This document shows positions 1-64,000 of a DNA stretch of 64,000 nt, piece by piece; position 1 is the stretch's first letter; every line of letters starts with the position of its first letter. The notes beneath the pieces are model-generated. The model was not told the DNA's origin. It saw only the letters and a program-made list of their open reading frames with translations, and made no database searches. The DNA is from an uncultured Alphaproteobacteria bacterium. Its GTDB lineage: Bacteria; Pseudomonadota; Alphaproteobacteria; CAAGCB01; CAG-977. The position numbers were made by a program, and so were the translations under genes. The stretch lies in NCBI GenBank assembly GCA_944393745.1, contig CALYBD010000001.1, forward strand, positions 72,628 through 136,627, read 5' to 3'.

Positions 1-603
1 CCGACCGATTGGACGACTTATCTGTGCTATCTGGGATTATTTGCCGTATTGTTTGTCTGCAAAAAGGATTTCCGGGAAAAAGACGAAAAAAGAGCTTGGC
101 TGATTTTCTGTTTTTTTGCTCTGGCCGCTTTTTTGCGGGAAGCCGGAATCCAGCATTGGCTGACGTTCAGTGATTCAACGGCTTTTAAATTGCGCTTTTT
201 TACAAATCCGGATAATCCTGTTTCTGAAAAAATTATTGCGGGTTTATGCCTTCTGTGCGTCGGCGGACTGTTCGTGTACACCATGTTTTTATATTTAATC
301 CCGGCTTTTAAAGGATTCTTTAAAAAAATGCCGGGATCTTGGACGATTATCACGCTGTTATCAACCGGTGCGGTATCCAAAATCATTGACCGTCTGCCCA
401 GCAATCTGAAAAAAGCGGGTATCATTTTAGACCGCGACGGCACAATATTCGGCGTATTCCAAATTTGCGAAGAAACGTTGGAAATGATGTTGCCTGTTTT
501 GGCAATCATTGCTCTGATGCAGTTTCATCAGGATAAAAAGCTGTTTTTTCCCCACAAATCTGATCAAACAGAACCGGACGGCGACAATACCGCAGGAAAA
601 TAA
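1..603 (+). CDS. Polytopic membrane protein of unknown function; reading frame is open from window position 1, so the 5' end lies outside the window
   Basis: Frame-1 ORF with no stop from nt 1. The hydrophobic segments look like TM helices. No motif recognised. Confidence 0.35.
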   Translation, partial: PTDWTTYLCYLGLFAVLFVCKKDFREKDEKRAWLIFCFFALAAFLREAGIQHWLTFSDSTAFKLRFFTNPDNPVSEKIIAGLCLLCVGGLFVYTMFLYLIPAFKGFFKKMPGSWTIITLLSTGAVSKIIDRLPSNLKKAGIILDRDGTIFGVFQICEETLEMMLPVLAIIALMQFHQDKKLFFPHKSDQTEPDGDNTAGK

Positions 604-614
604 CATTCTTACAT

Positions 615-1259
615 TTACGGCAGAATTGTCTGAGAACGCATGGCATTGACAAAACCGGCCAGACCGTTTTGGCGCAGGCGTTTCAGGCGTTCAGCCTGAA
701 TAATGGAACGAACATTTTTGACGCTTTCTTCAAAATTAATATTTACGATCACGTAATCATATTCGTTCCAATGGCTCATTTCCGCGGCGGCCGTAGCCAT
801 TCTTTGGCGAACGACTTCTTCGGAATCCTGGGCACGGGAAAACAAACGGCGTTCCAGTTCGGCCATTGACGGCGGCAGAATGAAAACGCTGACCAGATCT
901 TCGCGGGCATTTTCGGCAATTTGCTGAGTGCCTTGCCATTCGATATCAAACAGAATATCCTTGCCCTCTTCCAAAGCCTTACGAACAGGTTCGCGCGGCG
1001 TACCGTAGCAGTTGCCGCAAAATTCGGCGTGTTCCAGAAATTCGTCACGCTGAACCATACCGTCAAAAGTCGGACGATCAACAAAGAAATAATCTTTGCC
1101 GTTGATTTCTCCGGGACGAGGAGAACGGGTCGTGACGGAAACAGACAGCGACATATTGTCTTCCGTTTCCAGGATACGATGTGCAATGGCGGTTTTTCCG
1201 GCGCCGGACGGCGAAGAAAGAACCAACATAAAGCCTCTGCGTGTAATGGATTCCGACAT
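615..1259 (-). CDS. gmk: Guanylate kinase
   Basis: P-loop SSPSGAGKT near N-terminus. Length about 214 aa and overall GMP-kinase motif order. Confidence 0.9.
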   Translation of the reverse strand: MSESITRRGFMLVLSSPSGAGKTAIAHRILETEDNMSLSVSVTTRSPRPGEINGKDYFFVDRPTFDGMVQRDEFLEHAEFCGNCYGTPREPVRKALEEGKDILFDIEWQGTQQIAENAREDLVSVFILPPSMAELERRLFSRAQDSEEVVRQRMATAAAEMSHWNEYDYVIVNINFEESVKNVRSIIQAERLKRLRQNGLAGFVNAMRSQTILP

Positions 1260-1269
1260 TTGTTTTCTC

Positions 1270-2142
1270 CTATTCGATATTTTGAACCTGTTCCCTGAAT
1301 TGATCTATTGTTGTTTTGAGCGCCATACCGGTTTTTGTCAACTCTATATCAGCCGATTTGGAACAAAGCGTATTGGCTTCGCGATTAAATTCCTGGCATA
1401 AAAAGTCCAGCTTTCTGCCGACGGGACCTTTTTCCGCAAACAATTCCCGAGCCGTGTGGACATGGGCTTCCAATCTGTCGAGTTCTTCGCGTACATCGGC
1501 GCGCAGCATACAGGCTGTTACTTCCTGCATAAAGCGTTCTTCGGATAAATCAATCGTTCCCTGAATTAAGGAAAGCCCTTCTTTGAGTTTTTCGCGAATC
1601 TTTACGGGCTGAACGGCGGCAAGGGTTTTGGCCTGCTGCACCAGCTGTTCGATCTGACTGATTTGATCGTTTAAACATACAGCCATTTTTGCGCCTTCCG
1701 TCAGGCGGGCGGATTTTAACGATTCGGCCGCCTGTTCCAAAGACGTTAAAAACAGTCGGCACAATTCATCATGATCCGCGCCGTTATTCTGATCGGATTC
1801 GACAACACCGCGCACATTCATTAACCCGTCAATCGAGGCCGGTCGCAAAAGCGGATATTTTTCATGAATTTGCCCGGCCAAAGTGCACAGTTCCTCTAAA
1901 AACGGCAGATTGACACGTGAACTAAGATTCTGAACTTGCGAAAAAACGTCCAAAGAAACAAGAATACTGCCGCGGGTAAAGAAAGAACGCAGACATTCGC
2001 GGATTTTCAATTCCAAATCTTCGTAACCGGCCGGACAACGGCAACGGATTTCCAACCCTTTCGCGTTAACGCTGCGCAGTGTCCATGTCCATGAAACACC
2101 GTTTTGCATCGAAAAAGAACCAAAGCCTGTCATACTTTCCAT
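1270..2142 (-). CDS. yicC: YicC-family stress-induced protein (UPF0701)
   Basis: N-terminal MxSMTGFG signature and about 290 aa length. Adjacent to gmk, as in many proteobacteria. Confidence 0.85.
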   Translation of the reverse strand: MESMTGFGSFSMQNGVSWTWTLRSVNAKGLEIRCRCPAGYEDLELKIRECLRSFFTRGSILVSLDVFSQVQNLSSRVNLPFLEELCTLAGQIHEKYPLLRPASIDGLMNVRGVVESDQNNGADHDELCRLFLTSLEQAAESLKSARLTEGAKMAVCLNDQISQIEQLVQQAKTLAAVQPVKIREKLKEGLSLIQGTIDLSEERFMQEVTACMLRADVREELDRLEAHVHTARELFAEKGPVGRKLDFLCQEFNREANTLCSKSADIELTKTGMALKTTIDQFREQVQNIE

Positions 2143-2214
2143 ATCAAAAGCCTCTTTATTTATTAAATTGTTTGCATTAACTTACATAAAACCGGTCAAA
2201 ACAGGAATCTAAAA

Positions 2215-2982
2215 ATGAAAAATCCTCAGCATATTTTAATTACGGGCGCTTCCAGCGGAATCGGCGAAGCTTTGGCTTTGTTTTATGCCCAAAAAGGCAT
2301 TACTTTGTTTTTATGCGCGCAAAACACGGAACGATTAAGCCGCGTTGCCGAACAATGCCGGGAAAAAAGAGCAGACGTTTTCGCCGAAAAAGTTGATGTG
2401 ACCGATATGGCCGCCATGGAAAACTGGATCAGCCGATGCGATAAAATAGCGCCGCTGGATCTGGTCATTGCAAATGCCGGTATTTCGGCCGGCCCCGGAA
2501 AAAACGGAGAATCCAGCGAAACGACACGGAAAATTTTTGCCGTCAATGTTAACGGCGTTTTAAACACCGTTCTGCCGGCTTTGGAAAAAATGAGCCCGCG
2601 CCGTAACGGTCAAATCGCCCTTTTAAGCTCTATGGCCGGTTACAGAGGGTTGCCGTCCGCGCCGGCTTATTCCGGATCCAAAAATGCCGTCCGCGCCTGG
2701 GGGGAAGCGTTAAGAGGATACATCAAACCGTACGGCATTGAAGTCAATGTTATCTGTCCCGGATTCGTTATTTCGCGTATTACGCAGAAAAACAAATTTC
2801 CCATGCCCTTTTTAATGCCCGCGGATAAAGCGGCGCTGATTATTGCCGAAGGACTGCGGAAAAACAAAGGGCGGATTTCTTTTCCGCCCCTGTTGACTTT
2901 TTTTGCCTGGATCGTCAGCTGCCTGCCGGCCGGACCGGCTGAGTTTATTTTAACCAAGCTGCCGAAAAAAGGATCCGATTAA
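2215..2982 (+). CDS. Short-chain dehydrogenase/reductase (SDR) family oxidoreductase
   Basis: TGASSGIGEALA Rossmann motif and a YSGSK catalytic motif. About 255 aa. Confidence 0.85.
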   Translation: MKNPQHILITGASSGIGEALALFYAQKGITLFLCAQNTERLSRVAEQCREKRADVFAEKVDVTDMAAMENWISRCDKIAPLDLVIANAGISAGPGKNGESSETTRKIFAVNVNGVLNTVLPALEKMSPRRNGQIALLSSMAGYRGLPSAPAYSGSKNAVRAWGEALRGYIKPYGIEVNVICPGFVISRITQKNKFPMPFLMPADKAALIIAEGLRKNKGRISFPPLLTFFAWIVSCLPAGPAEFILTKLPKKGSD

Positions 2983-3431
2983 TCAATTAAGCGTCCCCAC
3001 GGAAAGATACGGCGCAAATCTTTGTAATCATCAGGCATCTGCATGAAAGCCCGATTCATGTCTTCGCCGAAAACATCAAAATCGATTCTGTCATCGACTT
3101 CAAATTCATTTAACAGCGACAACAACAGATATTCGGCAAAAACACGTGCCGCCGAAGCCTTTGGAATAAAGCCGAAAATACGAAATTCAGATAACAGATA
3201 CTGTTTGTAATCTTTCAGATTTTCCAGCGACTTTAATTTATTCGCCAACAGCGGATCCATATCCTTGCGCACACGCAAAGCCGTATCAACCATGGCGTTG
3301 ACGCGCAAAGAACGTTCGGATTCTTCGGAAAAATCCGATTCGTCCGATTTTTCCATCAGATCTATCAGCGTTTCTTCGTACATATCAATAAATTCCTGAC
3401 GAACAGGATCTGTAACAGGAGTCGTATTCAT
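2979..3431 (-). CDS. Hypothetical acidic protein
   Basis: 150 aa ORF with coding-like composition and a tight 4-bp overlap with neighbour. No recognised motif. Confidence 0.45.
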   Translation of the reverse strand: MNTTPVTDPVRQEFIDMYEETLIDLMEKSDESDFSEESERSLRVNAMVDTALRVRKDMDPLLANKLKSLENLKDYKQYLLSEFRIFGFIPKASAARVFAEYLLLSLLNEFEVDDRIDFDVFGEDMNRAFMQMPDDYKDLRRIFPWGRLID

Positions 3432-3492
3432 TTTTCAAACCTTTATAAGACTTTTGCAAAAAGCATAGCACCTTTAAAAAAAATAAAAAAGC

Positions 3493-4026
3493 TTATTCGT
3501 TTGATCCCGGATTTTGACGACATAAACGATTAATCGCCTCCATCGCATTATTAAAGCCTTTCATGGAAAAGGTGTCATATGTTTCAATGCCTTCAGCCGT
3601 TATTCCTTTTAATGTCACGCGAACGGCTTTGTTCATGGCTTCGGCAATTTCCGCGTCCGTCTTTAAATTCTTCGCCCAGGCCGTATCCTCGCTGGTAAAT
3701 AATTTAACCTTTAAATTCCCTGCGCGGAATTGCACTTCCGAACGCGGCAGATACGTATATCCCGCAACAAAAGTCAAAACATCGTACAATCGTTCATACG
3801 GTCGATGAGACACAATTAAAAAAACATCGCCGCGACGGGTATATTCGCCGGCCGATTTTAACGGCATGGAGGAAACAAAACAAACTTTGTCCTTTTTATC
3901 GTTGAAAATATAAGCATTCCAATCGTCAAAAACGCCGATATGTTCGACTTTTTTGGCATCAATCAGATTTTGCGCCCCGCAGGGAAAAGAAAACAGCAGC
4001 AAAAAAAAGACAATATATTTTTTCAT
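3493..4026 (-). CDS. Secreted/periplasmic protein, tentatively invasion-associated locus B (IalB)-like
   Basis: Signal peptide MKKYIVFFLLLFSFPCGAQ, then a 150-aa domain. Size and architecture resemble alphaproteobacterial IalB-family proteins. The family call is a guess. Confidence 0.35.
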   Translation of the reverse strand: MKKYIVFFLLLFSFPCGAQNLIDAKKVEHIGVFDDWNAYIFNDKKDKVCFVSSMPLKSAGEYTRRGDVFLIVSHRPYERLYDVLTFVAGYTYLPRSEVQFRAGNLKVKLFTSEDTAWAKNLKTDAEIAEAMNKAVRVTLKGITAEGIETYDTFSMKGFNNAMEAINRLCRQNPGSNE

Positions 4027-4042
4027 GCGTTATTCTCCTAAA

Positions 4043-4684
4043 TTAATCCTTATTCAACAATCCGGTCAGCTTATTTAAATCCGGCCCGCCATAAAGAGAA
4101 GCATATAAATCCGTCCAAAAGTCAACGGTATTTTGCCGCATCGTTTCAATATTCAGGTTTTCCGGAATATCCTGTGCCGCCGGTGCTAACCAGGCCGCAG
4201 AGGAAAAACGAGGCGGAATTTTGTTGCGCACATCTTCTGTCCGACAGATCAGTTTTGCCGCATCGGCCAGCATTAACGAAGCGTAATGGGAAAATTTTTC
4301 GGCATTCTGAACGGAAACAACAAAACGTACGCGATTCATCTTTGCCGTATTCCCCCAACATAAAAGAGAAATTAAATCCGGACAATGTACGACATGAACT
4401 TTATGAGTCCTGAAAAAAAAGAAAAGCGGCAAAGACGAACAAACCAGTTTGAACAATACCGTAAAATAAAAATCTCTCGCCCCTACCGGACGGGAAAACG
4501 GTACTTCTTCAAAAGGAAGGTGAGCCTTCTTTAACAAAGATGATATACGCCCCGGTTTATCAACGCTGATTAAAACATCAACGCGACGGCTGCGCTGAAT
4601 CCATGAAATTTCTTCAATAAAAGATTCCGTTTGTTCGTTGTATCCGTCTTCCATAAACGGATAAAGAACCGTCATTTTATTCAT
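4043..4684 (-). CDS. Hypothetical protein (overlaps rsmB stop by 4 bp, probably co-transcribed)
   Basis: 213 aa ORF. No motif recognised. Confidence 0.45.
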   Translation of the reverse strand: MNKMTVLYPFMEDGYNEQTESFIEEISWIQRSRRVDVLISVDKPGRISSLLKKAHLPFEEVPFSRPVGARDFYFTVLFKLVCSSLPLFFFFRTHKVHVVHCPDLISLLCWGNTAKMNRVRFVVSVQNAEKFSHYASLMLADAAKLICRTEDVRNKIPPRFSSAAWLAPAAQDIPENLNIETMRQNTVDFWTDLYASLYGGPDLNKLTGLLNKD

Positions 4685-6078
4685 TTTTCCCCCTTCTTTT
4701 TTAAGCGAGCCGCAAAAAAACCATCGCAGCCCCCCGTTGATTCATAAAAAAACGGCAGAACACACAAATCTCCGTCCTTTGTAATCATTTCCGCCGGAAC
4801 ATCGGCAGAAGTCAACGCCACCCGTTCCACCTGACCGTTTTGAACGGCAGAATCTATTATCAGACGTCCTTCTTCGGGAAGAACCGAACAAACACAATAC
4901 ACCAACTCGCCTTGATCCGTCATCATATCGACGGCCGTTTTTAACAAGTCCGCCTGCATTTGATTTAAACGTTTAATGTCTTGCGGTGTTCTGTGCCAGG
5001 CCACATCGGGATGACGGCGCAGCGTTCCCGTTGCAGAACAGGGCGCGTCCAGTAAAACAGCATCAAATTTTGTCTGATGACGTCCTTCACTTTCCCACCA
5101 TTTGCACGCATCGGCACAAACTGTTTTTGCGTTCAAACGCAAACGATTCAAATTTTCGTTCAGTCGCCTGATACGGTTGGCAGAAACATCAACGGCCGTT
5201 ACTTCCGCCCCTGCCATAATCATCTGCGCCGTCTTTCCGCCCGGTGCCGCACAAATATCAACGGCTTTTTTCCCGGCCAATGCGTGAAACAAACGAGCCG
5301 GTAAGGCGGCAGATAAATCCTGTACCCACCAGATCCCGTCCTGAAATCCCGGTAAAGACGGAACCGAAGCCTGCTGTTTTCGCCTGAGTGTTCCCGTCGG
5401 CATTTCAACGGCCTGCAGCTGTTCGGCCCAAACGGCGGAATCGAACTTGACGCTGAAATCCAGCGGCGCTTCCCGAAAACCCGCTTCGGCAATCTTACGG
5501 GCCTTTTCTTTTCCGAATTCTTTTTCCCATTTTTCATACAGCCAGGACGGAACATTCAATTTAACGGCGTCCTGAACCTGAACAATTTGTTTTCCTTCCC
5601 GGGAAATCCGACGCAAAACAGCATTGGTCAAAGCCGAAAAACCGCCGTATTCTCTGTTCTGTTTAACCAAAGAAACGCCTGTTGAAACGGCCGCATGAGC
5701 CGGCGTATCCAAAAAAACCAGCTGAGCCGTACCGATTCTGAGAACGTCTTGAACATAGCAGGCTTTATCCGGCAGCGGCTTTTTTAAAAAACGCCCGATA
5801 ATGTCATCAATCTGTCCCAGACGACGCAACATGACGGTCGCCAGCAACCGAACAAAAGTACGATCCCTGTTTTCCAACGGCTGTTTTTGTTCCTGTCGTT
5901 CCATACAGGCGGAATATTCATCTTCCAATCCTTTATTATGCCGCAAAACGGCATCAAATATTTCAACAGCCAAACGGCGTGGCAGTAAATCAGGGCTGAT
6001 CATGCGGCGCATTCTCTTCTTTGTTTGTTTTATCCGCCGTCTTGGCTCGATGTTTTTCTTTGAATTCGGAAATTGCAA
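4681..6078 (-). CDS. rsmB: 16S rRNA (cytosine-C5)-methyltransferase RsmB/Sun; true start probably internal, near 6003
   Basis: NusB-like N-terminal region plus a NOL1/NOP2/Sun methyltransferase core (DxCAAPGGKT, LDAPCSATGTLRRHPD). The ORF 5' end overlaps the upstream membrane-protein gene. Confidence 0.85.
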   Translation of the reverse strand: MQFPNSKKNIEPRRRIKQTKKRMRRMISPDLLPRRLAVEIFDAVLRHNKGLEDEYSACMERQEQKQPLENRDRTFVRLLATVMLRRLGQIDDIIGRFLKKPLPDKACYVQDVLRIGTAQLVFLDTPAHAAVSTGVSLVKQNREYGGFSALTNAVLRRISREGKQIVQVQDAVKLNVPSWLYEKWEKEFGKEKARKIAEAGFREAPLDFSVKFDSAVWAEQLQAVEMPTGTLRRKQQASVPSLPGFQDGIWWVQDLSAALPARLFHALAGKKAVDICAAPGGKTAQMIMAGAEVTAVDVSANRIRRLNENLNRLRLNAKTVCADACKWWESEGRHQTKFDAVLLDAPCSATGTLRRHPDVAWHRTPQDIKRLNQMQADLLKTAVDMMTDQGELVYCVCSVLPEEGRLIIDSAVQNGQVERVALTSADVPAEMITKDGDLCVLPFFYESTGGCDGFFAARLKKKGEK

Positions 6079-7165
6079 AACCGGTACTGGTCAACCCTTT
6101 TTTGGCATCTTTTTTAACTTGTCTGTACAGTTCCGTAAAAGAAGCCTTGGCCATATCGGGATCGGAAATGTAGAAATACATTTTAACATATAACAGAGCC
6201 GCCAAAACAACAGGTTGTAACTGAATGTTTGTATACACAATGAAAAAAATCAAACCGCTGTCTATGAAATGATACCTTAAAATAAGATGAACGATTTTTT
6301 CATTTGAAACCCCTTCTTCCGACAGCGTTTCAAAAAAGAACAACGGCATCTTTGTCCGAAAAATCAAATTCTTGACAAAGCGATAGCACACCACCGTTAA
6401 TTCAAACAGGGTATAAATCATTATCAATGCGGCAAAACCCCAATTTCCCGTCATGACCATTAAAAACGACAAGCCCGTCAAAGAAAAACACAATACATTA
6501 AGGCTGGGGCCTTGCAACGGCAGTTTATACCGCAAAACGTAATAAAACGGCGACAGCATGAAAATCAACACACACAGCAGTCCGTTTACCTGTAACAGCG
6601 AATAAAAAGCAATGGGAAAAGAAAAAGAAATTAAAACAAACACCAGCAAAGAAGAAAATCCGATATGGAAAAGCTGTGCGGCAATTAATCCTTCAAATCT
6701 GTTTAATACCAAAGAAAATTCAAATAATACAAACCAAATTGCCACCATGCCGGCACGAACGGCATAATCCGGCAAATCAAATTTTGAAAACAATTCATTA
6801 TCCGGCATCATAAAAACAAATCCGGTAATGCCGGCCAGTTCCAGCAAGGCCTTAAGAATTTTAAAAATTTTTTTATGAACGGAAATAAATCCCAGTCCGG
6901 CAAAAACAACGGCGAATCCCAGAAAATATAAAAATTTTGATTCCAAAAACCAGGTTTTATCCGACGAAAAATAAAACAAGGCCGCCGCACCGATCAAGAA
7001 ACTGAGGACTAAAATAGGGTAAGCTTTGGGCAAAGAAGCAATAAAAGTTTCATTATGAATTTTTTCGAATTCTTTTTCTTCCCGACGCAGGAAATAAGTG
7101 TATAAAACGGCGATGTTAAAAGCCAACAGACAGGCCAGAAAAATAAAATAATGAAGCAGTGTCAT
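5990..7165 (-). CDS. Polytopic integral membrane protein, unknown function
   Basis: 391 aa with at least 9 hydrophobic helices. No catalytic motif recognised. Confidence 0.5.
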   Translation of the reverse strand: MTLLHYFIFLACLLAFNIAVLYTYFLRREEKEFEKIHNETFIASLPKAYPILVLSFLIGAAALFYFSSDKTWFLESKFLYFLGFAVVFAGLGFISVHKKIFKILKALLELAGITGFVFMMPDNELFSKFDLPDYAVRAGMVAIWFVLFEFSLVLNRFEGLIAAQLFHIGFSSLLVFVLISFSFPIAFYSLLQVNGLLCVLIFMLSPFYYVLRYKLPLQGPSLNVLCFSLTGLSFLMVMTGNWGFAALIMIYTLFELTVVCYRFVKNLIFRTKMPLFFFETLSEEGVSNEKIVHLILRYHFIDSGLIFFIVYTNIQLQPVVLAALLYVKMYFYISDPDMAKASFTELYRQVKKDAKKGLTSTGFAISEFKEKHRAKTADKTNKEENAPHDQP

Positions 7166-7214
7166 CAGAATCTCCGTTTTTTTTTCAGATTATCTTCAAA
7201 AAATATTAAAAACT

Positions 7215-7718
7215 TTATAATTTACAAAGATAACACAGTATACAGCAATTTTCCTTTGTTTTTGCAATATATTCGGTTCTTTGCGCAAAAAGAGAAAAAC
7301 CCGCTTTTTCAAAAGCGTTCCGAGAAGCTTTGTTCGTCTGACGTATATCCGCCAACAAAGCAAAGACATTCTGCGTTTTCATATATCGACAGACAGCACC
7401 GAGAGCTTCCGTACCGATCCCTTCCCCCCGGCGGTAAGGCGCAACATTAATCATAACTTCTATAATAATCTGTCCCGGATAATCGGGCAGATTTGTTTTT
7501 TCAAAACGGATAAATCCTGCCGGTTCGCCGCTTTCAATAATAAAGACCGGACAAAACTGTTCTTCTTTAAAATATCCTTCGCTGTATTCCAGCCAAAAAG
7601 AATCCCACGTTTTGGGTAAGGTGATATAAGACGCGGCAACCGTTTTCGGATCATTGCGCCAAGAAAAAGCAATCTTGGCATCGTGTTTGTTGTTTTTGCA
7701 GGGACACAGGGTAATCAT
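7215..7718 (-). CDS. GNAT-family N-acetyltransferase
   Basis: Acetyl-CoA binding region RRGEGIGTEAL and a C-terminal NxxSxxxxEKxGF motif. Confidence 0.7.
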   Translation of the reverse strand: MITLCPCKNNKHDAKIAFSWRNDPKTVAASYITLPKTWDSFWLEYSEGYFKEEQFCPVFIIESGEPAGFIRFEKTNLPDYPGQIIIEVMINVAPYRRGEGIGTEALGAVCRYMKTQNVFALLADIRQTNKASRNAFEKAGFSLFAQRTEYIAKTKENCCILCYLCKL

Positions 7719-7784
7719 TTTCTTTTTTTATCCAATCGTGATACAAACGTAGTGTAAAAGATTTAACCGCATGGATAAAGCACT

Positions 7785-8030
7785 ATGTTCAGAATTATAT
7801 ATTCGGTTCTTCTGCCTTTTTTAACACCGTTCGCGCTGTATTGGCTGGCCGGATATTTTTCGAAATCAGTACCGCGACACTGGCCGGTAAAAACTTTGAC
7901 CGCCGCGGGACTGGGACTGGTGTTGATTTTTTTGTTCGTTTTTTCCGATCCGGACAAAGCGCCTGCCGGCAGTGCTTATGTTCCGCCGAAATTTGAAAAC
8001 GGAAACATAATACCGGCGCATTACGGATAA
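7785..8030 (+). CDS. Small membrane protein, unknown function
   Basis: 81 aa with two hydrophobic helices. Immediately upstream of cca on the same strand. Confidence 0.35.
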   Translation: MFRIIYSVLLPFLTPFALYWLAGYFSKSVPRHWPVKTLTAAGLGLVLIFLFVFSDPDKAPAGSAYVPPKFENGNIIPAHYG

Positions 8031-8036
8031 ACGGTT

Positions 8037-9284
8037 ATGCAGATTGATTCTCCTGTTTGGACGGATTGCGAACAAATCAAAAAAATCGTGTTTTTGCTGG
8101 ATAACAACGTTCGTTTTGTCGGCGGGTGCGTCCGTGACAGCCTGATCGGCAAAAGACCGGACGACATTGATCTGGCAACGCCGTTAAAACCGCGAAAAGT
8201 AACGGAATTTTTGGAAAAAAGCGGCTTTAAGGTATTGCCGACCGGTCTTTCGTACGGTACCGTCACGGTATTGACAAAAAGCAAAATATTCCCGGCCGTC
8301 GAAATAACAACCTTGCGCCGGGATATTCGTTGCAGCGGCAGGCAGGCGCAAATATCCTACACCGAAGACTGGCGTTCGGACGCGCTGCGTCGTGATTTTA
8401 CTTTTAATGCTTTATATGCGGATTTTAACGGAACCGTTTACGATTTTTGCGGCGGCATACAGGATCTTCAAAACGGCCGCGTCCGATTTATCGGAGATCC
8501 CGAACAGCGCATTCAAGAGGATTACTTAAGAGTTTTGCGCTACTTTCGCTTTCTGGCTTTGTTTGAAAAATCGCCGATAGAATCACGCCTGTTAAAAGCC
8601 TGTCGGGCGGCAATTCCCTTTTTGCCGCAAATATCGGCTGAACGCACAAAACGCGAATTATTTAAACTGATTAAAGCCAAAGGGGCTTTTCGCGGCATTC
8701 AGGCGATGGATCAAGCCGGCGTGTTGCCGCTGTATTTCCCCGACGCCGATCTGCCGGTTTTTAACAGACTGCTGCACCTGTCACCCGATACCGATCTGTT
8801 AATCCGACTGGCAGCTTTAAGCGTTCTGACGCCTGAAAGCATCACTATGCTGATTCAACGCTGGCAGTTATCCAAAGCAGAACAAAAAAGAATCAATCGC
8901 CTCCTTTTATTTAACCGAACAAAAAAACCGACCGAATACACCGACAACGATCTGTTTCGGCTGGCTGTTTATTTTAAACGGGACAATCTTAACGAAATAC
9001 TTTCTTTGTTTGAGGCCGTCTGCCCCGAAATCGGCTGGGCGGAACTGAAAGAAAAAAGCAAAAACATTCTTCTGCCTCCGTTTTTGTTTTCCGGCGCCGA
9101 TTTTGTTCCTTTCATTGAAAAAAAGCAGCTTAAGGCCTTGACGGCCCGTGTTTATGAGTACTGGTTGTCAACCAACGGCCGCGCTGATCATGCGGAATTG
9201 TTTGATTATGCGCAAAAAATCTCAGGCATTAAAATCGGGGTTGATCCAATCCCCGAAACGGGTAAACTGCCGTTCAAACGATAA
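8037..9284 (+). CDS. cca: CCA tRNA nucleotidyltransferase / poly(A) polymerase family protein
   Basis: GGCVRDxLxGxxxxDIDLAT nucleotidyltransferase head motif, followed by an RxxRxxRF tRNA-NT body. Confidence 0.8.
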   Translation: MQIDSPVWTDCEQIKKIVFLLDNNVRFVGGCVRDSLIGKRPDDIDLATPLKPRKVTEFLEKSGFKVLPTGLSYGTVTVLTKSKIFPAVEITTLRRDIRCSGRQAQISYTEDWRSDALRRDFTFNALYADFNGTVYDFCGGIQDLQNGRVRFIGDPEQRIQEDYLRVLRYFRFLALFEKSPIESRLLKACRAAIPFLPQISAERTKRELFKLIKAKGAFRGIQAMDQAGVLPLYFPDADLPVFNRLLHLSPDTDLLIRLAALSVLTPESITMLIQRWQLSKAEQKRINRLLLFNRTKKPTEYTDNDLFRLAVYFKRDNLNEILSLFEAVCPEIGWAELKEKSKNILLPPFLFSGADFVPFIEKKQLKALTARVYEYWLSTNGRADHAELFDYAQKISGIKIGVDPIPETGKLPFKR

Positions 9285-10694
9285 ATCAATCGTTCCCAAC
9301 GATCCGTGACGCTGTTTGGCAATAATCAGTTCGGCTTTGTTTTCCAAATCCACCAAAGATTTTTCCCATTTGTGCATACGGTCGTTAAATTTATCATCTG
9401 ATTCGTTTTGACGCTGCACGGGAATGCTGTTTTTAATATAATAATGTTCACGGAAAACAAACATAACGATATCAGCGTCCTGTTCAATAGACCCGGAATC
9501 ACGCAGATCAGACAGCAGCGGCCTTTTATCTTCACGTTGTTCAACCGCACGGTTTAACTGAGATAACACCAAAACCGGAACGTTTAAATCTTTGGCCATA
9601 ATTTTCAACAGGCGCGTTGTTTCCGTTAAACCGCGCACCATATCGCCTTTATAAGCCGAATTTGACATATCAATCAGCTGCAAATAATCGATAACGACCA
9701 ACCCCAGCCCTTTTGCCGATTCCCGTTTTAAACGCCGGCAACGGTTGTGAATGGCAGCGACATTTAATCCCGGAGTATCGTCAACATATAACGGAACCTT
9801 TTCCAATTCTGCGGCAAATCCGACCACGCGACGGAATTCGTCGGCCGTAATTTTGCCGTTGCGCAGCTTATCCGAAGCAATCTGCGTTTCCATGGCCAAA
9901 ATACGTCCGGCCAGCTGTGCCGACGACATTTCCAAAGAAAAAAAAGCAACACTTTTACGTTCTTTGCCGTTTTTGATGTCTTCCAAAAAACTGCGTGCGG
10001 TATTAAAGGCCAAACAAGTCGCAAAAGCCGTTTTTCCCATACCGGGACGGCCGGCCAAAATCAACAGATCCGATTTATGCAACCCGCCCATTTTACTGTC
10101 CAAATCCCGAAAACCCGTCGGTACCCCCGAAAGCCCGTTCGGATTTTTTGTTGCTTCGGAAACTTCCTGAATAACCTCGGTCAACGTATCGACAAACGGC
10201 TTCGGCCCGCCGTCAATTTGTCCTTCCGTTCCCAATTCATATAATTTTTTTTCCGCCTGCGCCATCTGCAAAGAAGCATCGCTGTCCAAATTAACGGCAT
10301 AAGCGTTATTAACGATATCCGTTCCCAATCCGATCAACTGACGGCGCAGATACCGATCAAAAATCAGTTTAGCGTAATCTTCGGCATTAATAATGGTGAC
10401 GGCATTGGCGGTTAAATCCATCAAATATTTAACGCCGCCGACTTCGTTCAACGTGCCGTCATTTTCCAAATATCCCTTCAGTGTTACCGGATCGGCGGAA
10501 TGACCGCGGGAATGCAGCGTCAGAACAGCCTGATAAATTGCGGCATGAACCGGGCTGGCAAAATGAAAAGGTTTCAGAAACTCAGCCACTTTTTCCAAAG
10601 CATGGTTATTCGCCAAAATAGCGCCCAGCAAAGCCTGCTCCGCTTCGATATTCTGCGGCGGCATGCGAATTAATTCAGATTCCGTATTTTCCAT
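9222..10694 (-). CDS. dnaB: Replicative DNA helicase DnaB
   Basis: N-terminal PPQNIEAEQALLG, Walker A GRPGMGKTAFA, Walker B VVIDYLQL, C-terminal ...KQRHG motif. Confidence 0.92.
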   Translation of the reverse strand: MENTESELIRMPPQNIEAEQALLGAILANNHALEKVAEFLKPFHFASPVHAAIYQAVLTLHSRGHSADPVTLKGYLENDGTLNEVGGVKYLMDLTANAVTIINAEDYAKLIFDRYLRRQLIGLGTDIVNNAYAVNLDSDASLQMAQAEKKLYELGTEGQIDGGPKPFVDTLTEVIQEVSEATKNPNGLSGVPTGFRDLDSKMGGLHKSDLLILAGRPGMGKTAFATCLAFNTARSFLEDIKNGKERKSVAFFSLEMSSAQLAGRILAMETQIASDKLRNGKITADEFRRVVGFAAELEKVPLYVDDTPGLNVAAIHNRCRRLKRESAKGLGLVVIDYLQLIDMSNSAYKGDMVRGLTETTRLLKIMAKDLNVPVLVLSQLNRAVEQREDKRPLLSDLRDSGSIEQDADIVMFVFREHYYIKNSIPVQRQNESDDKFNDRMHKWEKSLVDLENKAELIIAKQRHGSLGTIDLSFERQFTRFGDWINPDFNA

Positions 10695-10698
10695 ATTT

Positions 10699-11601
10699 TT
10701 ATCGTCCGAGTCTGCCTTTTACAGCTGTCAGCACAGTTGTATTTGTCTTTGGTTTTTGAACGGCGCGGGTTACTTTATCCGGTGTAACGACAAAACTGGC
10801 AATATCGTTTTTTTCGGCAGTCGTGCAGATTAATCGGTTATCATCGTAAAATCTGACCCTTTTGCAATCAAAATCCGGGCCGTATCTTTTTTCAAGAAAG
10901 GCCTGAAAATTCTCCCAGCCTCTGTCGTTTTTCTTTGTCAGACCGGTATCAAACATGTCGTACACAAAGTCGAACATTTTGGGATTGTATCCCAACGCTT
11001 TGGCGATTTGAATGCCGTTTTCCGCTGAGTTGTCGGTATAAATACCGACAGCGTCGCCCCGTTGCCTGGCCTCTTGAATAACTTTTTCAATAGCCGGATT
11101 GCGCTTGATGTCATACGCGCCGTAGTCAATTGTCGCATATTTACGGTAAAAATCGGCGATATGGGACGTATTGATGCCAAATTCGGGCTCTAAATTAATC
11201 ATTGCAGAAACACGGTGGTTTCTGGGGGTGCTGGGGGGCAACATTTTTAACAAGGCACGCGCAGCAATCAGGCGCATTTTTTCCGCGTCTTTCTTTGAAA
11301 CGTTCTGCGGGTTCATCAGTTCTGAAAACTTGCGCCCGGCGACCAGGTTGGCTTCGGCCGAACTGCCTTCTTTGGATTCATGATTGGCATTATGAAAATT
11401 AATGCCAAGTTTTGTTTTATCAAAATCCTGAAACATCGTGTCCAGCCGAGCGATAGTTTCAGGGTACTTCGGGTGGTTTTTTTTGCTTTCAAGAAGATAC
11501 AGCATAGACATGTCAATCGCGTCTTCCAATACAGGAATGGCCGCCGTCGGCGTCAGGTACATACAACCGTCCGCATCTAAAACAACCACATTTTTTTTCA
11601 T
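10699..11601 (-). CDS. Hypothetical protein with HAD-hydrolase-like motifs, located between rplI and dnaB
   Basis: 300 aa. Candidate HAD motif I is VVLDADGCMY and a late YDDN motif is present. The family assignment is tentative. Confidence 0.4.
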   Translation of the reverse strand: MKKNVVVLDADGCMYLTPTAAIPVLEDAIDMSMLYLLESKKNHPKYPETIARLDTMFQDFDKTKLGINFHNANHESKEGSSAEANLVAGRKFSELMNPQNVSKKDAEKMRLIAARALLKMLPPSTPRNHRVSAMINLEPEFGINTSHIADFYRKYATIDYGAYDIKRNPAIEKVIQEARQRGDAVGIYTDNSAENGIQIAKALGYNPKMFDFVYDMFDTGLTKKNDRGWENFQAFLEKRYGPDFDCKRVRFYDDNRLICTTAEKNDIASFVVTPDKVTRAVQKPKTNTTVLTAVKGRLGR

Positions 11602-11708
11602 TTTCTTTTTCCTCTTGTTTTATAAAGCATACCGGGAGTTTTGAGAAAACAACGGCGGGAGTCTTTATTCAAAGCCCCCCGCCTTCATATTTAAACGTTT
11701 GATTAAAA

Positions 11709-12263
11709 TCAGGCGCTGGCCGTTTCGGCGGTTGTTTCAAAAGCTTCGACCGCTTCGCTTGCAGCCGCGGCTTTGGCAGCAGCCTTAGCGGCAGCTTTGG
11801 CATTGCGTTCGGCTTCTTCGGCGGAACGGGCCACCGTCACACCGACCATACGGCTGACATCGGGATGCAGAACAATACGAATATTGTAATTGCCGATTTC
11901 TTTTAACGGCTGATCCAGAACAACCTGGCGGCGTTCGATATTATAGCCGGCTTCGCGGATAGCATCGCGGACATCACGTCCGGTAACTGATCCGTACAAC
12001 TGCCCTGTTTCGGCGGCCTGACGAATAATCACCAGATTCAAGCCTTCCATTTTTGCGGCAATTTGTTCGGCTTCTTCTCTGCGTTTCAGGTTAGCGGCTT
12101 CCAGCTGAACCTTGCGGGCTTCAAACAAAGCCAGATTTTCTTTGTTTGAACGCAAAGCTTTGGCCTGAGGCAGCAAATAATTGCGGGCAAATCCGGGTTT
12201 TACCTTAACGATATCCCCCATTTGTCCCAGTTTTTCAATACGTTCCAGCAAAATAACTTCCAT
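11709..12263 (-). CDS. rplI: 50S ribosomal protein L9 with Ala/Lys-rich C-terminal extension
   Basis: MEVILLERIEKLGQMGDIVKVKPGFARNYL L9 N-domain. Conserved position after rpsR. Confidence 0.92.
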   Translation of the reverse strand: MEVILLERIEKLGQMGDIVKVKPGFARNYLLPQAKALRSNKENLALFEARKVQLEAANLKRREEAEQIAAKMEGLNLVIIRQAAETGQLYGSVTGRDVRDAIREAGYNIERRQVVLDQPLKEIGNYNIRIVLHPDVSRMVGVTVARSAEEAERNAKAAAKAAAKAAAASEAVEAFETTAETASA

Positions 12264-12278
12264 TTTTCTTCTCCTTCC

Positions 12279-12515
12279 TTAGTCCATGACATAAGGCAGC
12301 AGACCCAGAAAACGGGCACGTTTGATTGCTTTTGCCAATTCACGCTGTTTTTTAACGGAAACGGCCGTGATACGGCTGGGAACAATTTTACCGCGTTCGG
12401 AAATGAAACGCTGCAGCAACTTAATATCTTTATAATCAATCTTCGGCGCGTCTTTGGCCGCGAACGGGCAAGCCTTGCGACGGCGGAAGAACGGACGACG
12501 TGTTGTGGCTACCAT
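12279..12515 (-). CDS. rpsR: 30S ribosomal protein S18
   Basis: [27 protein letters not shown] motif. Confidence 0.92.
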
Positions 12516-12910
12516 CAGATTTCCTCGCTTTCATCTTCAAGATCAAATTTATCATCGAATTTTTTACCGCGGCCCTTAACGTCTTTGCCTTTGTATGTCA
12601 TCATGGCGGACGGACCGTCGTCAAGTTCTTCGACACGGACGGACAGATAGCGGATAACGTCTTCGTCAAAACGCATCTGACGTTCCAGTTCAATCAGCGC
12701 CTTTGCAGGAGCATCAATATTGAACAAAACGTAATGTCCTTTGCGGTTTTTCTTCATACGGTAAGCCAGAGAACGCAGTCCCCAGTTTTCCTTTTTCGTA
12801 ACTTTGCCGCCGTTGGCCGTAACGATGCCTTCAAAACGTTCGATCAAAGCATCAACCTGTGAAGCGGCAATATCCTGACGTGCGATAAACACGCTTTCAT
12901 ATAAAGCCAT
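12515..12910 (-). CDS. rpsF: 30S ribosomal protein S6
   Basis: [13 protein letters not shown]... S6 N-terminus with acidic C-terminal tail. Operon rpsF-rpsR-rplI without priB, which is alphaproteobacteria-like. Confidence 0.92.
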
Positions 12911-13088
12911 TTAAAATTCTCCTTTTGGCTTCTCTCAATTTCAAAAAACAGACCGCCCCCCATGGACGGCCGCCTTGAAACATAGCCGGTCCGTTATGCC
13001 GGCAAGGAGTAAACGGAGTTTGAACTATAAGCAATCTGTTTCCCGAATGCAAGGAAATGATTCAAAAAAATCATTTTTATCGAACCGT

Positions 13089-13117
13089 TGACAAACACCG
13101 CGACTTCACTAAAATAA
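13089..13117 (+). promoter_or_regulatory. Sigma70-like promoter for argG (TTGACA-16-TAAAAT)
   Basis: TTGACAaacaccgcgacttcacTAAAAT lies about 45 nt upstream of the argG start. Confidence 0.45.
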
Positions 13118-13157
13118 GCGCGCATTTGAAATTTAAGTTTCTGAAAAGGATAACAAA

Positions 13158-14387
13158 ATGAGTAAACCTAAAGTCGTATTGGCCTATTCGGGCGGACTGG
13201 ACACGTCTGTTATTCTGAAATGGCTGATTAATAAAGGATTCGACGTTATTACATATACGGCTAACGTCGGACAGGACGATGACTTTAAAGCAATCGAAGA
13301 AAAAGCTTTGAAATGCGGAGCCATCAAAGCTTATGTTCTGGATCTGCGCAGCGAATTTGTCACAGATTATATTTTCCCTGCTTTTAAAGCCGCGGCAATT
13401 TATGAAGACCGTTATCTGCTCGGCACTTCCATTGCCCGCCCGCTGATTATCAAACACCATATTCGCATCGCCGCCGAAGAAGGCGCAGAATATATTGCGC
13501 ACGGGGCAACGGGTAAAGGAAACGATCAGGTACGTTTCGAACTGGGCGCTTATGCGCTGAACCCGGCCATTAAAATTATTTCTCCGTGGAAAGACGCCGA
13601 GTTCCTGAACGAATTCCAAGGGCGCCCCGATATGTTGGCTTATGCCGAAAAGAACGGTATTGAAATTAAAAAACACGCCGGCAAAGCTTACAGCGAAGAT
13701 GACAACCTGCTGCACATCAGCCATGAATCCGGTATTTTGGAAGACCCGAATACCGAATGTCCGCAAAGTGTTTATTCTAAATCCGTTTCCCCGCAGGAAG
13801 CCCCCGATAAAACAACAAAAATCGCTTTATCCTTTACACAGGGCGTCCCCGTCAAAGTCGAAAATCTGGACGACGGTACCGTTATCGAAAACCCGTTGGC
13901 TTTGTTTATTTACTTAAACAAACTGGGCAGTGAAAACGGAATCGGCCGGCTGGATATGGTGGAAAACAGATTTATCGGCATTAAATCCCGCGGCGTATAC
14001 GAAACGCCGGGCGGCACAATCCTGCATAAAGCCCACATTGATCTGATGGGACTGTGCATGGATAAGGAAGTTTACCGTTTAAATCAACAGTTCGGCGTTA
14101 AAATGGGCGATTTGATTTATAACGGTTTCTGGTTTTCTCCGGAAATGGAAGTGCTGATGAAATCGGTTGATGTCTGTCAGCAAAACGTTAACGGCCGCGT
14201 GGTCATCGAACTGTATAAGGGCAACGTCTACCCCGTAGCCAGATCCAGCGATACGACCCCGTATGACGCAAATATCGCTTCCATGGATATTCACGGCGGA
14301 TTTAATCAGATGGATTCTTACGGTTTCATTAAAATCAACGCCGTTCGTCTGATGGGCGATTACAGAATGAAGCATCAAAAAAAATGA
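13158..14387 (+). CDS. argG: Argininosuccinate synthase
   Basis: [11 protein letters not shown]-loop. About 409 aa. Confidence 0.92.
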
Positions 14388-15754
14388 GCAAAACAAATCA
14401 GATGTGGGGCGGGCGTTTTGACCTGCCCCCGGCCGAACTGATGTTGGAAATAAATGCTTCTTTACCGTATGACCGGCGCCTTTACGCGCAGGATATCCGC
14501 GGGTCTCGGGTTCATGCGGAAATGCTGGCAAAACAGAAAATCCTGACGGAACAAGAAAACCGGGACATACAAAAAGGCCTGGCTGAAGTCTTAAAAGAAA
14601 TCGAAGACGGACGTTTTGAATTCCGACGCGAACTAGAAGATATTCATATGGCCGTCGAAGCCAGATTAAAGGAATTGATCGGCGATGCGGGCGGAAAACT
14701 GCATACGGCCAGATCACGCAATGATCAGGTTGCGACCGATTTTAAGCTGTTTGTGCGCGAAGAATGCCAAAAAGCCGTTTCTTTGCTGTCAACGCTGCGC
14801 AATGTTTTAAAAGAAAAAGCCCTTGAACACGTTGAAACAATCATGCCCGGTTTTACGCACCTGCAGGTCGCGCAACCGGTATCGTTCGGATTTTACCTGA
14901 ATGCTTATGCCGAAATGTTCGGCCGCGACATAAAACGGTTCTTAAACGCTTTTGATGTTATGGACGAATGCCCGTTGGGCGCGGCGGCGCTGGCGGGAAC
15001 GCCGTTTGATATTGATCGCTTCTTTACCGCGGAAAAACTGGGATTTAAAGCACCGACAAAAAATGCACTGGACAGTGTTTCAGACAGGGACTTTGCGCTG
15101 GAATATCTTTCTTGCGCGTCAATCTGCGCCATGCATTTGTCCCGTTTGGCCGAAGAAATGGTTATCTTTTCTTCCCAACCGTTCGGTTTTGTCAAAATGC
15201 CGCAGGAATATACTTCGGGCAGCTCGATCATGCCGCAAAAATGCAATCCCGACGCTGCCGAACTGATGCGGGCAAAAACGGGACGCATTTACGGTTCTTT
15301 GATGACTTTGCTGAGCGTCATGAAAGGGTTGCCTTTGGCTTATTCCAAAGATATGCAGGAAGACAAAGAATGCGTTTTTGATGCCTGCGATACGCTGACG
15401 CTGGCGTTAAAAGTAATGACGGCCGTTATAAACGGGCTGACCGTTAATGCCGAAAATATGCGCAAAGCTTTGGAAAACGGTTTTCCGACAGCCACGGATC
15501 TGGCAGACTGGTTGGTTAAAAAAGCCGGTATCGCGTTCAGGCAGGCGCATCATATCACCGGACAAATTGTTAAATTTGCAGAAAAAAATAAACTGCGCCT
15601 GGTCGAAGTGCCTTTGGCCGAAATGCAAAAAATCTGTCCGCAGATTACGCAGGACATCTACGACGTTTTGGACGTATATCATTCTTTGAACGCTCGAAAA
15701 AGCTATGGCGGGACGGCACCGGATCAATTACGCCGCCAATTAAACGAAAAATAA
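14384..15754 (+). CDS. argH: Argininosuccinate lyase
   Basis: Fumarate-lyase signature region [12 protein letters not shown]. 4-bp overlap with argG. Confidence 0.92.
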
Positions 15755-15921
15755 TTCTGCTATTGTTTTTCCGTGCGGCCGTTTGGTTGCACGGAAAAGG
15801 ATATTTGAATGCAGAAAAATCGATTTTATCGAAAAAATAGAAAAAATTTTGTCAAATTTTTCTTTTTCTTTTCCGATTTTTTTTGTATTATGAACAGGTT
15901 CGTTTTTTAATAGGGGATTGT

Positions 15922-16650
15922 ATGGAAAATTATTTTTCGGATAAAACGGAAGCAGCGCTGATTGCCGAACGTTCGGCGATTCTGGCGGCGTCTTGTTTTG
16001 ACGAAAAAGCCCTGAACCGAACAGAAGACGAAGCAAAACGGCGGTTGACCTCTTTTTTATCGGGTGAAACGGAAATCGATCCCGAAGAAGCTCCGATGTT
16101 TTACAGCTTCATCAAAGTTTTCGGCGAAACGGAAAATGCGGATCTTAGGCTTTGCGCCAAAAAAGCCGAAGCAAAAATTACGCCCGTTTTAAAACAGTTT
16201 GATCAGATGATCGGCTACGACAATCTGGCAAAAATAACGGCCGAAGAAATCGAACGTAACCTTGCGGATTTGGATCGTTTTGAGCAAATCGATCCGTTTG
16301 AACGTACTGCGGACGGACAGCTTGTCTTTCCTCAATTCGAATTGGTTTTAAAAGTAATCGACAACGTTGAAATCGTTGATGATGATGAAACGTCTTTGTC
16401 TGCAGATTCCGGCGAAACTTTCAAAGAAACCGTTTTAGAAACGGCCAGAATAAAAACGTATATGCGTATATGCGTTTCGGAAACCGAAATAACGCGGGAA
16501 TATTATCTGGATATGCTTCAAACCGAAATGGAAAAGGCATTAATCGTCTTATTCGTCATGGATAAATCTGCCGTTGATTTTCCGTTAAACACCGCACAGG
16601 CCGAAAAAATCCATCGGGAATTTCAAAAATTATTAGACGTTCTTGAATAG
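15922..16650 (+). CDS. Hypothetical acidic protein (ATG at 15922 preferred over upstream TTG at 15883)
   Basis: RBS-like agggga precedes ATG MENYFSDK. Strongly acidic composition. No motif recognised. Confidence 0.45.
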   Translation: MENYFSDKTEAALIAERSAILAASCFDEKALNRTEDEAKRRLTSFLSGETEIDPEEAPMFYSFIKVFGETENADLRLCAKKAEAKITPVLKQFDQMIGYDNLAKITAEEIERNLADLDRFEQIDPFERTADGQLVFPQFELVLKVIDNVEIVDDDETSLSADSGETFKETVLETARIKTYMRICVSETEITREYYLDMLQTEMEKALIVLFVMDKSAVDFPLNTAQAEKIHREFQKLLDVLE

Positions 16651-16658
16651 GTGACAAG

Positions 16659-17675
16659 ATGACGGAATCTGCTAAAAAAGACGCTTCTAAAAAACTGACT
16701 CTGCGCAAAGGGACGCTGGAAATGTTCGTGTCCGGAACGGCACGCGGCGTAATGAATGCCAAAGAACGCCTGAAACAAAAAAAAGAAAAAGTCGTTCACA
16801 ATATTCCGTTTTTGGAAAAAATCGATCGCAGATTGAAAGCCTTTGATTCGAAAATGGAACAAAAATACGGGCAGGTCTATGTAAAATTACGCGACAGCGC
16901 AAAAAATATTGCCCGTACCGTTTTGGCTGCAAAATTATTCGGAATCCCGGGCGTCATCGGCATCTGTGCCTATAAAACGTGTGAAAAAGCGATGTCTTTG
17001 TTGGAACCGGCGCAAAAGGCAAAGCAAAACGGTGAAGCAAAGGGTGTTCTGGATTATTTGGCCCAAAATAAAGGGGAAGCTCATTTTACGATGACGTCCG
17101 GCGCTTTGAGCATAGCGACGATGGCGTGTGACGTTGTCGGGGATTATGTGACCAAAGGGGCGATTCGCGTGGGAAAAGCGTCTTTGTTAATCGCTCCCGA
17201 AGTAAAGAAATTCGTTCAGACAACGGGCAAATGGTTCAGAGGGGAAGAGGCTTTTAAAGAAGTCAGACGTGATGCCGCCGTTATGGGAATTACATTCGGA
17301 ACGTACTTTGTTTCTGATATTCCGATGACACGCGGATCAGGAAAACCGCAAACGGATGAATCCGGACAGCGGCAAACGTGGCAGTCTAAAGAATTGCCGA
17401 CAAAGACGCCTAAAGAAAAGCTCAGCGAGTATATGCAAAAAGTCAAAGCGTTGTTCGCGGCGAGATTCGGCAATCCGGACGGTATGGTGACGGTGCCGCA
17501 GGAACCGAAAAAAGAAGATAAAGCTCCGCAGACTGATCAAAAAACGCCGGAAAATAAAGAAAAGAAGACGTCCGCGTATAAAGATGAAGTCAATAAACTG
17601 TTTGCAAGCGGTGCCGGCAATCCGGGCGGAATGATTACCGTCTTTGACATTAAAAGTCAAAAAGGCGGCCGCTGA
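16659..17675 (+). CDS. Hypothetical Lys-rich protein with internal C-terminal repeat (LFAxxxGNPxGMxTV twice)
   Basis: RBS aggtga then ATG. The gene starts 9 bp after the previous stop, so the two form an operon. Repeat units are KVKALFAARFGNPDGMVTV and EVNKLFASGAGNPGGMITV. Confidence 0.45.
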   Translation: MTESAKKDASKKLTLRKGTLEMFVSGTARGVMNAKERLKQKKEKVVHNIPFLEKIDRRLKAFDSKMEQKYGQVYVKLRDSAKNIARTVLAAKLFGIPGVIGICAYKTCEKAMSLLEPAQKAKQNGEAKGVLDYLAQNKGEAHFTMTSGALSIATMACDVVGDYVTKGAIRVGKASLLIAPEVKKFVQTTGKWFRGEEAFKEVRRDAAVMGITFGTYFVSDIPMTRGSGKPQTDESGQRQTWQSKELPTKTPKEKLSEYMQKVKALFAARFGNPDGMVTVPQEPKKEDKAPQTDQKTPENKEKKTSAYKDEVNKLFASGAGNPGGMITVFDIKSQKGGR

Positions 17676-17687
17676 AAAATAAAAAAA

Positions 17688-17720
17688 AGCCCTCAAACGA
17701 GGGCTTTTCTTTTTATTCGA
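17688..17720. terminator. Bidirectional intrinsic terminator between convergent genes
   Basis: aaaagccctcaaacgagggcttttcttttt is a GC hairpin flanked by A-run and T-run. Confidence 0.6.
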
Positions 17721-17731
17721 CTGTATTATTG

Positions 17732-18688
17732 TTATTTATTATATAGTTCTTCTGCAGGATGCCAAGTTTTTCCATTATCAGTAGAATATTCACAATCTCG
17801 CCAAACATTCATACTTTTTGTTTTGGTATAATAAATGGCGGACATTGCGGCGTTTAATGTTGGGAATGTTTTTCCAACAGCGTTCATTCCATGAAGATCG
17901 GTATAATCAGACCATATTTCACCATCTTTTTGAACGGGTAAAACCTTATAAGAATTCTTTTTTTCATAAAGAACTGTTAAGATGCAACCTTTATATTTTT
18001 TATAGGGCAGTGTTGTTTTTTTCGCTTCGTATTTAAAAAGTGTGCCGACTTGTAAAATACTTTCTTTAAGAGAGGGGATTTGTTTTGCATTATCCTTGCT
18101 TTTGAAAAGCTCTTTTAAATTGATATTTTCAATTTCATTTATCTGGGTTTCAGAAAAAGTTTTTCCAAATTTAATGTAATATAAACAATCTAGAAGATTA
18201 TAAAAATCTTTGTAGTACGATTCCGACAAATCTTTAGCATTGACTGATTCTCGTGTTTCTAGTTCGGTTTGTATGAAATTAAGAGCCCATTTTAAAAGTT
18301 TTATTAAGAGGGCTTTTTTTTGAATCAAGCGAGCTATTTCAAGATATTTTGTTGTAGCAATTATTTCATAAAACGATCCTGTTTTTTGATATATCTCATA
18401 ATAATTATCTTTTTGGCAAATAATTGCTTCTTCGGATTGCTTTAAAAAGTTTGAAATAAGGGTTTTTAATCGTTGGTAGCCTAATGCTTGTTTAGCCATT
18501 TCAGATATGTCGCCTTTTGCGCTAATCCAATTATTAGCAGTTGAGACTGAAATATCTAGCATATCTGCTAATTCTTGCGCAGTTCCCTCCCAATTATCCC
18601 AAAGTTCTTTAATATCCAGATCTCCCTCGGTTTCTCTCAATTCTTTGTTAATCATAAAATCTGTATCAGGGAAAAATTTATGAAACAT
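17732..18688 (-). CDS. Low-GC hypothetical protein with N-terminal helix-turn-helix (Xre-like), probable horizontally acquired gene; ORF extends to 18793 but RBS-supported start is 18688
   Basis: aaggag RBS lies 8 nt before ATG MFHKFF. An HTH-like segment reads TAQELADMLDISVSTANNWISAKGDIS. GC is clearly below neighbouring genes. Confidence 0.5.
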   Translation of the reverse strand: MFHKFFPDTDFMINKELRETEGDLDIKELWDNWEGTAQELADMLDISVSTANNWISAKGDISEMAKQALGYQRLKTLISNFLKQSEEAIICQKDNYYEIYQKTGSFYEIIATTKYLEIARLIQKKALLIKLLKWALNFIQTELETRESVNAKDLSESYYKDFYNLLDCLYYIKFGKTFSETQINEIENINLKELFKSKDNAKQIPSLKESILQVGTLFKYEAKKTTLPYKKYKGCILTVLYEKKNSYKVLPVQKDGEIWSDYTDLHGMNAVGKTFPTLNAAMSAIYYTKTKSMNVWRDCEYSTDNGKTWHPAEELYNK

Positions 18689-18828
18689 TATAATCTCCTT
18701 TTTTTGTCTTGTTATTAGTGTAATTTTGCATATTTTAGAAAAAAAGTAAAGATAAAATATAAAATTTATAAAAAAATTTTTTAAAAACTCCAAATTTTAT
18801 AATTTATTTGGAAAATTTATAATCAGAC

Positions 18829-18872
18829 AAAAACGATCTTTCTTCAAAATCACATGAGGAAAGATCGTTTTT
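18829..18872 (-). terminator. Intrinsic terminator downstream of htpG (bidirectional shape)
   Basis: cgatctttc...gaaagatcg is a 9-bp stem, with A5 before it and T5 after it. Confidence 0.6.
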
Positions 18873-18897
18873 AAAAGTTAGTTGGACGAAATATTTT

Positions 18898-20754
18898 TCA
18901 GAGCGCGGACATCATAAAGTCGGTGACGCGTTGTGAAAAAGCGGCAGGGTCTTTGATCGGTTCGCCTTCGATGATTTTGGCTTGGTCAAACAAGACCTGA
19001 ACCAAAGCTTTGTTCGTGTCGCTTGTGTCTCCGACAGCGACTTTCGCGGCCAGCTTTTTGATCAGCGGGTGACGCGGGTTGATATCAAAGTAACGGTTGC
19101 TGACGTATAAAGACGGTTGATTGTGTTGGCGCATCAGGCGTTCCAGATGAATGGACGCTTCGCCGTCTCCGGTCGAAAGGGCGACGGGACTTTTGGTCAG
19201 GCGTTCCGTCGTGCGGACTTCCTTGACTTCGTCTCCGACAATTTCTTTCATAAACTTTGTCAAAGCGTCCAAATCCGCTTGAGGCGCTTTTTCCAGTTTG
19301 TCGGATTGATCCGTAATCAACAGTGTTTCCAATTCCTGCGCGCCGGCGTTGACCGATTTGATCGGCTTTTCTTTGTACTGCGTCAACCCCTGCGGCCAAA
19401 ATTCGTCAATCGGATCGGTTAAAAGCAGGACTTCGATTCCGCGGGCGGCAAAGCCTTCCAGCTGCGGATTGTTGCGCAGAACGCCCAAATCGTCGCCGGT
19501 AATGTAATAAATGCTCTTTTGACCGTCTTTCATGCGGGAAATATAATCCGCAAGCGTTGTCAGACCGTCGCCGTTCGTTGAATAAAAACGACACAGTTCG
19601 GCAACATCTTCACGATTGGTAAAGTCTTCAAAAATACCTTCTTTCAACACGGCGCCGAAAGCGTTCCAAAACGTCAGATAATCCTGTTCGTTTTCGGAAC
19701 GTTTTTTCAATTCGCCCAGAATACGACGAACAACGCCTGTTTTGATCTTTGCCAGAACGGGTGTCTTTTGCAGCATTTCGCGCGAAACGTTCAGCGGCAA
19801 TTCTTTGGTGTCGATTACGCCCTGGACAAAGCGCAGGTAATTCGGCAGCATGTCGGGTACCTGATCGGTGATGAAAACGCGGTTGATATACAGCTTGATC
19901 TGCGCGTTGCGGTTGGGCTGAAAAATGTCAAAAGGCGTTTTGGTCGGGATAAACATCAGGGCCGTGTATTCGATTGTCCCTTCGGCCTTGTAATGCAGAA
20001 TATCCCACGGATCGTCAAAAGCGTGCGAGATATGGCGGTAAAAATCTTTGTACTGCGCATCGGTGATGTCGGCTTTGTTGCGCGTCCACAAAGCGCTGGC
20101 CATGTTGATTGTTTCCGTTTCGCCCATGTAATGCATAATCACGGGAAAAGAAATATGATCGGAAAACTGGCGCACGATACGGCGGACTTCGGCGGCTTCG
20201 GCATATGAATAAGCGTCCGGCTTTAAATAAAGCGTGATTTTCGTGCCGCGGGAAACGTCTTTTTCTTCGGTAATCGTAAAGGATCCTTTGCCCGTTGACG
20301 TCCACAACCAGCCTTCTTCTTCGCCGGCTTTGCGGGAACGCACTTCGACTTTTTCCGCAACCATGAACGCCGAATAAAATCCGACGCCGAACTGGCCGAT
20401 AATCGTTGCGTCTTTTTGTTTGTCGCCGGTTAAGTTATTTAAAAATTCCGCCGATCCGGAACGCCCGATGGATCCCAGATCTTTGATTAAATCCTGTTTG
20501 TTCATGCCGATGCCGTTATCGGCAATCGTTAAAGTATGAGCGTCTTTGTCAGGGGTAATGTCAATTCTGAATTCGCCGTCCCCTTTGGCGATATCCGGCT
20601 TCATAATGGCTGCATAGCGCAGTTTATCGCAGGCGTCCGACGCGTTTGAAACCAATTCCCTTAAAAAAATGTCCGTATCCGAATAAAGCGCATTGACAAC
20701 AATATCTAAAATTTTGCCGACTTCGGCTTGAAATTGCATTTTTTCTTCCGACAT
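18898..20754 (-). CDS. htpG: Molecular chaperone HtpG (Hsp90)
   Basis: N-terminal FQAEVxxxLDIVxNxLYSxxxIFLRELxSNASDA Bergerat fold. About 618 aa. Confidence 0.92.
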   Translation of the reverse strand: MSEEKMQFQAEVGKILDIVVNALYSDTDIFLRELVSNASDACDKLRYAAIMKPDIAKGDGEFRIDITPDKDAHTLTIADNGIGMNKQDLIKDLGSIGRSGSAEFLNNLTGDKQKDATIIGQFGVGFYSAFMVAEKVEVRSRKAGEEEGWLWTSTGKGSFTITEEKDVSRGTKITLYLKPDAYSYAEAAEVRRIVRQFSDHISFPVIMHYMGETETINMASALWTRNKADITDAQYKDFYRHISHAFDDPWDILHYKAEGTIEYTALMFIPTKTPFDIFQPNRNAQIKLYINRVFITDQVPDMLPNYLRFVQGVIDTKELPLNVSREMLQKTPVLAKIKTGVVRRILGELKKRSENEQDYLTFWNAFGAVLKEGIFEDFTNREDVAELCRFYSTNGDGLTTLADYISRMKDGQKSIYYITGDDLGVLRNNPQLEGFAARGIEVLLLTDPIDEFWPQGLTQYKEKPIKSVNAGAQELETLLITDQSDKLEKAPQADLDALTKFMKEIVGDEVKEVRTTERLTKSPVALSTGDGEASIHLERLMRQHNQPSLYVSNRYFDINPRHPLIKKLAAKVAVGDTSDTNKALVQVLFDQAKIIEGEPIKDPAAFSQRVTDFMMSAL

Positions 20755-20786
20755 TATAACCTCCCAGTTAACAAACGTGCTTTAAT

Positions 20787-20814
20787 TAAGTGCAATAACG
20801 GCAAATTTCAACCC
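20787..20814 (-). promoter_or_regulatory. Candidate RpoH (sigma32)-type promoter for htpG
   Basis: Minus strand reads gTTGAAA-N18-CTTAATT, resembling the alphaproteobacterial RpoH consensus CTTG-N17-18-CYTATNT. A GGAGG RBS lies 7 nt before the ATG. Confidence 0.35.
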
Positions 20815-20836
20815 TTTATATGGAAGTTTTTTAAAA

Positions 20837-23362
20837 ATGGAACGAATTTTAACAGCACTGCTCGGCCCGACGAACACGGGAAAAACTTACTTAGCCGTTG
20901 AAAAAATGTTAACGCATAAATCAGGCATGATCGGTTTTCCTTTACGCTTGCTGGCGCGCGAAAATTACGACAAAATTGTGCGGTTGAAAGGTGTTGAAAA
21001 CGTTGCCCTGATCACGGGCGAAGAAAAAATTATGCCAAAAAAGCCGTCTTATTTCGTCTGCACGGTTGAAGCGATGCCTTTGGATCACCCGGTTGATTTT
21101 CTGGCGGTTGACGAAATCCAAATGGCGGCCGACGTTGAACGCGGGCATATTTTTACAGACCGCCTGCTGCATGCGCGCGGTATGCGTGAAACCATGTTTC
21201 TGGGCGCGGAAACGATCAAGCCTTTGTTAAAACAGCTGATCCCGGAAACAGAAATCGAAACGCGCCCCCGGTTTTCAAAATTAAGCTATACGGGAGTAAA
21301 GAAAATCACGCGGCTGCCCGCGCGTTCGGCCATTATCGGATTTTCGGTGCAGGACGTGTATGCTCTGGCCGAACTGATCCGCCGGCAAAAAGGCGGCGCG
21401 GCCGTCGTTATGGGTGCGCTCAGCCCGCGGACCAGAAACGCGCAGGTCGATATGTTTCAGTCCGGCGAAGTCGATTATCTGGTCGCGACCGACGCGATCG
21501 GCATGGGACTGAATATGGATATTTCCCATGTCTGCTTTACGTCTTTGCGCAAATTCGACGGGCAGAAAATGCGCGCTTTGTCCGCCGCGGAACTGGCGCA
21601 GATTGCCGGACGCGCCGGCCGGTATATGAAGGACGGCACATTCGGCGCGGCGGCGGAAGCGTCCGCTTTGACGCAAGACGTGATTGACAGAATTGAAGAA
21701 CACCGGTTTGAACCTTTATCCCATCTGTTCTGGCGCAATCCCGATTTAAAAACAACGTCTTTGGACGCGTTGATTTACAGCCTGAATGTCCGTCCGACTT
21801 TGCCCGGTCTGATCGGTGCGCGCAAGGCAGAAGATCAACAGGCTTTGGAAATTCTGGCGCGGGATACGGGAATTTCCCGGCTGGCCAACCATGCTTCGCG
21901 CGTCAGACTGCTGTGGGAAATCTGTCAGATTCCCGATTTTCGCAAGATCACCCCCGAAGCCCACGCCCGGCTGTTGGCGCAGATTTACCGTCTGATTTTG
22001 GATAAAGGCAAATTGCCGCAGGATTGGTTTGAAAAACAAGTGAAAATGCTGGACAATACCAACGGAGATATTGATGTTGTTACGGGACGTATTGCAGGAA
22101 TCAGAATTTGGACGTATATTGCGCAAAGAAAAGAATGGATCGACCGGTCTGAATACTGGCGGGACATGACAAAAGCCGTTGAGGACAAATTGTCCGATGC
22201 TTTGCATCAAAAGCTGGCGCAGCGGTTTGTGGATAGGCGTACATCTGTTTTGGTAAAAGGTATGAAAACACAGGTAGAATTATATACGAAAATCGAAGAA
22301 GACGGCTCGGTTGAAGTCGAAGGGCAATCTGTCGGAAAAATGGAGGGGCTGCGTTTTGTGCCGATTACGGGCGCCGGGAAATTTGCGGATCGTGTTTTGA
22401 TTTCCGCGGCGGAAAAGGCTTTGCAGGCTGAATTTCAAAACAGGATTACGGCGATTCTGAATGCTGCCGAAGACGACTTTACGCTGGAAAACAATGCGCA
22501 GATTTTATGGAAGAAACAACCGCTGGGCAAAGTTGTCAAAGGACGCGATATTTTGCACCCGACTGTTGCCTTGTCCGTGCATGAATCGGTTGATCAGACA
22601 TACATTGATCAAATAAAAACCCGTTTAAACGGCTGGTTGGAAGTATACTTAGCCAACAAAATCGCCCCGTTATTTACGGCTTTGCGCACATTGGACGAAG
22701 AAAACGCTTCCGGTTCCGCCCGCGGTATTTTATGGCAGGTTGCCGAACAGCTGGGAACGATGCCGCGCGAAAAGGTATTTGATTTAATCAAAGGTCTGAA
22801 CGAAGCGGATAAAAAAGTACTGGCAAAAGCCGGCATGCGGCTGGGACATGATTATTTGTTTTTTCCGATGCTGTTAAAACCCGCGGCTCAGCGTGTTTGC
22901 GCGATTTTATGGAAAGTCTGGTTTGAACGAACGCAGTATGCGACAGGATTTGCGATTGACGGCAAGATGTCGTTTGCCGTTGAACACGGTGTGCCGCGCG
23001 CTTTGTATTTGGTACAGGGATATGCCATGGCCGGAACACGGGCAATCCGTGTCGACGTGATGGAACGCTTTACGGCAAAGTTGCGTGAAATCACACGGCA
23101 GGACAAAGGAAAACCGCAGGTTTTGCCGTTGGATCTGTTATCGATTGCCGGACTGAAACGTGATGAAGCCGAAGACGTTTTCGGCTATTTGGGATTTAAA
23201 GTCACGAAGGAAACGCAAACGACTACTGTCGGTGAAGAAACCAAAGAAACCGAAATTTTGATGATCCAACCGAAATTTAAAAAACGCAAGGCCCCTGTCA
23301 AAGCCGAACCGGTCGACATGACGTCTCCTTTTGCGGCGCTGGCGTCTTTGAAAAAGAAATGA
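20837..23362 (+). CDS. Suv3-like SF2 ATP-dependent helicase (alphaproteobacterial helicase-related protein)
   Basis: Walker A LGPTNTGKTY and Walker B/DExH-like VDEIQM. About 840 aa. N-terminal organisation resembles Suv3-type helicases. Confidence 0.6.
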   Translation: MERILTALLGPTNTGKTYLAVEKMLTHKSGMIGFPLRLLARENYDKIVRLKGVENVALITGEEKIMPKKPSYFVCTVEAMPLDHPVDFLAVDEIQMAADVERGHIFTDRLLHARGMRETMFLGAETIKPLLKQLIPETEIETRPRFSKLSYTGVKKITRLPARSAIIGFSVQDVYALAELIRRQKGGAAVVMGALSPRTRNAQVDMFQSGEVDYLVATDAIGMGLNMDISHVCFTSLRKFDGQKMRALSAAELAQIAGRAGRYMKDGTFGAAAEASALTQDVIDRIEEHRFEPLSHLFWRNPDLKTTSLDALIYSLNVRPTLPGLIGARKAEDQQALEILARDTGISRLANHASRVRLLWEICQIPDFRKITPEAHARLLAQIYRLILDKGKLPQDWFEKQVKMLDNTNGDIDVVTGRIAGIRIWTYIAQRKEWIDRSEYWRDMTKAVEDKLSDALHQKLAQRFVDRRTSVLVKGMKTQVELYTKIEEDGSVEVEGQSVGKMEGLRFVPITGAGKFADRVLISAAEKALQAEFQNRITAILNAAEDDFTLENNAQILWKKQPLGKVVKGRDILHPTVALSVHESVDQTYIDQIKTRLNGWLEVYLANKIAPLFTALRTLDEENASGSARGILWQVAEQLGTMPREKVFDLIKGLNEADKKVLAKAGMRLGHDYLFFPMLLKPAAQRVCAILWKVWFERTQYATGFAIDGKMSFAVEHGVPRALYLVQGYAMAGTRAIRVDVMERFTAKLREITRQDKGKPQVLPLDLLSIAGLKRDEAEDVFGYLGFKVTKETQTTTVGEETKETEILMIQPKFKKRKAPVKAEPVDMTSPFAALASLKKK

Positions 23363-23733
23363 GCGTTTCTCAACGTATTGACAAGTGGCTTTATTTTACG
23401 CGTTTTGCCAAAACCCGTGCGACGGCGCAGAAAATGATTGAAGGCGGACACGTTGCCGTAAACGGCGAAAAAGTCCTGAAATGCAGTCGGGAAATTAAAA
23501 TCGGTGATGAATTAAACATTCTGCGCGGTACGGTACGGTTTTACATACGCGTAACAGGTTTTGTTGAAAAAAGAGTCGGGGCACCCGTTGCGCGGACGGC
23601 GTATGAACAAATCCGGGATCCCGAAAATCTGGCACCGCCGCCGAAAAAAGCGTTTGAATCCCGCACGACCGGATCGGGACGCCCGACAAAACGCGACCGT
23701 CGCGCGATTAACCGGCTGAAGGGGAAATTTTAA
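23359..23733 (+). CDS. hslR: Ribosome-associated heat shock protein Hsp15 (S4 domain)
   Basis: S4 RNA-binding motif RIDKWLYFTRFAKTRATAQKMIEGGHVAVNG. 4-bp overlap with the helicase stop. Confidence 0.8.
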   Translation: MSVSQRIDKWLYFTRFAKTRATAQKMIEGGHVAVNGEKVLKCSREIKIGDELNILRGTVRFYIRVTGFVEKRVGAPVARTAYEQIRDPENLAPPPKKAFESRTTGSGRPTKRDRRAINRLKGKF

Positions 23734-23795
23734 TCGGCCGAATTTTTAATTTGTTTTTTTTTAAGCATAACTTTTTTACCCGATCGGTTGGCAAC

Positions 23796-24389
23796 ATGAA
23801 CAAAGATTTTTTAAAATTGGCGCGTCAAAATCAAAAAAAAGCGTTTGAAATTATTCAAATATTGAACATTTATCCCGCCTGGGAATCCGTCGGCGGGCAA
23901 GTCAATCTGATCGGATCATTGCAAACGGGACTATTGATGAAACATCTGGATATCGATTTTCATGTCTATACGCCTCAATTAAAATTATCCGACAGCTTTT
24001 ATGCCATTGAAAAAATCGCCGAACATTCCGGCGTTCAAAAAATCGAATACGCCAACTTGCTGACCGATCGGGACGCCTGTTTGGAATGGCATCTTTATTA
24101 CAATGATTCGGCCGGCAATACCTGGCAGATTGATATGATGCACATTGTCAAAGGATCGTATTTTGACGGATTTTTTGAAAACATTGCCGCACAAATCAAT
24201 CGCAAAGCGACACAACAACAAAAAGAAACCATTCTGCGTTTGAAATACGAAACGCCCGATCATGAAAAAATCGCCGGTATCGAATACTGCCGCGCCGTTT
24301 TACAAGACGGTATATCGACCTATCCGGAATTTATCAAATGGCGTGAAAAAAATGTCTTTAACGGTATTTGGGAATGGCAACCGGAATAA
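23796..24389 (+). CDS. Nucleotidyltransferase-fold protein of unknown function
   Basis: A GS...hxLDIDF arrangement (IGSLQTGLLMKHLDIDF) is typical of the pol-beta-like NTase fold. Start chosen at MNKDFL. Confidence 0.45.
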   Translation: MNKDFLKLARQNQKKAFEIIQILNIYPAWESVGGQVNLIGSLQTGLLMKHLDIDFHVYTPQLKLSDSFYAIEKIAEHSGVQKIEYANLLTDRDACLEWHLYYNDSAGNTWQIDMMHIVKGSYFDGFFENIAAQINRKATQQQKETILRLKYETPDHEKIAGIEYCRAVLQDGISTYPEFIKWREKNVFNGIWEWQPE

Positions 24390-24643
24390 CTTAAATATCT
24401 CCTTTGGCCATTTGTTTGTATAAAAATCCGATTCCGTATTTTGGCAATAAAAAATAATAAGATAAATAACAGTGTTTTTTGATTAAAAAAAAAACACAAC
24501 TTTCATATCGGAAAGCCGCGTCAATTTAACACTTAAAAATTGTACTTCCACAAAATCACCTTTTTGCCACATTTTCGCCATAATTATTAACAAAGGGAGG
24601 TGCCGTTTTTGTTTTTTCGTTTATTTTCAACATATTATCCATG

Positions 24644-24652
24644 CCCCCCCCC
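24644..24652. repeat. Homopolymeric poly-C tract (9 nt) followed 6 nt later by T8, about 90 bp upstream of the secreted-protein gene
   Basis: Sequence reads catgCCCCCCCCCtgtatgTTTTTTTT. Direct observation. Confidence 0.9.
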
Positions 24653-24739
24653 TGTATGTTTTTTTTATCATAATTTTGCCACAATTTAATCGTATTATTA
24701 AAAGTGGAAAATATGGAAATATCATAGGAGGTCCAAACC

Positions 24740-25957
24740 ATGAAAAAAATTTTCCTTCTGGCAGCAGCGGCAGGGATATTCCCCCTGTGTACTGCTCACG
24801 CTGCAGTAACACAGACAACGATGAAAAACTCTGCTGCGGCAAACCTCAGCATAGTCAACACCGGTGGTAATGGCGGCAGCACAAGCAGAAGTGCCCCTTC
24901 TGTTACGTACTCTGCGAACGTTACTAATGTTAACTCCGGTGCCACAAGCACTTCTACGTCAAAACAGCCGACGTATAACACAAGCACGTCGACGGGAAAT
25001 TTCACATTAACCTCGAACACCAGTTCCAGTAAGCTTAATACCCTTACGCCGACCGAATGGCAAACTGTAAAAGTTTCGGATCTGAGCAATGAACAGGTTT
25101 CCGGGTTATCCGGTTCGGCTATTTTAAAAATGCCCACGACATCACAGGTATCTTTGGTACAAAGAGAACCTGCAGTCATTACAAAACTGGAACCGTCTCA
25201 ACAGCTGACCCTGGTAAAGGATCAATTAAATGATTCCTCTGCCAACAAAGTAACGCTGACACCGCAGATTGTTCTGGATCGGTCTCCGAACTTGCAGATC
25301 GTAGGAACAATCGCCAAAAAAATTCCCTGTGTCGAATTTGATGCCGAAATTGTTGAAGCGCCTGAATTTCAGGTAAAATATGAACTCGACAATAACGGGC
25401 TGAAAATGGCGACTTTGACAGAGGCGGAATTTAAACCTTTTATTTCTGTAGAAAAATACCCGCAACTGTATAAAATAACGGATTGGGACCCTGAAACCGA
25501 AGTCATTAATCCGTTGACAAACAGAGTGGCATATTGCACCAGATATTCCAACAAATGCAGATTAGACACAACTCTGATCAAAAACTATATTACAAACAGA
25601 AAAATCCGCAAACTGAAACTGTGTGATAACAACTTAAAAGTGCTTCCCATTATTGATATGAAGTGCGTAGGTGTAAAATGCGGAAAAGGACAAGAATGTG
25701 TCAATGGTTGCTGTGAATATCAAGAAACAACGACAGCGAACGTAACGTTAAGACCTGCTCTGCAGTCTAAGTATGAAATCAAAGGTGTAGAGCTGATTGC
25801 CAAACCCGTAGCTTTGAAAGACGAAACAGCTAAACTGTTTCTTGATAATCCTGCCGTTGAAAAAGAGGTACTTGATTCAAAAGTCCTGATGGAAAAGGCG
25901 ACAAACACCGTACAAGGCCGTCTGCAGGCTTTAAAACCCATGATGATGGCGCAATAG
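24740..25957 (+). CDS. Secreted Ser/Thr/Asn-rich protein with C-terminal Cys-containing domain; paralogous to downstream gene
   Basis: Signal peptide MKKIFLLAAAAGIFPLCTAHA. Strong AGGAGG RBS. Low-complexity S/T region. A Cys motif KCGKGQECVNGCC is shared with the next protein. Confidence 0.6.
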   Translation: MKKIFLLAAAAGIFPLCTAHAAVTQTTMKNSAAANLSIVNTGGNGGSTSRSAPSVTYSANVTNVNSGATSTSTSKQPTYNTSTSTGNFTLTSNTSSSKLNTLTPTEWQTVKVSDLSNEQVSGLSGSAILKMPTTSQVSLVQREPAVITKLEPSQQLTLVKDQLNDSSANKVTLTPQIVLDRSPNLQIVGTIAKKIPCVEFDAEIVEAPEFQVKYELDNNGLKMATLTEAEFKPFISVEKYPQLYKITDWDPETEVINPLTNRVAYCTRYSNKCRLDTTLIKNYITNRKIRKLKLCDNNLKVLPIIDMKCVGVKCGKGQECVNGCCEYQETTTANVTLRPALQSKYEIKGVELIAKPVALKDETAKLFLDNPAVEKEVLDSKVLMEKATNTVQGRLQALKPMMMAQ

Positions 25958-25991
25958 TTTGGCAAACCTAATGATTTAAAGGAGAAATCTT

Positions 25992-27140
25992 ATGAAAAAA
26001 CTGTTTGTGTTTTTTACGGTTGCCTGGTTTGCCGCAAGCTCTGTTCAGGCTGTGGAAACTTCCGGCACATTTTCAGATGATACGATTACGCTTGCCTCTG
26101 CGATAAAAATCGGAAAAGGCGGAATTGTTTCAAGTTCGCAATATATTCCCGGAGTAAGCAACGGCTTTCCCGGCGGTGGCGGCGGTGGCGGCGGTGGCGG
26201 CGGTAATGATGTCGATCTGGCCGTCTGTTCAACCGACAACGATTGCGAATACAATGAAAAATGTTCTGCCGATCACGCCTGTGTTCCTGTTTGTACACCG
26301 AACAGCTGCAGCAAAGGACAGATGTGCGTTAATACCGCAGCTCATGTCGGCAAGTGCGGTCTGGCCTGCGATTTCGTTACCTGTGAAAACGGCCTGAAAT
26401 GTGTCAACGAAGGCAGCAGCGCGAAATGTGTAAGATGTATTACGGACAGCGATTGCGGTAGTAACGGCGTATGCACGGCGAACAATATCTGCCTTTATAA
26501 AGTCATCAACTTGTGCAGCAATAAGAACTGCGACAAAGGACATCGTTGCTTCCTCGGACGGTGCGAACCGTATCCGCTCGGATCCACGGAAGACCCGCAG
26601 TGTTCCAGCACACAGGTTGCCGATGGTTCTGGCGGCTGCATAAATCCGTGCGAAGGCGTCGTCTGCCCGCGCGGAAAGATCTGCACCGTTTCCAGAAGCA
26701 ATTCCAAAGGAAAAGCCTGCTGTGGTGACTGTACACTCAAAGCCGTTAACCTGGGAAGCCTGAAGACAATTAATTCGCAGTTAAAACTTTCAACAGCAAC
26801 GCCGTTGAAGTGGCACCCGCAATTAAATGTCTGTCTGCCGCAAATCGCTTATCCGGCGTTTAAGGCCGAAGACTTCGTCATCGCTAAAAAACCGCTTCCG
26901 TATACGGGATTGGTCAGAGCTGTTGAATTGGATACCAATCTGACAGACAGAACGATTACCGGGTTGATTAAAGCAACACCTGTAGAATTCAAGCCTGACA
27001 ACACTTTGTCAGTTAAAAAGGCTGTGGAATTGCGTTCGGATCCCGTGATTGTAAAAGCGATCACCAATCCTAAGGCTACAACACTGACTGTTGAAAAAAC
27101 GACGGTTAACTCTTCACCGATACTGACTCAACTGAAGTAA
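25992..27140 (+). CDS. Secreted protein with Gly11 tract and about 8 tandem 3-Cys modules (Cys-rich repeat extracellular domain)
   Basis: Signal peptide MKKLFVFFTVAWFAASSVQA. Repeating CxxDxDC...C...C units of about 22-25 aa. The C-terminal non-Cys domain resembles the previous protein. Confidence 0.6.
   Translation: MKKLFVFFTVAWFAASSVQAVETSGTFSDDTITLASAIKIGKGGIVSSSQYIPGVSNGFPGGGGGGGGGGGNDVDLAVCSTDNDCEYNEKCSADHACVPVCTPNSCSKGQMCVNTAAHVGKCGLACDFVTCENGLKCVNEGSSAKCVRCITDSDCGSNGVCTANNICLYKVINLCSNKNCDKGHRCFLGRCEPYPLGSTEDPQCSSTQVADGSGGCINPCEGVVCPRGKICTVSRSNSKGKACCGDCTLKAVNLGSLKTINSQLKLSTATPLKWHPQLNVCLPQIAYPAFKAEDFVIAKKPLPYTGLVRAVELDTNLTDRTITGLIKATPVEFKPDNTLSVKKAVELRSDPVIVKAITNPKATTLTVEKTTVNSSPILTQLK
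26172..26204 (+). repeat. In-frame (GGC GGT GGC)n trinucleotide/9-mer repeat encoding Gly11
   Basis: ggcggtggc repeated about 3.7 times inside CDS 25992-27140. Confidence 0.9.
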
Positions 27141-27158
27141 TCCCGGTCTAACCTAAGG

Positions 27159-27187
27159 AAAAGCCCCCGGCAACGGGGGCTTTTTTT
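27159..27187 (+). terminator. Intrinsic terminator after the secreted-protein gene pair
   Basis: aaaagcccccggcaacgggggcttttttt. Confidence 0.7.
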
Positions 27188-27374
27188 ATACCATGAAAAT
27201 CCGTGTCGCTTAACTGCGGCTGTGTGTCTTTCTTGTAAACAAAAGACTTTTTTGTGCGACAGAAACGTCGTTTCAATCTTGCAAAACTTCCGAAACCATT
27301 GACGAATAAAAGCAACACAAAACATTGTTCTGCCCTGCGTTATATACGAGGAAGTTTTTTAAAACGACAACCGT

Positions 27375-28535
27375 CTAATCATCGTAGGCGCCGCGCCGTC
27401 CGATCTGAACATCGCGGTTAACATTGACGCATTCAATCAAACCGAACGAAAACATCAATGTCAGCATAACCGTCCCGCCGTAGGAAATCATCGGCAAAGG
27501 CACGCCGACAACAGGCAGCAGTCCCATCACCATGGCAATATTGATAAAAACATACAAAAACAAATTCGTCGTTAACCCCAAAGCCAGCAAACGACCAAAA
27601 AAGCTGGTGGATCTGAAGGCAATCACATAACCGTAAAAAATCAATGCCAAATACAACAATAACAAAGATACCGATCCGATCAGGCCGAATTCTTCGGCTA
27701 AAACGGTAAAAATAAAATCCGTATGCTTTTCCGGCAAAAAATTCAGCCGGCTTTGTGTCCCCTGCAAAAATCCTTTCCCGAAAACACCGCCCGATCCCAA
27801 CGTAATCTTGGATTGCAGAATATGATATCCTTTACCCAACGGATCACGTTCCGGATCCAAAAAGGTAAAAACGCGTTCTTTTTGATAATCATGCAGGAAT
27901 CGCCAGGCAATCGGAATGGAAATCAATCCGGCCACCCCCAGTGCGGCAAATTTCCACATCTGAACACCGACCAAAAAGAACAATGTCAAAGACCCCGCCC
28001 CCATTAAAACCGCCGTTCCCAAATCAGGTTGCTTTAAAACCAACGCGACCGGAATTAAAACCATAAATGACGGAATGACAATGGCCGACATACTCATCAT
28101 TTCCTGCAAAGAACTGCCGTGAAAATACCGGGAAAGCGCCAAAATCAACGCTATTTTCATCAATTCGGACGGCTGTATCCGAATAAATCCTAAATTCAGC
28201 CAACGCTGCGCCCCCATGGCATCATGACCGAAATATTCCACAAAAAACAATAAAGCCACCGCACCGATATAAAAAATATACGCATATTTCAGCCAGAAGC
28301 GCAGATCAATCATGGCAACAACGAACAATACCGCGCAGCCCATCCAGAAACGATAAAATTGCCGGCTGGCCCAGGGTTCCCAATTTCCGTTCGCCGCAGC
28401 ATACAAAACGACAAAACCGGAAGCCGCAACTAAAAAAATCAAAAAAATGTAACACCAGCTGAGGTTTAAAAAACGTTCCTTCAGCGTCAGATTCGGATCA
28501 CGCAGTCTGAAAGGCGAAAAATCAGATGTTATCAT
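27375..28535 (-). CDS. mrdB: Rod shape-determining protein RodA (SEDS family)
   Basis: FtsW/RodA/SpoVE family polytopic membrane protein. Final gene of the mreBCD-mrdA operon. Confidence 0.88.
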   Translation of the reverse strand: MITSDFSPFRLRDPNLTLKERFLNLSWCYIFLIFLVAASGFVVLYAAANGNWEPWASRQFYRFWMGCAVLFVVAMIDLRFWLKYAYIFYIGAVALLFFVEYFGHDAMGAQRWLNLGFIRIQPSELMKIALILALSRYFHGSSLQEMMSMSAIVIPSFMVLIPVALVLKQPDLGTAVLMGAGSLTLFFLVGVQMWKFAALGVAGLISIPIAWRFLHDYQKERVFTFLDPERDPLGKGYHILQSKITLGSGGVFGKGFLQGTQSRLNFLPEKHTDFIFTVLAEEFGLIGSVSLLLLYLALIFYGYVIAFRSTSFFGRLLALGLTTNLFLYVFINIAMVMGLLPVVGVPLPMISYGGTVMLTLMFSFGLIECVNVNRDVQIGRRGAYDD

Positions 28536-30403
28536 ATTCCCTCCATCGGCGTATTTTTCTTTAACGTTCCGGGTGATTCAGAAGCCGGATCCAGCGTCAG
28601 GACGGCTTCCATAATTGCACGTGCGATCGGCGCTGCCGTAGTGGCGCCGCCGCCACCGTGTTCAATAACGACCGACAAAGCATAACGCGGATTATCCGTC
28701 GGCCCGAACGCAACGAACAAAGCGTGGTTTCTTTCTTCCCACGGCAATTCGTCCTGACGGCGCAATCCTTCTTCGCGCTCTTTCATCGAAATACGTTTGA
28801 CCTGCGTTGTGCCCGTTTTCCCGGCAATCAGTTTCCCGTTCACGTTAACCCGTGCTGTTTTTGCCGTTCCCTTGGGCGCGTTAACCACGTTAAACATACC
28901 TTCGCGCATTAACTGCAGATATGTTTTTGAAATATTCAGGTCTTCTCCGAGACAAACTGTCGTATCCCTGTTTTTCGGTACTAAAATCGTCGGTTTTACT
29001 TTATAACCGTCATTCGCCAAAGCCGCCGCCATAACAGCCAGCTGAATCGGCGTTGTTAAAACATAGCCCTGCCCGATCCCGGCGTTATAGGTATCTCCCT
29101 GCAACCATTGTTCGCCCAAAATCACTTCTTTCCACCGCCGGGTCGGCATCAAACCGGATCTTTCCCCGGGCAAATTGATACCCGTCGGCATGCCGAAACC
29201 GAATCGTTTGGCCATCGCGGCAATCTTGTCAATTCCGGTTCGGCGCGCGACTTCGTAAAAATAAATGTCGCAGGAATGCATCAAGGCTTCCTTTAAATCG
29301 ACATTGCCGTGCCCGTCAGGCTTCCAGCAATGAAAACGATGCGATCCCATCATAATATGGCCGCCGCAAAAAATCTTTGTATCCGGACGAATAACACCGG
29401 CTTCCAACGCAGCCAGAGCAACGATCATCTTAAACGTTGATCCGGGGGAATATAATCCGCCCAACGCTTTGTTTAACAGCGGATTTTTTTTGTTCGTGGA
29501 AATGGTTTCCCATTCTTTGTTGGACAAGCCGCGGTTAAATTTGTTCGGATCAAAACTGGGCGTTGATACCAAAGCCAAAACTTCGCCGGTATAAATATCC
29601 AAAAGAACGGCGGCGCCGCTTTCTTTTTTCATTTTTTCATAAACAACTTTCTGCAACCGCATATCAATCGTTAACGGCAGTACCGCACCGGGAACCCCTT
29701 CATCGCGTTCAATTTCACGAATAACACGCCCTACGGCATTAACTTCAACACGTTGGGCACCTTCTTTGCCGCACAATGCCGTGTTGTATTCCAACTCTAT
29801 ACCCGATTTGCCAACACGAAATCCCGGCAGCTTTAACAACGGATTGCCGGACGCAATCTCTTCTTCCGAAACGGCACCGACATAACCGACAACATGGGCC
29901 GCCGCCTCATTAAACGGATAAAACCGGCTGAGCCCTTCATCAATAATAATTCCCGGCAGATCCGGTGCATTCAGCTGGATTGCCGCCATTTGCTCCCAGG
30001 TTAAATTTTCGCGAATTGTTACCGGCGTAAAATCACGCGAACGGCGAACATCTTTGCGGATCCGCTGAATTTCACTTTCCGTCAACGGCAAAATCTTGTT
30101 CAAAGCTTCCAATGTTGCATTCAGATTACCTTCCGTTTGTTCCGAAATCACCAATACACGGAAATTTTGGTTGTTCTGCGCCATCGCAACGCCGAAACGA
30201 TCGAAAATCAATCCTCTGGGCGGCGCCAACAATCGCGTGCTGATCCGGTTTTCTTCCGCCAACGTTTTATACCGATCCGATTCCAATACCTGTAAATAAT
30301 ACATACGCCCCAATAATACCGAAGACAAAAACAACTCTCCGCCGGCCAGCATCATTGCCCGGCGGGTCAGCATTTTTCCTTTGTCTCCGTCACGCGTAAT
30401 CAT
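28532..30403 (-). CDS. mrdA: Penicillin-binding protein 2 (peptidoglycan D,D-transpeptidase MrdA)
   Basis: SxxK (STFK), SxN and KTG(T) transpeptidase motifs. 4-bp overlaps on both sides. Confidence 0.9.
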   Translation of the reverse strand: MITRDGDKGKMLTRRAMMLAGGELFLSSVLLGRMYYLQVLESDRYKTLAEENRISTRLLAPPRGLIFDRFGVAMAQNNQNFRVLVISEQTEGNLNATLEALNKILPLTESEIQRIRKDVRRSRDFTPVTIRENLTWEQMAAIQLNAPDLPGIIIDEGLSRFYPFNEAAAHVVGYVGAVSEEEIASGNPLLKLPGFRVGKSGIELEYNTALCGKEGAQRVEVNAVGRVIREIERDEGVPGAVLPLTIDMRLQKVVYEKMKKESGAAVLLDIYTGEVLALVSTPSFDPNKFNRGLSNKEWETISTNKKNPLLNKALGGLYSPGSTFKMIVALAALEAGVIRPDTKIFCGGHIMMGSHRFHCWKPDGHGNVDLKEALMHSCDIYFYEVARRTGIDKIAAMAKRFGFGMPTGINLPGERSGLMPTRRWKEVILGEQWLQGDTYNAGIGQGYVLTTPIQLAVMAAALANDGYKVKPTILVPKNRDTTVCLGEDLNISKTYLQLMREGMFNVVNAPKGTAKTARVNVNGKLIAGKTGTTQVKRISMKEREEGLRRQDELPWEERNHALFVAFGPTDNPRYALSVVIEHGGGGATTAAPIARAIMEAVLTLDPASESPGTLKKNTPMEGI

Positions 30404-30936
30404 TTTTCTTTATCCAGCAAATATAAATGCAGCGCCGCACACGGCCAGGAAATCAGCGGATAACATAACAGCAGCAGCAAATAACTGATAAAAGCGATGC
30501 CGATCGGCGTAAAAACTGCATAACTGATCGACACAAACAACCATTTTAAAAAATATGCGCCGAACGACAAAACGGCAAATCCGAACCAAACAAACACAAA
30601 CGATCTTCCTGTTAAATAACGGCGCTGTGTTTTTGTGACCAGATAAAACAACGTAAAAACCAGCGTATTGATCCCCAGCGGCGTCCCGTCCAAAAGATCC
30701 AAAAACAAACCCGTTACAAAAGCGCTGAGAATTGAAAAATCGTACGGTCTGTAAACAGCCCAATAAAAAATCGGAACCAATACAAAATACGGCCGGACCG
30801 AAGAATAACCGGGTAAATAGGTCGGCGTAACGGAAAATAACAAAATCAGAATTGTCAGCAGCTTTGGCGCATACTGTCTGAATTTCGCCGCAGCTTTGTC
30901 ATAAAAAGGCTGATTGATTAAGGAGAAACTTCGCAT
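30400..30936 (-). CDS. mreD: Rod shape-determining protein MreD
   Basis: Small polytopic membrane protein between mreC and mrdA. Confidence 0.75.
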   Translation of the reverse strand: MRSFSLINQPFYDKAAAKFRQYAPKLLTILILLFSVTPTYLPGYSSVRPYFVLVPIFYWAVYRPYDFSILSAFVTGLFLDLLDGTPLGINTLVFTLFYLVTKTQRRYLTGRSFVFVWFGFAVLSFGAYFLKWLFVSISYAVFTPIGIAFISYLLLLLCYPLISWPCAALHLYLLDKEK

Positions 30937-31787
30937 ATCGGATCCGGTAACAAACCTGAAAGACCATAATCAACAATACGAACCATTTCCAGCCGGCTGC
31001 GATTAAAGAAAGGACGAACTTTAATCACCCCGTCATTGACGGAAACAATCACGCCGACCGGCAAACCGGCCGGATAAACACCGGCCATACCGGACGTTAC
31101 GATTTTATCGCCGACCGAGACTTTGGCATTGTTGGGCAAAGAAATCAGCTGCGGATATTCCGTATTGTCGCCCGATAAGATTGCCGGTATATCCATCGGT
31201 TCAACCTTAACCGGCACGCGCGAGTTAATATCCGTAATCAGCAAAATTCTGGCGGCATTAATGCCGACCGAAGCGATACGACCGACCAGACCGTCACCCG
31301 TTAAAACGACGTTTCCTTTTTCAATTTCCTGTTTTTGTCCGACAAAAGCGATCAAAGACTGAGCAAAAGAATTGCCCGTATCAGCAATGACACGTGAAGT
31401 GATGGAAATTGCCGGCGGCGGCGGCACATAATTTAAAAGATCGGTTAAATAAGCATTTTCCTTGCGCAGTTGTTCCGTATCCAGGCGGATCAGATTCAAT
31501 TCCTGATTTTCACGCCGCAACCGCGCATTTTCCTGACGGATCGACACCAATTCCTGCATATTTTGCACAAATCGCGATGCGGCTTCGGCCGGTTTCGACA
31601 ACAAAGACAGGATTGGCGTCGCAATATCATTAAAAACAATCTGGACTTTTTCGACCAGGATCGTATCGGCTTTTCCCAGCAGCATCAATCCGAACGCGAC
31701 CATCACCAACACCAAAACGGCAAAACGCCGTAATTTTGTTTTAATATGATGCAGTGACGCCGTATTGCCGGAATGCTGCTTTCCCAT
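30918..31787 (-). CDS. mreC: Rod shape-determining protein MreC
   Basis: N-terminal TM, coiled coil, and a Gly-rich beta domain (VVTSGxxGxxPxGLPVG). Confidence 0.85.
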   Translation of the reverse strand: MGKQHSGNTASLHHIKTKLRRFAVLVLVMVAFGLMLLGKADTILVEKVQIVFNDIATPILSLLSKPAEAASRFVQNMQELVSIRQENARLRRENQELNLIRLDTEQLRKENAYLTDLLNYVPPPPAISITSRVIADTGNSFAQSLIAFVGQKQEIEKGNVVLTGDGLVGRIASVGINAARILLITDINSRVPVKVEPMDIPAILSGDNTEYPQLISLPNNAKVSVGDKIVTSGMAGVYPAGLPVGVIVSVNDGVIKVRPFFNRSRLEMVRIVDYGLSGLLPDPICEVSP

Positions 31788-31818
31788 ATGAATACCCCTG
31801 TCTTAAAAGGGAAAAAGC

Positions 31819-32868
<1,050 letters not shown>

Positions 32869-32947
32869 TTAAAAAATTAAACTTATAAATACTTTTCCGC
32901 CTTTTTTTGCCTGAAACAAGCAAAAATACGGCAATTTTCAATCTAAT

Positions 32948-33937
32948 CTACTCCAAGAAGTGTAAAGCCTTGGTTAATATATCCGGACTTTTTGCGTCAT
33001 TAATAATGTAATCCGGCGCAAAACGATGCTTAAACCAGGTCATTTGACGTTTGGCGTAATTTCTGGTCATGCGGCAGGCATGATCAATCGCTTGATCCCG
33101 GGTCATTTCCGCGCTCAAAAAAGCTTTGATTTCAAAAACGCCGAGAGCTTTTAACACCAGGCTGTCCGCCGGCGGATTTTTGGCAAGCAGAAGACGAACT
33201 TCCTCAACGGCTGAACCGCACATCATTTTTTCAAAGCGTTCGTCACAGCGTCGATACAACTCTTCACGCGGCAGCTGGGTTAAAAAACATAAAAAATCAG
33301 CCTCAATTTCCTTTTTAAACGGCAAAGATTGCCAGTAAGTAACAGATTTTCCCGTCTGCGTCAGCACTTCGGCCGCACGCAAAATCCGCTGCGGATCCGT
33401 AAAAGAAAAAGAAGGATCTTTCTTTTGAAAATCGGCCAGAAAACGCTCATGGCCCATTTCTTCAAATTCCCGGCGGACTTGGCGGCGCACGGTTTCATCG
33501 GCCGGCGGAACCGGAGAAATACCCTTGATCAAAGTCTGCAAATAAAATCCCGTACCGCCGACAACGATCGGAATCCTGCCGTCTGTTCGTGCGGCTTCTA
33601 TTTCCCGCGCCGCCAACTGCACCCATTTAAAAGCAGAACAGTTTTCTTCGGGTTCCAAAAAACCGTACAGCCGGTGTTCCGCCGTTTTTTCCTCGGCCGG
33701 CGAAGGACGCGCCGTTAATGTCGGCACATCGCGGTAAACCTGCATACTGTCGGCATTGATTATTCTGCCGCCCAGCCGCTGCGCCAGTTCCAAAGCCACC
33801 CCCGACTTTCCCGAAGCCGTCGGTCCTGCGATAACTATCACTTTGTTTTTCCCTTGTTTTGGGGTACAAAGAAAATGTTCTTCGTTTTTACAAGAGGAGA
33901 CCGCCGTGAATACCATTCCTTTATTTCGTCCTTTCAA
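32948..33937 (-). CDS. miaA: tRNA dimethylallyltransferase MiaA (true start probably downstream of the ORF-track start)
   Basis: P-loop GPTASGKS. The annotated 5' end overlaps the divergent DUF1015 gene. Confidence 0.85.
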   Translation of the reverse strand: MKGRNKGMVFTAVSSCKNEEHFLCTPKQGKNKVIVIAGPTASGKSGVALELAQRLGGRIINADSMQVYRDVPTLTARPSPAEEKTAEHRLYGFLEPEENCSAFKWVQLAAREIEAARTDGRIPIVVGGTGFYLQTLIKGISPVPPADETVRRQVRREFEEMGHERFLADFQKKDPSFSFTDPQRILRAAEVLTQTGKSVTYWQSLPFKKEIEADFLCFLTQLPREELYRRCDERFEKMMCGSAVEEVRLLLAKNPPADSLVLKALGVFEIKAFLSAEMTRDQAIDHACRMTRNYAKRQMTWFKHRFAPDYIINDAKSPDILTKALHFLE

Positions 33938-35150
33938 AGCCGTCCGGCCGGCGCCCGAATTTGCCGCCGAAGTCGCAGCGCCGCCCTATGATGTCCTTGA
34001 TACAAAAGAAGCACGGGTAAAAGCAAGCGGAAAACCGTATTCTTTCCTGCATATTTCCAAAGCGGAAATAGATTTGCCTGAAAATACCGATCCTTATGAT
34101 CCTTCCGTTTATATAAAATCGGCTCAAAATTACATTGTGCTGTTGAATAACGGTATTCTGAAGCAAGATGCAAAACCCTGTTATTACGTTTATCGTGCCA
34201 TTATGGGAAACCACACCCAAACCGGCCTGGCCGTTGCCGCCAGTGTTGCCGAATATGATAAAAACAGAATTCGCCGTCATGAATTTACCCGCATTGACAA
34301 AGAAGACGACCGTGTGCGTCAAATTGATGCTTTAAGTGCGCAAACCGGCCCCGTTTTACTGGCTTATCACCAGATCCCCGTCGTTGATGCCCTTATTAAA
34401 AAAACAACAAACCAGCCGCCGGCCTACGAAGTCACGGCCGATAATGATGTCCGCCATGCCGTCTGGGTCATTGACAATGATGATGATATCCGGGCCATAA
34501 CGGCGGCCTTTGACAAACAGGACGTTGTTTATATTGCCGACGGACATCATCGTTCGGCCGCAGCGTCCCGCATTGCCAAAAAACGCGCAGAACAAAACCC
34601 CAATCATACGGGAACCGAAGATTATAATTCGTTTTTAGCCGTTGCTTTTCCGATCGAAGAAATGAAAATTTTAGATTACAATCGCCTTGTTTCGGATTTA
34701 AACGGATTAACGCCCGCCGGATTTCTGAAAGCATTGGAAAAGGATTTTGAGGTTGCGCCCGTTACGGGAATTGCCGCGCCGTCTGAAAAAAATACGTTCG
34801 GCCTTTATCTGGAAAAACAATGGTATCTGCTGACGCTGAAAAATAAACCGGCCGGCAGCGATCCCGTAAAATTGTTAGATGTCAGTCTGTTATCGGATCT
34901 GGTTTTGGATCCGATTTTAGGCATTAAAGACCTGCGTAAAGATAAACGCATTGATTTTGTCGGCGGCATACGCGGATTAAAAGAATTGCAGACCCGTGTT
35001 GACAGCGGAGATTTCATTGCGGCGTTTGCTTTGTACCCGACACAGATGTCCGAATTAACCGCTGTTGCGGACAGCGGACAGGTCATGCCGCCGAAATCGA
35101 CATGGTTTGAACCGAAACTGGCCGACGGTCTGATTTCAAATCCGATATAA
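33906..35150 (+). CDS. DUF1015-family conserved protein (GTG start preferred)
   Basis: Family-typical N-terminus ...IPLFRPFKAVRP follows GTG at 33906, with a gaggag RBS upstream. The longer ATG ORF (from 33756) overlaps miaA by 180 bp. Confidence 0.6.
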   Translation: MNTIPLFRPFKAVRPAPEFAAEVAAPPYDVLDTKEARVKASGKPYSFLHISKAEIDLPENTDPYDPSVYIKSAQNYIVLLNNGILKQDAKPCYYVYRAIMGNHTQTGLAVAASVAEYDKNRIRRHEFTRIDKEDDRVRQIDALSAQTGPVLLAYHQIPVVDALIKKTTNQPPAYEVTADNDVRHAVWVIDNDDDIRAITAAFDKQDVVYIADGHHRSAAASRIAKKRAEQNPNHTGTEDYNSFLAVAFPIEEMKILDYNRLVSDLNGLTPAGFLKALEKDFEVAPVTGIAAPSEKNTFGLYLEKQWYLLTLKNKPAGSDPVKLLDVSLLSDLVLDPILGIKDLRKDKRIDFVGGIRGLKELQTRVDSGDFIAAFALYPTQMSELTAVADSGQVMPPKSTWFEPKLADGLISNPI

Positions 35151-35181
35151 TAAATGTAAAGCGGGGAAATCCCCGCTTTAA

Positions 35182-36096
35182 TTATCTGATCGGAATTTTC
35201 ACCGTCAACGGCTGTGTGATATCAATGTCATGCGGCGGTTCCAGCAGCGGTTCAAAATACTTGGCAATACAGGTACGTATTTTTTCGTCAACGGGCATGC
35301 CCAAAATATCAAATGTTTCCTTAAAACCGAATGCCGGCAAAGTGCCGAACGGAGAAACCATAAAAGAAACTTCGCGCATTTCGGTCAGACCGCATTTTTT
35401 AAAATCAGCGGCATGAGCATTGATCTTAATTTGCAAATGACGCAGATACCGGCGCCGTATTTCGGGTTCCGTCACAAAAAAGGCTGAAGATTCCGCCGCG
35501 GAATATTTCAAAACATAGCGCTGATAAAATTCCGTATCCGACAAACCTCCCGAAATCATGCGTCCGGAATCTTTTTCAATAAAATGAGACAACAAATACA
35601 GCAATTTATCCTGTGCCGATCTGAAATCCGGCGCATGATCTTTTTTGGAAACGGTCACTTTCCAAAATTGCCGGTCTTCTTTGCCGGCCTGTACCGCCGT
35701 CAGCGAGATGAATTTTTCATAAACGGTATAACGATCATATACGGCCGTCGGCAAAATGGAGGGTTCATCGATCGGGTGTTCGTATTCGGCAGTATCAATA
35801 CTGCTTCTGATACTGGTTGTTCCTTCTTTTTTCACTCCGAATTTCAGCCTTAAAATAACGGCTGCGGGCGAAGTCAGGCGATATCCCTTTGCTTTCAAAA
35901 TCGGTTTTAATTTTGCCAACAACTGTTGGTATTCGATATCATCTTTGGACAGATCTTCATTCATCAGATGAATCACGGCCGTTTTTACCGGCGGCGTCCG
36001 GCTGAGATAAGAATCAACAGACATGGAAATTTTATCTTCTATCGGCAGCTGACAGCCGACAAGAAAGAACAAAACCGGCAATAAAACTTTTTTCAT
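35182..36096 (-). CDS. Lipoprotein of unknown function
   Basis: Lipobox MKKVLLPVLFFLVGC. Confidence 0.5.
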   Translation of the reverse strand: MKKVLLPVLFFLVGCQLPIEDKISMSVDSYLSRTPPVKTAVIHLMNEDLSKDDIEYQQLLAKLKPILKAKGYRLTSPAAVILRLKFGVKKEGTTSIRSSIDTAEYEHPIDEPSILPTAVYDRYTVYEKFISLTAVQAGKEDRQFWKVTVSKKDHAPDFRSAQDKLLYLLSHFIEKDSGRMISGGLSDTEFYQRYVLKYSAAESSAFFVTEPEIRRRYLRHLQIKINAHAADFKKCGLTEMREVSFMVSPFGTLPAFGFKETFDILGMPVDEKIRTCIAKYFEPLLEPPHDIDITQPLTVKIPIR

Positions 36097-36099
36097 TGC

Positions 36100-36417
36100 T
36101 TACGCCAAAGAAATTATACCGGCATCAATGGCTTTCAGCATAACGGCAATGTCGCGCCAGCCCGAAACGGGAAATCCGTCGTCTCCGATGACATCAATCC
36201 CTTTTTCGCGGCAAAAATCGATCATTTCCTGTTCGTTCGCATGAAAGACCTGTTGCCATAAATCTTCAAATTCTTTTTTGGAATAATCCGGCGCCGCACC
36301 GAACAAACGAAAAGTCAATCCATCTGTTTCGGAAACAAGTTCGTCCGTTGCCCCTTCGGCCAGTTCGGGTTCTTCGGACAGATAATCCTGAGCACGAATG
36401 ACGGTTTGTGTTTGCAT
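36100..36417 (-). CDS. Hypothetical acidic protein
   Basis: 105 aa ORF directly upstream (same strand) of the lipoprotein gene. Confidence 0.4.
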   Translation of the reverse strand: MQTQTVIRAQDYLSEEPELAEGATDELVSETDGLTFRLFGAAPDYSKKEFEDLWQQVFHANEQEMIDFCREKGIDVIGDDGFPVSGWRDIAVMLKAIDAGIISLA

Positions 36418-36484
36418 TTTTTTCTCCTTTGTTCATATTACTGATATGTAAGCATATTTATTTTCTGCAATAAAGGAAAAAACA

Positions 36485-37777
36485 ATGATACCGCGTTACA
36501 GCCGTCCTGAAATGAGTGCCGTTTGGTCTGATGAAAACAAATTTAAAACCTGGTTTGAAATTGAATTATATGCCTGTGAAGCTTTGGCAAAGCTGGGAAA
36601 AATCCCGCAATCTGCCGTTGACGACATTCGCACAAAAGGCAAATTCGATCAAAAACGCATTGACGAAATCGAAGCCGAGGTCAAACACGATGTCATTGCT
36701 TTTTTGACAAATGTCGGGGAAAACGTCGGGGAAAGCGCTCGTTTTATGCATCAGGGCATGACGTCTTCGGACGTTTTGGATACCTCGTTTAATATGCGCC
36801 TGACGCAATCCGTCGATATTTTATTAAAAGATATGGACAGGTTGCTGGCCGCTTTGAAAAAACGCGCCGAAGAACACAAATACACGCTGTGCATCGGACG
36901 CAGTCACGGCATTCATGCCGAACCGACAACGTTCGGTTTAAAAATGCTGGGTTTTTATGCCGAATTTGCCCGCAACAAAGAACGCCTGGCCGCCGCGCGC
37001 AAAGAGGTTTCCACCTGCGCGATTTCCGGCGCGGTCGGCACGTTTGCGACGATTGATCCGCGTGTGGAACAATATGTTGCCGAAAAGCTGGGATTAACGC
37101 CGGAACCCGTTTCAACACAAGTCATTCCGCGTGACAGATATGCCGTTTTATTTACAACCGTCGGCATTATTGCTTCGTCAATCGAACGGCTGGCCGTCGA
37201 GATTCGTCATCTGCAACGCACTGAAGTCCGCGAAGCCGAAGAATATTTTTCGGCCGGGCAAAAAGGATCTTCGGCCATGCCGCACAAACGCAACCCCGTT
37301 TTATCCGAAAACCTGACCGGTTTGGCACGATTGCTGCGTTCTTATGCGATTCCGGCCATGGAAAACGTTGCGTTATGGCATGAACGCGACATATCGCATT
37401 CTTCCAACGAAAGAATCATTGCCCCCGATGCGATGATCGGATTGGATTTTTGTTTAAACCGTCTGGCGGGAATTATCGAAAAGCTGCTGATTTATCCGGA
37501 AAATATGCTGGCAAACCTGAACCGATTGAAAGGATTGATCTTTTCCCAGCGCGTCATGCTGGCTTTGGTCGATACGGGCATGAAACGCGAAGAAGCTTAT
37601 CGGCTGACACAGCGCAACGCAATGAAAGTCTGGGCAAACGAAGGAACATTCAAAGACTTGCTGGAATCCGACGCGGACGTGATGAACGTCATCACAAAGG
37701 AACAGTTGGAAGCTTTGTTCGATTTAAATTTTTACACCGCGCAAATCGATTTTATTTTCAAAAAAGTGTTCGGATAA
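36485..37777 (+). CDS. purB: Adenylosuccinate lyase
   Basis: N-terminal MIPRYSRPEM and a fumarate-lyase signature region (SSAMPHKRNP). Confidence 0.92.
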   Translation: MIPRYSRPEMSAVWSDENKFKTWFEIELYACEALAKLGKIPQSAVDDIRTKGKFDQKRIDEIEAEVKHDVIAFLTNVGENVGESARFMHQGMTSSDVLDTSFNMRLTQSVDILLKDMDRLLAALKKRAEEHKYTLCIGRSHGIHAEPTTFGLKMLGFYAEFARNKERLAAARKEVSTCAISGAVGTFATIDPRVEQYVAEKLGLTPEPVSTQVIPRDRYAVLFTTVGIIASSIERLAVEIRHLQRTEVREAEEYFSAGQKGSSAMPHKRNPVLSENLTGLARLLRSYAIPAMENVALWHERDISHSSNERIIAPDAMIGLDFCLNRLAGIIEKLLIYPENMLANLNRLKGLIFSQRVMLALVDTGMKREEAYRLTQRNAMKVWANEGTFKDLLESDADVMNVITKEQLEALFDLNFYTAQIDFIFKKVFG

Positions 37778-37782
37778 ATCAA

Positions 37783-37826
37783 AAAGGCTCGGTTTGAACT
37801 GTACCCCGAGCCTTTTTATTTTTTGA
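37783..37826 (+). terminator. Intrinsic terminator after purB
   Basis: aaggctcggtttgaactgtaccccgagcctttttatttttt. Confidence 0.7.
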
Positions 37827-38138
37827 TTGAACAGATTACCGTTATTGCGTATCCTGTCGGCTGTGTCTTAACAGGCACGGAGACTTAGAAAATCTCTTTA
37901 ATAAGGTCGGCGCAGATATGCGTCGTTAGCTGTTTTGCCTATGGTGAAACAGACAAAATATCCCCGATTTTTTCAAAGGTCGGGGAGCTTTTGGCGTATG
38001 TTCAGAACACACCCCGTCATTATCTCTGAAAAAACGGAGGTGTTTAAAGGTCAAAAGGATCATTTACCTTATTATGGTTTTTCTACTCCCCGACCGCCTG
38101 ATTAAGGCGGTTTTCGTTTACTTTAAGGAGATTAGAGC

Positions 38139-40775
38139 ATGAAACAATCGAAAACAACGATGAAAGAATTGACGCGCCGCTATCGCGCGGTGCTGATCAA
38201 ATGCGCTTTGCTGAATTTGGCGGCATTTTCCGTCGCAATGCCGGCAAAGGCGGATGTTGTAATCGGCGATGGAGATACAGCAATTTATACACGAATTTCC
38301 AAAAAAGGAGAAGGAGAGGAAAAAAGAAATCGTTACACGATTAAAGTCAACAACAACGACGAAGAATTTTTCAACTTTTCTCCCGACGCTTTGAAAATGA
38401 CGGGCGGGAATCTGATTGTTGAATCCAAAGTCGGCGATTGGCTGGATTGGCAGGGAACGGGCGGTATCGACATTTCCGGCGGAACGGTTTCGGCAAAAAA
38501 TGAAGAAACTTTGAGCTTTTACCGCGGTCCGGTGTCAATTTCGGGAAACGCCGTTATCAATACGGCGATGATGTCCGATGTAAACACAACAATTTCCGGC
38601 GGAAGAATCACACTTGCCGATACAAACGACGCCAACAGAGAACTGTACTTCGGCAAAGGATTGGGGATTGACGCGGCGGATGAACAAACTTCCGGAACTT
38701 TATCAATTTCCGGCGGCGACATCACTTTGGGGAAAAACCGTTATATTGTGTTGTTGAGAGAATGGGGCGATGATGACACGGAAAACCTTCCCGCCGCCTA
38801 TCACGGAGACATTAAAATCAGCGGTGGAAATATTACGCTGAATAAAAACGCTCAAATTATCAGAACCGATAACGACAACAACGAAGTCGGCAAAACTCTG
38901 GTTTTCAACTATCTGAAAGATTCCCGTCCGAATGAACTGTCCAAAACAACGGGTGAAATCGACATCTCCGGCGGAACGGTTACTCTCAACGACACGGCGT
39001 CGATTGTAAATCATTCGTCCGACGGCACAATTCGCATTTCCGACGCGGCAATCATCAATGTCAACGGAAACAACAGATTTGAAAACGCAAAGGGCATCGC
39101 CGCGGCGGACTTTACGGGCGGCGAAATCAACTTGAACGGCGCGCTGACGGCGAACATTGCCGCAACGGGAGGAACGATTGTTTTCGGCAAAGAAACGGCT
39201 CGTCTGAACGGCGATTTGTCGGGGTCGAATGTTGATTTGATATTCAAAGACAACTATGCGCTGTCCAACTTGAACAACAAAGCGACATTGAAAAACATCA
39301 CCATCGCCGACGGCAAAACGCTGGACATCGGAACGGGTACGCTGACGGCTGATCTGATTTCCGGCGGAACGATTTCGGCGATTTTGACCGACGCGGCGAA
39401 AACGTCCGCGATCGTCAATGCGACGGCGCAAAACGCAACGCTGAAACTGGACATGAGCAACGCTTCGCGCGACGCGGTGACGGAATACAAAATCACAAAC
39501 GGCGTGGGTTTCACGTTCGGCGACTATGCGACCAACCGCTACGCCGTATCCGATTCCGAATTCGACATCGCCGCCGCCAAAACGCTTGAAAAGCTGAGCA
39601 ACTGGAAAGGCGGCAATTTGTGGATTTTGCGTTTGGCGACCGCTTCCGAAGCCGCAATTGAAGATTTGGAAAAATCCGGCGTCGTATTGCCCGAAAGCGA
39701 AAAACAGGCGTCGAAAATTCTGGATCTGGCGAACGAAGTGCTAAACAAGCTGCCCGAACATACGCAAAAGATCATTGAAAAAGTCAACGACTTGCTGGAC
39801 AAGGCGGCGGGCAAAACCGCCGAAGTGCGCCAAATCCTAAAAGAAGTCGCCCCCGACACCGCTCAATCCGGCTCGAAAATGGCGACAAGCACGGCGAAAT
39901 CCGTCATCAACGTCGTCGGATCGCGTTTCGGCGGCGGCATGAAATCGGGCGGATCGTTCGGCGGGCGCGGTCGTTCGGGCGGTGATTACGCCGCCGGCAG
40001 ATCGTCCGTTTGGGCGCAGGGCATGATGAACTACGCCAAACTGGATAAAGAGGACGGCTTCAACGCGCATTCAAACGGATTCGCGGCGGGCGCCGAAGTC
40101 AACTTCACCGACAGCTTCAAAGCCGGTATCGGTTACGCCTACACGTCCGGCGACATTTCGACCGACCGCGCGCAAACCGACGTCGATACGCACACGGGAT
40201 TTGTGTACGGCGAATACAAACCGCACAAAGCCTATGTCAACGGTGTTGTCAGCTACGGTCGTTCCAAATACGACGAAAAAACGCGCACGGTCGGTTTGAC
40301 CAGCGACTATAACGCCGACACGATCGCCGCGCAAATCGCCGCCGGATACGATTTAGGATTGCTGACCCCCGAAGCCGCCGTCCGTTTCACCAACGTCCGG
40401 TTGAAAGAATACACCGACGCGGCGGGCGCGACGTTGCGCGACAAAACGCAGAACACGTGGACGGGCGTCGCGGGGATCAAAGCGGCAAAAGGATATCACT
40501 TGACCGCGAATCCGAAAATCAACTTCACGCCCGAATTAAAGGTGGCGGCGACGTATGATTTCGCCCGCGACGACGAAAACCGCACGGTCGTCCTGCCCGA
40601 TCATTCCAGCTATGTCGTGTCCGGCGATCCGATGAAACGGTTCGGCGTCGAAACCGGCGCGGGATTGACGGTCACGTTCGGCAATTCCTCCGAACTTTCC
40701 GTCAGCTACGAAGGCAAATTCAAGGATCATTACAAAGATCACACCGGTATGGTCAATTTGAAAGTCAACTTTTAA
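38139..40775 (+). CDS. Type Va autotransporter (beta-helical passenger with ISGGxITL repeats + C-terminal beta-barrel)
   Basis: Extended signal peptide MKQSKTTMKELTRRYRAVLIKCALLNLAAFSVAMPAKA. Repetitive passenger. C-terminal barrel ends NLKVNF with an aromatic terminal residue. Confidence 0.8.
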   Translation: MKQSKTTMKELTRRYRAVLIKCALLNLAAFSVAMPAKADVVIGDGDTAIYTRISKKGEGEEKRNRYTIKVNNNDEEFFNFSPDALKMTGGNLIVESKVGDWLDWQGTGGIDISGGTVSAKNEETLSFYRGPVSISGNAVINTAMMSDVNTTISGGRITLADTNDANRELYFGKGLGIDAADEQTSGTLSISGGDITLGKNRYIVLLREWGDDDTENLPAAYHGDIKISGGNITLNKNAQIIRTDNDNNEVGKTLVFNYLKDSRPNELSKTTGEIDISGGTVTLNDTASIVNHSSDGTIRISDAAIINVNGNNRFENAKGIAAADFTGGEINLNGALTANIAATGGTIVFGKETARLNGDLSGSNVDLIFKDNYALSNLNNKATLKNITIADGKTLDIGTGTLTADLISGGTISAILTDAAKTSAIVNATAQNATLKLDMSNASRDAVTEYKITNGVGFTFGDYATNRYAVSDSEFDIAAAKTLEKLSNWKGGNLWILRLATASEAAIEDLEKSGVVLPESEKQASKILDLANEVLNKLPEHTQKIIEKVNDLLDKAAGKTAEVRQILKEVAPDTAQSGSKMATSTAKSVINVVGSRFGGGMKSGGSFGGRGRSGGDYAAGRSSVWAQGMMNYAKLDKEDGFNAHSNGFAAGAEVNFTDSFKAGIGYAYTSGDISTDRAQTDVDTHTGFVYGEYKPHKAYVNGVVSYGRSKYDEKTRTVGLTSDYNADTIAAQIAAGYDLGLLTPEAAVRFTNVRLKEYTDAAGATLRDKTQNTWTGVAGIKAAKGYHLTANPKINFTPELKVAATYDFARDDENRTVVLPDHSSYVVSGDPMKRFGVETGAGLTVTFGNSSELSVSYEGKFKDHYKDHTGMVNLKVNF

Positions 40776-40802
40776 TAACGAAAAGGCGGAGAAATTATCC
40801 TC
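40772..40802 (+). terminator. Intrinsic terminator after autotransporter (bidirectional with holA)
   Basis: aaaggcggagaaattatcctccgccttttt. Confidence 0.7.
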
Positions 40803-40832
40803 CGCCTTTTTCATCATGCCTGTTCGGGACGG

Positions 40833-41846
40833 TTACTTCCTTGCTTGCGCGGCGATTTGCATAAACACGCGGGCGACCGTCAGCTGTTGAGGTCGTCCCG
40901 TTTTTTTGCATTCCGTTTCAGTCCGCGTCAGCAAATCCAATGCCCGTCCGACTTTTATCAGGTTCCATTGTCTTAACTGGCGCTTAAATTCATCAACGCG
41001 TTTGAAATGAAGGCGCAAAGGGATAATTGCGGCTTCTACGCTTGATCCGTCAGAAATTTTAGCAAGTGTAAAGTGAAACTTTTTAAAATGTCCGGCAGCC
41101 GAACGTAACAAACCAATCGGGCTTTGTCCCTCTGCCAACAAACGATCCAATGTTTCATGCAGTTCTTTTTGCCGGCCGGCAGATAAAGCATACAACATCT
41201 GGTCAATCGACAAAGCCGATGCATCACCGATACAGGCTGCGGCATCGTCCATTGTTATTGTTTTTTGCGTTCCCATATAAGCAAACAATTTTTCCAGTTC
41301 GGAACGCGACTGCAGCCGATCCGCCCCCAGGTTATCGGCGATAAAGGTAATAACGTCCGGCGTTGTCTGAAATCCCCGGTCGGATAAAGTCTGAAAAACC
41401 AACCGCTTTAACGCTTCCCCTTCGTCCGCATAACAGGGAAAAACAGCCAGATCCGGCGATTCTGCAAACAACAACGGCAGCGAATCCTTTGTTTTTAATC
41501 CGCCGGCCGTAATGATCAACAGGGAATCCCCTTTGTATAAAGGCAAAAAATCCTTTAACACGGCCGTAAAATGATTATCCGCCCCGCGGACAATAATCGC
41601 GCGGCGGCCGCCCATCAAAGAAAGGGCGTTGGCTTCCGCCGACAACAGCGCCGGATCGTCTTTGATCTGCGCCGGCGTCAATTCCACCAAACGAAAAGGA
41701 TCCTTGTCGGCGACAACGGCCAGGCTCATGCGCGATCGGCATTCTTCGACCAATCCTTCGTCCTGGCCGTAAAACAAAACGGCTTTCAGATCCGGAGCGC
41801 CCGTTTTAAATAACGTTTCAAGGGCAGATTGTGTTAATTTCGTCAT
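40833..41846 (-). CDS. holA: DNA polymerase III delta subunit
   Basis: About 337 aa. Sits in the conserved leuS-lptE-holA arrangement, with a 4-bp overlap with lptE. Confidence 0.7.
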   Translation of the reverse strand: MTKLTQSALETLFKTGAPDLKAVLFYGQDEGLVEECRSRMSLAVVADKDPFRLVELTPAQIKDDPALLSAEANALSLMGGRRAIIVRGADNHFTAVLKDFLPLYKGDSLLIITAGGLKTKDSLPLLFAESPDLAVFPCYADEGEALKRLVFQTLSDRGFQTTPDVITFIADNLGADRLQSRSELEKLFAYMGTQKTITMDDAAACIGDASALSIDQMLYALSAGRQKELHETLDRLLAEGQSPIGLLRSAAGHFKKFHFTLAKISDGSSVEAAIIPLRLHFKRVDEFKRQLRQWNLIKVGRALDLLTRTETECKKTGRPQQLTVARVFMQIAAQARK

Positions 41847-42385
41847 TGTTCGGGCTTTTCGGAAACATCATAGCTTTTTAAAAACGCCGCCAGACGCAAG
41901 GCGATATCGTCTCCCAGAATTTTCATGATGCGTTCTTTGGCCGTTTGTTCGGCAACATCTGTTGCATAAGGAGACAACTGAACGTCATAACTGCTGCGTC
42001 CGACAGTACTGTCACTGAGCAATACACGATTTCCCGGATAAGAATACAGCGTATAATAAGCCGTAAATGTCATCACATAACGCGTTGCCAGGTTATCCTG
42101 CCTGACCCCCTGCTGAGAAAGTGCCGCTTCCGACAAACGAACGGACAACCTGTAACGGGGTGTCTGCGGTTCTCCGCGCGGTGACAGCCTGTCAACCAAA
42201 GACCGATGCAAAATTTGTCCCGTTCTGTCCGGAATTTCATCAACAAAAACAGCTGCCAGTTCTTTTACCAGTTGCTTTCCGGAAACAGAATCGTTTGTCC
42301 CCTGTCCGACATACAGCGGACGAAATCCGCAACCTGTCAGAAAAATAAACACAAATAAAAAAACTATTCTATGCAGCAACGACAT
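41843..42385 (-). CDS. lptE: LPS-assembly lipoprotein LptE
   Basis: Lipobox LTGCGF. Conserved position between leuS and holA. Confidence 0.7.
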
Positions 42386-44954
42386 TGATCACTTTATTCT
42401 TTACAACAATGATTTTGCGAATGGTTTTACCGGCCAGCTGCGCCTGAACCGTCGGTAAGGCCAATGCGATTTCCTTAACGGTTTCGTCATCGCTGTCTTT
42501 GGCGACTTCTATTGTACCGCGCATTTTGCCCATAACCTGAACAGCCATGGTAATTTTATCGTCTGCGGCCAGCGCAACATCGGCAACAGGCCATTTTTCC
42601 GACGCCAACAACGTTTCGTTTCCGAGGAAATGCCACATTTCTTCGGCAATATGCGGTGCAATCGGCGCCATTAATCGAACCAGCGTTTCAAAAGCAAACC
42701 GATACGCGTACTTATCACCGTCATCCGTCAGCTTTAATTCACCGATCGCATTGGTTAATTCGCGTAAACGCGCAACGGCAACGTTAAAGCGTAATTTATC
42801 CAGATCTTCGGTCACCGAAACGATTGTTTTGTGCGCCATACGGACTAATTTGTCAGCCGCGGCGGACAAAGTTTCGGGGTTGGCCGTTTTTCCGGGACAG
42901 GCCAAAGCCATGCGCCATAAACGGTTAATATAACGCCAGGCGCCGTCAATACCGGCTTCCGTCCATTCCAGATCGCGTTCCGGCGGCGTATCCGACAGCA
43001 TAAAGACGCGTGCGGCGTCGGCTCCGTATGTCGTTAAAATCGTTTCGGGATCAACCAGATTATATTTTGATTTGCTCATTTTTTCAGACCGGCCGACCGT
43101 AACGGGCGTACCGTCTTTGATCTTTACCGCCGTGCCGTCGGATTTCTTTTCAACTTCCGTCGGAAACAACCAGTTGCCGTTCACGTCCTTATAGGTTTCA
43201 TGGCAAACCATGCCCTGCGTGAACAATCCTTTAAACGGTTCATCAATATCCAGATAGCCGCAGTCGCGCAAAGCCTTGGTAAAAAACCGGGCATATAACA
43301 GATGCAAAACGGCGTGTTCAATGCCGCCGATGTACTGATCAACCGGCAACCAATGGTTCGCCGCGTCTTTTTTAAAGCCGCAATCCGTTTCATGCGGCGA
43401 AGCGTAACGCGCAAAATACCACGAAGATTCAAAAAACGTATCAAACGTATCCGTTTCCCGCACGGCCGGTTTTCCGCAAACCGGGCAGGTAACATGCTTC
43501 CATGTCGGGTGACGTTCCAGCGGATTGCCGCCGGACGCTTCAAACGTGACGTCTTCGGGCAAAGTCACGGGCAGATCCTGTTCGGGAACAGGAACAATAC
43601 CGCAGTGTTCGCAATGAATAACGGGAATCGGACAGCCCCAGTAACGCTGACGTGAAACGCCCCAGTCACGCAAACGGTACTGCACGGTGGCTTTACCTTT
43701 TCCGATTTCTTCCAGTCGCTTGATCATTGCGGGAATTGCGTCTTTGGTCGCCAGGCCGTCCAGAAAGGCGGAATTGACCGCCACGCCGTCGGCAATATCG
43801 TCAAAGGCTTTATCTTCAACGACAGGCACGCCTTCATCTTTATGTGCGACAACGACACGGACGGGCAGACCGTATTTACGGGCAAAGTCCAAATCGCGCT
43901 GATCATGGGCGGGACAGGCGAAAACAGCGCCGGTGCCGTATTCCATTAATACGAAATTCGCCACATACAGCGGCAGTTCCGGATTGCCGCCCAGCTTTTT
44001 AAATTCTTCGGCAAACGGGTGCATAACCTTTAATCCCGTATCGAAACCTTTCTTTTCGGCCGCTTCAATCGTGGCAACCGATGTGCCCAGAGCTTCGCAT
44101 TCCTTGATAAACTTTGCCAGTTCCGGGTTGGTTTTTGCCAATTCCTGCGCAATCGGGTGACCGGCGGAAATCGCGCAGAAAGACGCTCCGAACAAAGTAT
44201 CCGCGCGCGTTGTAAAGACTTCCAGCGTTTTATCCGTTCCGATCACGGGGAAATACATATAAGCGCCATAAGATTTGCCGATCCAGTTTTCCTGCATCAG
44301 ACGGACTTTTTCCGGCCAGCCGTCCATTGTTTTCAGGTTTTCCAGTAATTCGTCGGCATAATCCGTAATTTTCAAAAACCACTGTGACAACTTGCGCCGT
44401 TCGACAGGAGCCCCCGTACGCCACCCTTTGCCGTCAACGACTTGTTCGTTCGCCAGAACCGTTTGATCGACAGGATCCCAGTTCACCCATGAATCCTTGC
44501 GGTAAGCCAGCCCTTTTTTCAAAAAGTCCAGAAACATTTTCTGTTCGTGTTTGTAATATTCGACCTCACACGTTGAAACTTCGCGGCTCCAGTCAATGGA
44601 AAGTCCCATTTTTTTCATTTCTTCGCGCATATTGGCGATATTTTCGCGTGTCCATTTCGCTGGGTGGACGCCGTGTTTAATCGCCGCGTTTTCTGCCGGC
44701 AGACCGAAAGAATCCCACCCCATCGGGTGCAGTACGTTATATCCTTGCGCCAGTTTAAAACGGGCAATCACATCGCCCTGAGCATAATTGCGCACATGTC
44801 CCATGTGAATTTTTCCGGACGGATACGGAAACATTTCCAAAGCATAATACTTTGGCTTTTCAGAAGTTTCCTTTACTTTGAAAACTTCAGCTTTTTCCCA
44901 GGCTTTTTGCCATTTTTCTTCGGTTGTACGGAAATTGTATCTTTCTTCGCTCAT
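42369..44954 (-). CDS. leuS: Leucine--tRNA ligase
   Basis: HMGH and KMSKS class-I motifs. About 861 aa. Confidence 0.95.
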
Positions 44955-44977
44955 AATCGGACTTTCAGCACAAAAGG

Positions 44978-45529
44978 TTAGTGGTTAAACGATTGCTTCA
45001 CAATATCATTTTTAATTTTATCTGCAAGTATTGCGTCATTTTTTTGATTAATCCAATCACCGTTTTTATCTTTTTGGCGGCGCAAGACCGTTATTTGAAT
45101 ATCCGTTCCGACCTTAACGACATTGATTTTCAACTGCCGTTGCGGGTTTTCGGGATCGGAAAACCACTCTGTCATCACCAGTTCGTCCGGCTGAATTTGG
45201 GCAATCGGATAATGCGACAACACCGGCAAAACGGCCGGCCATAACGGTTGATCAATCGTTTCTAAAGCAAGCCGTGGTGAAACGTTTTGCGTTTGATTTT
45301 TATTTTTTTCTGCTTCGGGCGGTGTGTTTTCCTTTTTCTTTGCGCCGGGACCAACAGAAAAAGTCAGATATTTTTTATCAAAAAGCGTTTCTTTTTTCTC
45401 AACTGCCGTGCGGGAAGACGGCATTTCATAACGTCCTTTGATTTTTTCAGGGTATTTGTACTCTACCTGCCCCGTCTGACAGGCATTTAAAAAACAGCAC
45501 AGTACCGAAATAATATACTTTCCCTGCAT
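44978..45529 (-). CDS. Lipoprotein of unknown function
   Basis: Signal/lipobox [17 protein letters not shown]. Confidence 0.45.
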
Positions 45530-45826
45530 TTTTGACTTTTTCTCCGCATTGCCTTTTTCAAGTTAAAAGATACCATATCATATCCGACTATGCCCGATAA
45601 CAAAAATAATTATGGCTTTTTAACAAGATATTGTATTACGGCCAGCTAATATTTTATTTACAAATTTATTAGAGTATATTTTTCGGGGCTTTTACGTTAC
45701 GGCCGGGAATTAAACGGTGTTTCGTTTCCGGAAAGCAAACGATCGTGCTTTTTTAAGCGTTTCTTAAGTTTCGGGTGTTGAACTGAACACATTGCAGTAA
45801 TTGATTTTTAAGGAGAAAAAATAATT

Positions 45827-47002
45827 ATGAAAAAGTATTTTCTTTCCGGGCTTTTCTTAACGACGGCTCTTCCGTTCACGGCTGCGGCTCAGACAACAAC
45901 CATTGAAGCTTTTGACCAGCCGATCGAATTGCAGCTGGGCGGTTTTATGAGCTGGTACGGAACATACGCCGATCAGAAAAAAACGACATTAAAATCCGGC
46001 GTTCCTGTCGGAGACTATAATAATTTTGATATCATGGGCGATGCCGAAATATATTTTTCGGGTTCAACCACTTTGCGAAACGGCGTTAAAATCGGCGCCA
46101 TCGTCCAATTGGAAGCCGGTACCGACAGCGACACCTCCGATCAGACGATAGACGAAACATACATGACGCTTGATTCCAAAATCGGGCGCATTATTGCCGG
46201 TAACGTAAAGAACGTTTCCAATCAGATGTCCGTTACGGCACCCACCGTCAGCACGCTGGGCGTACAGGAAACGGATTTCAGACGCGTCGTTGTGGTTCCC
46301 GAAGAATTTGCATACAACAAAGCGACTTATGCCCTGTTGGACGATATTTCAACGAAATTATCCTATATTACGCCGACGGTTTCCGGCTTTACCGCCGGGA
46401 TCAGCCTGATGCCGGGCAACAAGAAAAAAGGAAAAGACGCTGATGATCTGCTGATTCCGAGCGGCGGCATTAAATTATTCAAATACGGCGCGGACGCTAC
46501 GGCTTTGTTCCAACATGATTTCGGTTCTTTTGATGTGGAAGCCAGTGCTTCTTATACGTTTTACAAACCGAACCTTCATGCAAACAACAATTTCGCGGAC
46601 GAAAAAAATATCCACGAATACGGCGCCGGTCTGAATATTCATTTCGGAAACTGGTCCGTAGGCGGATCTTATCACTACACAAACATGTCCCGCGAAACGG
46701 CCGAATGGCTGAATCCTTACGCCAATGTTGCCAAAGGCGTCAGCTGGGACGCCGGCATCGAATTCAGCGCCGGGCCGTTTGCCGCCAGTGCAAACGTTTT
46801 TCAGTCCCGCGCCGACAGTATCACGGTTAACGGGAAAAAGGATATTTTCAGCCTGTATCAGCTTTCCGGACAATATAAAATTCTGGCCGGAGTCAGTCTT
46901 TTTGTTGATTTGGCCTATTTGGATTTTAAATCCGCTTCAGACATCCGCGGTTCAAGCAACAAAGGCCCTGCCGCCGCCATCGGCATGAACCTGAATTTCT
47001 GA
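45827..47002 (+). CDS. Outer-membrane porin (beta-barrel)
   Basis: Signal peptide ...TALPFTAAAQ. Alternating beta-strand pattern. C-terminal NLNF. Confidence 0.6.
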   Translation: MKKYFLSGLFLTTALPFTAAAQTTTIEAFDQPIELQLGGFMSWYGTYADQKKTTLKSGVPVGDYNNFDIMGDAEIYFSGSTTLRNGVKIGAIVQLEAGTDSDTSDQTIDETYMTLDSKIGRIIAGNVKNVSNQMSVTAPTVSTLGVQETDFRRVVVVPEEFAYNKATYALLDDISTKLSYITPTVSGFTAGISLMPGNKKKGKDADDLLIPSGGIKLFKYGADATALFQHDFGSFDVEASASYTFYKPNLHANNNFADEKNIHEYGAGLNIHFGNWSVGGSYHYTNMSRETAEWLNPYANVAKGVSWDAGIEFSAGPFAASANVFQSRADSITVNGKKDIFSLYQLSGQYKILAGVSLFVDLAYLDFKSASDIRGSSNKGPAAAIGMNLNF

Positions 47003-47012
47003 GAAAAGAATC

Positions 47013-47681
47013 ATGACCGTTTTGGAAAATTTCAACGCCGTTCGCGCCGCTGTTAAAAAAGCAGCGCAATACAGCAAAAGAAACCCCGAAGATATTACGC
47101 TTGTCGCCGTTTCAAAAATGCACGAACAAGAGGAGATTTTGGAATTGATCAAAGCAGGACAGCGTGTCTTTGCCGAAAACAGAGTTCAGGAAGCTTTGCG
47201 AAAATTCCCGCCTTTAAAAGAAAACTATCCCGATTTAAAGCTGCATCTGATCGGATCACTGCAAACCAACAAAGTCAAAGACGCCGTTCGTTTATTCGAT
47301 GTTATTGAAACGGTTGACCGGCCGGAACTGGCAAAAAAACTGGCCGAAGAAATGAATAAACAAAACAAAAACCTTCCCTGTTTTGTGCAGGTCAATACCG
47401 GCGAAGAACCGCAAAAAGGCGGATGTGTTCCACGTGAAACAATTTCACTGGTTAATCACTGTCGTAATTTGGGTTTGAATATAATCGGATTAATGTGTAT
47501 TCCACCGGTTGATGATGAACCGTCACCGCACTTTGCTTTGTTAAAAAAGCTGGCCGGTCAAGCCGGTCTGAAAGAACTTTCCATGGGAATGAGCGCCGAT
47601 TATCCCTTGGCCGTTCAGCAGGGAGCCACTTTTATCCGAATCGGTACCGCCTTGTTCGGTGCAAGAGATTATTCAAAATAA
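47013..47681 (+). CDS. yggS: YggS-family pyridoxal-phosphate homeostasis protein
   Basis: VAVSKxxxxxxIxxxxxAGQRxFAENRVQE motif of the alanine-racemase-N-domain YggS family. Confidence 0.85.
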   Translation: MTVLENFNAVRAAVKKAAQYSKRNPEDITLVAVSKMHEQEEILELIKAGQRVFAENRVQEALRKFPPLKENYPDLKLHLIGSLQTNKVKDAVRLFDVIETVDRPELAKKLAEEMNKQNKNLPCFVQVNTGEEPQKGGCVPRETISLVNHCRNLGLNIIGLMCIPPVDDEPSPHFALLKKLAGQAGLKELSMGMSADYPLAVQQGATFIRIGTALFGARDYSK

Positions 47682-47733
47682 AATTCTCCATAAAAAAGGC
47701 TCCGGTTTCCCGAAGCCTTTTTTTATTTTTTAA

Positions 47734-48414
47734 TCAAAAATCAAACCGAACGCCAACGGAAAATTCATTGGCTCTTGTTTTGATTTTCATACTGCCGATG
47801 TCAAAATCTTTTTTGACATCTTCAACCCGCAAATAGCGATAACCGATATCAAACGTTACATTTTCAGCCACTTCGAATCCCAAACCGGCATTTAAATTCC
47901 AGGCAAATTTTGTTTTGGAAATCGAAGCCAAATCCTCTGCGTCCTGATATTTTATCTTAATATCGGCCAGTCCCAATCCGAACCCGACATACGGTTTAAC
48001 AAACGTCTTTGTTGAAAAATCATAATAAGCATTCAACATATATGTCTGCATACCGAATTTTTCTTTTCCGACAATGTCTTCTTCAACAGACGTTTTTGAT
48101 TTCAGCGCACGGTACGCATATTCGATTTCGGCGCGGATTCCGTCTTCGGCACGGATTCCCTGCAAATCAGCACCGACGGCAATATTTACTCCCGGAGATT
48201 TAAAAGAAGAAGACCCGAAACTTTCTTCATCGTTTATTTTTACTTTTTCCCAAGAATAAACAGCTTTAACGGCAGCATACGGCGTTATGGCTTTTGTTTC
48301 CTTTTGAACGGCGGGTTGCCGTGATCCGGACACCGATTGATCGGCAACCGGCGCAGCCTGAACGGAAAAAGAAAACAAAACAGCTGCAGCTGTTAATAAT
48401 ATTGTTTTTTTCAT
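47734..48414 (-). CDS. Small outer-membrane beta-barrel protein (Omp25/RopB-like)
   Basis: Signal peptide. 226 aa. C-terminal ...VGVRFDF. Confidence 0.55.
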   Translation of the reverse strand: MKKTILLTAAAVLFSFSVQAAPVADQSVSGSRQPAVQKETKAITPYAAVKAVYSWEKVKINDEESFGSSSFKSPGVNIAVGADLQGIRAEDGIRAEIEYAYRALKSKTSVEEDIVGKEKFGMQTYMLNAYYDFSTKTFVKPYVGFGLGLADIKIKYQDAEDLASISKTKFAWNLNAGLGFEVAENVTFDIGYRYLRVEDVKKDFDIGSMKIKTRANEFSVGVRFDF

Positions 48415-48702
48415 TTTTTAAACCTTTCGTATATTCTTAACAGCCTGATCATAAATGAATGACTGTATTTTTTAAATATGGCCAAAAGGTCTGCTTTTTT
48501 TTAAACCAAAATGCGCATCACGGAAAAGGGATGGAACGATAGTTTTTACCGAGTGATGTTTGTTTATACCAACATATTGATATTATTGAATAAATAGGCG
48601 TTAATGAAGGTTGTGAGGACAAACTGAAATATACTTTCCTTTGGCGAAAAGCCCTTCCGGAAGTTACCTCCGTGTTACCTCAAATCGAAAGGATAAACGC
48701 CT

Positions 48703-50022
48703 ATGAATATCAATAAATCTTTCATCAACAGCCTGTCTTTTACGAGCAAGGAAACGACCTATTTCGACGATAGCGTCAAGGGCTTCGGCGTCCGCGTCTG
48801 CAAATCGTCCGCGAGTTATATTCTGATGTATCGCAACGCCTACGGGCGGCAAAAGAAGCTGACCATCTGTAAAACAACGCTGATGATGCCGACCGAAGCG
48901 CGGGACGAAGCCAAGCGGCTTTTGGCTTTGGTCGTTCAGGGCAAAGACCCGGAACAGGAAAAACTGGAACGCCGCAAAGAATTGACGATCGGCGAACTGG
49001 CGGACGAGTTCCTTAACTTCAAACTGCCGTTTCTGAAACAAGCGACACGGAACTCGTATCAATCGGCGGTCAAAAAGCACATCAAGCCGGATTTGGGCAA
49101 AATACCGATCAAAGCGTTCAGACATTCGGACGCTCAACGGTATTATAACGACTTGCTGATGGGAAAAGGGATAACGACCTTTCACTCCGAAAAAGAAGAC
49201 TTCCGGCATATCGGATCGGCGAACACGGTTCTCGTCCCTTTGCGGTGTATGTTCGATTACGCCCGTTCTTTGGGACTGGTGAACTTCAATCCGGTCAAGG
49301 AGTTGCAGACTTTCCCCAATCCGTGCAGTTACGAGTTCTTTGACGAAGCGGAAATCCGAAAGCTCGGCAGAATCATAAACACCTGCAATTACGTCAATCC
49401 GTATTATCTGAATGTTATCCGTTTGCTTGTAATGACGGGATGCCGGAAAAAGGAAATCGAAAATCTAAAATGGTCGTATATCGACTTCAAGCATCAGTTG
49501 TTCCTCTTTCCCGACACGAAGACGGGCGCGCAGGACAGACCGTTCGGCATAGCGGTCAAGGAGTTGCTTCTTCAAATGAAAGACGCCGTTCAGCCGCAGA
49601 GTAATGACAAGTTTGTGTTTCCGAAATCGGGGAAAGGAACGGACGTTGCCAAGAACTTCTTTCAGGTTCACGTCAAATCAAAGCCGGAGTTTGCGAAGAA
49701 GAAAGTTCACAGCTTGCGGCACACGTTTGCGTCGATGGCGGCGGCGATCGGCTTTCCGGAAGCGGTCGTGGCGAAGCTATTGGGACACAAGCAACAGAGT
49801 ATGACCGCGCGATACACGCACTTGACGGAAGACGCCGTTCAACAGGCGGCGGATAAGATAACGCGAAGGATTGCCGCGTTGCTGAATATCCCCGAACAAG
49901 GCGCCAAGCCGGAGGACGTGAAGATGTTTCCGCGGGGGATTCACCTTTACAAGCTTCATCTTGTGAAGTCGGAGAAATATCCGCGTCCGATACTCGCCCG
50001 AAAACAGAGGGCGGCGGGGTGA
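48703..50022 (+). CDS. int: Tyrosine-type site-specific integrase (phage integrase family)
   Basis: N-terminal arm-binding/SAM-like region, then a catalytic domain with R...HxLRH...Y (HSLRHTFAS ... RYTHL). Confidence 0.85.
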   Translation: MNINKSFINSLSFTSKETTYFDDSVKGFGVRVCKSSASYILMYRNAYGRQKKLTICKTTLMMPTEARDEAKRLLALVVQGKDPEQEKLERRKELTIGELADEFLNFKLPFLKQATRNSYQSAVKKHIKPDLGKIPIKAFRHSDAQRYYNDLLMGKGITTFHSEKEDFRHIGSANTVLVPLRCMFDYARSLGLVNFNPVKELQTFPNPCSYEFFDEAEIRKLGRIINTCNYVNPYYLNVIRLLVMTGCRKKEIENLKWSYIDFKHQLFLFPDTKTGAQDRPFGIAVKELLLQMKDAVQPQSNDKFVFPKSGKGTDVAKNFFQVHVKSKPEFAKKKVHSLRHTFASMAAAIGFPEAVVAKLLGHKQQSMTARYTHLTEDAVQQAADKITRRIAALLNIPEQGAKPEDVKMFPRGIHLYKLHLVKSEKYPRPILARKQRAAG

Positions 50023-50191
50023 TCCGAGAGGGGCGAAGTCCCTCTGGCAAGGGCGCAAAAGTTTTGCGCTAACTTGCTATGGTAGATTTTTTCTGCCGCG
50101 GCAAAGAACCGGAAACAAGGGAATACCGATGTAAAAAGATGCTACGAATGAATACGGACGAATACGAATGTAAACGACCGAATACGAACGT

Positions 50192-50878
50192 TTACATTAA
50201 GTTTTTCGCGTATGCGATAAACGGATAATCGTCGGCTCCTTCTTTGATTTTACCGAGATTTTCTTTTGTTCCGATTATCTTAGCCATCACGGCCAAACAG
50301 GCGGCATCAAGCAAATCATCAAATTTGAAAAAAGCGTCCTTTTCCTGTTTTGAGGCTTCTCGCAAAAGTTTTTCAATTCCGGCAACGCCAAGATATTCTT
50401 TCAAAATCAAAAGTCGTTCGGCTTGTCCCGCACCTGTTTTCTTGGGAAAAATCTTTTTGCTGTTGTTTAGCAGTTCAAAGCAAAACTCCGGATGAGATTC
50501 CCAAAAATGAAAAACGTCAGGATTGTTTCCTGCCGCGAACTCTTTTACTTCATAAATTTTGTGCATAATTGCTTTCGTTTGTTCTGACATCGTAATCGTA
50601 TCTTTGATACGGTCATATTCCTCTTCCGTAGGAGGTAAGTTTTCGGGAAGAGAAAAAACAGAATTTTTATTCCCTTTCATAGCATTACGCAACGCTCCGT
50701 CAGGTCTTTTTTTTAAGCCGATCGGCATATCAATCAGAATAATGTCTTTCGGGTTGCTTCTGTTAAAATCAAAGCCTGTTAATTTTTCTTTGACCGTAAC
50801 GTTTGCCACGCCATATTCATTTATAAAAACGGCGATCCATCCGGCAGGACACCCGTCAATCCCCACATATTCAGTCAT
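50192..50878 (-). CDS. DUF429-family protein (predicted RNase H-like fold)
   Basis: N-terminal GIDGCPAGW hallmark. 8-bp overlap with the upstream HD gene. Confidence 0.55.
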   Translation of the reverse strand: MTEYVGIDGCPAGWIAVFINEYGVANVTVKEKLTGFDFNRSNPKDIILIDMPIGLKKRPDGALRNAMKGNKNSVFSLPENLPPTEEEYDRIKDTITMSEQTKAIMHKIYEVKEFAAGNNPDVFHFWESHPEFCFELLNNSKKIFPKKTGAGQAERLLILKEYLGVAGIEKLLREASKQEKDAFFKFDDLLDAACLAVMAKIIGTKENLGKIKEGADDYPFIAYAKNLM

Positions 50879-51425
50879 TTATCAATTCCTTGTATAAAGC
50901 TAAAAACTCATTTTGCACATCTTCGAAAGGACGTATTTGCGATGACAACATAATATGGAGCATTTGGCCGTTATCCGGAATAGGATTTGCTTTCACATCA
51001 TTCTTAAAATAATTTTCAAATTCCCAATACAGCATTGTATCGTCAATCGTGTGCCATAATGCCTGTTCATCGAAAAACGGTTCTATGCAGTGCGAAGCAA
51101 GAGCCGTTAAAATAGCTTTTTCCAATCTGTCTTCGTTTTCCATATATGCTTGTCCTTTAATGGGACGAGGAATATCGCACATATACGCTTCGGAAGCATC
51201 GTGAAGAAGACAACAAAGCTGAATCGTTTTATCGTATCCTCGTGCAGCGGCTTCTTTACAGCAATTTATGGAATGTTCTGCAACGGAATAAAAACGGTTG
51301 AAATGACCGTTTGCACGACATAATAACGACAATGCGTGCGCTATGTCCTCAATTTTGACGGTCGTCGGATCAGGGGTGAGGATATTAAACGATTCTCCGG
51401 TAAAAGTGGAGATAATATTTTTCAT
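50871..51425 (-). CDS. HD-domain phosphohydrolase, YfbR-like (5'-deoxynucleotidase-type)
   Basis: H..VAEHS ... LLHDASE ... D metal-binding motif order typical of YfbR-type HD hydrolases. Confidence 0.6.
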   Translation of the reverse strand: MKNIISTFTGESFNILTPDPTTVKIEDIAHALSLLCRANGHFNRFYSVAEHSINCCKEAAARGYDKTIQLCCLLHDASEAYMCDIPRPIKGQAYMENEDRLEKAILTALASHCIEPFFDEQALWHTIDDTMLYWEFENYFKNDVKANPIPDNGQMLHIMLSSQIRPFEDVQNEFLALYKELIND

Positions 51426-51479
51426 TGGTTTCCCTAAAATAAAAGTTCGGTGCGGGAAGATATTCCCGCACCGAAAGCG

Positions 51480-51716
51480 TTATTTTTTCTTTTTCAGTTC
51501 TTCAGCCACGGCTTTGTTGAAATCTTTTTGCAGCTGATCCATTTTCTTGCGCTTTTCGTTCATTTTCTTCGTATAATCATCAAGCTTCTTTTGTGAATTC
51601 TGCGCCTGTTTCATATAGTTGTCATAGGTTCGTTTTTCCGAATCATACTGACGCTGAACGCTGTCGATTTCACGCTGTAAAGAATCCATATTTTTCTTGA
51701 TTTGTTCACTTGTCAT
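51480..51716 (-). CDS. Small (79 aa) all-coiled-coil protein, unknown function
   Basis: aggagt RBS then ATG MTSEQIKK. Heptad-rich K/E/Q sequence. The longer track ORF (to 51875) runs into the structured repeat and is probably an artefact. Confidence 0.45.
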   Translation of the reverse strand: MTSEQIKKNMDSLQREIDSVQRQYDSEKRTYDNYMKQAQNSQKKLDDYTKKMNEKRKKMDQLQKDFNKAVAEELKKKK

Positions 51717-51794
51717 TTTTTTACTCCTATTAAAGTTAACGACAAAAACAAGATAATTCGTATATACGTCAAAATATGTCATATTAAATTTCTT

Positions 51795-52145
51795 CGTATA
51801 TACAAAGCCCGCCTTAAAAGGCGGGCGGATGTTCAAACACCGTTTATCTATGGACGGCACAGCGGTTTCGCGCATAGCCTTATAACGCCGTCATTGTTAG
51901 AAAGAAAAGATGTATACTCTAATTTAGTAAACAGGCATTTAGCCTGTTTATGTCCGATAGAGAGTTGCAACTCTCTATCGGACGGCAGTTGAACGAACGG
52001 CGCCGACATAGAGATCCGCCCGTTCGGGACAGATTTGCGGCGTATAATTTGTTAGTCGCCATACACAATGCGACATAGATAAAAGGGTGTTTGAAGCCCT
52101 ATGCCTTTCAACAAAGCATATCTGATTTTTAACCAACTTTTTTCA
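51795..52145 (-). ncRNA. Copy A of a structured noncoding element (candidate leader/sRNA, minus sense) upstream of the coiled-coil gene
   Basis: Homologous to copy B, sharing blocks GGATGTTCA.A.ACCGT, GCCGACAT..CCGCC, AGTCGC..GCGAC and AAAAGGGT..CCCT. In minus sense it ends in a gcccgcc/ggcgggc hairpin plus T-run. Calling them repeats is firm; calling them RNA is inferred. Confidence 0.45.
51952..51983. repeat. Perfect 32-bp palindrome (16-bp arms, no spacer) inside copy A
   Basis: gtccgatagagagttg|caactctctatcggac. Absent from copy B. Confidence 0.9.
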
Positions 52146-52557
52146 TAAAGCAAATTAAATTTATCAATGGGATTACAAGAGGAAAAATAAGAGTCAGCAA
52201 AAGTGGCAGGATACGCAATTCGTAATACGAACGCTTGCCGGTGAACTCTGCGAGGCATTTGCCGACGGCAAAGAGGAAAAAAACGCACGGTCGAATTTTT
52301 TATTTTTGCCATCTATCAGCCGGATGATTTTCCGTTGCTAAAAATCCGTTCTTGTTTTACTTTAACAACAGAGGGAATAGTCCATAAAATTATTCTCTCA
52401 TCGGAAATCTTCGGAAGATTTCGGCAAAGGACTTTTTTCTGTTACCTCGCTGTTACCTGCTGCCGTTTTCGATAATATCAAGAAACATCAAAAACATCGT
52501 TTTTATGTTTCACTTCAACAAGTTGTAAAATACCATCAAAACCTTAAACCCGTTGTA

Positions 52558-53010
52558 TTACAAAAGATCAAACATTCCTGTCTGACGCAAAGCTTCGCCC
52601 AATACAACGGCCCCCGAAAGGGCAACATTAACGGATCGGGCTTCCGGACGCATCGGAATACGCAACCGCGCGTCCGCCGCCTGATGCACGAAATCCGGTA
52701 CTCCCGCGCTTTCGCGCCCCAACAGCAAAATATCATCGCGTCTAAAAGAAAATTTCTGATACGGCTCGGATCCCTTTGTCGTCAATAAAACGATCCGCCC
52801 CTGATGAGCGGCATAAAATTTTTCCCACGAATCATGGCGGGTATAATCGACAATATCCAGATAATCCATCCCTGCCCGACGCATTTTTTGATCGTTAAAA
52901 ATAAACCCGCACGGTTCGATAATATCCACGGGAATGTCAAAACACGCCGCCAAACGCATCAATGTACCCGTATTCTGCGGTATATCCGGTTCGTAAAGAG
53001 CTAAACGCAT
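52558..53010 (-). CDS. trmL: tRNA (cytidine/uridine-2'-O)-methyltransferase TrmL (SpoU family)
   Basis: MRLALYEPDIPQNTGTLMRLAACF N-terminus. About 150 aa SPOUT. Confidence 0.8.
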   Translation of the reverse strand: MRLALYEPDIPQNTGTLMRLAACFDIPVDIIEPCGFIFNDQKMRRAGMDYLDIVDYTRHDSWEKFYAAHQGRIVLLTTKGSEPYQKFSFRRDDILLLGRESAGVPDFVHQAADARLRIPMRPEARSVNVALSGAVVLGEALRQTGMFDLL

Positions 53011-53019
53011 ACCGCGCCC

Positions 53020-54123
53020 CTAAACATTAAACAGGAAATGACAAATATCACCGTCCTGAACAACATATGTTTTGCCTTCGGAACGCAGTTTGCCCATTTC
53101 CCGGGCTTTGGCTTCACTTTTGCAGGCAATGAAATCATCATAAGAAATGACTTCGGCCCGAATAAATCCCTTTTCAAAATCGGAATGAATAACACCCGCC
53201 GCCTGCGGCGCCGTCATACCGTCCCGAATTGTCCAAGCCTTTGATTCTTTGGGGCCGACAGTAAAAAATGTTTTTAAATTCAATAGCTTATAGCCAGCCG
53301 CGATTACACGGTTCAATCCCGTTTCCGCCAACCCGAGCGTTTCCAAAAATTCTTTTTGTTCTTCGGCATTTTCCAACAAAGCCACTTCGGCTTCGATTGC
53401 GGCGGAAATTACAACGGCTTGATTACCCTGCTTTTCAGCCATTTCAAAAACACGTTTTGAAAATTCATTTCCCGTTGCCGCCGAAGTTTCGTCAACATTG
53501 CAGACATACAAAACGGGTTTAGACGTCAATAAGTACAGCTGTTTATAAAGCTTTTGTTGTTCTTCATCTTCAAAATGAACGGTACGCGCCGGTTTCCCCG
53601 CGCGCAAAGCGTCTAAAACGGGTTGCATGACGGCAACCATTTCCTTGCCTTCTTTTTCGCCCGCACGGGCTTTTTTTTCAAACGGCACGATCCGGCGTTC
53701 CAAACTGTCCAGATCCGACAGCATTAATTCCGTTTCGATCGTTTCCGCATCACGTACCGGATCAATCGACCCTTCGACATGCGTAATGTCGCTGTTTTCA
53801 AAACAACGCAAAACATGAACAATCGCATCAACTTCCCGGATCGAAGCCAAAAACTGATTGCCCAAACCTTCGCCTTTGGACGCGCCTTTGACCAATCCCG
53901 CGATATCGACAAACTCCAGCTGAGTGTAGATCGTCTGTTTGGAATTTGCCAAATCGGATAAAACCTTTAACCGCGGATCCGGTACGGCCACACGGCCGAC
54001 ATTCGGTTCAATTGTGCAAAACGGATAATTTGCCGCCTGTGCCGCCATCGTTGACGTCAGAGCGTTAAACAAAGTTGATTTACCGACATTGGGCAATCCG
54101 ACAATTCCGCAATTAAATCCCAT
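53020..54123 (-). CDS. ychF: Ribosome-binding ATPase YchF
   Basis: MGFNCGIVGLPNVGKSTLFNALT G1 motif. About 367 aa. Confidence 0.92.
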   Translation of the reverse strand: MGFNCGIVGLPNVGKSTLFNALTSTMAAQAANYPFCTIEPNVGRVAVPDPRLKVLSDLANSKQTIYTQLEFVDIAGLVKGASKGEGLGNQFLASIREVDAIVHVLRCFENSDITHVEGSIDPVRDAETIETELMLSDLDSLERRIVPFEKKARAGEKEGKEMVAVMQPVLDALRAGKPARTVHFEDEEQQKLYKQLYLLTSKPVLYVCNVDETSAATGNEFSKRVFEMAEKQGNQAVVISAAIEAEVALLENAEEQKEFLETLGLAETGLNRVIAAGYKLLNLKTFFTVGPKESKAWTIRDGMTAPQAAGVIHSDFEKGFIRAEVISYDDFIACKSEAKAREMGKLRSEGKTYVVQDGDICHFLFNV

Positions 54124-54126
54124 TTT

Positions 54127-54717
54127 CTATTCCTTTTTGATTTTTTTTTGCTGATAAACCGCCAGTCTGGAAGTAAATTCCGGGACGCCGCCCGATAAAA
54201 CAAAGGGAAACGTTTCGGCGATATCTTCTGACAAAGTCTGAATTTTTTCTAAATCTTCCTTGGGAAAACCGGCAATAATCCAGTTAACGACCGGTTCTGC
54301 ATGCAAAGGATGTCCGATTCCGATTCTGATCCGTGTATATCCCGGCGTGCAGTATTCGTCTATGCTTTTTAACCCGTTATGACCGCCGGCACCGCCGCCG
54401 ACTTTTCCTTTTACTTTTCCGATCGGGCAGTCCATGTCATCATGCAAAACAATGACATTTTGTACCGGTATTTTATAAAAAGACATTGCCGCCGAAACGG
54501 CGCGCCCCGAATTATTCATATACGTTTGCGGTTTTAACAGCAGAATTTTTTGTCCGTCAATCAGGCCTTCGGCCGTTTCCGCGCTAAATCGTTTACGCCA
54601 GGACGAAAAATTATAGCGGCGGAACAGTTCGTCCGCCGCCATAAATCCGACATTATGCCGACTGTTTTTATATTCGGATCCCGGATTCCCAAGACCAACA
54701 ACCAAAAACATCGACAA
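54127..54717 (-). CDS. pth: Peptidyl-tRNA hydrolase
   Basis: VGLGNPGxxYxxxRHNVGF signature. Confidence 0.92.
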   Translation of the reverse strand: MSMFLVVGLGNPGSEYKNSRHNVGFMAADELFRRYNFSSWRKRFSAETAEGLIDGQKILLLKPQTYMNNSGRAVSAAMSFYKIPVQNVIVLHDDMDCPIGKVKGKVGGGAGGHNGLKSIDEYCTPGYTRIRIGIGHPLHAEPVVNWIIAGFPKEDLEKIQTLSEDIAETFPFVLSGGVPEFTSRLAVYQQKKIKKE

Positions 54718-54726
54718 AACCCTTCA

Positions 54727-55380
54727 TTATTCCTTTGCTGCCGTATCGGCTGCAGCAGGAGCCGCAGCTGCATCGGTTGTTTCGGCCGCCGTTGTTTCTT
54801 CAATGGTATCTTCCATCGAAGACGGCGCCGCAATCGCAGCAATGGTCGTATCCATGTCTTCGACGGGCTTGACGCCGGCCGGGAATTTCACATCAGACAT
54901 TTTAACGACATCGCCGATTTCCAAACCGGTCAAATCCACAAACAACGTTTCCGGAATATCCTTGGGTTTACAGGAAACTTCGATCGTACGATAAATCGCG
55001 TTTAACGTACCGCCCAGCTTCAGACCCGGGCAAGCCAGTTCGTTTTCGTACATGACAGGAACTTCGATTTCCAGTTCCGCATTTTCGGAAACGCGCAGAA
55101 AATCGATATGAATCGGACGATCCGTCAACGGATGCGTCTGAATGTCCTGACAGATGGCGTGATACTTGTTTTTGCCGACTTCGATTTCGAACTGGCGCGT
55201 CCAGAAACCTTTCTGGCGCATTTGCGCGTCCAAATCCAAGGCGGAAATAGAGAACATCACGGGTTCTTTCTTTTCACCGTAAATAACACCGGGAATTAAA
55301 CCTGCGCGACGTTCCGCGCGAGCCGCCCCCTTACCTGCCGTTTTGCGTTCATTAACGCGAATGGAAGTAGTTTTAGCCAT
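54727..55380 (-). CDS. rplY: 50S ribosomal protein L25 / general stress protein Ctc
   Basis: L25 N-domain (RxxxGKxxxRRxRRAGxIPGVIYG) with an acidic/Ala-rich C-terminal tail. Confidence 0.88.
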   Translation of the reverse strand: MAKTTSIRVNERKTAGKGAARAERRAGLIPGVIYGEKKEPVMFSISALDLDAQMRQKGFWTRQFEIEVGKNKYHAICQDIQTHPLTDRPIHIDFLRVSENAELEIEVPVMYENELACPGLKLGGTLNAIYRTIEVSCKPKDIPETLFVDLTGLEIGDVVKMSDVKFPAGVKPVEDMDTTIAAIAAPSSMEDTIEETTAAETTDAAAAPAAADTAAKE

Positions 55381-55503
55381 AATATATTTTATCCTTTTAA
55401 AATCAAAACGGTTCTGCCTCCAGGGGTGCCTGAACCGTTATTTTCCGCACCATGCGGAAAGCTTTCGTCTGTTTACACCGTTTTAAAGACAAAAGCAATC
55501 TTT

Positions 55504-56067
55504 TTAACGCTGTTTTTCCCGTACAGCCGTTACTTTATAATCGCCGCCGTATTTGTACAGCAAAATACAGCAGCGGTGCTGCCCGTCAATAATGACATTA
55601 TCTTTATTCAGAACAACAATGCACAAGGCCGGATTATATCCTTTTTCGTTCATTGATTTTTCTAAATTTTCAAAGCGTTCCGGCGTTCTGTCGGCATCAG
55701 CGGGCAGTACCCCCAAATCAATATGTTTTTGAACGTAATCGGCATAAATGCCTTTGTCCCTTGTCTGCAGATATTTAAACGGAGAACACTGCGTTAAAGG
55801 ATACAGCTTTCCGTTCCATTTTCTGCGAATATCTTTTAAAGGAATCTTAACGATTTCCGTTTCTTCTATTAACCCGATGGCATCCGCCGGCAGTCGGATT
55901 CCCTGATCTGCCAGTCGTTGTGACAGCCTTTGGAAATTTTGATATCGGTAAATTTCCCGTATCATGTAGCGATAATTCCAAAATACTATTTTTTTATTCA
56001 GGATTCGAAATGTTTTTCGGATTTTCGTTTTATGAAACGAAAAAATTTTTTGTAGAACTCTGTGCAT
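55504..56067 (-). CDS. ParB/Srx-fold (DGQHR-motif) nuclease-domain protein, inserted between prs and rplY
   Basis: C-terminal VIIDGQHRCCIL motif (a DGxHR core). aagga RBS lies 9 nt before the ATG. Located directly 3' of structured element copy B on the same strand. Confidence 0.45.
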   Translation of the reverse strand: MHRVLQKIFSFHKTKIRKTFRILNKKIVFWNYRYMIREIYRYQNFQRLSQRLADQGIRLPADAIGLIEETEIVKIPLKDIRRKWNGKLYPLTQCSPFKYLQTRDKGIYADYVQKHIDLGVLPADADRTPERFENLEKSMNEKGYNPALCIVVLNKDNVIIDGQHRCCILLYKYGGDYKVTAVREKQR

Positions 56068-56094
56068 TTTCTGAACAATCCTTTTTCCGGTTAA

Positions 56095-56330
56095 ACAAAA
56101 CCTACCTTTGCAGGTAGGCGGATGTTCAGAAACCGTATAAACCTAACACGGCTCGACCTATTGGGCGAATAGCCGTATTCAGCCGACATCCGCCTGCATA
56201 GGACAGAAATCGGCATAAATATTTAAAGTCGCTTTATGCTGTGCGACTAGGTTTAAAAGGGTTTCTGACGCCCTGAATCCGATAAAACCGGATTCATATG
56301 TATACTATCGAAAAATAAAAAAAGAGCAAT
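56095..56330 (-). ncRNA. Copy B of the structured noncoding element (candidate leader/sRNA, minus sense) upstream of the ParB-like gene
   Basis: About 70% conserved blocks with copy A. Internal helices ggcggatgt/acatccgcc and tcagaaacc/ggtttctga. In minus sense it ends in a cctacc/ggtagg hairpin plus TTTTGTTT about 20 nt before the gene RBS. Confidence 0.45.
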
Positions 56331-56333
56331 CAA

Positions 56334-56359
56334 AAAGCCCTCTTAAGAGGGCTTTTAAA
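56334..56359 (-). terminator. Intrinsic terminator of prs
   Basis: aaaagccctcttaagagggctttt. A T-run follows on the minus strand. Confidence 0.7.
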
Positions 56360-56368
56360 AAGTTTCAC

Positions 56369-57301
56369 TTAATAAAACAAACTGGTGACCGAACGTTCTT
56401 CACTGATACGTAAAATCGATTCGCCGACCAGTTCGGCAACGGAAACAACCCGGATATTTCTTGCTTCTTTGACCGCCTGCGTCGGTTCAATCGTATCCGT
56501 AATTACCAAAGATTCCAACGGCGAATCCGTTACGCGCTTTACCGCTTCGCCGGACAATACCCCGTGCGTGACATAAGCATGAACCGAATTTGCCCCGGCA
56601 TTCTTTAACGCAACGGCCGCATTGCACAGTGTTCCGGCCGAATCGACGATATCGTCAACCAAAATGCAATCCTGCCCTTCGACTTCGCCGATAATGTTCA
56701 TCACTTCGGACACACCGGCGCGTTCACGGCGCTTATCAATAATTGCCAAATCGGCATGAAGACGCTTGGCAATCCCGCGCGCACGCACGACACCGCCAAC
56801 ATCAGGCGAAACAATCATCGGCGTTTTATCCCTGAAATGATACATAATATCCTTAACCATCACCGGCGCAGCCATCAGATTGTCGACGGGAATATTAAAA
56901 AATCCCTGAATTTGTCCGGCGTGCAGATCCATTGTCACGACACGGCTGGCTCCGGCGGAAGTAATCAGATCCGCAACCAGTTTGGCCGAAATCGGCGTTC
57001 GCGGCGCAGAACGTCTGTCCTGACGGGCATAACCGAAATAAGGAACGACTGCCGTAATACGACGCGCCGAAGAACGTTTAAACGTATCCAGCATAATCAG
57101 CAATTCCATTAAATGATCGTTGACCGGAGAACTGGTCGGCTGAACAATAAACACGTCCTGTCCGCGAACGGTTTCCTGCACTTCGACAAAGATTTCATTG
57201 TCGGCAAAGCGGCGGACCGAACATTTTGACAACGACATATCCATATAAGCCGCCACCGCCTGCGCGAACGGGATATTGCTGTTTCCTGAAAAAACTTTCA
57301 T
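56369..57301 (-). CDS. prs: Ribose-phosphate pyrophosphokinase
   Basis: [10 protein letters not shown]-terminus and PRPP-binding loop DDIVDSAGT. Confidence 0.93.
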
Positions 57302-57322
57302 TTTTTATTCCTTATCCTGTAA

Positions 57323-58093
57323 TTAAAACAAGGCTTCGTCCAACAACCCGATGACAGAAATCTGTCGTCCGCTGTTTTCGCCTTTTTGTGCCGAACGGCG
57401 GTAAGAAAAGTATTCTTTTTCCAAAGCATACGTATCTTCTCCGACCCATTCGGCGGCTCCGATTCCCTGACGTTCCAGCCTGGCCAAAACATATCCGGGC
57501 AAATCGAATCTGTAAGTTCCCGCCCCGGCGGGGACAAAAAACAAAGACGCTTTTGCATCTGCCTGCAAAAAAGCTTCCTTCATATCTTCGCCGACTTCAT
57601 ACGACTGCGGCGCAATGCACGGCCCGATCAAAGCGGAAATATTATCCGTTTCGGCACCCATTTCGACCATTGTTTGCACCGTGTTTTCCAAAATGCCGCC
57701 GACGGCTCCGCGCCAGCCTGCGTGTGCCGCCGCAACAATGCCGTTTTGAGCATCAGCCAGTAAAACAGGAGCACAATCCGCCGTTTTAATTCCCAAAAAG
57801 ATATTGGACTGATTCGTCACCAAAGCATCACCGTACGGTGTTTTTTCAAACGGTTCTCGTGACGTAACGGGAACGACAATAGACGAATGCGTTTGATGCA
57901 GCACAAATAATTTTTCCACGGTACAGCCCAGATTACCGGCGACGCGACGCATATTTTCACGTACTTTTGCCGGATCATCACCAACCTTGACCGAACAGTT
58001 CAAAGAAGCAAAGCCGCCCGTTGAAACACCGTTTTTGCGGTTAAAAAAACGAGACCGGATATTTTCGGGAAAATAAAGAGTCGTTGTCATCAA
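57323..58093 (-). CDS. pgeF: Peptidoglycan editing factor PgeF (YfiH/DUF152 laccase-domain protein)
   Basis: Conserved His/Cys ligand pattern (HxxxV..., ADC, HAGWRG). 4-bp overlap with the upstream gene. Confidence 0.8.
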   Translation of the reverse strand: MMTTTLYFPENIRSRFFNRKNGVSTGGFASLNCSVKVGDDPAKVRENMRRVAGNLGCTVEKLFVLHQTHSSIVVPVTSREPFEKTPYGDALVTNQSNIFLGIKTADCAPVLLADAQNGIVAAAHAGWRGAVGGILENTVQTMVEMGAETDNISALIGPCIAPQSYEVGEDMKEAFLQADAKASLFFVPAGAGTYRFDLPGYVLARLERQGIGAAEWVGEDTYALEKEYFSYRRSAQKGENSGRQISVIGLLDEALF

Positions 58094-58851
58094 ACATCGT
58101 CCTGTAATTTATCAATCTGCACTTCTTCCTGCGCTGCGATTGTTTCTTCAAGTTTTTGTTCCAGCCTTTTTTGTTTATTTTCAAACTTCAGCTGTTTCAT
58201 TTCCATTTTATGTTCGGCTTTTTCGACTTTACGTTCAAATCTTTTTTGCGTTGTTTCGATTTTCTTTTCAAGCTTTTTCTGACGGTTGGCCAATCGTCGT
58301 GCCAAAGTCTTTTGCCGGCGACGAACATACCACAACGTCCAAGCGTATGCCCCCCAGGCGCCAAAGATAATCCAAGGAACGGATCCGATCATCATGGCGA
58401 CTCCCCAATCCTTAATTAAAACGGCGCACATCGCCTTAAAGGCTTCCACAATACCGTCTTCGTTTAAAATCGTTTTGATCAGAGCATAAAATTTGGCATA
58501 CGTTGTCCGTTCGCCAAATTCGCCCGTCATGGCTTTTCCCGTCACATAAAAAGCATAATAAAACGGCGGCAACGTAAAAACATTCGTTACCCAGGTCCAC
58601 GCCAATCCGACCGGTAAACTGAAATTCCACTTAAAAACTTTTCGGGTAAACAACCAGGTTAAAAAAACCAGGTACATTTGAATTCCGACCAGCGGCGTCA
58701 TCGCCCAACCCATGCCGATCAATGCGCCGCGCGCCGTAATTTCCGGCGGATTTTTGGAACGAAGCATGGGGATAACCAGTTTCATGCGAATCAATGAAAC
58801 TATTGTTCTGAAAAAGCCCCGTCTTTTAAAACCAACCGGCATACTCTTCAA
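58090..58851 (-). CDS. Membrane protein with C-terminal K/E-rich coiled-coil tail, unknown function
   Basis: 2-3 TM helices, followed by KKLEKKIETTQKRFERKVEKAEHKMEMKQLKFENKQKRLEQK repeats. Confidence 0.45.
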   Translation of the reverse strand: MKSMPVGFKRRGFFRTIVSLIRMKLVIPMLRSKNPPEITARGALIGMGWAMTPLVGIQMYLVFLTWLFTRKVFKWNFSLPVGLAWTWVTNVFTLPPFYYAFYVTGKAMTGEFGERTTYAKFYALIKTILNEDGIVEAFKAMCAVLIKDWGVAMMIGSVPWIIFGAWGAYAWTLWYVRRRQKTLARRLANRQKKLEKKIETTQKRFERKVEKAEHKMEMKQLKFENKQKRLEQKLEETIAAQEEVQIDKLQDDV

Positions 58852-58906
58852 AGCCCTGCGCCGTTGCTGTCTGTCTTTATGGAATAGCAGAGAAAAAACT
58901 TTATGT

Positions 58907-59716
58907 CTAAGCTTTTTTCGCAGCCCATATCATTATCCATATGCCCCCGATCAACATCGGAACGGTCAGCATCTGCCCCATTGTTACCCGGGCAAACAAA
59001 AAACCGATTTGCGCATCGGGTTCCCGGAAATTTTCGACAACACCGCGCACAACGGCATAACTTACCAAAAACAGGCCGGACAAAAAACCGGGACGAATCC
59101 GTACCCAAACACTGCCCGTCCATAAAAAATACAAAATAAAAAACAACAACATTCCTTCAAACCCCGCCTCGTACAGCTGACTGGGGTGACGCGGCAAAGG
59201 ACCGCCGTTCGGAAAAATAATCGCCCACGGAACGGAAACGGTTACACGACCGTATAATTCGGAATTGGCAAAATTGGCCAGCCGGCCGAAAAACAAACCG
59301 ATCGGCGCAACACACGCCAATATATCCGTAAATTGAAAAAAACTGACTTTAACACTGCGGGCATATAAAAATACTGCCGTAATCACACCGATCAAACCGC
59401 CGTGAAAAGACATTCCGCCTTGCCATAAAGCAAAAATCTGCAGCGGGTTTTCCATATAATAGTTTAAATTATAAAATAAAATATACCCCAGCCGGCCGCC
59501 GGTAATCAATCCGACCGTTGCCCAGAAAATAACATCATCAATCATAACGTCCGTTACGGGATTCGGGTATCTTTTAACCATTTTGCGCGCTAAAAACCAC
59601 GCCAAAACAATTCCTGCCAGATAGGCCAGCGAATACCACCGCAACCCGAAACCGCCGATATGAACGGCAACGGGATCAATATCGGGAAAAGGCAGTCCCT
59701 GATAAGTCATTTTCAC
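58907..59716 (-). CDS. lgt: Phosphatidylglycerol--prolipoprotein diacylglyceryl transferase
   Basis: Lgt signature region (GGRLGxxxF, FGRxANFxNxELYG). About 269 aa. Confidence 0.88.
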   Translation of the reverse strand: MKMTYQGLPFPDIDPVAVHIGGFGLRWYSLAYLAGIVLAWFLARKMVKRYPNPVTDVMIDDVIFWATVGLITGGRLGYILFYNLNYYMENPLQIFALWQGGMSFHGGLIGVITAVFLYARSVKVSFFQFTDILACVAPIGLFFGRLANFANSELYGRVTVSVPWAIIFPNGGPLPRHPSQLYEAGFEGMLLFFILYFLWTGSVWVRIRPGFLSGLFLVSYAVVRGVVENFREPDAQIGFLFARVTMGQMLTVPMLIGGIWIMIWAAKKA

Positions 59717-59722
59717 CTCTGC

Positions 59723-60709
59723 TTATTTATACGGATCGGAGGATTCCAGATATTTTTGAACGTATTTGGCCACTCCGTCTTCCAACGGCGTAAAAGGCTT
59801 CGTGTATCCGGCTGTTCTGAGCTTTTGAATATCCGCCTGCGTAAAATACTGATACTGTCCCTTGATTTCGGCCGGCAGATCCATAAAGTCCATTTCCGGT
59901 TTTTCGCCCAATGCGGTATAAACGGCGCGTAAAACATCTGCATAAGTCCGCGCCTGCCCGGTTCCGATATTAAACAATCCGCTGATTTCAGGATGCTGCA
60001 TTAACCACAAAATCACGTCGACCGTATCTTCAATCCACATAAAATCGCGCATTTGTTCCCCGTCCTGATAGGCCGGATTTTCCGATTTAAACAAAGGAAA
60101 CAACTTGCCGTTTTTTGCCGCATTGTAAATTCTGGGAATAACGCTTTGATGACGGGTATTGTGATATTCGTTCGGGCCGTACAAATTAAAACAGCGCAGC
60201 CCGATCCACTGCGGCGGAACGGTTTCGCCGCGATTAATTGTATCAATAATCTTTCTGTCCAAAAACAACTTGGTCCATGCTGCTGCGGATAACGGCTTTA
60301 ATTTTGCCAGTTCTTCGGCAGAATCGTCATCTTTAAAGCCCAAAGATCCGTCTCCGTACACACCGGCCGTCGAATCATAAATAAACGGAACCTGATGATG
60401 AGAACACCACGACCACAACCGCCAGGTCAGATGAATGCGATCGTCAATCAAAGCGTCCACATTGTCTTCCTGAGAAAACCCCGTATAGTTGATATGCAAA
60501 ACGGCATCAATCCTTCCGGCGTGCGTATCCAGATATTCAAAAATTTTTTCGGGAAAAACAATATCTCTCAGTGCCCGTTTGGCAATATTGCGCCATCTGT
60601 CGTCCGTCTGAAAACGATCAACGATCGTAATTTCGCCTAATCCCCGTTCTTCTATGCCGGCGGCAAGATTGGATCCCAAAAAGCCGGCACCGCCCGTAAT
60701 GATATACAT
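59723..60709 (-). CDS. hldD: ADP-L-glycero-D-manno-heptose-6-epimerase
   Basis: MYIITGGAGFLGSNL NAD-binding start. About 328 aa extended SDR. Confidence 0.82.
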   Translation of the reverse strand: MYIITGGAGFLGSNLAAGIEERGLGEITIVDRFQTDDRWRNIAKRALRDIVFPEKIFEYLDTHAGRIDAVLHINYTGFSQEDNVDALIDDRIHLTWRLWSWCSHHQVPFIYDSTAGVYGDGSLGFKDDDSAEELAKLKPLSAAAWTKLFLDRKIIDTINRGETVPPQWIGLRCFNLYGPNEYHNTRHQSVIPRIYNAAKNGKLFPLFKSENPAYQDGEQMRDFMWIEDTVDVILWLMQHPEISGLFNIGTGQARTYADVLRAVYTALGEKPEMDFMDLPAEIKGQYQYFTQADIQKLRTAGYTKPFTPLEDGVAKYVQKYLESSDPYK

Positions 60710-60842
60710 GGTAACCTCGTTATTTTTTCAGCTTTTTCTTTTATATGCCAAAACAGTCTCTTTCCTCAAATGTTTTTCTTTAAAAAAAGCGGGAATCATC
60801 TTATTTTAAAAAAAATTTTTAAAAAAGCAGAAGGAGTTTTTC

Positions 60843-61664
60843 ATGAATCGGTCATCTTCTCTTTTATTGGTCGGATGCGGAAAAATGGGCGGCGCCGTTT
60901 TAAACGGACTGCGGAAAAACGGTTTCTCGCCCGATCGGATACGCGTTGCAGAACCTGATGAAACTGTCCGATCAAAATTAATGGCCGAAGGGATTACGTG
61001 TGCGGCTTCGGCTTTGGAAATGGCGGATTTTAATCCCGATATCATCTTTTTGGCCGTAAAACCGTTTTTAATTGAACAGATAATCGGCGATATAAAACCC
61101 TTTACAGACAAAGGTGCTGCCGTCTTATCCATTATTGCGGGACGGCGGATCGAGTGGTTTAAAGACAAACTAGGTGACAAAACCGTTGTTTTTCGCGCCA
61201 TGCCAAACACTCCCGCAGCCATCGGCGCCGGCATTACGGCCGTGGTTTGCTCACCGCAGGCAACCGAAGAACAAAAACAACTGACCGACCGTATTTTAAA
61301 AGCCTGCGGCGAGGTAATCTGGTTGACCGCAGAAGATCAGATTGATGCCGTTACCGCCGTTTCCGGCAGCGGCCCGGCATACGTTTTTTATTTAACGGAA
61401 GCTTTGGCCAATGCCGCAAAAACCATCGGTTTATCGGAAGAAACAGCGGAAAAACTGGCACGAGCAACCGTTATCGGTTCAGCGCTTTTGATGCGGGAAA
61501 GCAATGAAACGCCTGCAAAACTGCGCCAAAACGTGACAACGCCGAACGGAACGACCGCGGCGGCTTTGGCAGTTCTGAGAGATGATAAAAACGGGTTTGA
61601 TCCTTTGATGGTTCAAGCGGTAAAGGCAGCAAAACAACGTTCAAAAGAGCTTTCCGGAGCATAA
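60843..61664 (+). CDS. proC: Pyrroline-5-carboxylate reductase
   Basis: GxGxMG dinucleotide motif and ProC C-terminal dimerisation region (SGSGPAYVFY). Confidence 0.85.
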   Translation: MNRSSSLLLVGCGKMGGAVLNGLRKNGFSPDRIRVAEPDETVRSKLMAEGITCAASALEMADFNPDIIFLAVKPFLIEQIIGDIKPFTDKGAAVLSIIAGRRIEWFKDKLGDKTVVFRAMPNTPAAIGAGITAVVCSPQATEEQKQLTDRILKACGEVIWLTAEDQIDAVTAVSGSGPAYVFYLTEALANAAKTIGLSEETAEKLARATVIGSALLMRESNETPAKLRQNVTTPNGTTAAALAVLRDDKNGFDPLMVQAVKAAKQRSKELSGA

Positions 61665-61665
61665 A

Positions 61666-63036
61666 ATGAAAATTAATGCGCAACAGGATTTAACCCGCGG
61701 CAGTGCTTTAAAAAATCTTTGGCAGTTTTCATTTCCTTTTTTACTGGCTTATTTATTACAGGCTTTATACAACACCGTTGATTTATTCGTTGTCGGACGA
61801 TTCGGAAACGGCAGCGTTTCTGTGGCCGCAGTCGCCAACGGCAGCTGTATTATGATGTTTATCCTGAATCTGATTTCCGGACTGACAACCGGTTCAACCG
61901 TTTTAATCGGGCAATATGTCGGCGCCGGCGATCAGGAAAAACTGCGCCGCTGCATCGGTACCAGTCTGTGTTTGTTTATGATTTGCTCTGTTATCCTGAC
62001 ATTGGTCATGCTGGCAGCCATGCCGTTGATCTTAAATCTTATGCAAGTGCCGCAAAGCGCTTATCAGGAAACCAAAGCTTATTCGGATATTTGCGTTTTA
62101 GGAATTGTTTTTATTACGGGATATAACGCTTTTTCGGCTGTTTTCCGCGGATTGGGAAATTCTGTGGCACCGTTGATTTTCGTGGCGATAGCCTGTGTTT
62201 TTAACATCATCGGCGATCTGGTCCTGGTGGCCGGTTTTCACATGGGAGCCACCGGCGCTGCCGCGGCAACGGTTGCCGGACAAGCGATCAGTATGTTTTT
62301 TGCTTATTTTTTCATGCGCAAAACCGTTCGTTTTGAATTTAAAATTAAAAATTTTATTCCTGATTATGCTCTTGTGCGCGAATTGTTCAAAGTCGGCCTG
62401 CCGATTTCAGTAACGGGAGGCCTGATCGATTTTTCCTTCATGTTCATTACGTCTATTATCAACGCTATGGGAATGGCTGCCGCGGCCGGGGTGGGTATTG
62501 TCGGCAGAATAAACGCGTTCGCCATGCTGCCGGCCGTATCGGCAATGGGAGCCATTTCGGCCATTACCGCACAAAATATCGGTGCCCACAAACCGGTTCG
62601 GGCCTTATATACTTTAAAACTGGGAATTGCCGGCACGATGATTTTCGGCATCATGGCCATTGCTTTGTTTTTGCTGATTCCCGAAAAGATCATCGGTTTT
62701 TTCATGGATCGAAACGCTTTCGGCGCTCAGGAAACGATTGAAGCCGGAACGGCTTATGCCAAAAGCTTTTGTTTTGAATATATTCTGGTGCCCGTCGTGT
62801 TTTGCACCAACGGCTTTTTCAACGGATGCGGACGATCCTTTTTTTCCATGCTGAATAACGTCTTGTGTACTTTTGTTTTCAGGATTCCCATGGCGTATTA
62901 TTTCAGCACGATGGCCAATGCTTCCCTTTATGCCGTCGGGTTTGCCTCTCCGCTGGCTTCTTTTGCTTCCAATATTTTGGCTTTGATTTATCTGGCCAGC
63001 GGCCGGTGGCGTAAAAAAGGCATCAAATGGTTATAA
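61666..63036 (+). CDS. MATE-family multidrug/toxin efflux transporter
   Basis: 12-TM pattern. About 456 aa. Starts 2 bp after the proC stop. Confidence 0.78.
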   Translation: MKINAQQDLTRGSALKNLWQFSFPFLLAYLLQALYNTVDLFVVGRFGNGSVSVAAVANGSCIMMFILNLISGLTTGSTVLIGQYVGAGDQEKLRRCIGTSLCLFMICSVILTLVMLAAMPLILNLMQVPQSAYQETKAYSDICVLGIVFITGYNAFSAVFRGLGNSVAPLIFVAIACVFNIIGDLVLVAGFHMGATGAAAATVAGQAISMFFAYFFMRKTVRFEFKIKNFIPDYALVRELFKVGLPISVTGGLIDFSFMFITSIINAMGMAAAAGVGIVGRINAFAMLPAVSAMGAISAITAQNIGAHKPVRALYTLKLGIAGTMIFGIMAIALFLLIPEKIIGFFMDRNAFGAQETIEAGTAYAKSFCFEYILVPVVFCTNGFFNGCGRSFFSMLNNVLCTFVFRIPMAYYFSTMANASLYAVGFASPLASFASNILALIYLASGRWRKKGIKWL

Positions 63037-63062
63037 AAAAAGCCCTTTAAAAGGGCTTTTCT
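63037..63062. terminator. Bidirectional intrinsic terminator between MATE gene and grpE
   Basis: aaaaaagccctttaaaagggcttttc. Confidence 0.65.
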
Positions 63063-63066
63063 TTAT

Positions 63067-63726
63067 TTACACAACCGTATCAATGTGTTCCGCCGGTTCC
63101 TGCCCGGGCTGAGGACCGCCGCGCGTCACAACGACGACGGCTTCGCGCAGGACGCGTTCACCGCCGATCATATAACCTTTCTGCCATTCCTGAACGATTG
63201 TGCCGGCCGGTTTGTCCGGATCATCGATTTCCTGCACGACTTTATGCAAATTCGGATCAAAAACCCGCCCGAGACTTTCAATCGCCGTCACGTTGTTTTT
63301 TTCCAGCGCCGAATTCAAATCTTTTTGAGTCAGTTCCAGACCGATCAACAGATTCTTAATCAAGTCGCTTTGATTGTCCTTTTCCGAATCGGGAATACTG
63401 GCCATTGCGCGGGAAAGATTGTCATTAACGGGCAAAAGATCCCGGGCAAAAGAGGAAACGGCAAATTTTGAACGCTTTTCCAATTCCTGCTGCGTTCTGC
63501 GCCGCAAGTTTTCCATCTCGGCCTGAGAACGCAGATATAAATCTTTAAATTTATCAATTTCAGCCTGCATCTGATTAATCTTATCGTTCAGAGCCGCTTC
63601 GGTTTCCGCGGTGGTATCCGCCTGAACCGGCGTTTCTTGCTGTTGTATGTCTTCTTGCTGTTGCAGTTCGTCTAAATCCTGTTTTTCTTCGCTCGCTTCT
63701 TCTGTGCGTTTATGATGCTTTGTCAT
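63067..63726 (-). CDS. grpE: Nucleotide exchange factor GrpE
   Basis: Acidic N-terminus, coiled coil, and a C-terminal GrpE beta domain (...GYMIGGRVLREAVVVV). Confidence 0.88.
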   Translation of the reverse strand: MTKHHKRTEEASEEKQDLDELQQQEDIQQQETPVQADTTAETEAALNDKINQMQAEIDKFKDLYLRSQAEMENLRRRTQQELEKRSKFAVSSFARDLLPVNDNLSRAMASIPDSEKDNQSDLIKNLLIGLELTQKDLNSALEKNNVTAIESLGRVFDPNLHKVVQEIDDPDKPAGTIVQEWQKGYMIGGERVLREAVVVVTRGGPQPGQEPAEHIDTVV

Positions 63727-63732
63727 TTTTCC

Positions 63733-64000
63733 CTATCCTATCAATTTACTGACAACCTGTGACGTATAATCTACCAGAGGAATAATTCTGGCGTAATTCA
63801 TTCTTGTCGGACCGATAATGCCGACAGCACCGATGATTTTTTCCTGACTGTTGCGATACGGCGCGGTAATCATGGAACAGCCGGATAAATCAAATAATTT
63901 GTTTTCCGATCCGATGTATATTTGTATCCCTTCCGCTGTTTCTGTCAAATCCAGCAGTTTTGTTATACTTTCCTGAGCCTCCAAAACAGCAAAAAGATTA
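63733..64000 (-). CDS. hrcA: Heat-inducible transcription repressor HrcA (C-terminal part; gene continues beyond window)
   Basis: C-terminal ...GPTRMNYARIIPLVDYTSQVVSKL. hrcA-grpE adjacency typical of alphaproteobacteria. Confidence 0.8.
   Translation of the reverse strand, partial: NLFAVLEAQESITKLLDLTETAEGIQIYIGSENKLFDLSGCSMITAPYRNSQEKIIGAVGIIGPTRMNYARIIPLVDYTSQVVSKLIG

What the first reader, a model, noticed from the sequence alone, without database searches (positions are those of the whole stretch)
51795..52145. Structured noncoding element, copy A: conserved blocks and compensatory helices shared with copy B 4.2 kb away
Copies A and B share ordered blocks (GGATGTTCA.A.ACCGT, GCCGACAT..CCGCC, GACAGA, AGTCGC-loop-GCGAC, AAAAGGGT..CCCT), but two long-range pairings co-vary. 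One helix reads ttcaaacacc/ggtgtttgaa in A and tcagaaacc/ggtttctga in B. The other reads gggcggat/atccgccc in A and ggcggatgt/acatccgcc in B. Every local hairpin is perfectly Watson-Crick in each copy despite sequence differences. Read on the minus strand, both end with a GC-rich hairpin plus T-run placed 20-85 nt before the RBS of a small gene. Plausible TTGCTT/TTGCTC -35 and -10 elements lie at the far ends. This is the signature of a structured RNA, either a cis-regulatory leader with an intrinsic terminator or an sRNA with read-through into the gene. I cannot place it in a known family from memory. The downstream genes are a coiled-coil peptide and a ParB-like nuclease.
Basis: seen in the sequence. 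Interest (0 to 1): 0.75.

Follow-up and report, generated by a model that had tools for sequence, protein, structure and literature searches.

The report
Antisense-type leader RNA before surface genes
The two elements are real copies of a roughly 200-nt structured leader RNA, a previously uncatalogued relative of the phage P1 c4 / sRNA-Xcc1 antisense regulators, which uncultured gut Alphaproteobacteria place many times per genome in front of pilin, lipoprotein, outer-membrane and other surface-protein genes.

Summary
Copy B (window 56295-56095, minus strand) and copy A (52120-51804, minus strand) belong to one RNA family. One pattern scan found more than 110 further copies, at least 8 per genome, almost all in gut and rumen alphaproteobacterial MAGs.

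Each copy has a promoter, a covarying multi-helix RNA, an intrinsic terminator and, usually, an RBS about 25 nt later. Covariation is strong: 27 of 37 pairs carry compensatory changes, against 0 of 500 shuffles. The G·U to A·C ratio fixes the RNA strand.

No Rfam family reaches its threshold. Every member hits sRNA-Xcc1 sub-threshold, at 28-41 bits against 53. The layout parallels the P1 c4 cassette (a1, b1, c4, target RBS).

The invariant 3' motif UUUCUGAACAUCC is complementary to the downstream RBS, to an upstream decoy loop, and to an internal GGAUG segment. It also overlaps the terminator stem.

The best reading is a cis-encoded antisense-type switch that controls termination and translation. 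This is untested experimentally.

Copy A carries a recent 119-nt insertion and lacks the RBS pairing.

Verdict: a new variant of a known kind.

The parts
56302..56330 (-). Copy B promoter-like site: -35 TTGCTC (56330-56325), a 17-nt spacer, then -10 TAGTAT (56307-56302).
   Evidence: Read from the sequence. A loose sigma-70-like pattern (-35-like hexamer, 16-18 nt spacer, TANN[A/T]T -10; many copies read TTTACA and TATAAT) sits at the equivalent place in 60 of 102 family copies.
56275..56295 (-). Copy B 5' hairpin P1 (GAAUCCG / CGGAUUC). Its sequence is variable across the family.
   Evidence: The family P1 region has a mean MFE of -7.4 kcal/mol against -2.5 for shuffles.
56228..56274 (-). Copy B 5' domain, resembling a1b1 of phage P1. 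It comprises three parts: the hairpin AGGG[CGUCAGAAA]CCCU, which presents an RBS-like decoy in its loop; the copy-specific linker L1 (56255-56248); and hairpin P3 (56247-56228).
   Evidence: Compensatory changes occur in 3 of 4 decoy-hairpin (Pm) pairs, 8 of 8 L1 pairs and 5 of 5 P3 pairs. L1 pairs with its cognate L1' at -9.4 kcal/mol against -3.6 for non-cognate partners, p = 2e-27.
56181..56214 (-). Copy B switch hairpin. Segment alpha (GCCGAUUUCUGUC) pairs with segment beta (GGCGGAUGUCGGC). Beta can instead pair with the downstream segments gamma1 and the 3' motif.
   Evidence: The outer alpha-beta stem is 95 % paired with compensation at 4 of 6 pairs. The inner stem has compensation at 3 of 3 pairs. 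The three segments covary together.
56117..56195 (-). Copy B 3' three-way-junction domain, resembling sRNA-Xcc1 and c4. It has closing helix Pa, hairpin P4'/P6 with AAUA internal loops, and hairpin Pc whose loop is L1'. It ends in the invariant ACGGUUUCUGAACAUCCGCC (56136-56117).
   Evidence: It aligns to the full RF02221 model at 27.8 bits against a gathering score of 53. P4' is 99 % paired with compensation at 5 of 6 pairs. Pa compensations are seen in L047 and L064. The covariance model R1 scores 148 bits.
56093..56119 (-). Copy B intrinsic terminator (GCCUACCU / AGGUAGGU followed by UUUUGUUU). Its 5' arm shares the last 2-3 nt of the conserved motif.
   Evidence: A terminator with a T-run is present in 101 of 102 copies. 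The shared CC is paired in the terminator stem in 78 of 91 copies. Removing GCC changes the mean stem energy from -9.2 to -4.2 kcal/mol.
56065..56083 (-). Copy B RBS and start codon (AAGGAUUGUUCAGAAAAUG). This stretch is complementary to UUUCUGAAC-AUCC in the conserved motif.
   Evidence: The duplex energy is -16.6 kcal/mol. The family median is -14.0 against -6.8 for 465 control starts, p = 2e-38.
55504..56067 (-). Gene downstream of copy B: a 187-aa ORF of unknown family, inserted between prs and rplY.
   Evidence: Searches found no family hit.
52014..52153 (-). Copy A promoter-like site and 5' half. In order: -35 TTGCTT (52153-52148); -10 TAAAAA (52131-52126); P1 hairpin (52119-52101); decoy hairpin AGGGCUUCAAACACCCU (52100-52082); L1; P3 (52074-52055); alpha (52042-52026); and the 5' part of beta, GGGCGGAU (52021-52014).
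   Evidence: R1 gives a partial hit of 24.6 bits.
51895..52013 (-). A 119-nt insertion inside segment beta of copy A, predicted to fold into two near-perfect hairpins. It is not part of the family consensus.
   Evidence: It is absent from the syntenic, 96.5 % identical locus L109 (UBA2903). The same insert lies at the same position in copies L006, L007 and L056, all from one MAG and each lying at an end of the stored stretch; for L006 and L007 the aligned insertion runs up to that end.
51804..51894 (-). Copy A 3' half: the 3' part of beta, P6, gamma1, Pc with L1', the motif ACGGUGUUUGAACAUCCGCC (51843-51824), and the terminator GCCCGCC / GGCGGGC with a T-run (51826-51804).
   Evidence: R1 scores 53.6 bits.
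51480..51728 (-). Gene downstream of copy A: an 82-aa coiled-coil ORF, followed by an HD_3 gene and a DUF429 gene. Its RBS lies 107 nt after the motif, so it lacks the canonical closely spaced RBS arrangement; its complementarity to the motif was not measured (it was excluded from the duplex test).

Best explanation
Copies A and B are members of a large family of leader RNAs of about 200 nt. The family is built like the phage P1 c4 / sRNA-Xcc1 antisense cassette.

**Layout.** A constitutive-looking promoter drives a 5' hairpin. Next comes a hairpin that displays an RBS-like decoy (GUCAGAAACC, like a1 of P1), then a copy-specific linker L1 (like b1). After these comes a three-way-junction RNA whose single-stranded junction is UUUCUGAAC (like a') and whose hairpin loop L1' (like b') pairs with L1. 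An intrinsic terminator follows directly, and then the RBS of the regulated gene.

**The invariant 3' strand, GGUUUCUGAACAUCCGCC, has three mutually exclusive sets of partners:**
1. The upstream decoy plus the internal GGCGGAUG segment. This closed, pseudoknotted form leaves the RBS free and takes 2-3 nt from the terminator stem.
2. The terminator stem.
3. The downstream RBS, GGAU(G)UUCAGAAA-AUG, which would block translation.

A second toggle is segment beta. It pairs either with upstream alpha, which sequesters GGAUG, or with downstream gamma1 and the 3' strand.

**Proposed behaviour (inferred).**
- Most transcripts end at the terminator and give an abundant small RNA.
- Read-through transcripts are translated only while the antisense strand is held by its own 5' domain.
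- Loss or occupation of that domain lets the antisense strand close the RBS, in cis and possibly in trans on sister copies. RNase P-type processing at the GGR 5' end of the junction domain, as happens for c4, is one way this could occur.

**What is shown and what is inferred.** The structure, the covariation, the alternative pairings, the RBS complementarity, the gene association and the kinship of layout with c4 are shown. Transcription, processing, the direction of regulation and the trigger are inferred.
For: **Family size and architecture**
About 114 are real.
- Promoter, terminator and RBS are conserved around the RNA.

**Covariation**
- On the MAFFT alignment, 91 % of cells are paired and 22 of 37 pairs carry compensatory changes. 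None of 500 shuffles reached this, and slid controls gave 32-44 %.
- On the model-fitted alignment, 96 % are paired, 27 of 37 pairs are compensatory and 471 cells are compensatory.
- L1 pairs with its cognate L1' at -9.4 kcal/mol against -3.6 for non-cognate partners, p = 2e-27.

**Strand**
- G·U pairs outnumber A·C by 361 to 91, and 51 of the A·C cells sit at a single position.
- R1 scores 148 bits on the sense strand against 19 on the antisense strand.

**Alternative pairings of beta.** Both are kept by independent compensation.

**Helices Pa, Pc and P2.** Divergent copies in L047, L064, L086 and L016 carry compensating changes.

**RBS complementarity.** The median duplex is -14.0 kcal/mol against -6.8 for controls, p = 2e-38, across 28 unrelated protein clusters.

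**Folding model.** The expected number of antisense:RBS pairs has a median of 0.28 with the 5' domain present and 9.7 without it. At least 6 expected pairs form in 11 of 90 copies with the domain and in 73 of 90 without it.

**Terminator.** It shares CC with helix Pa in 78 of 91 copies. Its mean energy is -9.2 kcal/mol with GCC and -4.2 without.

**Kinship**
- In the 18 loci tested and in copy B, every member that was not cut off inside the domain hits RF02221 across the full model, at 28-41 bits.
- The annotated P1 record shows the order promoter, a1, b1, C4, a2, b2, icd.
- A bona fide sRNA-Xcc1 (72.6 bits) on a Pseudomonas plasmid has the junction UUUCUUAAC, upstream UAAGAAA and CAAGCAG, and an RBS-overlapping CCAAGCAGAGG in front of a BRO antirepressor-type gene.

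**Precedent.** IsrK shows that an sRNA and its own read-through mRNA, made from one promoter, can switch between alternative structures (PMC4825925).
Against: - No expression data exist for these uncultured organisms. The promoter, the transcript ends, any processing and any regulatory effect are all inferred.
- No member reaches the gathering score of C4, c4-a1b1 or sRNA-Xcc1.
- Unlike c4, the copy-specific loop L1' has no complementary site near the RBS (p = 0.47).
- The RBS similarity could partly reflect common descent of a duplicated cassette rather than selection for pairing. RBS-side compensation is only anecdotal: L016, L025 and L027 fit, L006 does not.
- Helix Pa is nearly invariant because the search pattern fixed one strand. 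One Pa position is an A·C mismatch in 58 of 101 copies.
- Copy A itself, a short subfamily (L023, L024, L068, L105) and copies L070 and L071 lack the canonical RBS arrangement.
- The closed form with Pa is a pseudoknot, which the folding tools cannot evaluate.
Confidence: 0.6

Rival explanations
1. A ligand-sensing riboswitch that turns genes on. The conserved three-way junction, with its AAUAAGG / AAUARGCC internal loops, would be an aptamer. Ligand binding would stabilise helices Pa and P4' against the alpha-beta hairpin. That would weaken the terminator and free the RBS.
For: - The pairings are bistable and both alternatives are kept by covariation.
- Helix Pa overlaps the terminator.
- Unpaired nucleotides in the junction and internal loops are highly conserved.
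- There are many copies per genome in front of surface and motility-type genes, as with c-di-GMP riboswitches.
Against: - The conserved single strands are explained by complementarity to the decoy and the RBS.
- The domain is consistently most similar to antisense RNAs (sRNA-Xcc1 and C4), not to any aptamer.
- The downstream genes share a cellular location, not a pathway or ligand.
- No riboswitch family was hit, even at E up to 10.
Confidence: 0.12
2. A protein-dependent attenuator. The structured leader would be the binding site of an RNA-binding antiterminator or a NusG/RfaH-like processive antitermination factor, which lets RNA polymerase read through the terminator into horizontally acquired surface-protein genes.
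For: - A terminator stands between a strong-looking promoter and every gene.
- The gene set resembles RfaH/UpxY-type regulons: pilins, glycosyltransferases, autotransporters and outer-membrane proteins.
- Sequence blocks are invariant across copies.
Against: - No candidate protein was identified.
- A protein site does not explain the extensive complementarity of the invariant block to the RBS and the decoy.
- The layout matches antisense cassettes.
Confidence: 0.1
3. A stand-alone trans-acting sRNA gene, or a portable promoter-plus-sRNA cassette, whose position before these genes is a by-product of cassette duplication and recombination. It would not regulate the adjacent gene in cis.
For: - It has its own promoter and terminator.
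- sRNA-Xcc1 was detected as a discrete 88-nt sRNA (PMC2996969).
- Copy A and the L023-type copies have no canonical RBS nearby.
- The anti-RBS seed is shared by all copies within a genome.
Against: - In most copies the gene start lies 45-60 nt after the motif. That leaves no room for a separate promoter, so the gene must be expressed by read-through.
- The RBS of the adjacent gene is itself the best complementary target.
Confidence: 0.12
4. A DNA-level element rather than an RNA. It could be an invertible promoter switch whose inverted repeats are TCAGAAACC / GGTTTCTGA, or a MITE.
For: - There are conserved inverted repeats about 140 nt apart.
- The copies lie upstream of typical phase-variable gene classes: opacity-like outer-membrane proteins, pilins, glycosyltransferases and a methyltransferase.
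- There are many copies per genome.
Against: - All 100 or so copies have the same internal orientation and match the model end to end on one strand.
- The promoter lies outside the repeats.
- G·U outnumbers A·C by about 9 to 1 outside one position.
- The other helices, including hypervariable ones, covary as RNA helices do.
- I saw no terminal inverted repeats or target-site duplications at the element's ends (not checked systematically), and the orientation relative to the gene is fixed.
Confidence: 0.03

Closest known systems
sRNA-Xcc1 (Rfam RF02221). Originally an 88-nt sRNA of Xanthomonas campestris. It is found in integron cassettes, prophages and plasmids, upstream of symE, ORF6N and BRO-type genes.
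   Same: - It is the best Rfam match for every member tested, aligned over the whole model.
- It has the same three-way junction: a closing helix, a hairpin with AAUA internal loops, and a second hairpin.
- The junction strand is almost identical: ACGGUUUCUGAAC here, ggGGUUUCUUAAC in a bona fide member.
- It also lies upstream of a small gene, with upstream complements of the junction and of the loop.
   Different: - Scores are 28-41 bits against a gathering score of 53.
- Here the RNA has an additional covarying 5' domain of about 100 nt, including an alpha segment that competes for beta.
- An intrinsic terminator is fused to the closing helix.
- RBS pairing uses the junction plus the 3' strand of the closing helix, not the hairpin loop.
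- The hosts are gut Alphaproteobacteria, with at least 8 copies per genome, and the downstream genes encode surface proteins.
The phage P1/P7 immI cassette: c4 antisense RNA (RF01695) with its a1/b1 module (RF03163) and its a2/b2 target at the icd RBS.
   Same: - The elements come in the same order: promoter, hairpin, a hairpin presenting a1 in its loop, b1, a three-stem antisense RNA with a' in the junction and b' in a hairpin loop, the target at the RBS, and the gene.
- The antisense RNA and its target are transcribed together.
- A hypervariable specificity element is present. In P1 and P7 the specificity region differs by only 4 nt (PMC5320573).
   Different: - The window gives no hit to C4 or c4-a1b1. 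The only C4 hit in the family is 26.8 bits against 45, in one copy.
- There is no b2-type site downstream.
- A terminator follows the antisense RNA directly here, whereas in P1 a terminator-like hairpin lies between b1 and c4.
- The regulated genes are not prophage antirepressor or immunity genes.
IsrK of the Salmonella Gifsy-1 prophage (RF01394).
   Same: - One promoter gives both a short terminated sRNA and a read-through mRNA.
- Translation of the read-through mRNA is set by alternative structures that involve the leader (PMC4825925).
- The a1b1 region of P1 scores 35 bits on the isrK model.
   Different: - The family gives no isrK hit.
- In IsrK the short form activates the long form in trans. 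The direction of regulation here is unknown.
Multicopy C4-derived sRNAs of Acinetobacter baumannii ('Group 1').
   Same: These are many chromosomal copies of a phage-type antisense RNA within one genome. They are thought to be processed from longer transcripts and co-opted for host targets (PMC5320573).
   Different: - Those copies reach the C4 model.
- They are not described as leaders fused to a terminator and RBS in front of surface-protein genes.

Membership tests
sRNA-Xcc1 (RF02221) | Covariance-model score at or above the gathering score (53 bits). | tested here: not met
   Copy B scores 27.8 bits. Seventeen other members score 28.0-41.4 bits. Nothing reached gathering in the window or in 18 loci. 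A control member on a Pseudomonas plasmid scores 72.6 bits.
sRNA-Xcc1 (RF02221) | A three-way junction: a closing helix, a hairpin with AAUA-type internal loops, a second hairpin, and a single-stranded UUUCUNAAC junction. | tested here: met
   The alignments cover model positions 1-87. P4' is 99 % paired with compensation at 5 of 6 pairs. Pa and Pc are compensated in L047 and L064.
sRNA-Xcc1 (RF02221) | A discrete transcript of about 88 nt. | not testable with these tools
   This needs a Northern blot or RNA-seq. The original detection is reported in PMC2996969.
C4 antisense RNA (RF01695, clan CL00128) | Covariance-model score at or above the gathering score (45 bits). | tested here: not met
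   The window gives no C4 hit at E up to 10. One family copy (L114) reaches 26.8 bits. The P1 control scores 68.8 bits.
C4 antisense RNA (RF01695, clan CL00128) | Cassette order: promoter, a1, b1, antisense RNA, target at the RBS, gene, all on one transcript. | tested here: met
   The P1 annotation was compared with the family anatomy. The decoy sits in a hairpin loop, followed by L1, the junction domain and the RBS.
C4 antisense RNA (RF01695, clan CL00128) | Both exposed elements, a' and b', are complementary to the downstream target sites a2 and b2. | tested here: inconclusive
   The a'-like strand is complementary to the RBS (p = 2e-38). The b'-like loop L1' has no cognate site downstream (p = 0.47).
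C4 antisense RNA (RF01695, clan CL00128) | 5' maturation by RNase P at a GGW motif at the start of the closing helix. | not testable with these tools
   A GGA or GGG sits at the equivalent position in most copies. Cleavage itself needs an experiment. The feature is described in PMC5320573.
C4 antisense RNA (RF01695, clan CL00128) | A prophage-immunity context that controls an antirepressor or toxin-type gene. | tested here: not met
   The downstream genes fall into 28 clusters. They are mostly prepilin-like proteins, lipoproteins, outer-membrane beta-barrels, autotransporters, BspA leucine-rich-repeat proteins and glycosyltransferases. There were no matches in viral contigs or plasmids.
c4-a1b1 (RF03163) | Covariance-model score at or above the gathering score (46.7 bits). 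| tested here: not met
   No hit at E up to 10 in window 51400-56500, and none at E up to 1 in 18 loci. The P1 control scores 51 bits.
MITE or other small mobile repeat | Terminal inverted repeats, target-site duplications, and insertion in either orientation relative to neighbouring genes. | tested here: not met
   The upstream flanks are unrelated. I saw no terminal inverted repeats or target-site duplications, though this was not checked systematically. All copies sit in one orientation, 45-60 nt before a start codon. The 119-nt insertion inside copy A is a separate matter.
Invertible promoter (inverton) | Inverted repeats flank a promoter, and both orientations are found among genomes. | tested here: not met
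   The promoter is outside the repeats. About 100 copies all match the model end to end in one internal orientation. The G·U to A·C asymmetry is strong.
Riboswitch (any class) | A match to a known aptamer family, or demonstrated ligand binding. | tested here: inconclusive
   No riboswitch family was hit, even at E up to 10. Ligand binding cannot be tested here.

The most novel reading that the evidence does not exclude
The copies in one genome may form an RNA-only regulatory network for the cell surface.

Each copy makes a c4-like antisense RNA. All copies share the same anti-RBS seed (UUUCUGAACAUCC), which could shut any sister gene in trans. Each copy also carries a private 'zip-code' helix (L1/L1') that differs between copies within a genome. 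That helix lets only the copy's own 5' domain neutralise its own antisense strand.

Such cross-repression combined with self-relief could give mutually exclusive or stochastic expression of pilins, lipoproteins, outer-membrane proteins and glycosyltransferases. That would be antigenic variation, or allelic exclusion, without any DNA rearrangement.
Probability: 0.12. Interest if true: 0.85.

Novelty: new variant of a known kind. Interest (0 to 1): 0.6.

Why it matters
- **A missing family.** This RNA family is large and strongly covarying, yet no Rfam model captures it at threshold. It lies in a poorly studied group of uncultured gut and rumen Alphaproteobacteria.
- **A phage device put to new use.** It shows that a phage-immunity device, the c4 antisense cassette, has been adopted as the standard leader of many surface-protein genes.
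- **Evidence on the upstream a1/b1 module.** In this family the pairings equivalent to a1:a' and b1:b' are under strong selection. In the P1 record the upstream a1 and b1 sites are annotated only as putative.
- **Testability.** The design is compact: a decoy, an antisense strand, a terminator and an RBS within about 250 nt. It can be tested directly with reporter fusions.
- **Practical value.** It gives a handle on how these gut symbionts control their exposed surface. It would also improve the annotation of hundreds of MAG intergenic regions.

Tried and rejected
- **Rfam.** Nothing reached gathering in the window or in 18 loci.
- **tRNA or tmRNA as an integration target of the neighbouring integrase.** ARAGORN found none in the window.
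- **Plasmid and viral relatives.** blastn of both copies against plasmids, and the 20-mer against viral contigs, found nothing.
- **MITE and inverton readings.** Rejected on orientation, flanks and G·U asymmetry.
- **Retron, omega-RNA, bridge-RNA and type III antitoxin ideas.** Dropped, because no reverse transcriptase, TnpB/IscB or IS110 genes and no tandem repeats are nearby.
- **A c4-style copy-specific target (b2) near the RBS.** Not found.
- **ParB-like annotation of the 187-aa ORF.** Not supported by Pfam, NCBIfam, PADLOC or PDB sequence searches.
- **Known defence system for the coiled-coil, HD and DUF429 genes.** No convincing PADLOC hit.
- **More divergent copies in the held loci by regular expression.** Only L064 and L073 were found this way. 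The covariance model added L047, L086 and L016.
- **Not done.**
  - I did not use the metagenome scan.
  - The search pattern fixed one strand of helices P2 and Pa, which biases those two helices towards invariance.
Full report
**1. The observation**

The window's minus strand carries two related elements: copy A at about 52153-51804 and copy B at about 56330-56093.

- The shared 20-mer GGCGGATGTTCANANACCGT occurs exactly twice. The expected count is 0.11, and none of 100 shuffles gave two matches.
- A second block, AGGGCGTCAGAAACCCTTT, also occurs only at these two places.
- Folded as RNA on the minus strand, copy B has z = -8.2 and copy A has z = -9.0 against dinucleotide shuffles.

The second (ggcggat / atccgcc) has the same core in both copies, so those two copies give no covariation for it.

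The window is chromosomal. It carries leuS, ychF, pth, rplY, prs and grpE. It has no tRNA or tmRNA and no Rfam family at gathering.

**2. A large family**

About 114 of these are real.

- Almost all come from uncultured Alphaproteobacteria of human, ruminant, rabbit, mouse and chicken guts.
- A single MAG holds at least 8 copies (CALXTY). Two others hold 7 each (CAVGVF, JAFUTN).
- A covariance model built here (R1) finds the copies at 72-164 bits on the sense strand. The reverse strand gives only 23-36 bits.
- In the window, R1 finds copy B at 148 bits on the minus strand and 19 bits on the plus strand. Copy A is split into hits of 53.6 and 24.6 bits. There is no third copy.
- R1 also recovered copies that lack the exact 20-mer: L086:833-986, L016:7239-7391, L073:1052-1204, L064:385-541 and L047:2267-2421.

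**3. Anatomy**

From 5' to 3' on the RNA strand:

- A sigma-70-like promoter. Many copies read TTTACA, a 17-nt spacer, then TATAAT. A loose pattern (-35-like hexamer, 16-18 nt spacer, TANN[A/T]T) matched in 60 of 102 copies.
- A variable 5' hairpin, P1.
- The hairpin AGGG[CGUCAGAAA]CCCU.
- A hypervariable linker, L1.
- Hairpin P3 (GUCGY...RCGAC).
- Segment alpha (AUGCCGAYUUCUGUC).
- Segment beta (GRCGGAUGUCGGC).
- A short hairpin, P6, flanked by AAUAAGG and AAUARGCC.
- Segment gamma1 (GCCGAG), then CCGU.
- L1', the partner of L1.
- The invariant ACGGUUUCUGAACAUCCGCC.
- A terminator hairpin with a U-run, present in 101 of 102 copies.
- In most copies, an SD sequence and ATG 45-60 nt after the motif.

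**4. Covariation and strand**

| Test | Result |
|---|---|
| MAFFT alignment, 74 sequences, structure P2 + L1 + P3 + alpha-beta + P6 | 91 % of cells paired; slid controls 32-44 % |
| Same alignment, compensatory changes | 22 of 37 pairs; 0 of 500 shuffles reach this |
| Model-fitted alignment, 101 sequences | 96 % paired; 27 of 37 pairs and 471 cells compensatory |
| L1 with cognate L1' versus non-cognate | -9.4 versus -3.6 kcal/mol, p = 2e-27 |
| G·U versus A·C cells | 361 versus 91, with 51 of the A·C at one position |

- L1/L1' is an 8-15-bp helix whose sequence is different in nearly every copy.
- The G·U to A·C ratio, together with the strand asymmetry of the model scores, places the RNA on the window's minus strand. 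It also argues against a DNA-level palindrome.

**5. Alternative pairings**

The 3' half of beta (GUCGGC) is complementary both to upstream alpha (GCCGAY) and to downstream gamma1 (GCCGA).

- Both pairings are kept by compensatory change. The outer alpha-beta stem is 95 % paired with compensation at 4 of 6 pairs. P4' (beta with gamma1) is 99 % paired with compensation at 5 of 6 pairs.
- The changes are partly independent. In five sequences, ACCGA or UCCGA in alpha goes with UCGGU in beta, while gamma1 keeps a wobble. The extension of P4' covaries without any involvement of alpha.

The 5' half of beta (GGCGGAUG) is complementary both to alpha (UCUGUC / GACGGA, 3 of 3 pairs covarying) and to the 3' tail CAUCCGCC, forming helix Pa.

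- Pa is nearly invariant in the main set, because the search pattern fixed one strand.
- In two divergent copies Pa is fully compensated. L047 reads GACCGGAAG / CUUCCGGUC and L064 reads GUGGGGAUG / CGUCCCCAC. In both, alpha changes in step with beta (CGCCUUCUGGU in L047, GUCGGCAU in L064).

With P2 and L1 formed, Pa is a pseudoknot that would stack on P2. The 3' strand GGUUUCUGAAC-AUCCGCC would then be covered by two separate upstream segments.

**6. Terminator and RBS**

- The last two C residues of the invariant motif form the base of the terminator stem in 78 of 91 distinct copies. Without GCC, the mean stem energy falls from -9.2 to -4.2 kcal/mol. Pa and the terminator therefore compete.
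- The RBS region downstream reads GGAUGUUCAGAAA-AUG, GGAUUGUUCAGAGAUG or GGAGGUUUAGAAAUAUG. These are complementary to UUUCUGAAC-AUCC.
- The median duplex energy is -14.0 kcal/mol in 101 copies, against -6.8 for 465 other SD-bearing starts in the same loci (p = 2e-38).
- This holds across 28 unrelated protein clusters.
- Three copies with an altered junction (L016, L025, L027) have a matching change in both the decoy and the RBS. One copy (L006) does not. RBS covariation is therefore suggestive only.

In partition-function folds of 90 leaders:

| Construct | Median expected antisense:RBS pairs | Copies with at least 6 pairs |
|---|---|---|
| 5' domain present | 0.28 | 11 of 90 |
| 3' domain plus RBS only | 9.7 | 73 of 90 |

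The 5' domain behaves as a built-in decoy.

**7. Downstream genes**

| Cluster | Copies |
|---|---|
| Prepilin-like N-terminus (G|RSMIEML...); only a weak NCBIfam hit | 33 |
| Three lipoprotein clusters | 15, 5 and 5 |
| Cys-rich secreted repeat proteins | 9 |
| BspA-type leucine-rich-repeat proteins | 8 |
| Outer-membrane beta-barrel / Opacity-type proteins | 4 |
| Autotransporters | 3 |
| GT2 glycosyltransferases | 3 |

Single cases include GT29-like and GT92-like transferases, an EcoRI-type methyltransferase, a PLD nuclease and a TRL lipoprotein. A crude N-terminal heuristic flags 91 of 101 proteins as signal-bearing. That heuristic over-calls. The common theme is the cell surface, not a metabolic pathway.

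**8. Comparison with known families**

- In the 18 loci tested and in copy B, every family member that was not cut off inside the domain has sRNA-Xcc1 (RF02221) as its best Rfam hit. The hits cover the whole 87-position model at 28-41 bits, against a gathering score of 53. One copy also touches C4 (RF01695) at 26.8 bits against 45.
- A bona fide sRNA-Xcc1 on a Pseudomonas plasmid scores 72.6 bits.
  - Its junction reads GGUUUCUUAAC.
  - Upstream it has UAAGAAA and CAAGCAG.
  - CCAAGCAGAGG overlaps the RBS of a BRO-family gene.
- The annotated P1 record gives the order promoter, a1 (in a hairpin loop), b1, a terminator-like hairpin, C4 RNA, a2, b2, icd. Rfam recognises C4 and c4-a1b1 there.
- In Xylella, C4, isrK and sRNA-Xcc1 hits lie side by side (PMC12189769).

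The family is therefore built like a c4-type cassette. The correspondences are:

| Element here | P1 equivalent |
|---|---|
| Decoy hairpin | a1 |
| L1 | b1 |
| Junction UUUCUGAAC | a' |
| Loop L1' | b' |
| RBS spacer | a2 |

It differs in these ways:
- No b2-like site exists (p = 0.47).
- RBS pairing extends into the 3' strand of the closing helix, acting as an anti-SD.
- An intrinsic terminator is fused to the RNA.
- There is an alpha segment that competes for beta.
- The host lineage is different.
- The copy number is high.
- The regulated genes are of a different type.

Two precedents are relevant. IsrK is an sRNA whose own read-through mRNA switches between translationally silent and active structures (PMC4825925). 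Acinetobacter has multicopy chromosomal C4 derivatives (PMC5320573).

**9. The two copies in the window**

Copy B is a canonical member.
- It sits between prs and rplY, in front of a 187-aa ORF of unknown family.
- Its RBS duplex with the motif is -16.6 kcal/mol.

Copy A is atypical.
- A syntenic contig of MAG UBA2903 (L109) is 96.5 % identical but lacks window 51895-52013. Copy A therefore carries a recent 119-nt insertion.
- The insertion lies inside beta, at the junction between helices Pa and P4'. It folds into two long hairpins.
- The same insert sits at the same site in three copies in MAG UMGS1296, each lying at an end of the stored stretch.
- The junction of copy A is the covaried GGUGUUUGAAC.
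- The RBS of the downstream coiled-coil gene is 107 nt away, so it lacks the canonical closely spaced RBS arrangement; its complementarity to the motif was not measured.
- That gene is followed by HD_3 and DUF429 genes and by a convergent P4-type integrase.

**10. Verdict**

- The element is a structured RNA leader of the c4 / sRNA-Xcc1 antisense kind. It is not a member of any existing Rfam family by threshold, so it is best called a new variant of a known kind.
- The mechanism is competition between a decoy, a terminator and the RBS for one invariant strand, with a second alpha/beta toggle. It rests on covariation, complementarity statistics and folding models.
- Transcription, processing, the direction of regulation and the trigger remain untested.
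- Limits:
  - The genome scan was truncated.
  - The search pattern biased helices P2 and Pa towards invariance.
  - Pseudoknots cannot be scored with the folding tools.
  - No expression data exist.

Noticed in passing
window 51895-52013: A 119-nt insertion lies inside copy A. It is predicted to form two long, near-perfect hairpins and is flanked by ATGTCGGCG and ATGACGGCG (read on the RNA strand). It is absent from the 96.5 % identical UBA2903 contig. It is present at the same site in three family copies of MAG UMGS1296 (L006, L007, L056), each of which lies at an end of the stored stretch. It may be a small repeat that targets this RNA or spreads among copies by recombination.
   Followed up: partly
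window 51757-51767 and 51793-51803: An 11-nt direct repeat, TTCGTATATAC, occurs twice, 36 nt apart. It lies between the terminator of copy A and the RBS of the coiled-coil gene. It could be an operator for a DNA-binding regulator.
   Followed up: no
window 48703-51728: A P4-type tyrosine integrase (Arm-DNA-bind_3, SAM-like and catalytic domains) lies convergent with a minus-strand gene string: coiled-coil, HD_3, DUF429. This looks like a small integrated island, yet no tRNA or tmRNA gene exists anywhere in the 64-kb window. PADLOC gave no convincing defence-system hit.
   Followed up: partly
window 55504-56311: Copy B and its 187-aa ORF form an insertion-like unit between prs and rplY-pth-ychF. 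The ORF contains a DGQHR motif but has no Pfam, NCBIfam, PADLOC or PDB-sequence match, so the 'ParB-like' label is unsupported.
   Followed up: partly
L073:1052-1204, L073:1606-1743 and L073 near 1329-1348 (plus strand): One MAG contig carries a complete copy, a second copy about 550 nt away that has lost its 3' motif, and an isolated 20-mer with its terminator but no upstream domain. These are signs of decay and rearrangement of family members.
   Followed up: no
L023:89-209, L024:2386-2516, L068:6713-6843, L105:2394-2525: A short subfamily of about 130 nt lacks P3 and segment alpha but keeps P2, L1, P4' and Pa. It has no gene start within about 160 nt. In L023 the next gene encodes FtsH.
   Followed up: no
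L002, L003, L005, L016, L053, L058-L060, L069, L077, L078, L080, L090: Contigs that carry typical family copies belong to assemblies labelled Eubacteriales, Bacteroidaceae, Lachnospiraceae or [Ruminococcus] gnavus. Their copies resemble those of alphaproteobacterial MAGs, so these 'cleanbin' records may be mislabelled or contaminated bins.
   Followed up: no
window 56328-56360: A symmetric hairpin, AAAAAGCCCTCTTAAGAGGGCTTTTT, lies just after prs and directly upstream of the copy B promoter. Similar hairpins occur at 17680-17712 and 63032-63064. It is probably a bidirectional terminator that insulates the leader promoter from prs transcription.
   Followed up: no
L120:590-840 (Pseudomonas aeruginosa plasmid NZ_CP093017.1): A bona fide sRNA-Xcc1 shows the full c4-type layout in front of a BRO-family gene: upstream complements of its junction and of its loop, a terminator-like hairpin, and a loop-complementary site over the RBS. 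This suggests that RF02221 belongs with the C4 clan, although Rfam lists it without a clan.
   Followed up: partly

What the first reader, a model, noticed from the sequence alone, without database searches (positions are those of the whole stretch)
55504..56330. Insertion in the conserved prs-rplY-pth-ychF cluster: structured element copy B plus a ParB/DGQHR-fold nuclease-domain gene
prs is normally immediately followed by rplY(ctc)-pth-ychF. Here an 830-bp module sits between the prs terminator and rplY. It consists of copy B of the structured element, whose terminator-like hairpin (cctacc/ggtagg + TTTTGTTT) ends about 20 nt before an AAGGA RBS, and a 187-aa protein with a VIIDGQHRCCIL motif (ParB/Srx/DndB-type DGxHR nuclease fold). 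This is the same RNA-then-gene layout as copy A, with a different cargo gene. That argues the RNA is a portable regulatory or guide-like unit that travels with small effector genes. The module is possibly defence-related, since DGQHR domains occur in DndB-type restriction-associated proteins.
Basis: partly seen in the sequence, partly recalled or inferred. Interest (0 to 1): 0.7.

Follow-up and report, generated by a model that had tools for sequence, protein, structure and literature searches.

The report
Structured leader RNA controlling surface genes
The 830-bp module is real, but it is not a defence cassette: it is one copy of a large, apparently undescribed family of about 190-nt pseudoknotted leader RNAs ending in a terminator, which in uncultured gut and rumen Alphaproteobacteria sit in front of cell-surface genes, here a small ParB/sulfiredoxin-fold protein whose domain is otherwise fused to cell-wall polysaccharide enzymes.

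Summary
On the minus strand, between prs and rplY, lie a promoter-proximal hairpin, a 186-nt structured RNA (56090-56275) ending in an intrinsic terminator, an RBS, and a 187-aa ORF (55504-56067) carrying DGQHR.

The RNA is the main result. A covariance model finds at least 86 copies in gut and rumen alphaproteobacterial MAGs, several per genome and three in this window. No Rfam family reaches its threshold.

Covariation supports five nested helices, a hypervariable long-range helix, two pseudoknots and a helix that crosses the long-range one. It also supports a three-way competition: sequestor hairpin, pseudoknot 2 (antiterminator), terminator.

Downstream genes are mostly pilins, lipoproteins, outer-membrane proteins, autotransporters and glycosyltransferases. 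The start codon follows the terminator by 16-31 nt in most copies.

The best reading is a riboswitch-like transcription-attenuation leader for a cell-surface regulon. Its signal is unknown. The guide-RNA and defence readings are not supported.

The parts
56333..56356 (-). prs intrinsic terminator (AAAAGCCCTC TTAA GAGGGCTTTTT). It marks the upstream boundary of the module.
   Evidence: Read from the sequence. prs stops at 56369.
56302..56307 (-). Probable -10 hexamer (TAGTAT) of the leader's own promoter. The -35 of this copy is weak.
   Evidence: Family-wide, 46 of 79 upstream regions have a match of at least 9/12 to TTGACA-N16-18-TATAAT, against 18 of 79 shuffles. The -10 ends 24-29 nt before AGGG in 33 of the 46. 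This copy scores only 8/12 and the strict scan does not flag it, so the assignment is inferred.
56276..56296 (-). P0: 5'-terminal hairpin (GAATCCG GTTTTAT CGGATTC) immediately before the conserved core.
   Evidence: A hairpin of -4 kcal/mol or better in the 24 nt before AGGG occurs in 77 of 79 copies, against 6 of 79 shuffles. Its sequence varies. It is present in the MFE fold.
56120..56275 (-). Conserved core of leader RNA copy B.
- H1: 56258-56274.
- PK1: loop 56262-56268 pairs with 56126-56132.
- P2 (hypervariable): 56248-56256 pairs with 56136-56145.
- P3: 56228-56247.
- P4: 56182-56214.
- PK2: 5' strand 56187-56194 pairs with 56117-56124.
- P6: 56154-56175.
- P7: 56149-56151 pairs with 56133-56135.
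   Evidence: Covariance model R1 scores 190 bits. Fold z-score is -7.3.
56093..56119 (-). Intrinsic terminator (GCCTACC TGCAAA GGTAGGT + TTTGTTT). Its first 3 nt (4 in some copies) are shared with the 3' strand of PK2.
   Evidence: Flagged by the scan. Present in all 58 aligned copies, with compensatory changes. Stability is -12.8 kcal/mol, or -6.5 when PK2 takes GCCU.
56079..56083 (-). Ribosome-binding site AAGGA, 11 nt before the ATG at 56067.
   Evidence: Read from the sequence. The same AAAGGAT motif follows the terminator in many family members.
55504..56067 (-). 187-aa protein. It has an N-terminal helical/beta extension and a ParB/Srx-fold domain at about residues 66-187, with DGQHR at residues 161-165.
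51797..52101 (-). Leader copy A, interrupted by an insertion of about 125 nt at the P4/PK2 boundary. It is followed by a 78-aa coiled-coil ORF (51480-51716).
   Evidence: Compensatory PK1 variant TTCAAACA/TGTTTGAA.
37879..38122 (+). Third, divergent leader copy, 17 nt upstream of an 878-aa autotransporter gene (38139-40775).
   Evidence: R1 scores 27.6 bits, E 8e-8. Sequence and ORF. Its PK1 (UAGAAAA/UUUUCUA) and PK2 (UCGGGGAG/CUCCCCGA) are fully compensated relative to copy B.

Best explanation
The module is a self-contained expression unit: own promoter, 5' hairpin P0, a roughly 190-nt structured leader RNA, an intrinsic terminator, an RBS, and a gene.

The leader belongs to a large lineage-specific family that works as a conditional transcription terminator, that is, a riboswitch-like attenuator.

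Proposed mechanism:
- In the default path the extended P4 hairpin sequesters the strand GGCGGAUG. The terminator then forms and transcription stops about 45 nt before the start codon. This releases an RNA of about 205 nt (P0 to the end of the U-tract).
- In the alternative fold the invariant 3' 'hub' (GGUUUCUGAACAUCCGCC) is captured by two loops. PK1 pairs it with the loop of the 5' hairpin H1. PK2 pairs it with GGCGGAUG.
- PK2 takes the first 3-4 nt of the terminator stem. This weakens the terminator, so RNA polymerase reads into the gene.

What shifts the balance is not known. I consider a small-molecule or second-messenger ligand somewhat more likely than a protein.

The regulated gene here encodes a small ParB/Srx-fold nucleotide-binding protein. 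Its family is otherwise fused to RgpF-type and other glycosyltransferases of surface-polysaccharide synthesis. The gene therefore fits the regulon of this leader, which is the cell surface: pilins, lipoproteins, outer-membrane proteins, autotransporters and glycosyltransferases.

Shown: the anatomy, the covariation, the alternative pairings, the gene associations and the protein fold. Inferred: regulated read-through, its direction (ON when folded), the signal, and the enzyme's activity.
For: Family size:
- R1 finds 86 copies at E < 1e-12 in the fetched loci. There are several per MAG (up to 8 in one assembly, by my tally of the CM hits against the locus list) and three in this window.

Structure, main family (86 sequences):
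- 95.7% of cells are paired, and 34-35 pairs have changes on both sides.
- The covariation score is 0.33-0.41, against 0.12-0.17 in shuffles (0 of 500 reach it) and at most 0.06 when partners are slid.
- P7 is 100% paired and shows compensatory changes.

Structure, subfamily 2 (12 sequences retrieved with a pattern that does not touch the pseudoknot strands):
- PK1 is 100% paired, with 3 of 6 pairs compensated (for example CG 7, GC 4, AU 1).
- PK2 is 99% paired.

Switch:
- Columns 74 and 76 of A6 covary with both partners, the sequestor strand and the PK2 3' strand.
- Column 161 is shared between PK2 and the terminator.
- In the main family column 116 of A3 covaries with both column 86 and column 196.
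- Energies are balanced: P4ext -18.1, PK2 -18.3, terminator -12.8, falling to -6.5 kcal/mol when PK2 forms.

Cis layout:
- In 75 of 88 copies with a called downstream ORF, the start codon lies 16-31 nt after the end of the element. That leaves no room for a separate promoter.
- A promoter-like site and the P0 hairpin lie upstream of the RNA.

Regulon:
- Searches show Autotransporter, OMP_b-brl, Opacity, TRL, BspA-LRR, Bundlin/prepilins, PEGA lipoproteins, GT2 (3 copies), GT29 and GT92.

Linkage to this gene:
- All eight orthologues checked (50-86% identity), and the window's own protein on other contigs, carry the leader immediately upstream, in five different genomic contexts.

Protein:
-.
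Against: - No ligand, transcript ends or read-through have been measured. Everything is computational and comes from metagenome assemblies.
- In the main family the overlap between PK2 and the terminator is only 3-4 nt. Position 110 of A3 is an A-C mismatch in about half the copies, so PK2 and a shortened terminator might coexist.
- Main-family members were retrieved with a pattern inside the hub. PK1 and PK2 are therefore nearly invariant there by construction. Their covariation rests on subfamily 2 and a handful of divergent copies.
- The regulon is broad. It also includes two HTH regulators, a DNA methyltransferase and a PLD-like protein. That is unusual for a metabolite riboswitch.
- P2 and P7 cross, so the exact tertiary topology is uncertain.
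Confidence: 0.6

Rival explanations
1. Protein-dependent antitermination. The leader is the recognition RNA of a dedicated RNA-binding antiterminator or a specialised NusG paralogue, as with LoaP leaders, Bacteroides UpxY 5'-UTRs or BglG/SacY RAT sites. That protein stabilises the PK fold and lets polymerase pass the leader terminator and later ones.
For: The anatomy is the same as in the best explanation. From established knowledge, the regulon (surface polysaccharide, pili, adhesins) is the classical territory of RfaH, UpxY and LoaP-type antitermination. The high sequence conservation of many unpaired positions would suit a protein-binding surface as well as a ligand pocket.
Against: No candidate factor was found next to the elements, and copies are scattered among unrelated neighbours. 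A 190-nt RNA with two pseudoknots is much larger than known protein-antiterminator targets. This explanation cannot be separated from the riboswitch reading by sequence alone.
Confidence: 0.2
2. A family of independent trans-acting small RNAs. Each copy is a stand-alone sRNA gene with its own promoter and terminator, and expression of the downstream gene by read-through is incidental.
For: The element has its own promoter, a 5' hairpin and a strong intrinsic terminator. A terminated RNA of about 205 nt would accumulate. The 3' half shows weak similarity to the 88-nt sRNA-Xcc1 (27.8-33 bits).
Against: The downstream start codon sits at a fixed short distance (16-31 nt) in most copies, in the same orientation, with no room for another promoter. 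The gene classes are strongly non-random. Covariation supports alternative pairings that involve the terminator. There are many near-identical copies per genome and no free, variable seed region.
Confidence: 0.1
3. A DNA-level phase-variation switch (inverton). The long-range inverted repeat (H1 loop/P2 against P2'/hub) flanks an invertible promoter segment upstream of surface-antigen genes. The hypervariable core would keep recombination within each locus.
For: The downstream genes are typical inverton targets in gut bacteria. A roughly 20-bp imperfect inverted repeat with a conserved outer part and a variable core flanks about 110 bp.
Against: The internal segment has the same orientation in 87 of 87 scorable copies, with none inverted. 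Local hairpins P3, P4, P7, the terminator, and PK2, which pairs an internal strand with a strand outside the repeat, all covary. An inverted repeat does not explain this. The promoter-like site and P0 lie outside, upstream of the repeat. No recombinase is linked.
Confidence: 0.03
4. One reading: a portable guide-like RNA coupled to small effector genes, with the ParB/DGQHR protein acting as a defence-related nuclease.
For: RNA-then-gene layout with different cargo genes. A DGQHR motif and a ParB/Srx fold. In one relative a restriction-modification island lies next to the gene.
Against: No significant hit to DndB, the DGQHR-domain family, GmrSD or any PADLOC defence family; the only PADLOC hit is insignificant (12.8 bits, E 0.0099). 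The domain is 47% identical to the C-terminal domain of an RgpF protein, and 9 of 10 larger homologues scanned are polysaccharide glycosyltransferases. The RNA has no free variable segment. Cargo genes are surface proteins, not effectors. The RNA is absent from viral contigs.
Confidence: 0.03

Closest known systems
Transcriptional ON-riboswitches for second messengers, e.g. c-di-GMP-II (RF01786) upstream of pilA1 in Clostridioides difficile (comparison from established knowledge)
   Same: It is a 5' leader with a pseudoknotted sensor domain followed by an intrinsic terminator whose 5' arm is shared with a sensor helix. There are several copies per genome. The regulon is pili, adhesins and surface proteins.
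   Different: There is no sequence or structure match to any Rfam riboswitch, even at E <= 10. It is twice as large, with two pseudoknots plus a crossing helix. The ligand is unknown. The regulon also includes abundant lipoproteins and glycosyltransferases.
Leader RNAs of specialised NusG paralogues (LoaP leaders, Bacteroides UpxY 5'-UTRs, JUMPStart/ops of RfaH) (comparison from established knowledge)
   Same: These are conserved leader elements upstream of surface-polysaccharide, pilus or adhesin operons that control read-through of terminators.
   Different: Those elements are short (a hairpin or a 12-nt DNA motif) and each depends on a linked or identifiable NusG paralogue. No such factor was identified here, and the element is a large autonomous fold.
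sRNA-Xcc1 (Rfam RF02221; 88-nt integron-encoded sRNA of Xanthomonas campestris, PMC2996969)
   Same: It is the only Rfam model that repeatedly aligns. It matches the 3' half of the leader: PK2 as a closing stem, two inner hairpins, and a GUUUCUGAAC-like linker.
   Different: Scores of 27.8-33 bits are far below the gathering score of 53. sRNA-Xcc1 lacks the 5' half (H1, P2, P3, P4). The taxon and the genomic setting are different.
ParB/Srx (ParB-CTPase fold) enzymes without a DNA-binding domain: sulfiredoxin, serine kinases SerK and SbnI, PadC (survey: PMC12704722)
   Different: No Pfam ParB_N match. It has a distinct N-terminal extension. Its domain family is fused to RgpF, WbsX, GT2 and GT9 glycosyltransferases and methyltransferases. 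The terms 'glycosyltransferase', 'polysaccharide' and 'rhamn' do not occur in the main text of the 2025 survey.

Membership tests
ParB/Srx (ParB-CTPase) fold superfamily | Three-dimensional fold similar to ParB N-domain or sulfiredoxin | tested here: met
ParB/Srx (ParB-CTPase) fold superfamily | Conserved G-x-x-R-type nucleotide-phosphate-binding motif | tested here: met
   D161, G162, H164 and R165 are conserved in at least 90% of the 22 aligned sequences. The motif is kept in the RgpF-fused homologue. That it is equivalent to GERR/GCHR is inferred from the fold alignment.
ParB/Srx (ParB-CTPase) fold superfamily | Sequence-profile match to Pfam ParB_N (PF02195) or related models | tested here: not met
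   No Pfam or NCBIfam family at E <= 1. No PDB sequence hit, even with the family profile.
Canonical ParB / KorB / Noc DNA clamps | HTH DNA-binding domain and C-terminal dimerisation domain | tested here: not met
   The protein is 187 aa and ends with the Srx-like domain. The secondary structure shows no HTH module.
DndB / DGQHR-domain and GmrSD-type defence proteins | Profile match to DndB, the DGQHR domain or DUF262, or to any PADLOC defence model | tested here: not met
   Pfam none, NCBIfam none. PADLOC gives only an insignificant 12.8-bit hit to PD-Lambda-5_A in the N-terminal region.
DndB / DGQHR-domain and GmrSD-type defence proteins | Neighbourhood of dnd/dpt or other defence genes | tested here: not met
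   Neighbours are housekeeping genes in 7 of the 8 orthologue loci examined (5 distinct contexts). One locus has an R-M island inserted next to the gene.
Riboswitch / transcription-attenuation leader (as a mechanism class) | Conserved structured domain supported by covariation | tested here: met
   95-99% paired, 0 of 500 shuffles reach the covariation score, and slid controls are about 6-fold or more lower.
Riboswitch / transcription-attenuation leader (as a mechanism class) | Intrinsic terminator between the domain and the RBS of a same-strand gene | tested here: met
   A terminator is present in every aligned copy. The start codon lies 16-31 nt after the element end in 75 of 88 copies with a called ORF.
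Riboswitch / transcription-attenuation leader (as a mechanism class) | Mutually exclusive pairings that link the sensor domain to the terminator | tested here: met
   A6 columns 74 and 76 covary with both the sequestor and the PK2 partner, and column 161 is shared by PK2 and the terminator. The overlap with the terminator is only 3-4 nt, so the strength of the coupling is inferred.
Riboswitch / transcription-attenuation leader (as a mechanism class) | Direct binding of a ligand (or factor) that changes termination | not testable with these tools
   This needs in-line probing, ITC or single-round in vitro transcription.
Known Rfam families (all 4227, including c-di-GMP-I/II, other riboswitches and alphaproteobacterial sRNAs) | Score at or above the family's gathering threshold | tested here: not met
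   No match in the whole window at gathering thresholds. At E <= 10 the element itself is matched only by sRNA-Xcc1 (27.8 and 33 bits against 53) and by Arrc14 over the terminator of copy A (24.7 bits against 99); other weak hits lie outside the elements.
Type III toxin-antitoxin (ToxIN-like) RNA-terminator-gene loci | Tandem direct repeats of the antitoxin RNA upstream of the terminator | tested here: not met
   No tandem repeats in 55400-56400. The RNA is a single complex fold.
Invertible promoter (inverton) | Both orientations of the segment between the inverted repeats occur | tested here: not met
   87 native and 0 inverted among scorable assembled copies. Read-level data were not available.

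The most novel reading that the evidence does not exclude
The leader is a new riboswitch class that senses a small molecule or second messenger; a cyclic dinucleotide is a guess based on the pilin/adhesin regulon. It would act as the master ON-switch for the cell-surface proteome and glycome (pilins, lipoproteins, outer-membrane proteins, autotransporters, glycosyltransferases) of an uncultured, host-associated clade of Alphaproteobacteria. It would use a double-pseudoknot 'hub capture' architecture unlike any known class. In addition, the ParB/Srx-fold domain would be a previously unrecognised nucleotide-dependent enzyme module of surface-polysaccharide synthesis.
Probability: 0.35. Interest if true: 0.85.

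Novelty: new variant of a known kind. Interest (0 to 1): 0.62.

Why it matters
If the reading is right, one RNA family gates much of what these gut and rumen Alphaproteobacteria display to the host: pili, lipoproteins, porins, adhesins and surface glycans. These organisms are uncultured and common in human, ruminant and poultry gut metagenomes.

The family offers three things:
- an orphan riboswitch or attenuator candidate with clear alternative pairings, ready for biochemical ligand or factor hunting;
- an annotation handle, because a covariance model marks the surface regulon in MAGs where most of these genes are hypothetical;
- a new, Pfam-invisible branch of the ParB/Srx fold tied to RgpF-type glycosyltransferases.

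It also removes a false lead. A DGQHR motif next to a structured RNA is not, here, a defence system.

Tried and rejected
- Known RNA families. Rfam at gathering thresholds over the whole window found nothing. At E <= 10 over all three copies, and over relatives, only sub-threshold hits appeared. ARAGORN found no tRNA or tmRNA. I had considered a permuted tmRNA, 6S RNA or an integration-target RNA because an integrase lies near copy A.
- Protein sequence profiles. Pfam, NCBIfam and PDB searches with the single sequence and with the family profile found nothing. Only structure prediction plus fold search revealed the fold.
- The afdb50 fold library was unavailable.
- Defence. PADLOC gave no significant hit for the ORF (only an insignificant 12.8-bit hit) and coiled-coil noise for the copy-A ORF.
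- Phage association. The hub pattern hits 6 viral contigs, and none is a real copy by the covariance model.
- Inverton hypothesis. Rejected on orientation (87:0) and on RNA-level covariation.
- Type III TA layout. No tandem repeats.
- Complementarity between the hypervariable P2 strands and the downstream mRNA. I inspected copy B and L001 by eye. One coincidental match in copy B was not repeated in L001, so I dropped the idea.
- A possible fourth copy at 27235-27398 (11.5 bits). On reading it is an ordinary convergent intergenic region.
- Literature searches for a described motif with this regulon found nothing relevant. The sRNA-Xcc1 paper describes an 88-nt Xanthomonas-specific sRNA.
- About half of the 117 genome-scan hits are chance 17-mer matches in unrelated phyla. 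I filtered them out with the covariance model.
Full report
**1. What is at the locus**

All relevant genes lie on the minus strand.
- prs: 56369-57301.
- A 187-aa ORF: 55504-56067.
- rplY: 54727-55380.
- pth: 54127-54717.
- ychF: 53020-54123.
- A SpoU-type methyltransferase: 52558-53010.

The following features lie between the prs terminator (56333-56356) and the ORF, in order.
- A weak promoter-like -10 (TAGTAT, 56302-56307).
- A 5' hairpin, P0 (56276-56296).
- A conserved structured core (56120-56275).
- An intrinsic terminator (56093-56119), which the scan tool flags.
- An AAGGA ribosome-binding site (56079-56083).
- The ATG at 56067.

The 215-nt RNA folds to -88.2 kcal/mol, with z = -7.3 against dinucleotide shuffles.

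**2. The protein**

Sequence-profile libraries give nothing.
- Pfam and NCBIfam show no family at E <= 1.
- PDB sequence searches find nothing, with the single sequence or with the family profile.
- PADLOC shows no significant hit to any defence family; the only hit is an insignificant 12.8 bits.

A word-indexed search finds only 21 relatives. Most are about 187-189 aa, a few are 151-214 aa, and they share 39-95% identity. They come from gut metagenomes, and one record is labelled 'Alphaproteobacteria bacterium'. In the alignment, LQT-D, GY and R183 are invariant, and D-G-x-H-R is conserved in at least 90% of sequences.

AlphaFold2 with this alignment gives a confident model, pLDDT 87.6 and pTM 0.78.
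- Foldseek agrees: 5k5d prob 1.0, then sulfiredoxins.

The 'ParB/DGxHR fold' is therefore supported by structure but not by profile.

An exhaustive profile search of 1.84 billion representative proteins finds 527 relatives. In many of them the same domain (query residues of about 68-185) lies at the C-terminus of 400-1500-aa proteins.

I scanned ten of these larger proteins against Pfam.
- Eight carry RgpF (rhamnan synthesis protein F).
- Some of those eight also carry WbsX or GT2 domains.
- One carries GT9 plus a methyltransferase.
- One has no Pfam family.

Residues 66-183 of the window protein are 47% identical to residues 976-1089 of a 1125-aa RgpF protein, including DGQHRCC. The most distant stand-alone relative (39% identity) lies among GT2/Glyphos_transf and cytidylyltransferase genes and has no leader RNA.

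The domain is thus an accessory module of surface-polysaccharide synthesis. By analogy with Srx, SerK and SbnI, which use this fold to bind ATP (PMC12704722), a nucleotide-dependent (phospho)transfer role is the most reasonable inference. A defence nuclease is not supported.

**3. The RNA is a large family**

The sequence upstream of the orthologue at 53% protein identity is more conserved than the protein itself. It shows compensatory changes in several stems.

I scanned one genome per species with an 18-nt pattern taken from the conserved 3' 'hub' of the RNA (17 specified bases plus one N). About half are chance hits in unrelated phyla.

A covariance model (R1) built from 58 copies finds the following.
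- 86 copies at E < 1e-12 in the fetched loci.
- These copies are in gut, rumen and caecum MAGs. Nearly all are labelled Alphaproteobacteria, Rhodospirillaceae, 'Azospirillum sp.' or Candidatus Scatocola.
- Three bins are labelled otherwise, as Eubacteriales, Bacteroidaceae and Lachnospiraceae. They carry the same pilin genes and are probably mislabelled.
- Single assemblies hold up to 8 copies. These are lower bounds, from my tally of the CM hits against the locus list.
- The window holds three copies: B (190 bits), A (split by an insertion), and a divergent one at 37879-38122 (+) upstream of an autotransporter.
- None of the six viral-contig pattern hits is a real copy.
- No Rfam family reaches threshold. 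Only sRNA-Xcc1 aligns repeatedly to the 3' half, at 27.8-33 bits against a gathering score of 53.

**4. Architecture**

Upstream of the core:
- 46 of 79 distinct copies have a match of at least 9/12 to a -35/-10 promoter, against 18 of 79 shuffles. The typical form is CTTTACA-N17-TATAAT, and the -10 ends 24-29 nt before the core in 33 of those 46.
- 77 of 79 have a hairpin of variable sequence (P0) in the 24 nt immediately before the core, against 6 of 79 shuffles.

The core contains these elements.
- H1: AGGG/CCCU.
- P2: a hypervariable long-range helix.
- P3, P4 and P6: local hairpins.
- P7: CCG/CGG, which flanks the 3' strand of P2 and therefore crosses P2.
- PK1: the H1 loop UCAGAAA pairs with UUUCUGA in the hub.
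- PK2: GGCGGAUG, in or next to P4, pairs with CAUCCGCC in the hub.
- The terminator.

On the 86-sequence alignment:
- 95.7% of cells are paired.
- 34-35 of 41-45 pairs have changes on both sides.
- The covariation score is 0.33-0.41, against 0.12-0.17 in shuffles (0 of 500 reach it) and at most 0.06 when partners are slid.

The main family was retrieved through the hub, so PK1 and PK2 are almost invariant there. I therefore fetched a second subfamily from metagenomes, using a pattern in P6 that leaves both pseudoknots free. It lies upstream of pilin genes.

In 12 distinct members of this subfamily:
- PK1 is 100% paired, with three of six pairs compensated: CG 7 / GC 4 / AU 1; GC 9 / AU 3; UA 7 / AU 2 / GC 2 / CG 1.
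- PK2 is 99% paired, with two pairs compensated.

Copy A (UUCAAACA/UGUUUGAA), the third window copy (PK1 UAGAAAA/UUUUCUA; PK2 UCGGGGAG/CUCCCCGA) and L102:384 add further compensated variants.

**5. Evidence for a switch**

In subfamily 2 the 5' strand of PK2 is also the 3' strand of a long P4 hairpin.
- Alignment columns 74 and 76 covary with both partners.
- Column 161 is shared by PK2 and the terminator.

In the main family:
- The same nucleotide (A3 column 116) changes G to U together with both column 86 (its P4 partner) and column 196 (its PK2 partner).
- An extension of P4 over CGGAUG is 87% paired.

For copy B the competing elements are energetically balanced.
- Extended P4: -18.1 kcal/mol.
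- PK2: -18.3 kcal/mol.
- Terminator: -12.8 kcal/mol, falling to -6.5 when PK2 occupies GCCU.

This is the classical arrangement of sequestor, antiterminator and terminator.

**6. What the leader precedes**

I searched downstream of 95 element copies and called a same-strand ORF with an RBS for 88 of them.
- In 75 of these 88 the start codon lies 16-31 nt after the end of the element. No separate promoter fits in that space.
- The products are overwhelmingly envelope or secreted proteins. I estimate about 20 prepilin-type proteins (GRSMIEMLGVLAII...) and many lipobox lipoproteins, by eye from the listed sequences.
- Other products include outer-membrane beta-barrel and Opacity porins, autotransporters, BspA-LRR and Chlamydia-PMP-like adhesins, PEGA and TRL proteins.
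- There are also glycosyltransferases: GT2 (3 copies), GT29 sialyltransferase, GT92.
- A few are not surface proteins: two HTH regulators, an EcoRI-type methylase and a PLD-like protein.

The ParB/Srx-fold gene, being linked to surface-glycan enzymes, fits this regulon.

**7. History of the module**

All eight orthologues examined (50-86% identity), and the window's own protein on other contigs, have the leader ending about 20-25 nt before the start codon. An exception is the L128 copy, which carries an insertion.

The contexts differ.
- prs | module | rplY: the window and P0002.
- parB | module | rplY: P0010.
- module | rplY at a contig start: P0014.
- parB | module | R-M island: P0011.
- PNP | module | PFOR: P0004.
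- GGDEF-EAL | module: P0006.
- Between peptidase genes and rlmH: P0005.

The RNA and gene therefore move and persist as one unit. The position upstream of rplY is old and is not a recent insertion.

**8. Interpretation**

The best-supported explanation is a cis-acting, riboswitch-like transcription attenuator for a cell-surface regulon (confidence 0.6). The signal is unidentified.

Rivals:
- A protein-dependent (NusG-paralogue-like or RAT-like) antitermination target cannot be excluded by sequence (0.2).
- A stand-alone sRNA (0.1).
- An inverton (0.03; 87 native and 0 inverted orientations).

These last three fit the data poorly.

I rate novelty as a new variant of a known kind. The mechanism class (terminator-controlling leader) and the protein fold are both known. 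This RNA family, its double-pseudoknot hub-capture design, its surface regulon and the glycosyltransferase-linked ParB/Srx branch appear undescribed. They are absent from Rfam 15 and Pfam, and literature searches found no description.

**9. Caveats**

- All evidence is computational and comes from metagenome-assembled sequences.
- Retrieval of the main family was biased by the search pattern.
- P2 and P7 cross, so the tertiary topology is not settled.
- The overlap between PK2 and the terminator is short.
- The direction of regulation and the nature of the trigger are inferred.

Noticed in passing
window 51855-52015 (-), inside leader copy A; also L020:508-640, L022:762-853, L090:7010-7077: An insertion of about 125 nt interrupts copy A at the GGAT|GTCGGC site, with a possible 9-bp duplication ATG(T/A)CGGCG. 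It contains a perfect 32-nt palindromic hairpin (CCGTCCGATAGAGAGTTGCAACTCTCTATCGGAC...). The same sequence, 91-96% identical, sits at the same site in three other leader copies of MAG UMGS1296, each at a contig end. It looks like a small mobile element that targets the conserved leader, or a gene-converted expansion domain.
   Followed up: partly
window 37879-38122 (+) and 38139-40775 (+): A third, divergent leader copy lies directly upstream of an 878-aa autotransporter.
   Followed up: yes
window 55381-55503 (-); L001:6568-6669: The ORF187-rplY spacer holds a conserved motif AAACGGTGTAAACAGAC. It is followed by a hairpin whose stem covaries between relatives (AACGGTTC/GAACCGTT against GTTCGAC/GTCGAAC) around a conserved loop ACCCCUGGAGG, just before the rplY RBS. 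This may be an L25 autoregulatory leader or a terminator. No Rfam hit.
   Followed up: no
window 48703-51425: A tyrosine-recombinase (phage-type integrase) gene lies at 48703-50022 (+). Two minus-strand genes follow (a 228-aa protein and a 184-aa HD-like protein), next to copy A. In a close relative (L157/L158) this position after the SpoU gene instead holds an OMP/Opacity porin gene. That suggests a small integrated island here. No tRNA or tmRNA target was found in the window.
   Followed up: partly
L016:2008-2459 (-); L116:1024-1744 (-): Other leader copies carry a roughly 260-nt insertion in the 3' strand region of P2 (L016). Others occur as two elements in tandem before one PEGA lipoprotein gene (L116).
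   Followed up: no
Leader family, helix P2 (A5 columns 27-45 / 238-256); e.g. L042, L058, L061, L079 of one MAG: Paralogous copies within one genome are nearly identical except for 4-6 central base pairs of P2. These are completely different yet always complementary (AACC/GGTT, CACA/TGTG, CAAG/CTTG, ACTC/GAGT). They diverge faster than the unpaired P4 loop. Why this 'barcode' diversifies is unexplained.
   Followed up: partly
L128:2519-4582 and 7615-9962: In one relative the leader-ORF187 module lies next to a PAS-GGDEF-EAL protein and two EAL-like genes. This is a single, anecdotal link to c-di-GMP signalling.
   Followed up: no
Loci L013, L035, L071, L084, L096, L111, L124 (CAVGVF01), L015, L095, L097, L120 (CAVKTH01), L018 (CAVBCV01): Assemblies labelled Eubacteriales, Bacteroidaceae or Lachnospiraceae carry many leader copies and the same pilin genes as the alphaproteobacterial MAGs. 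These bins are probably mislabelled in the public records.
   Followed up: no
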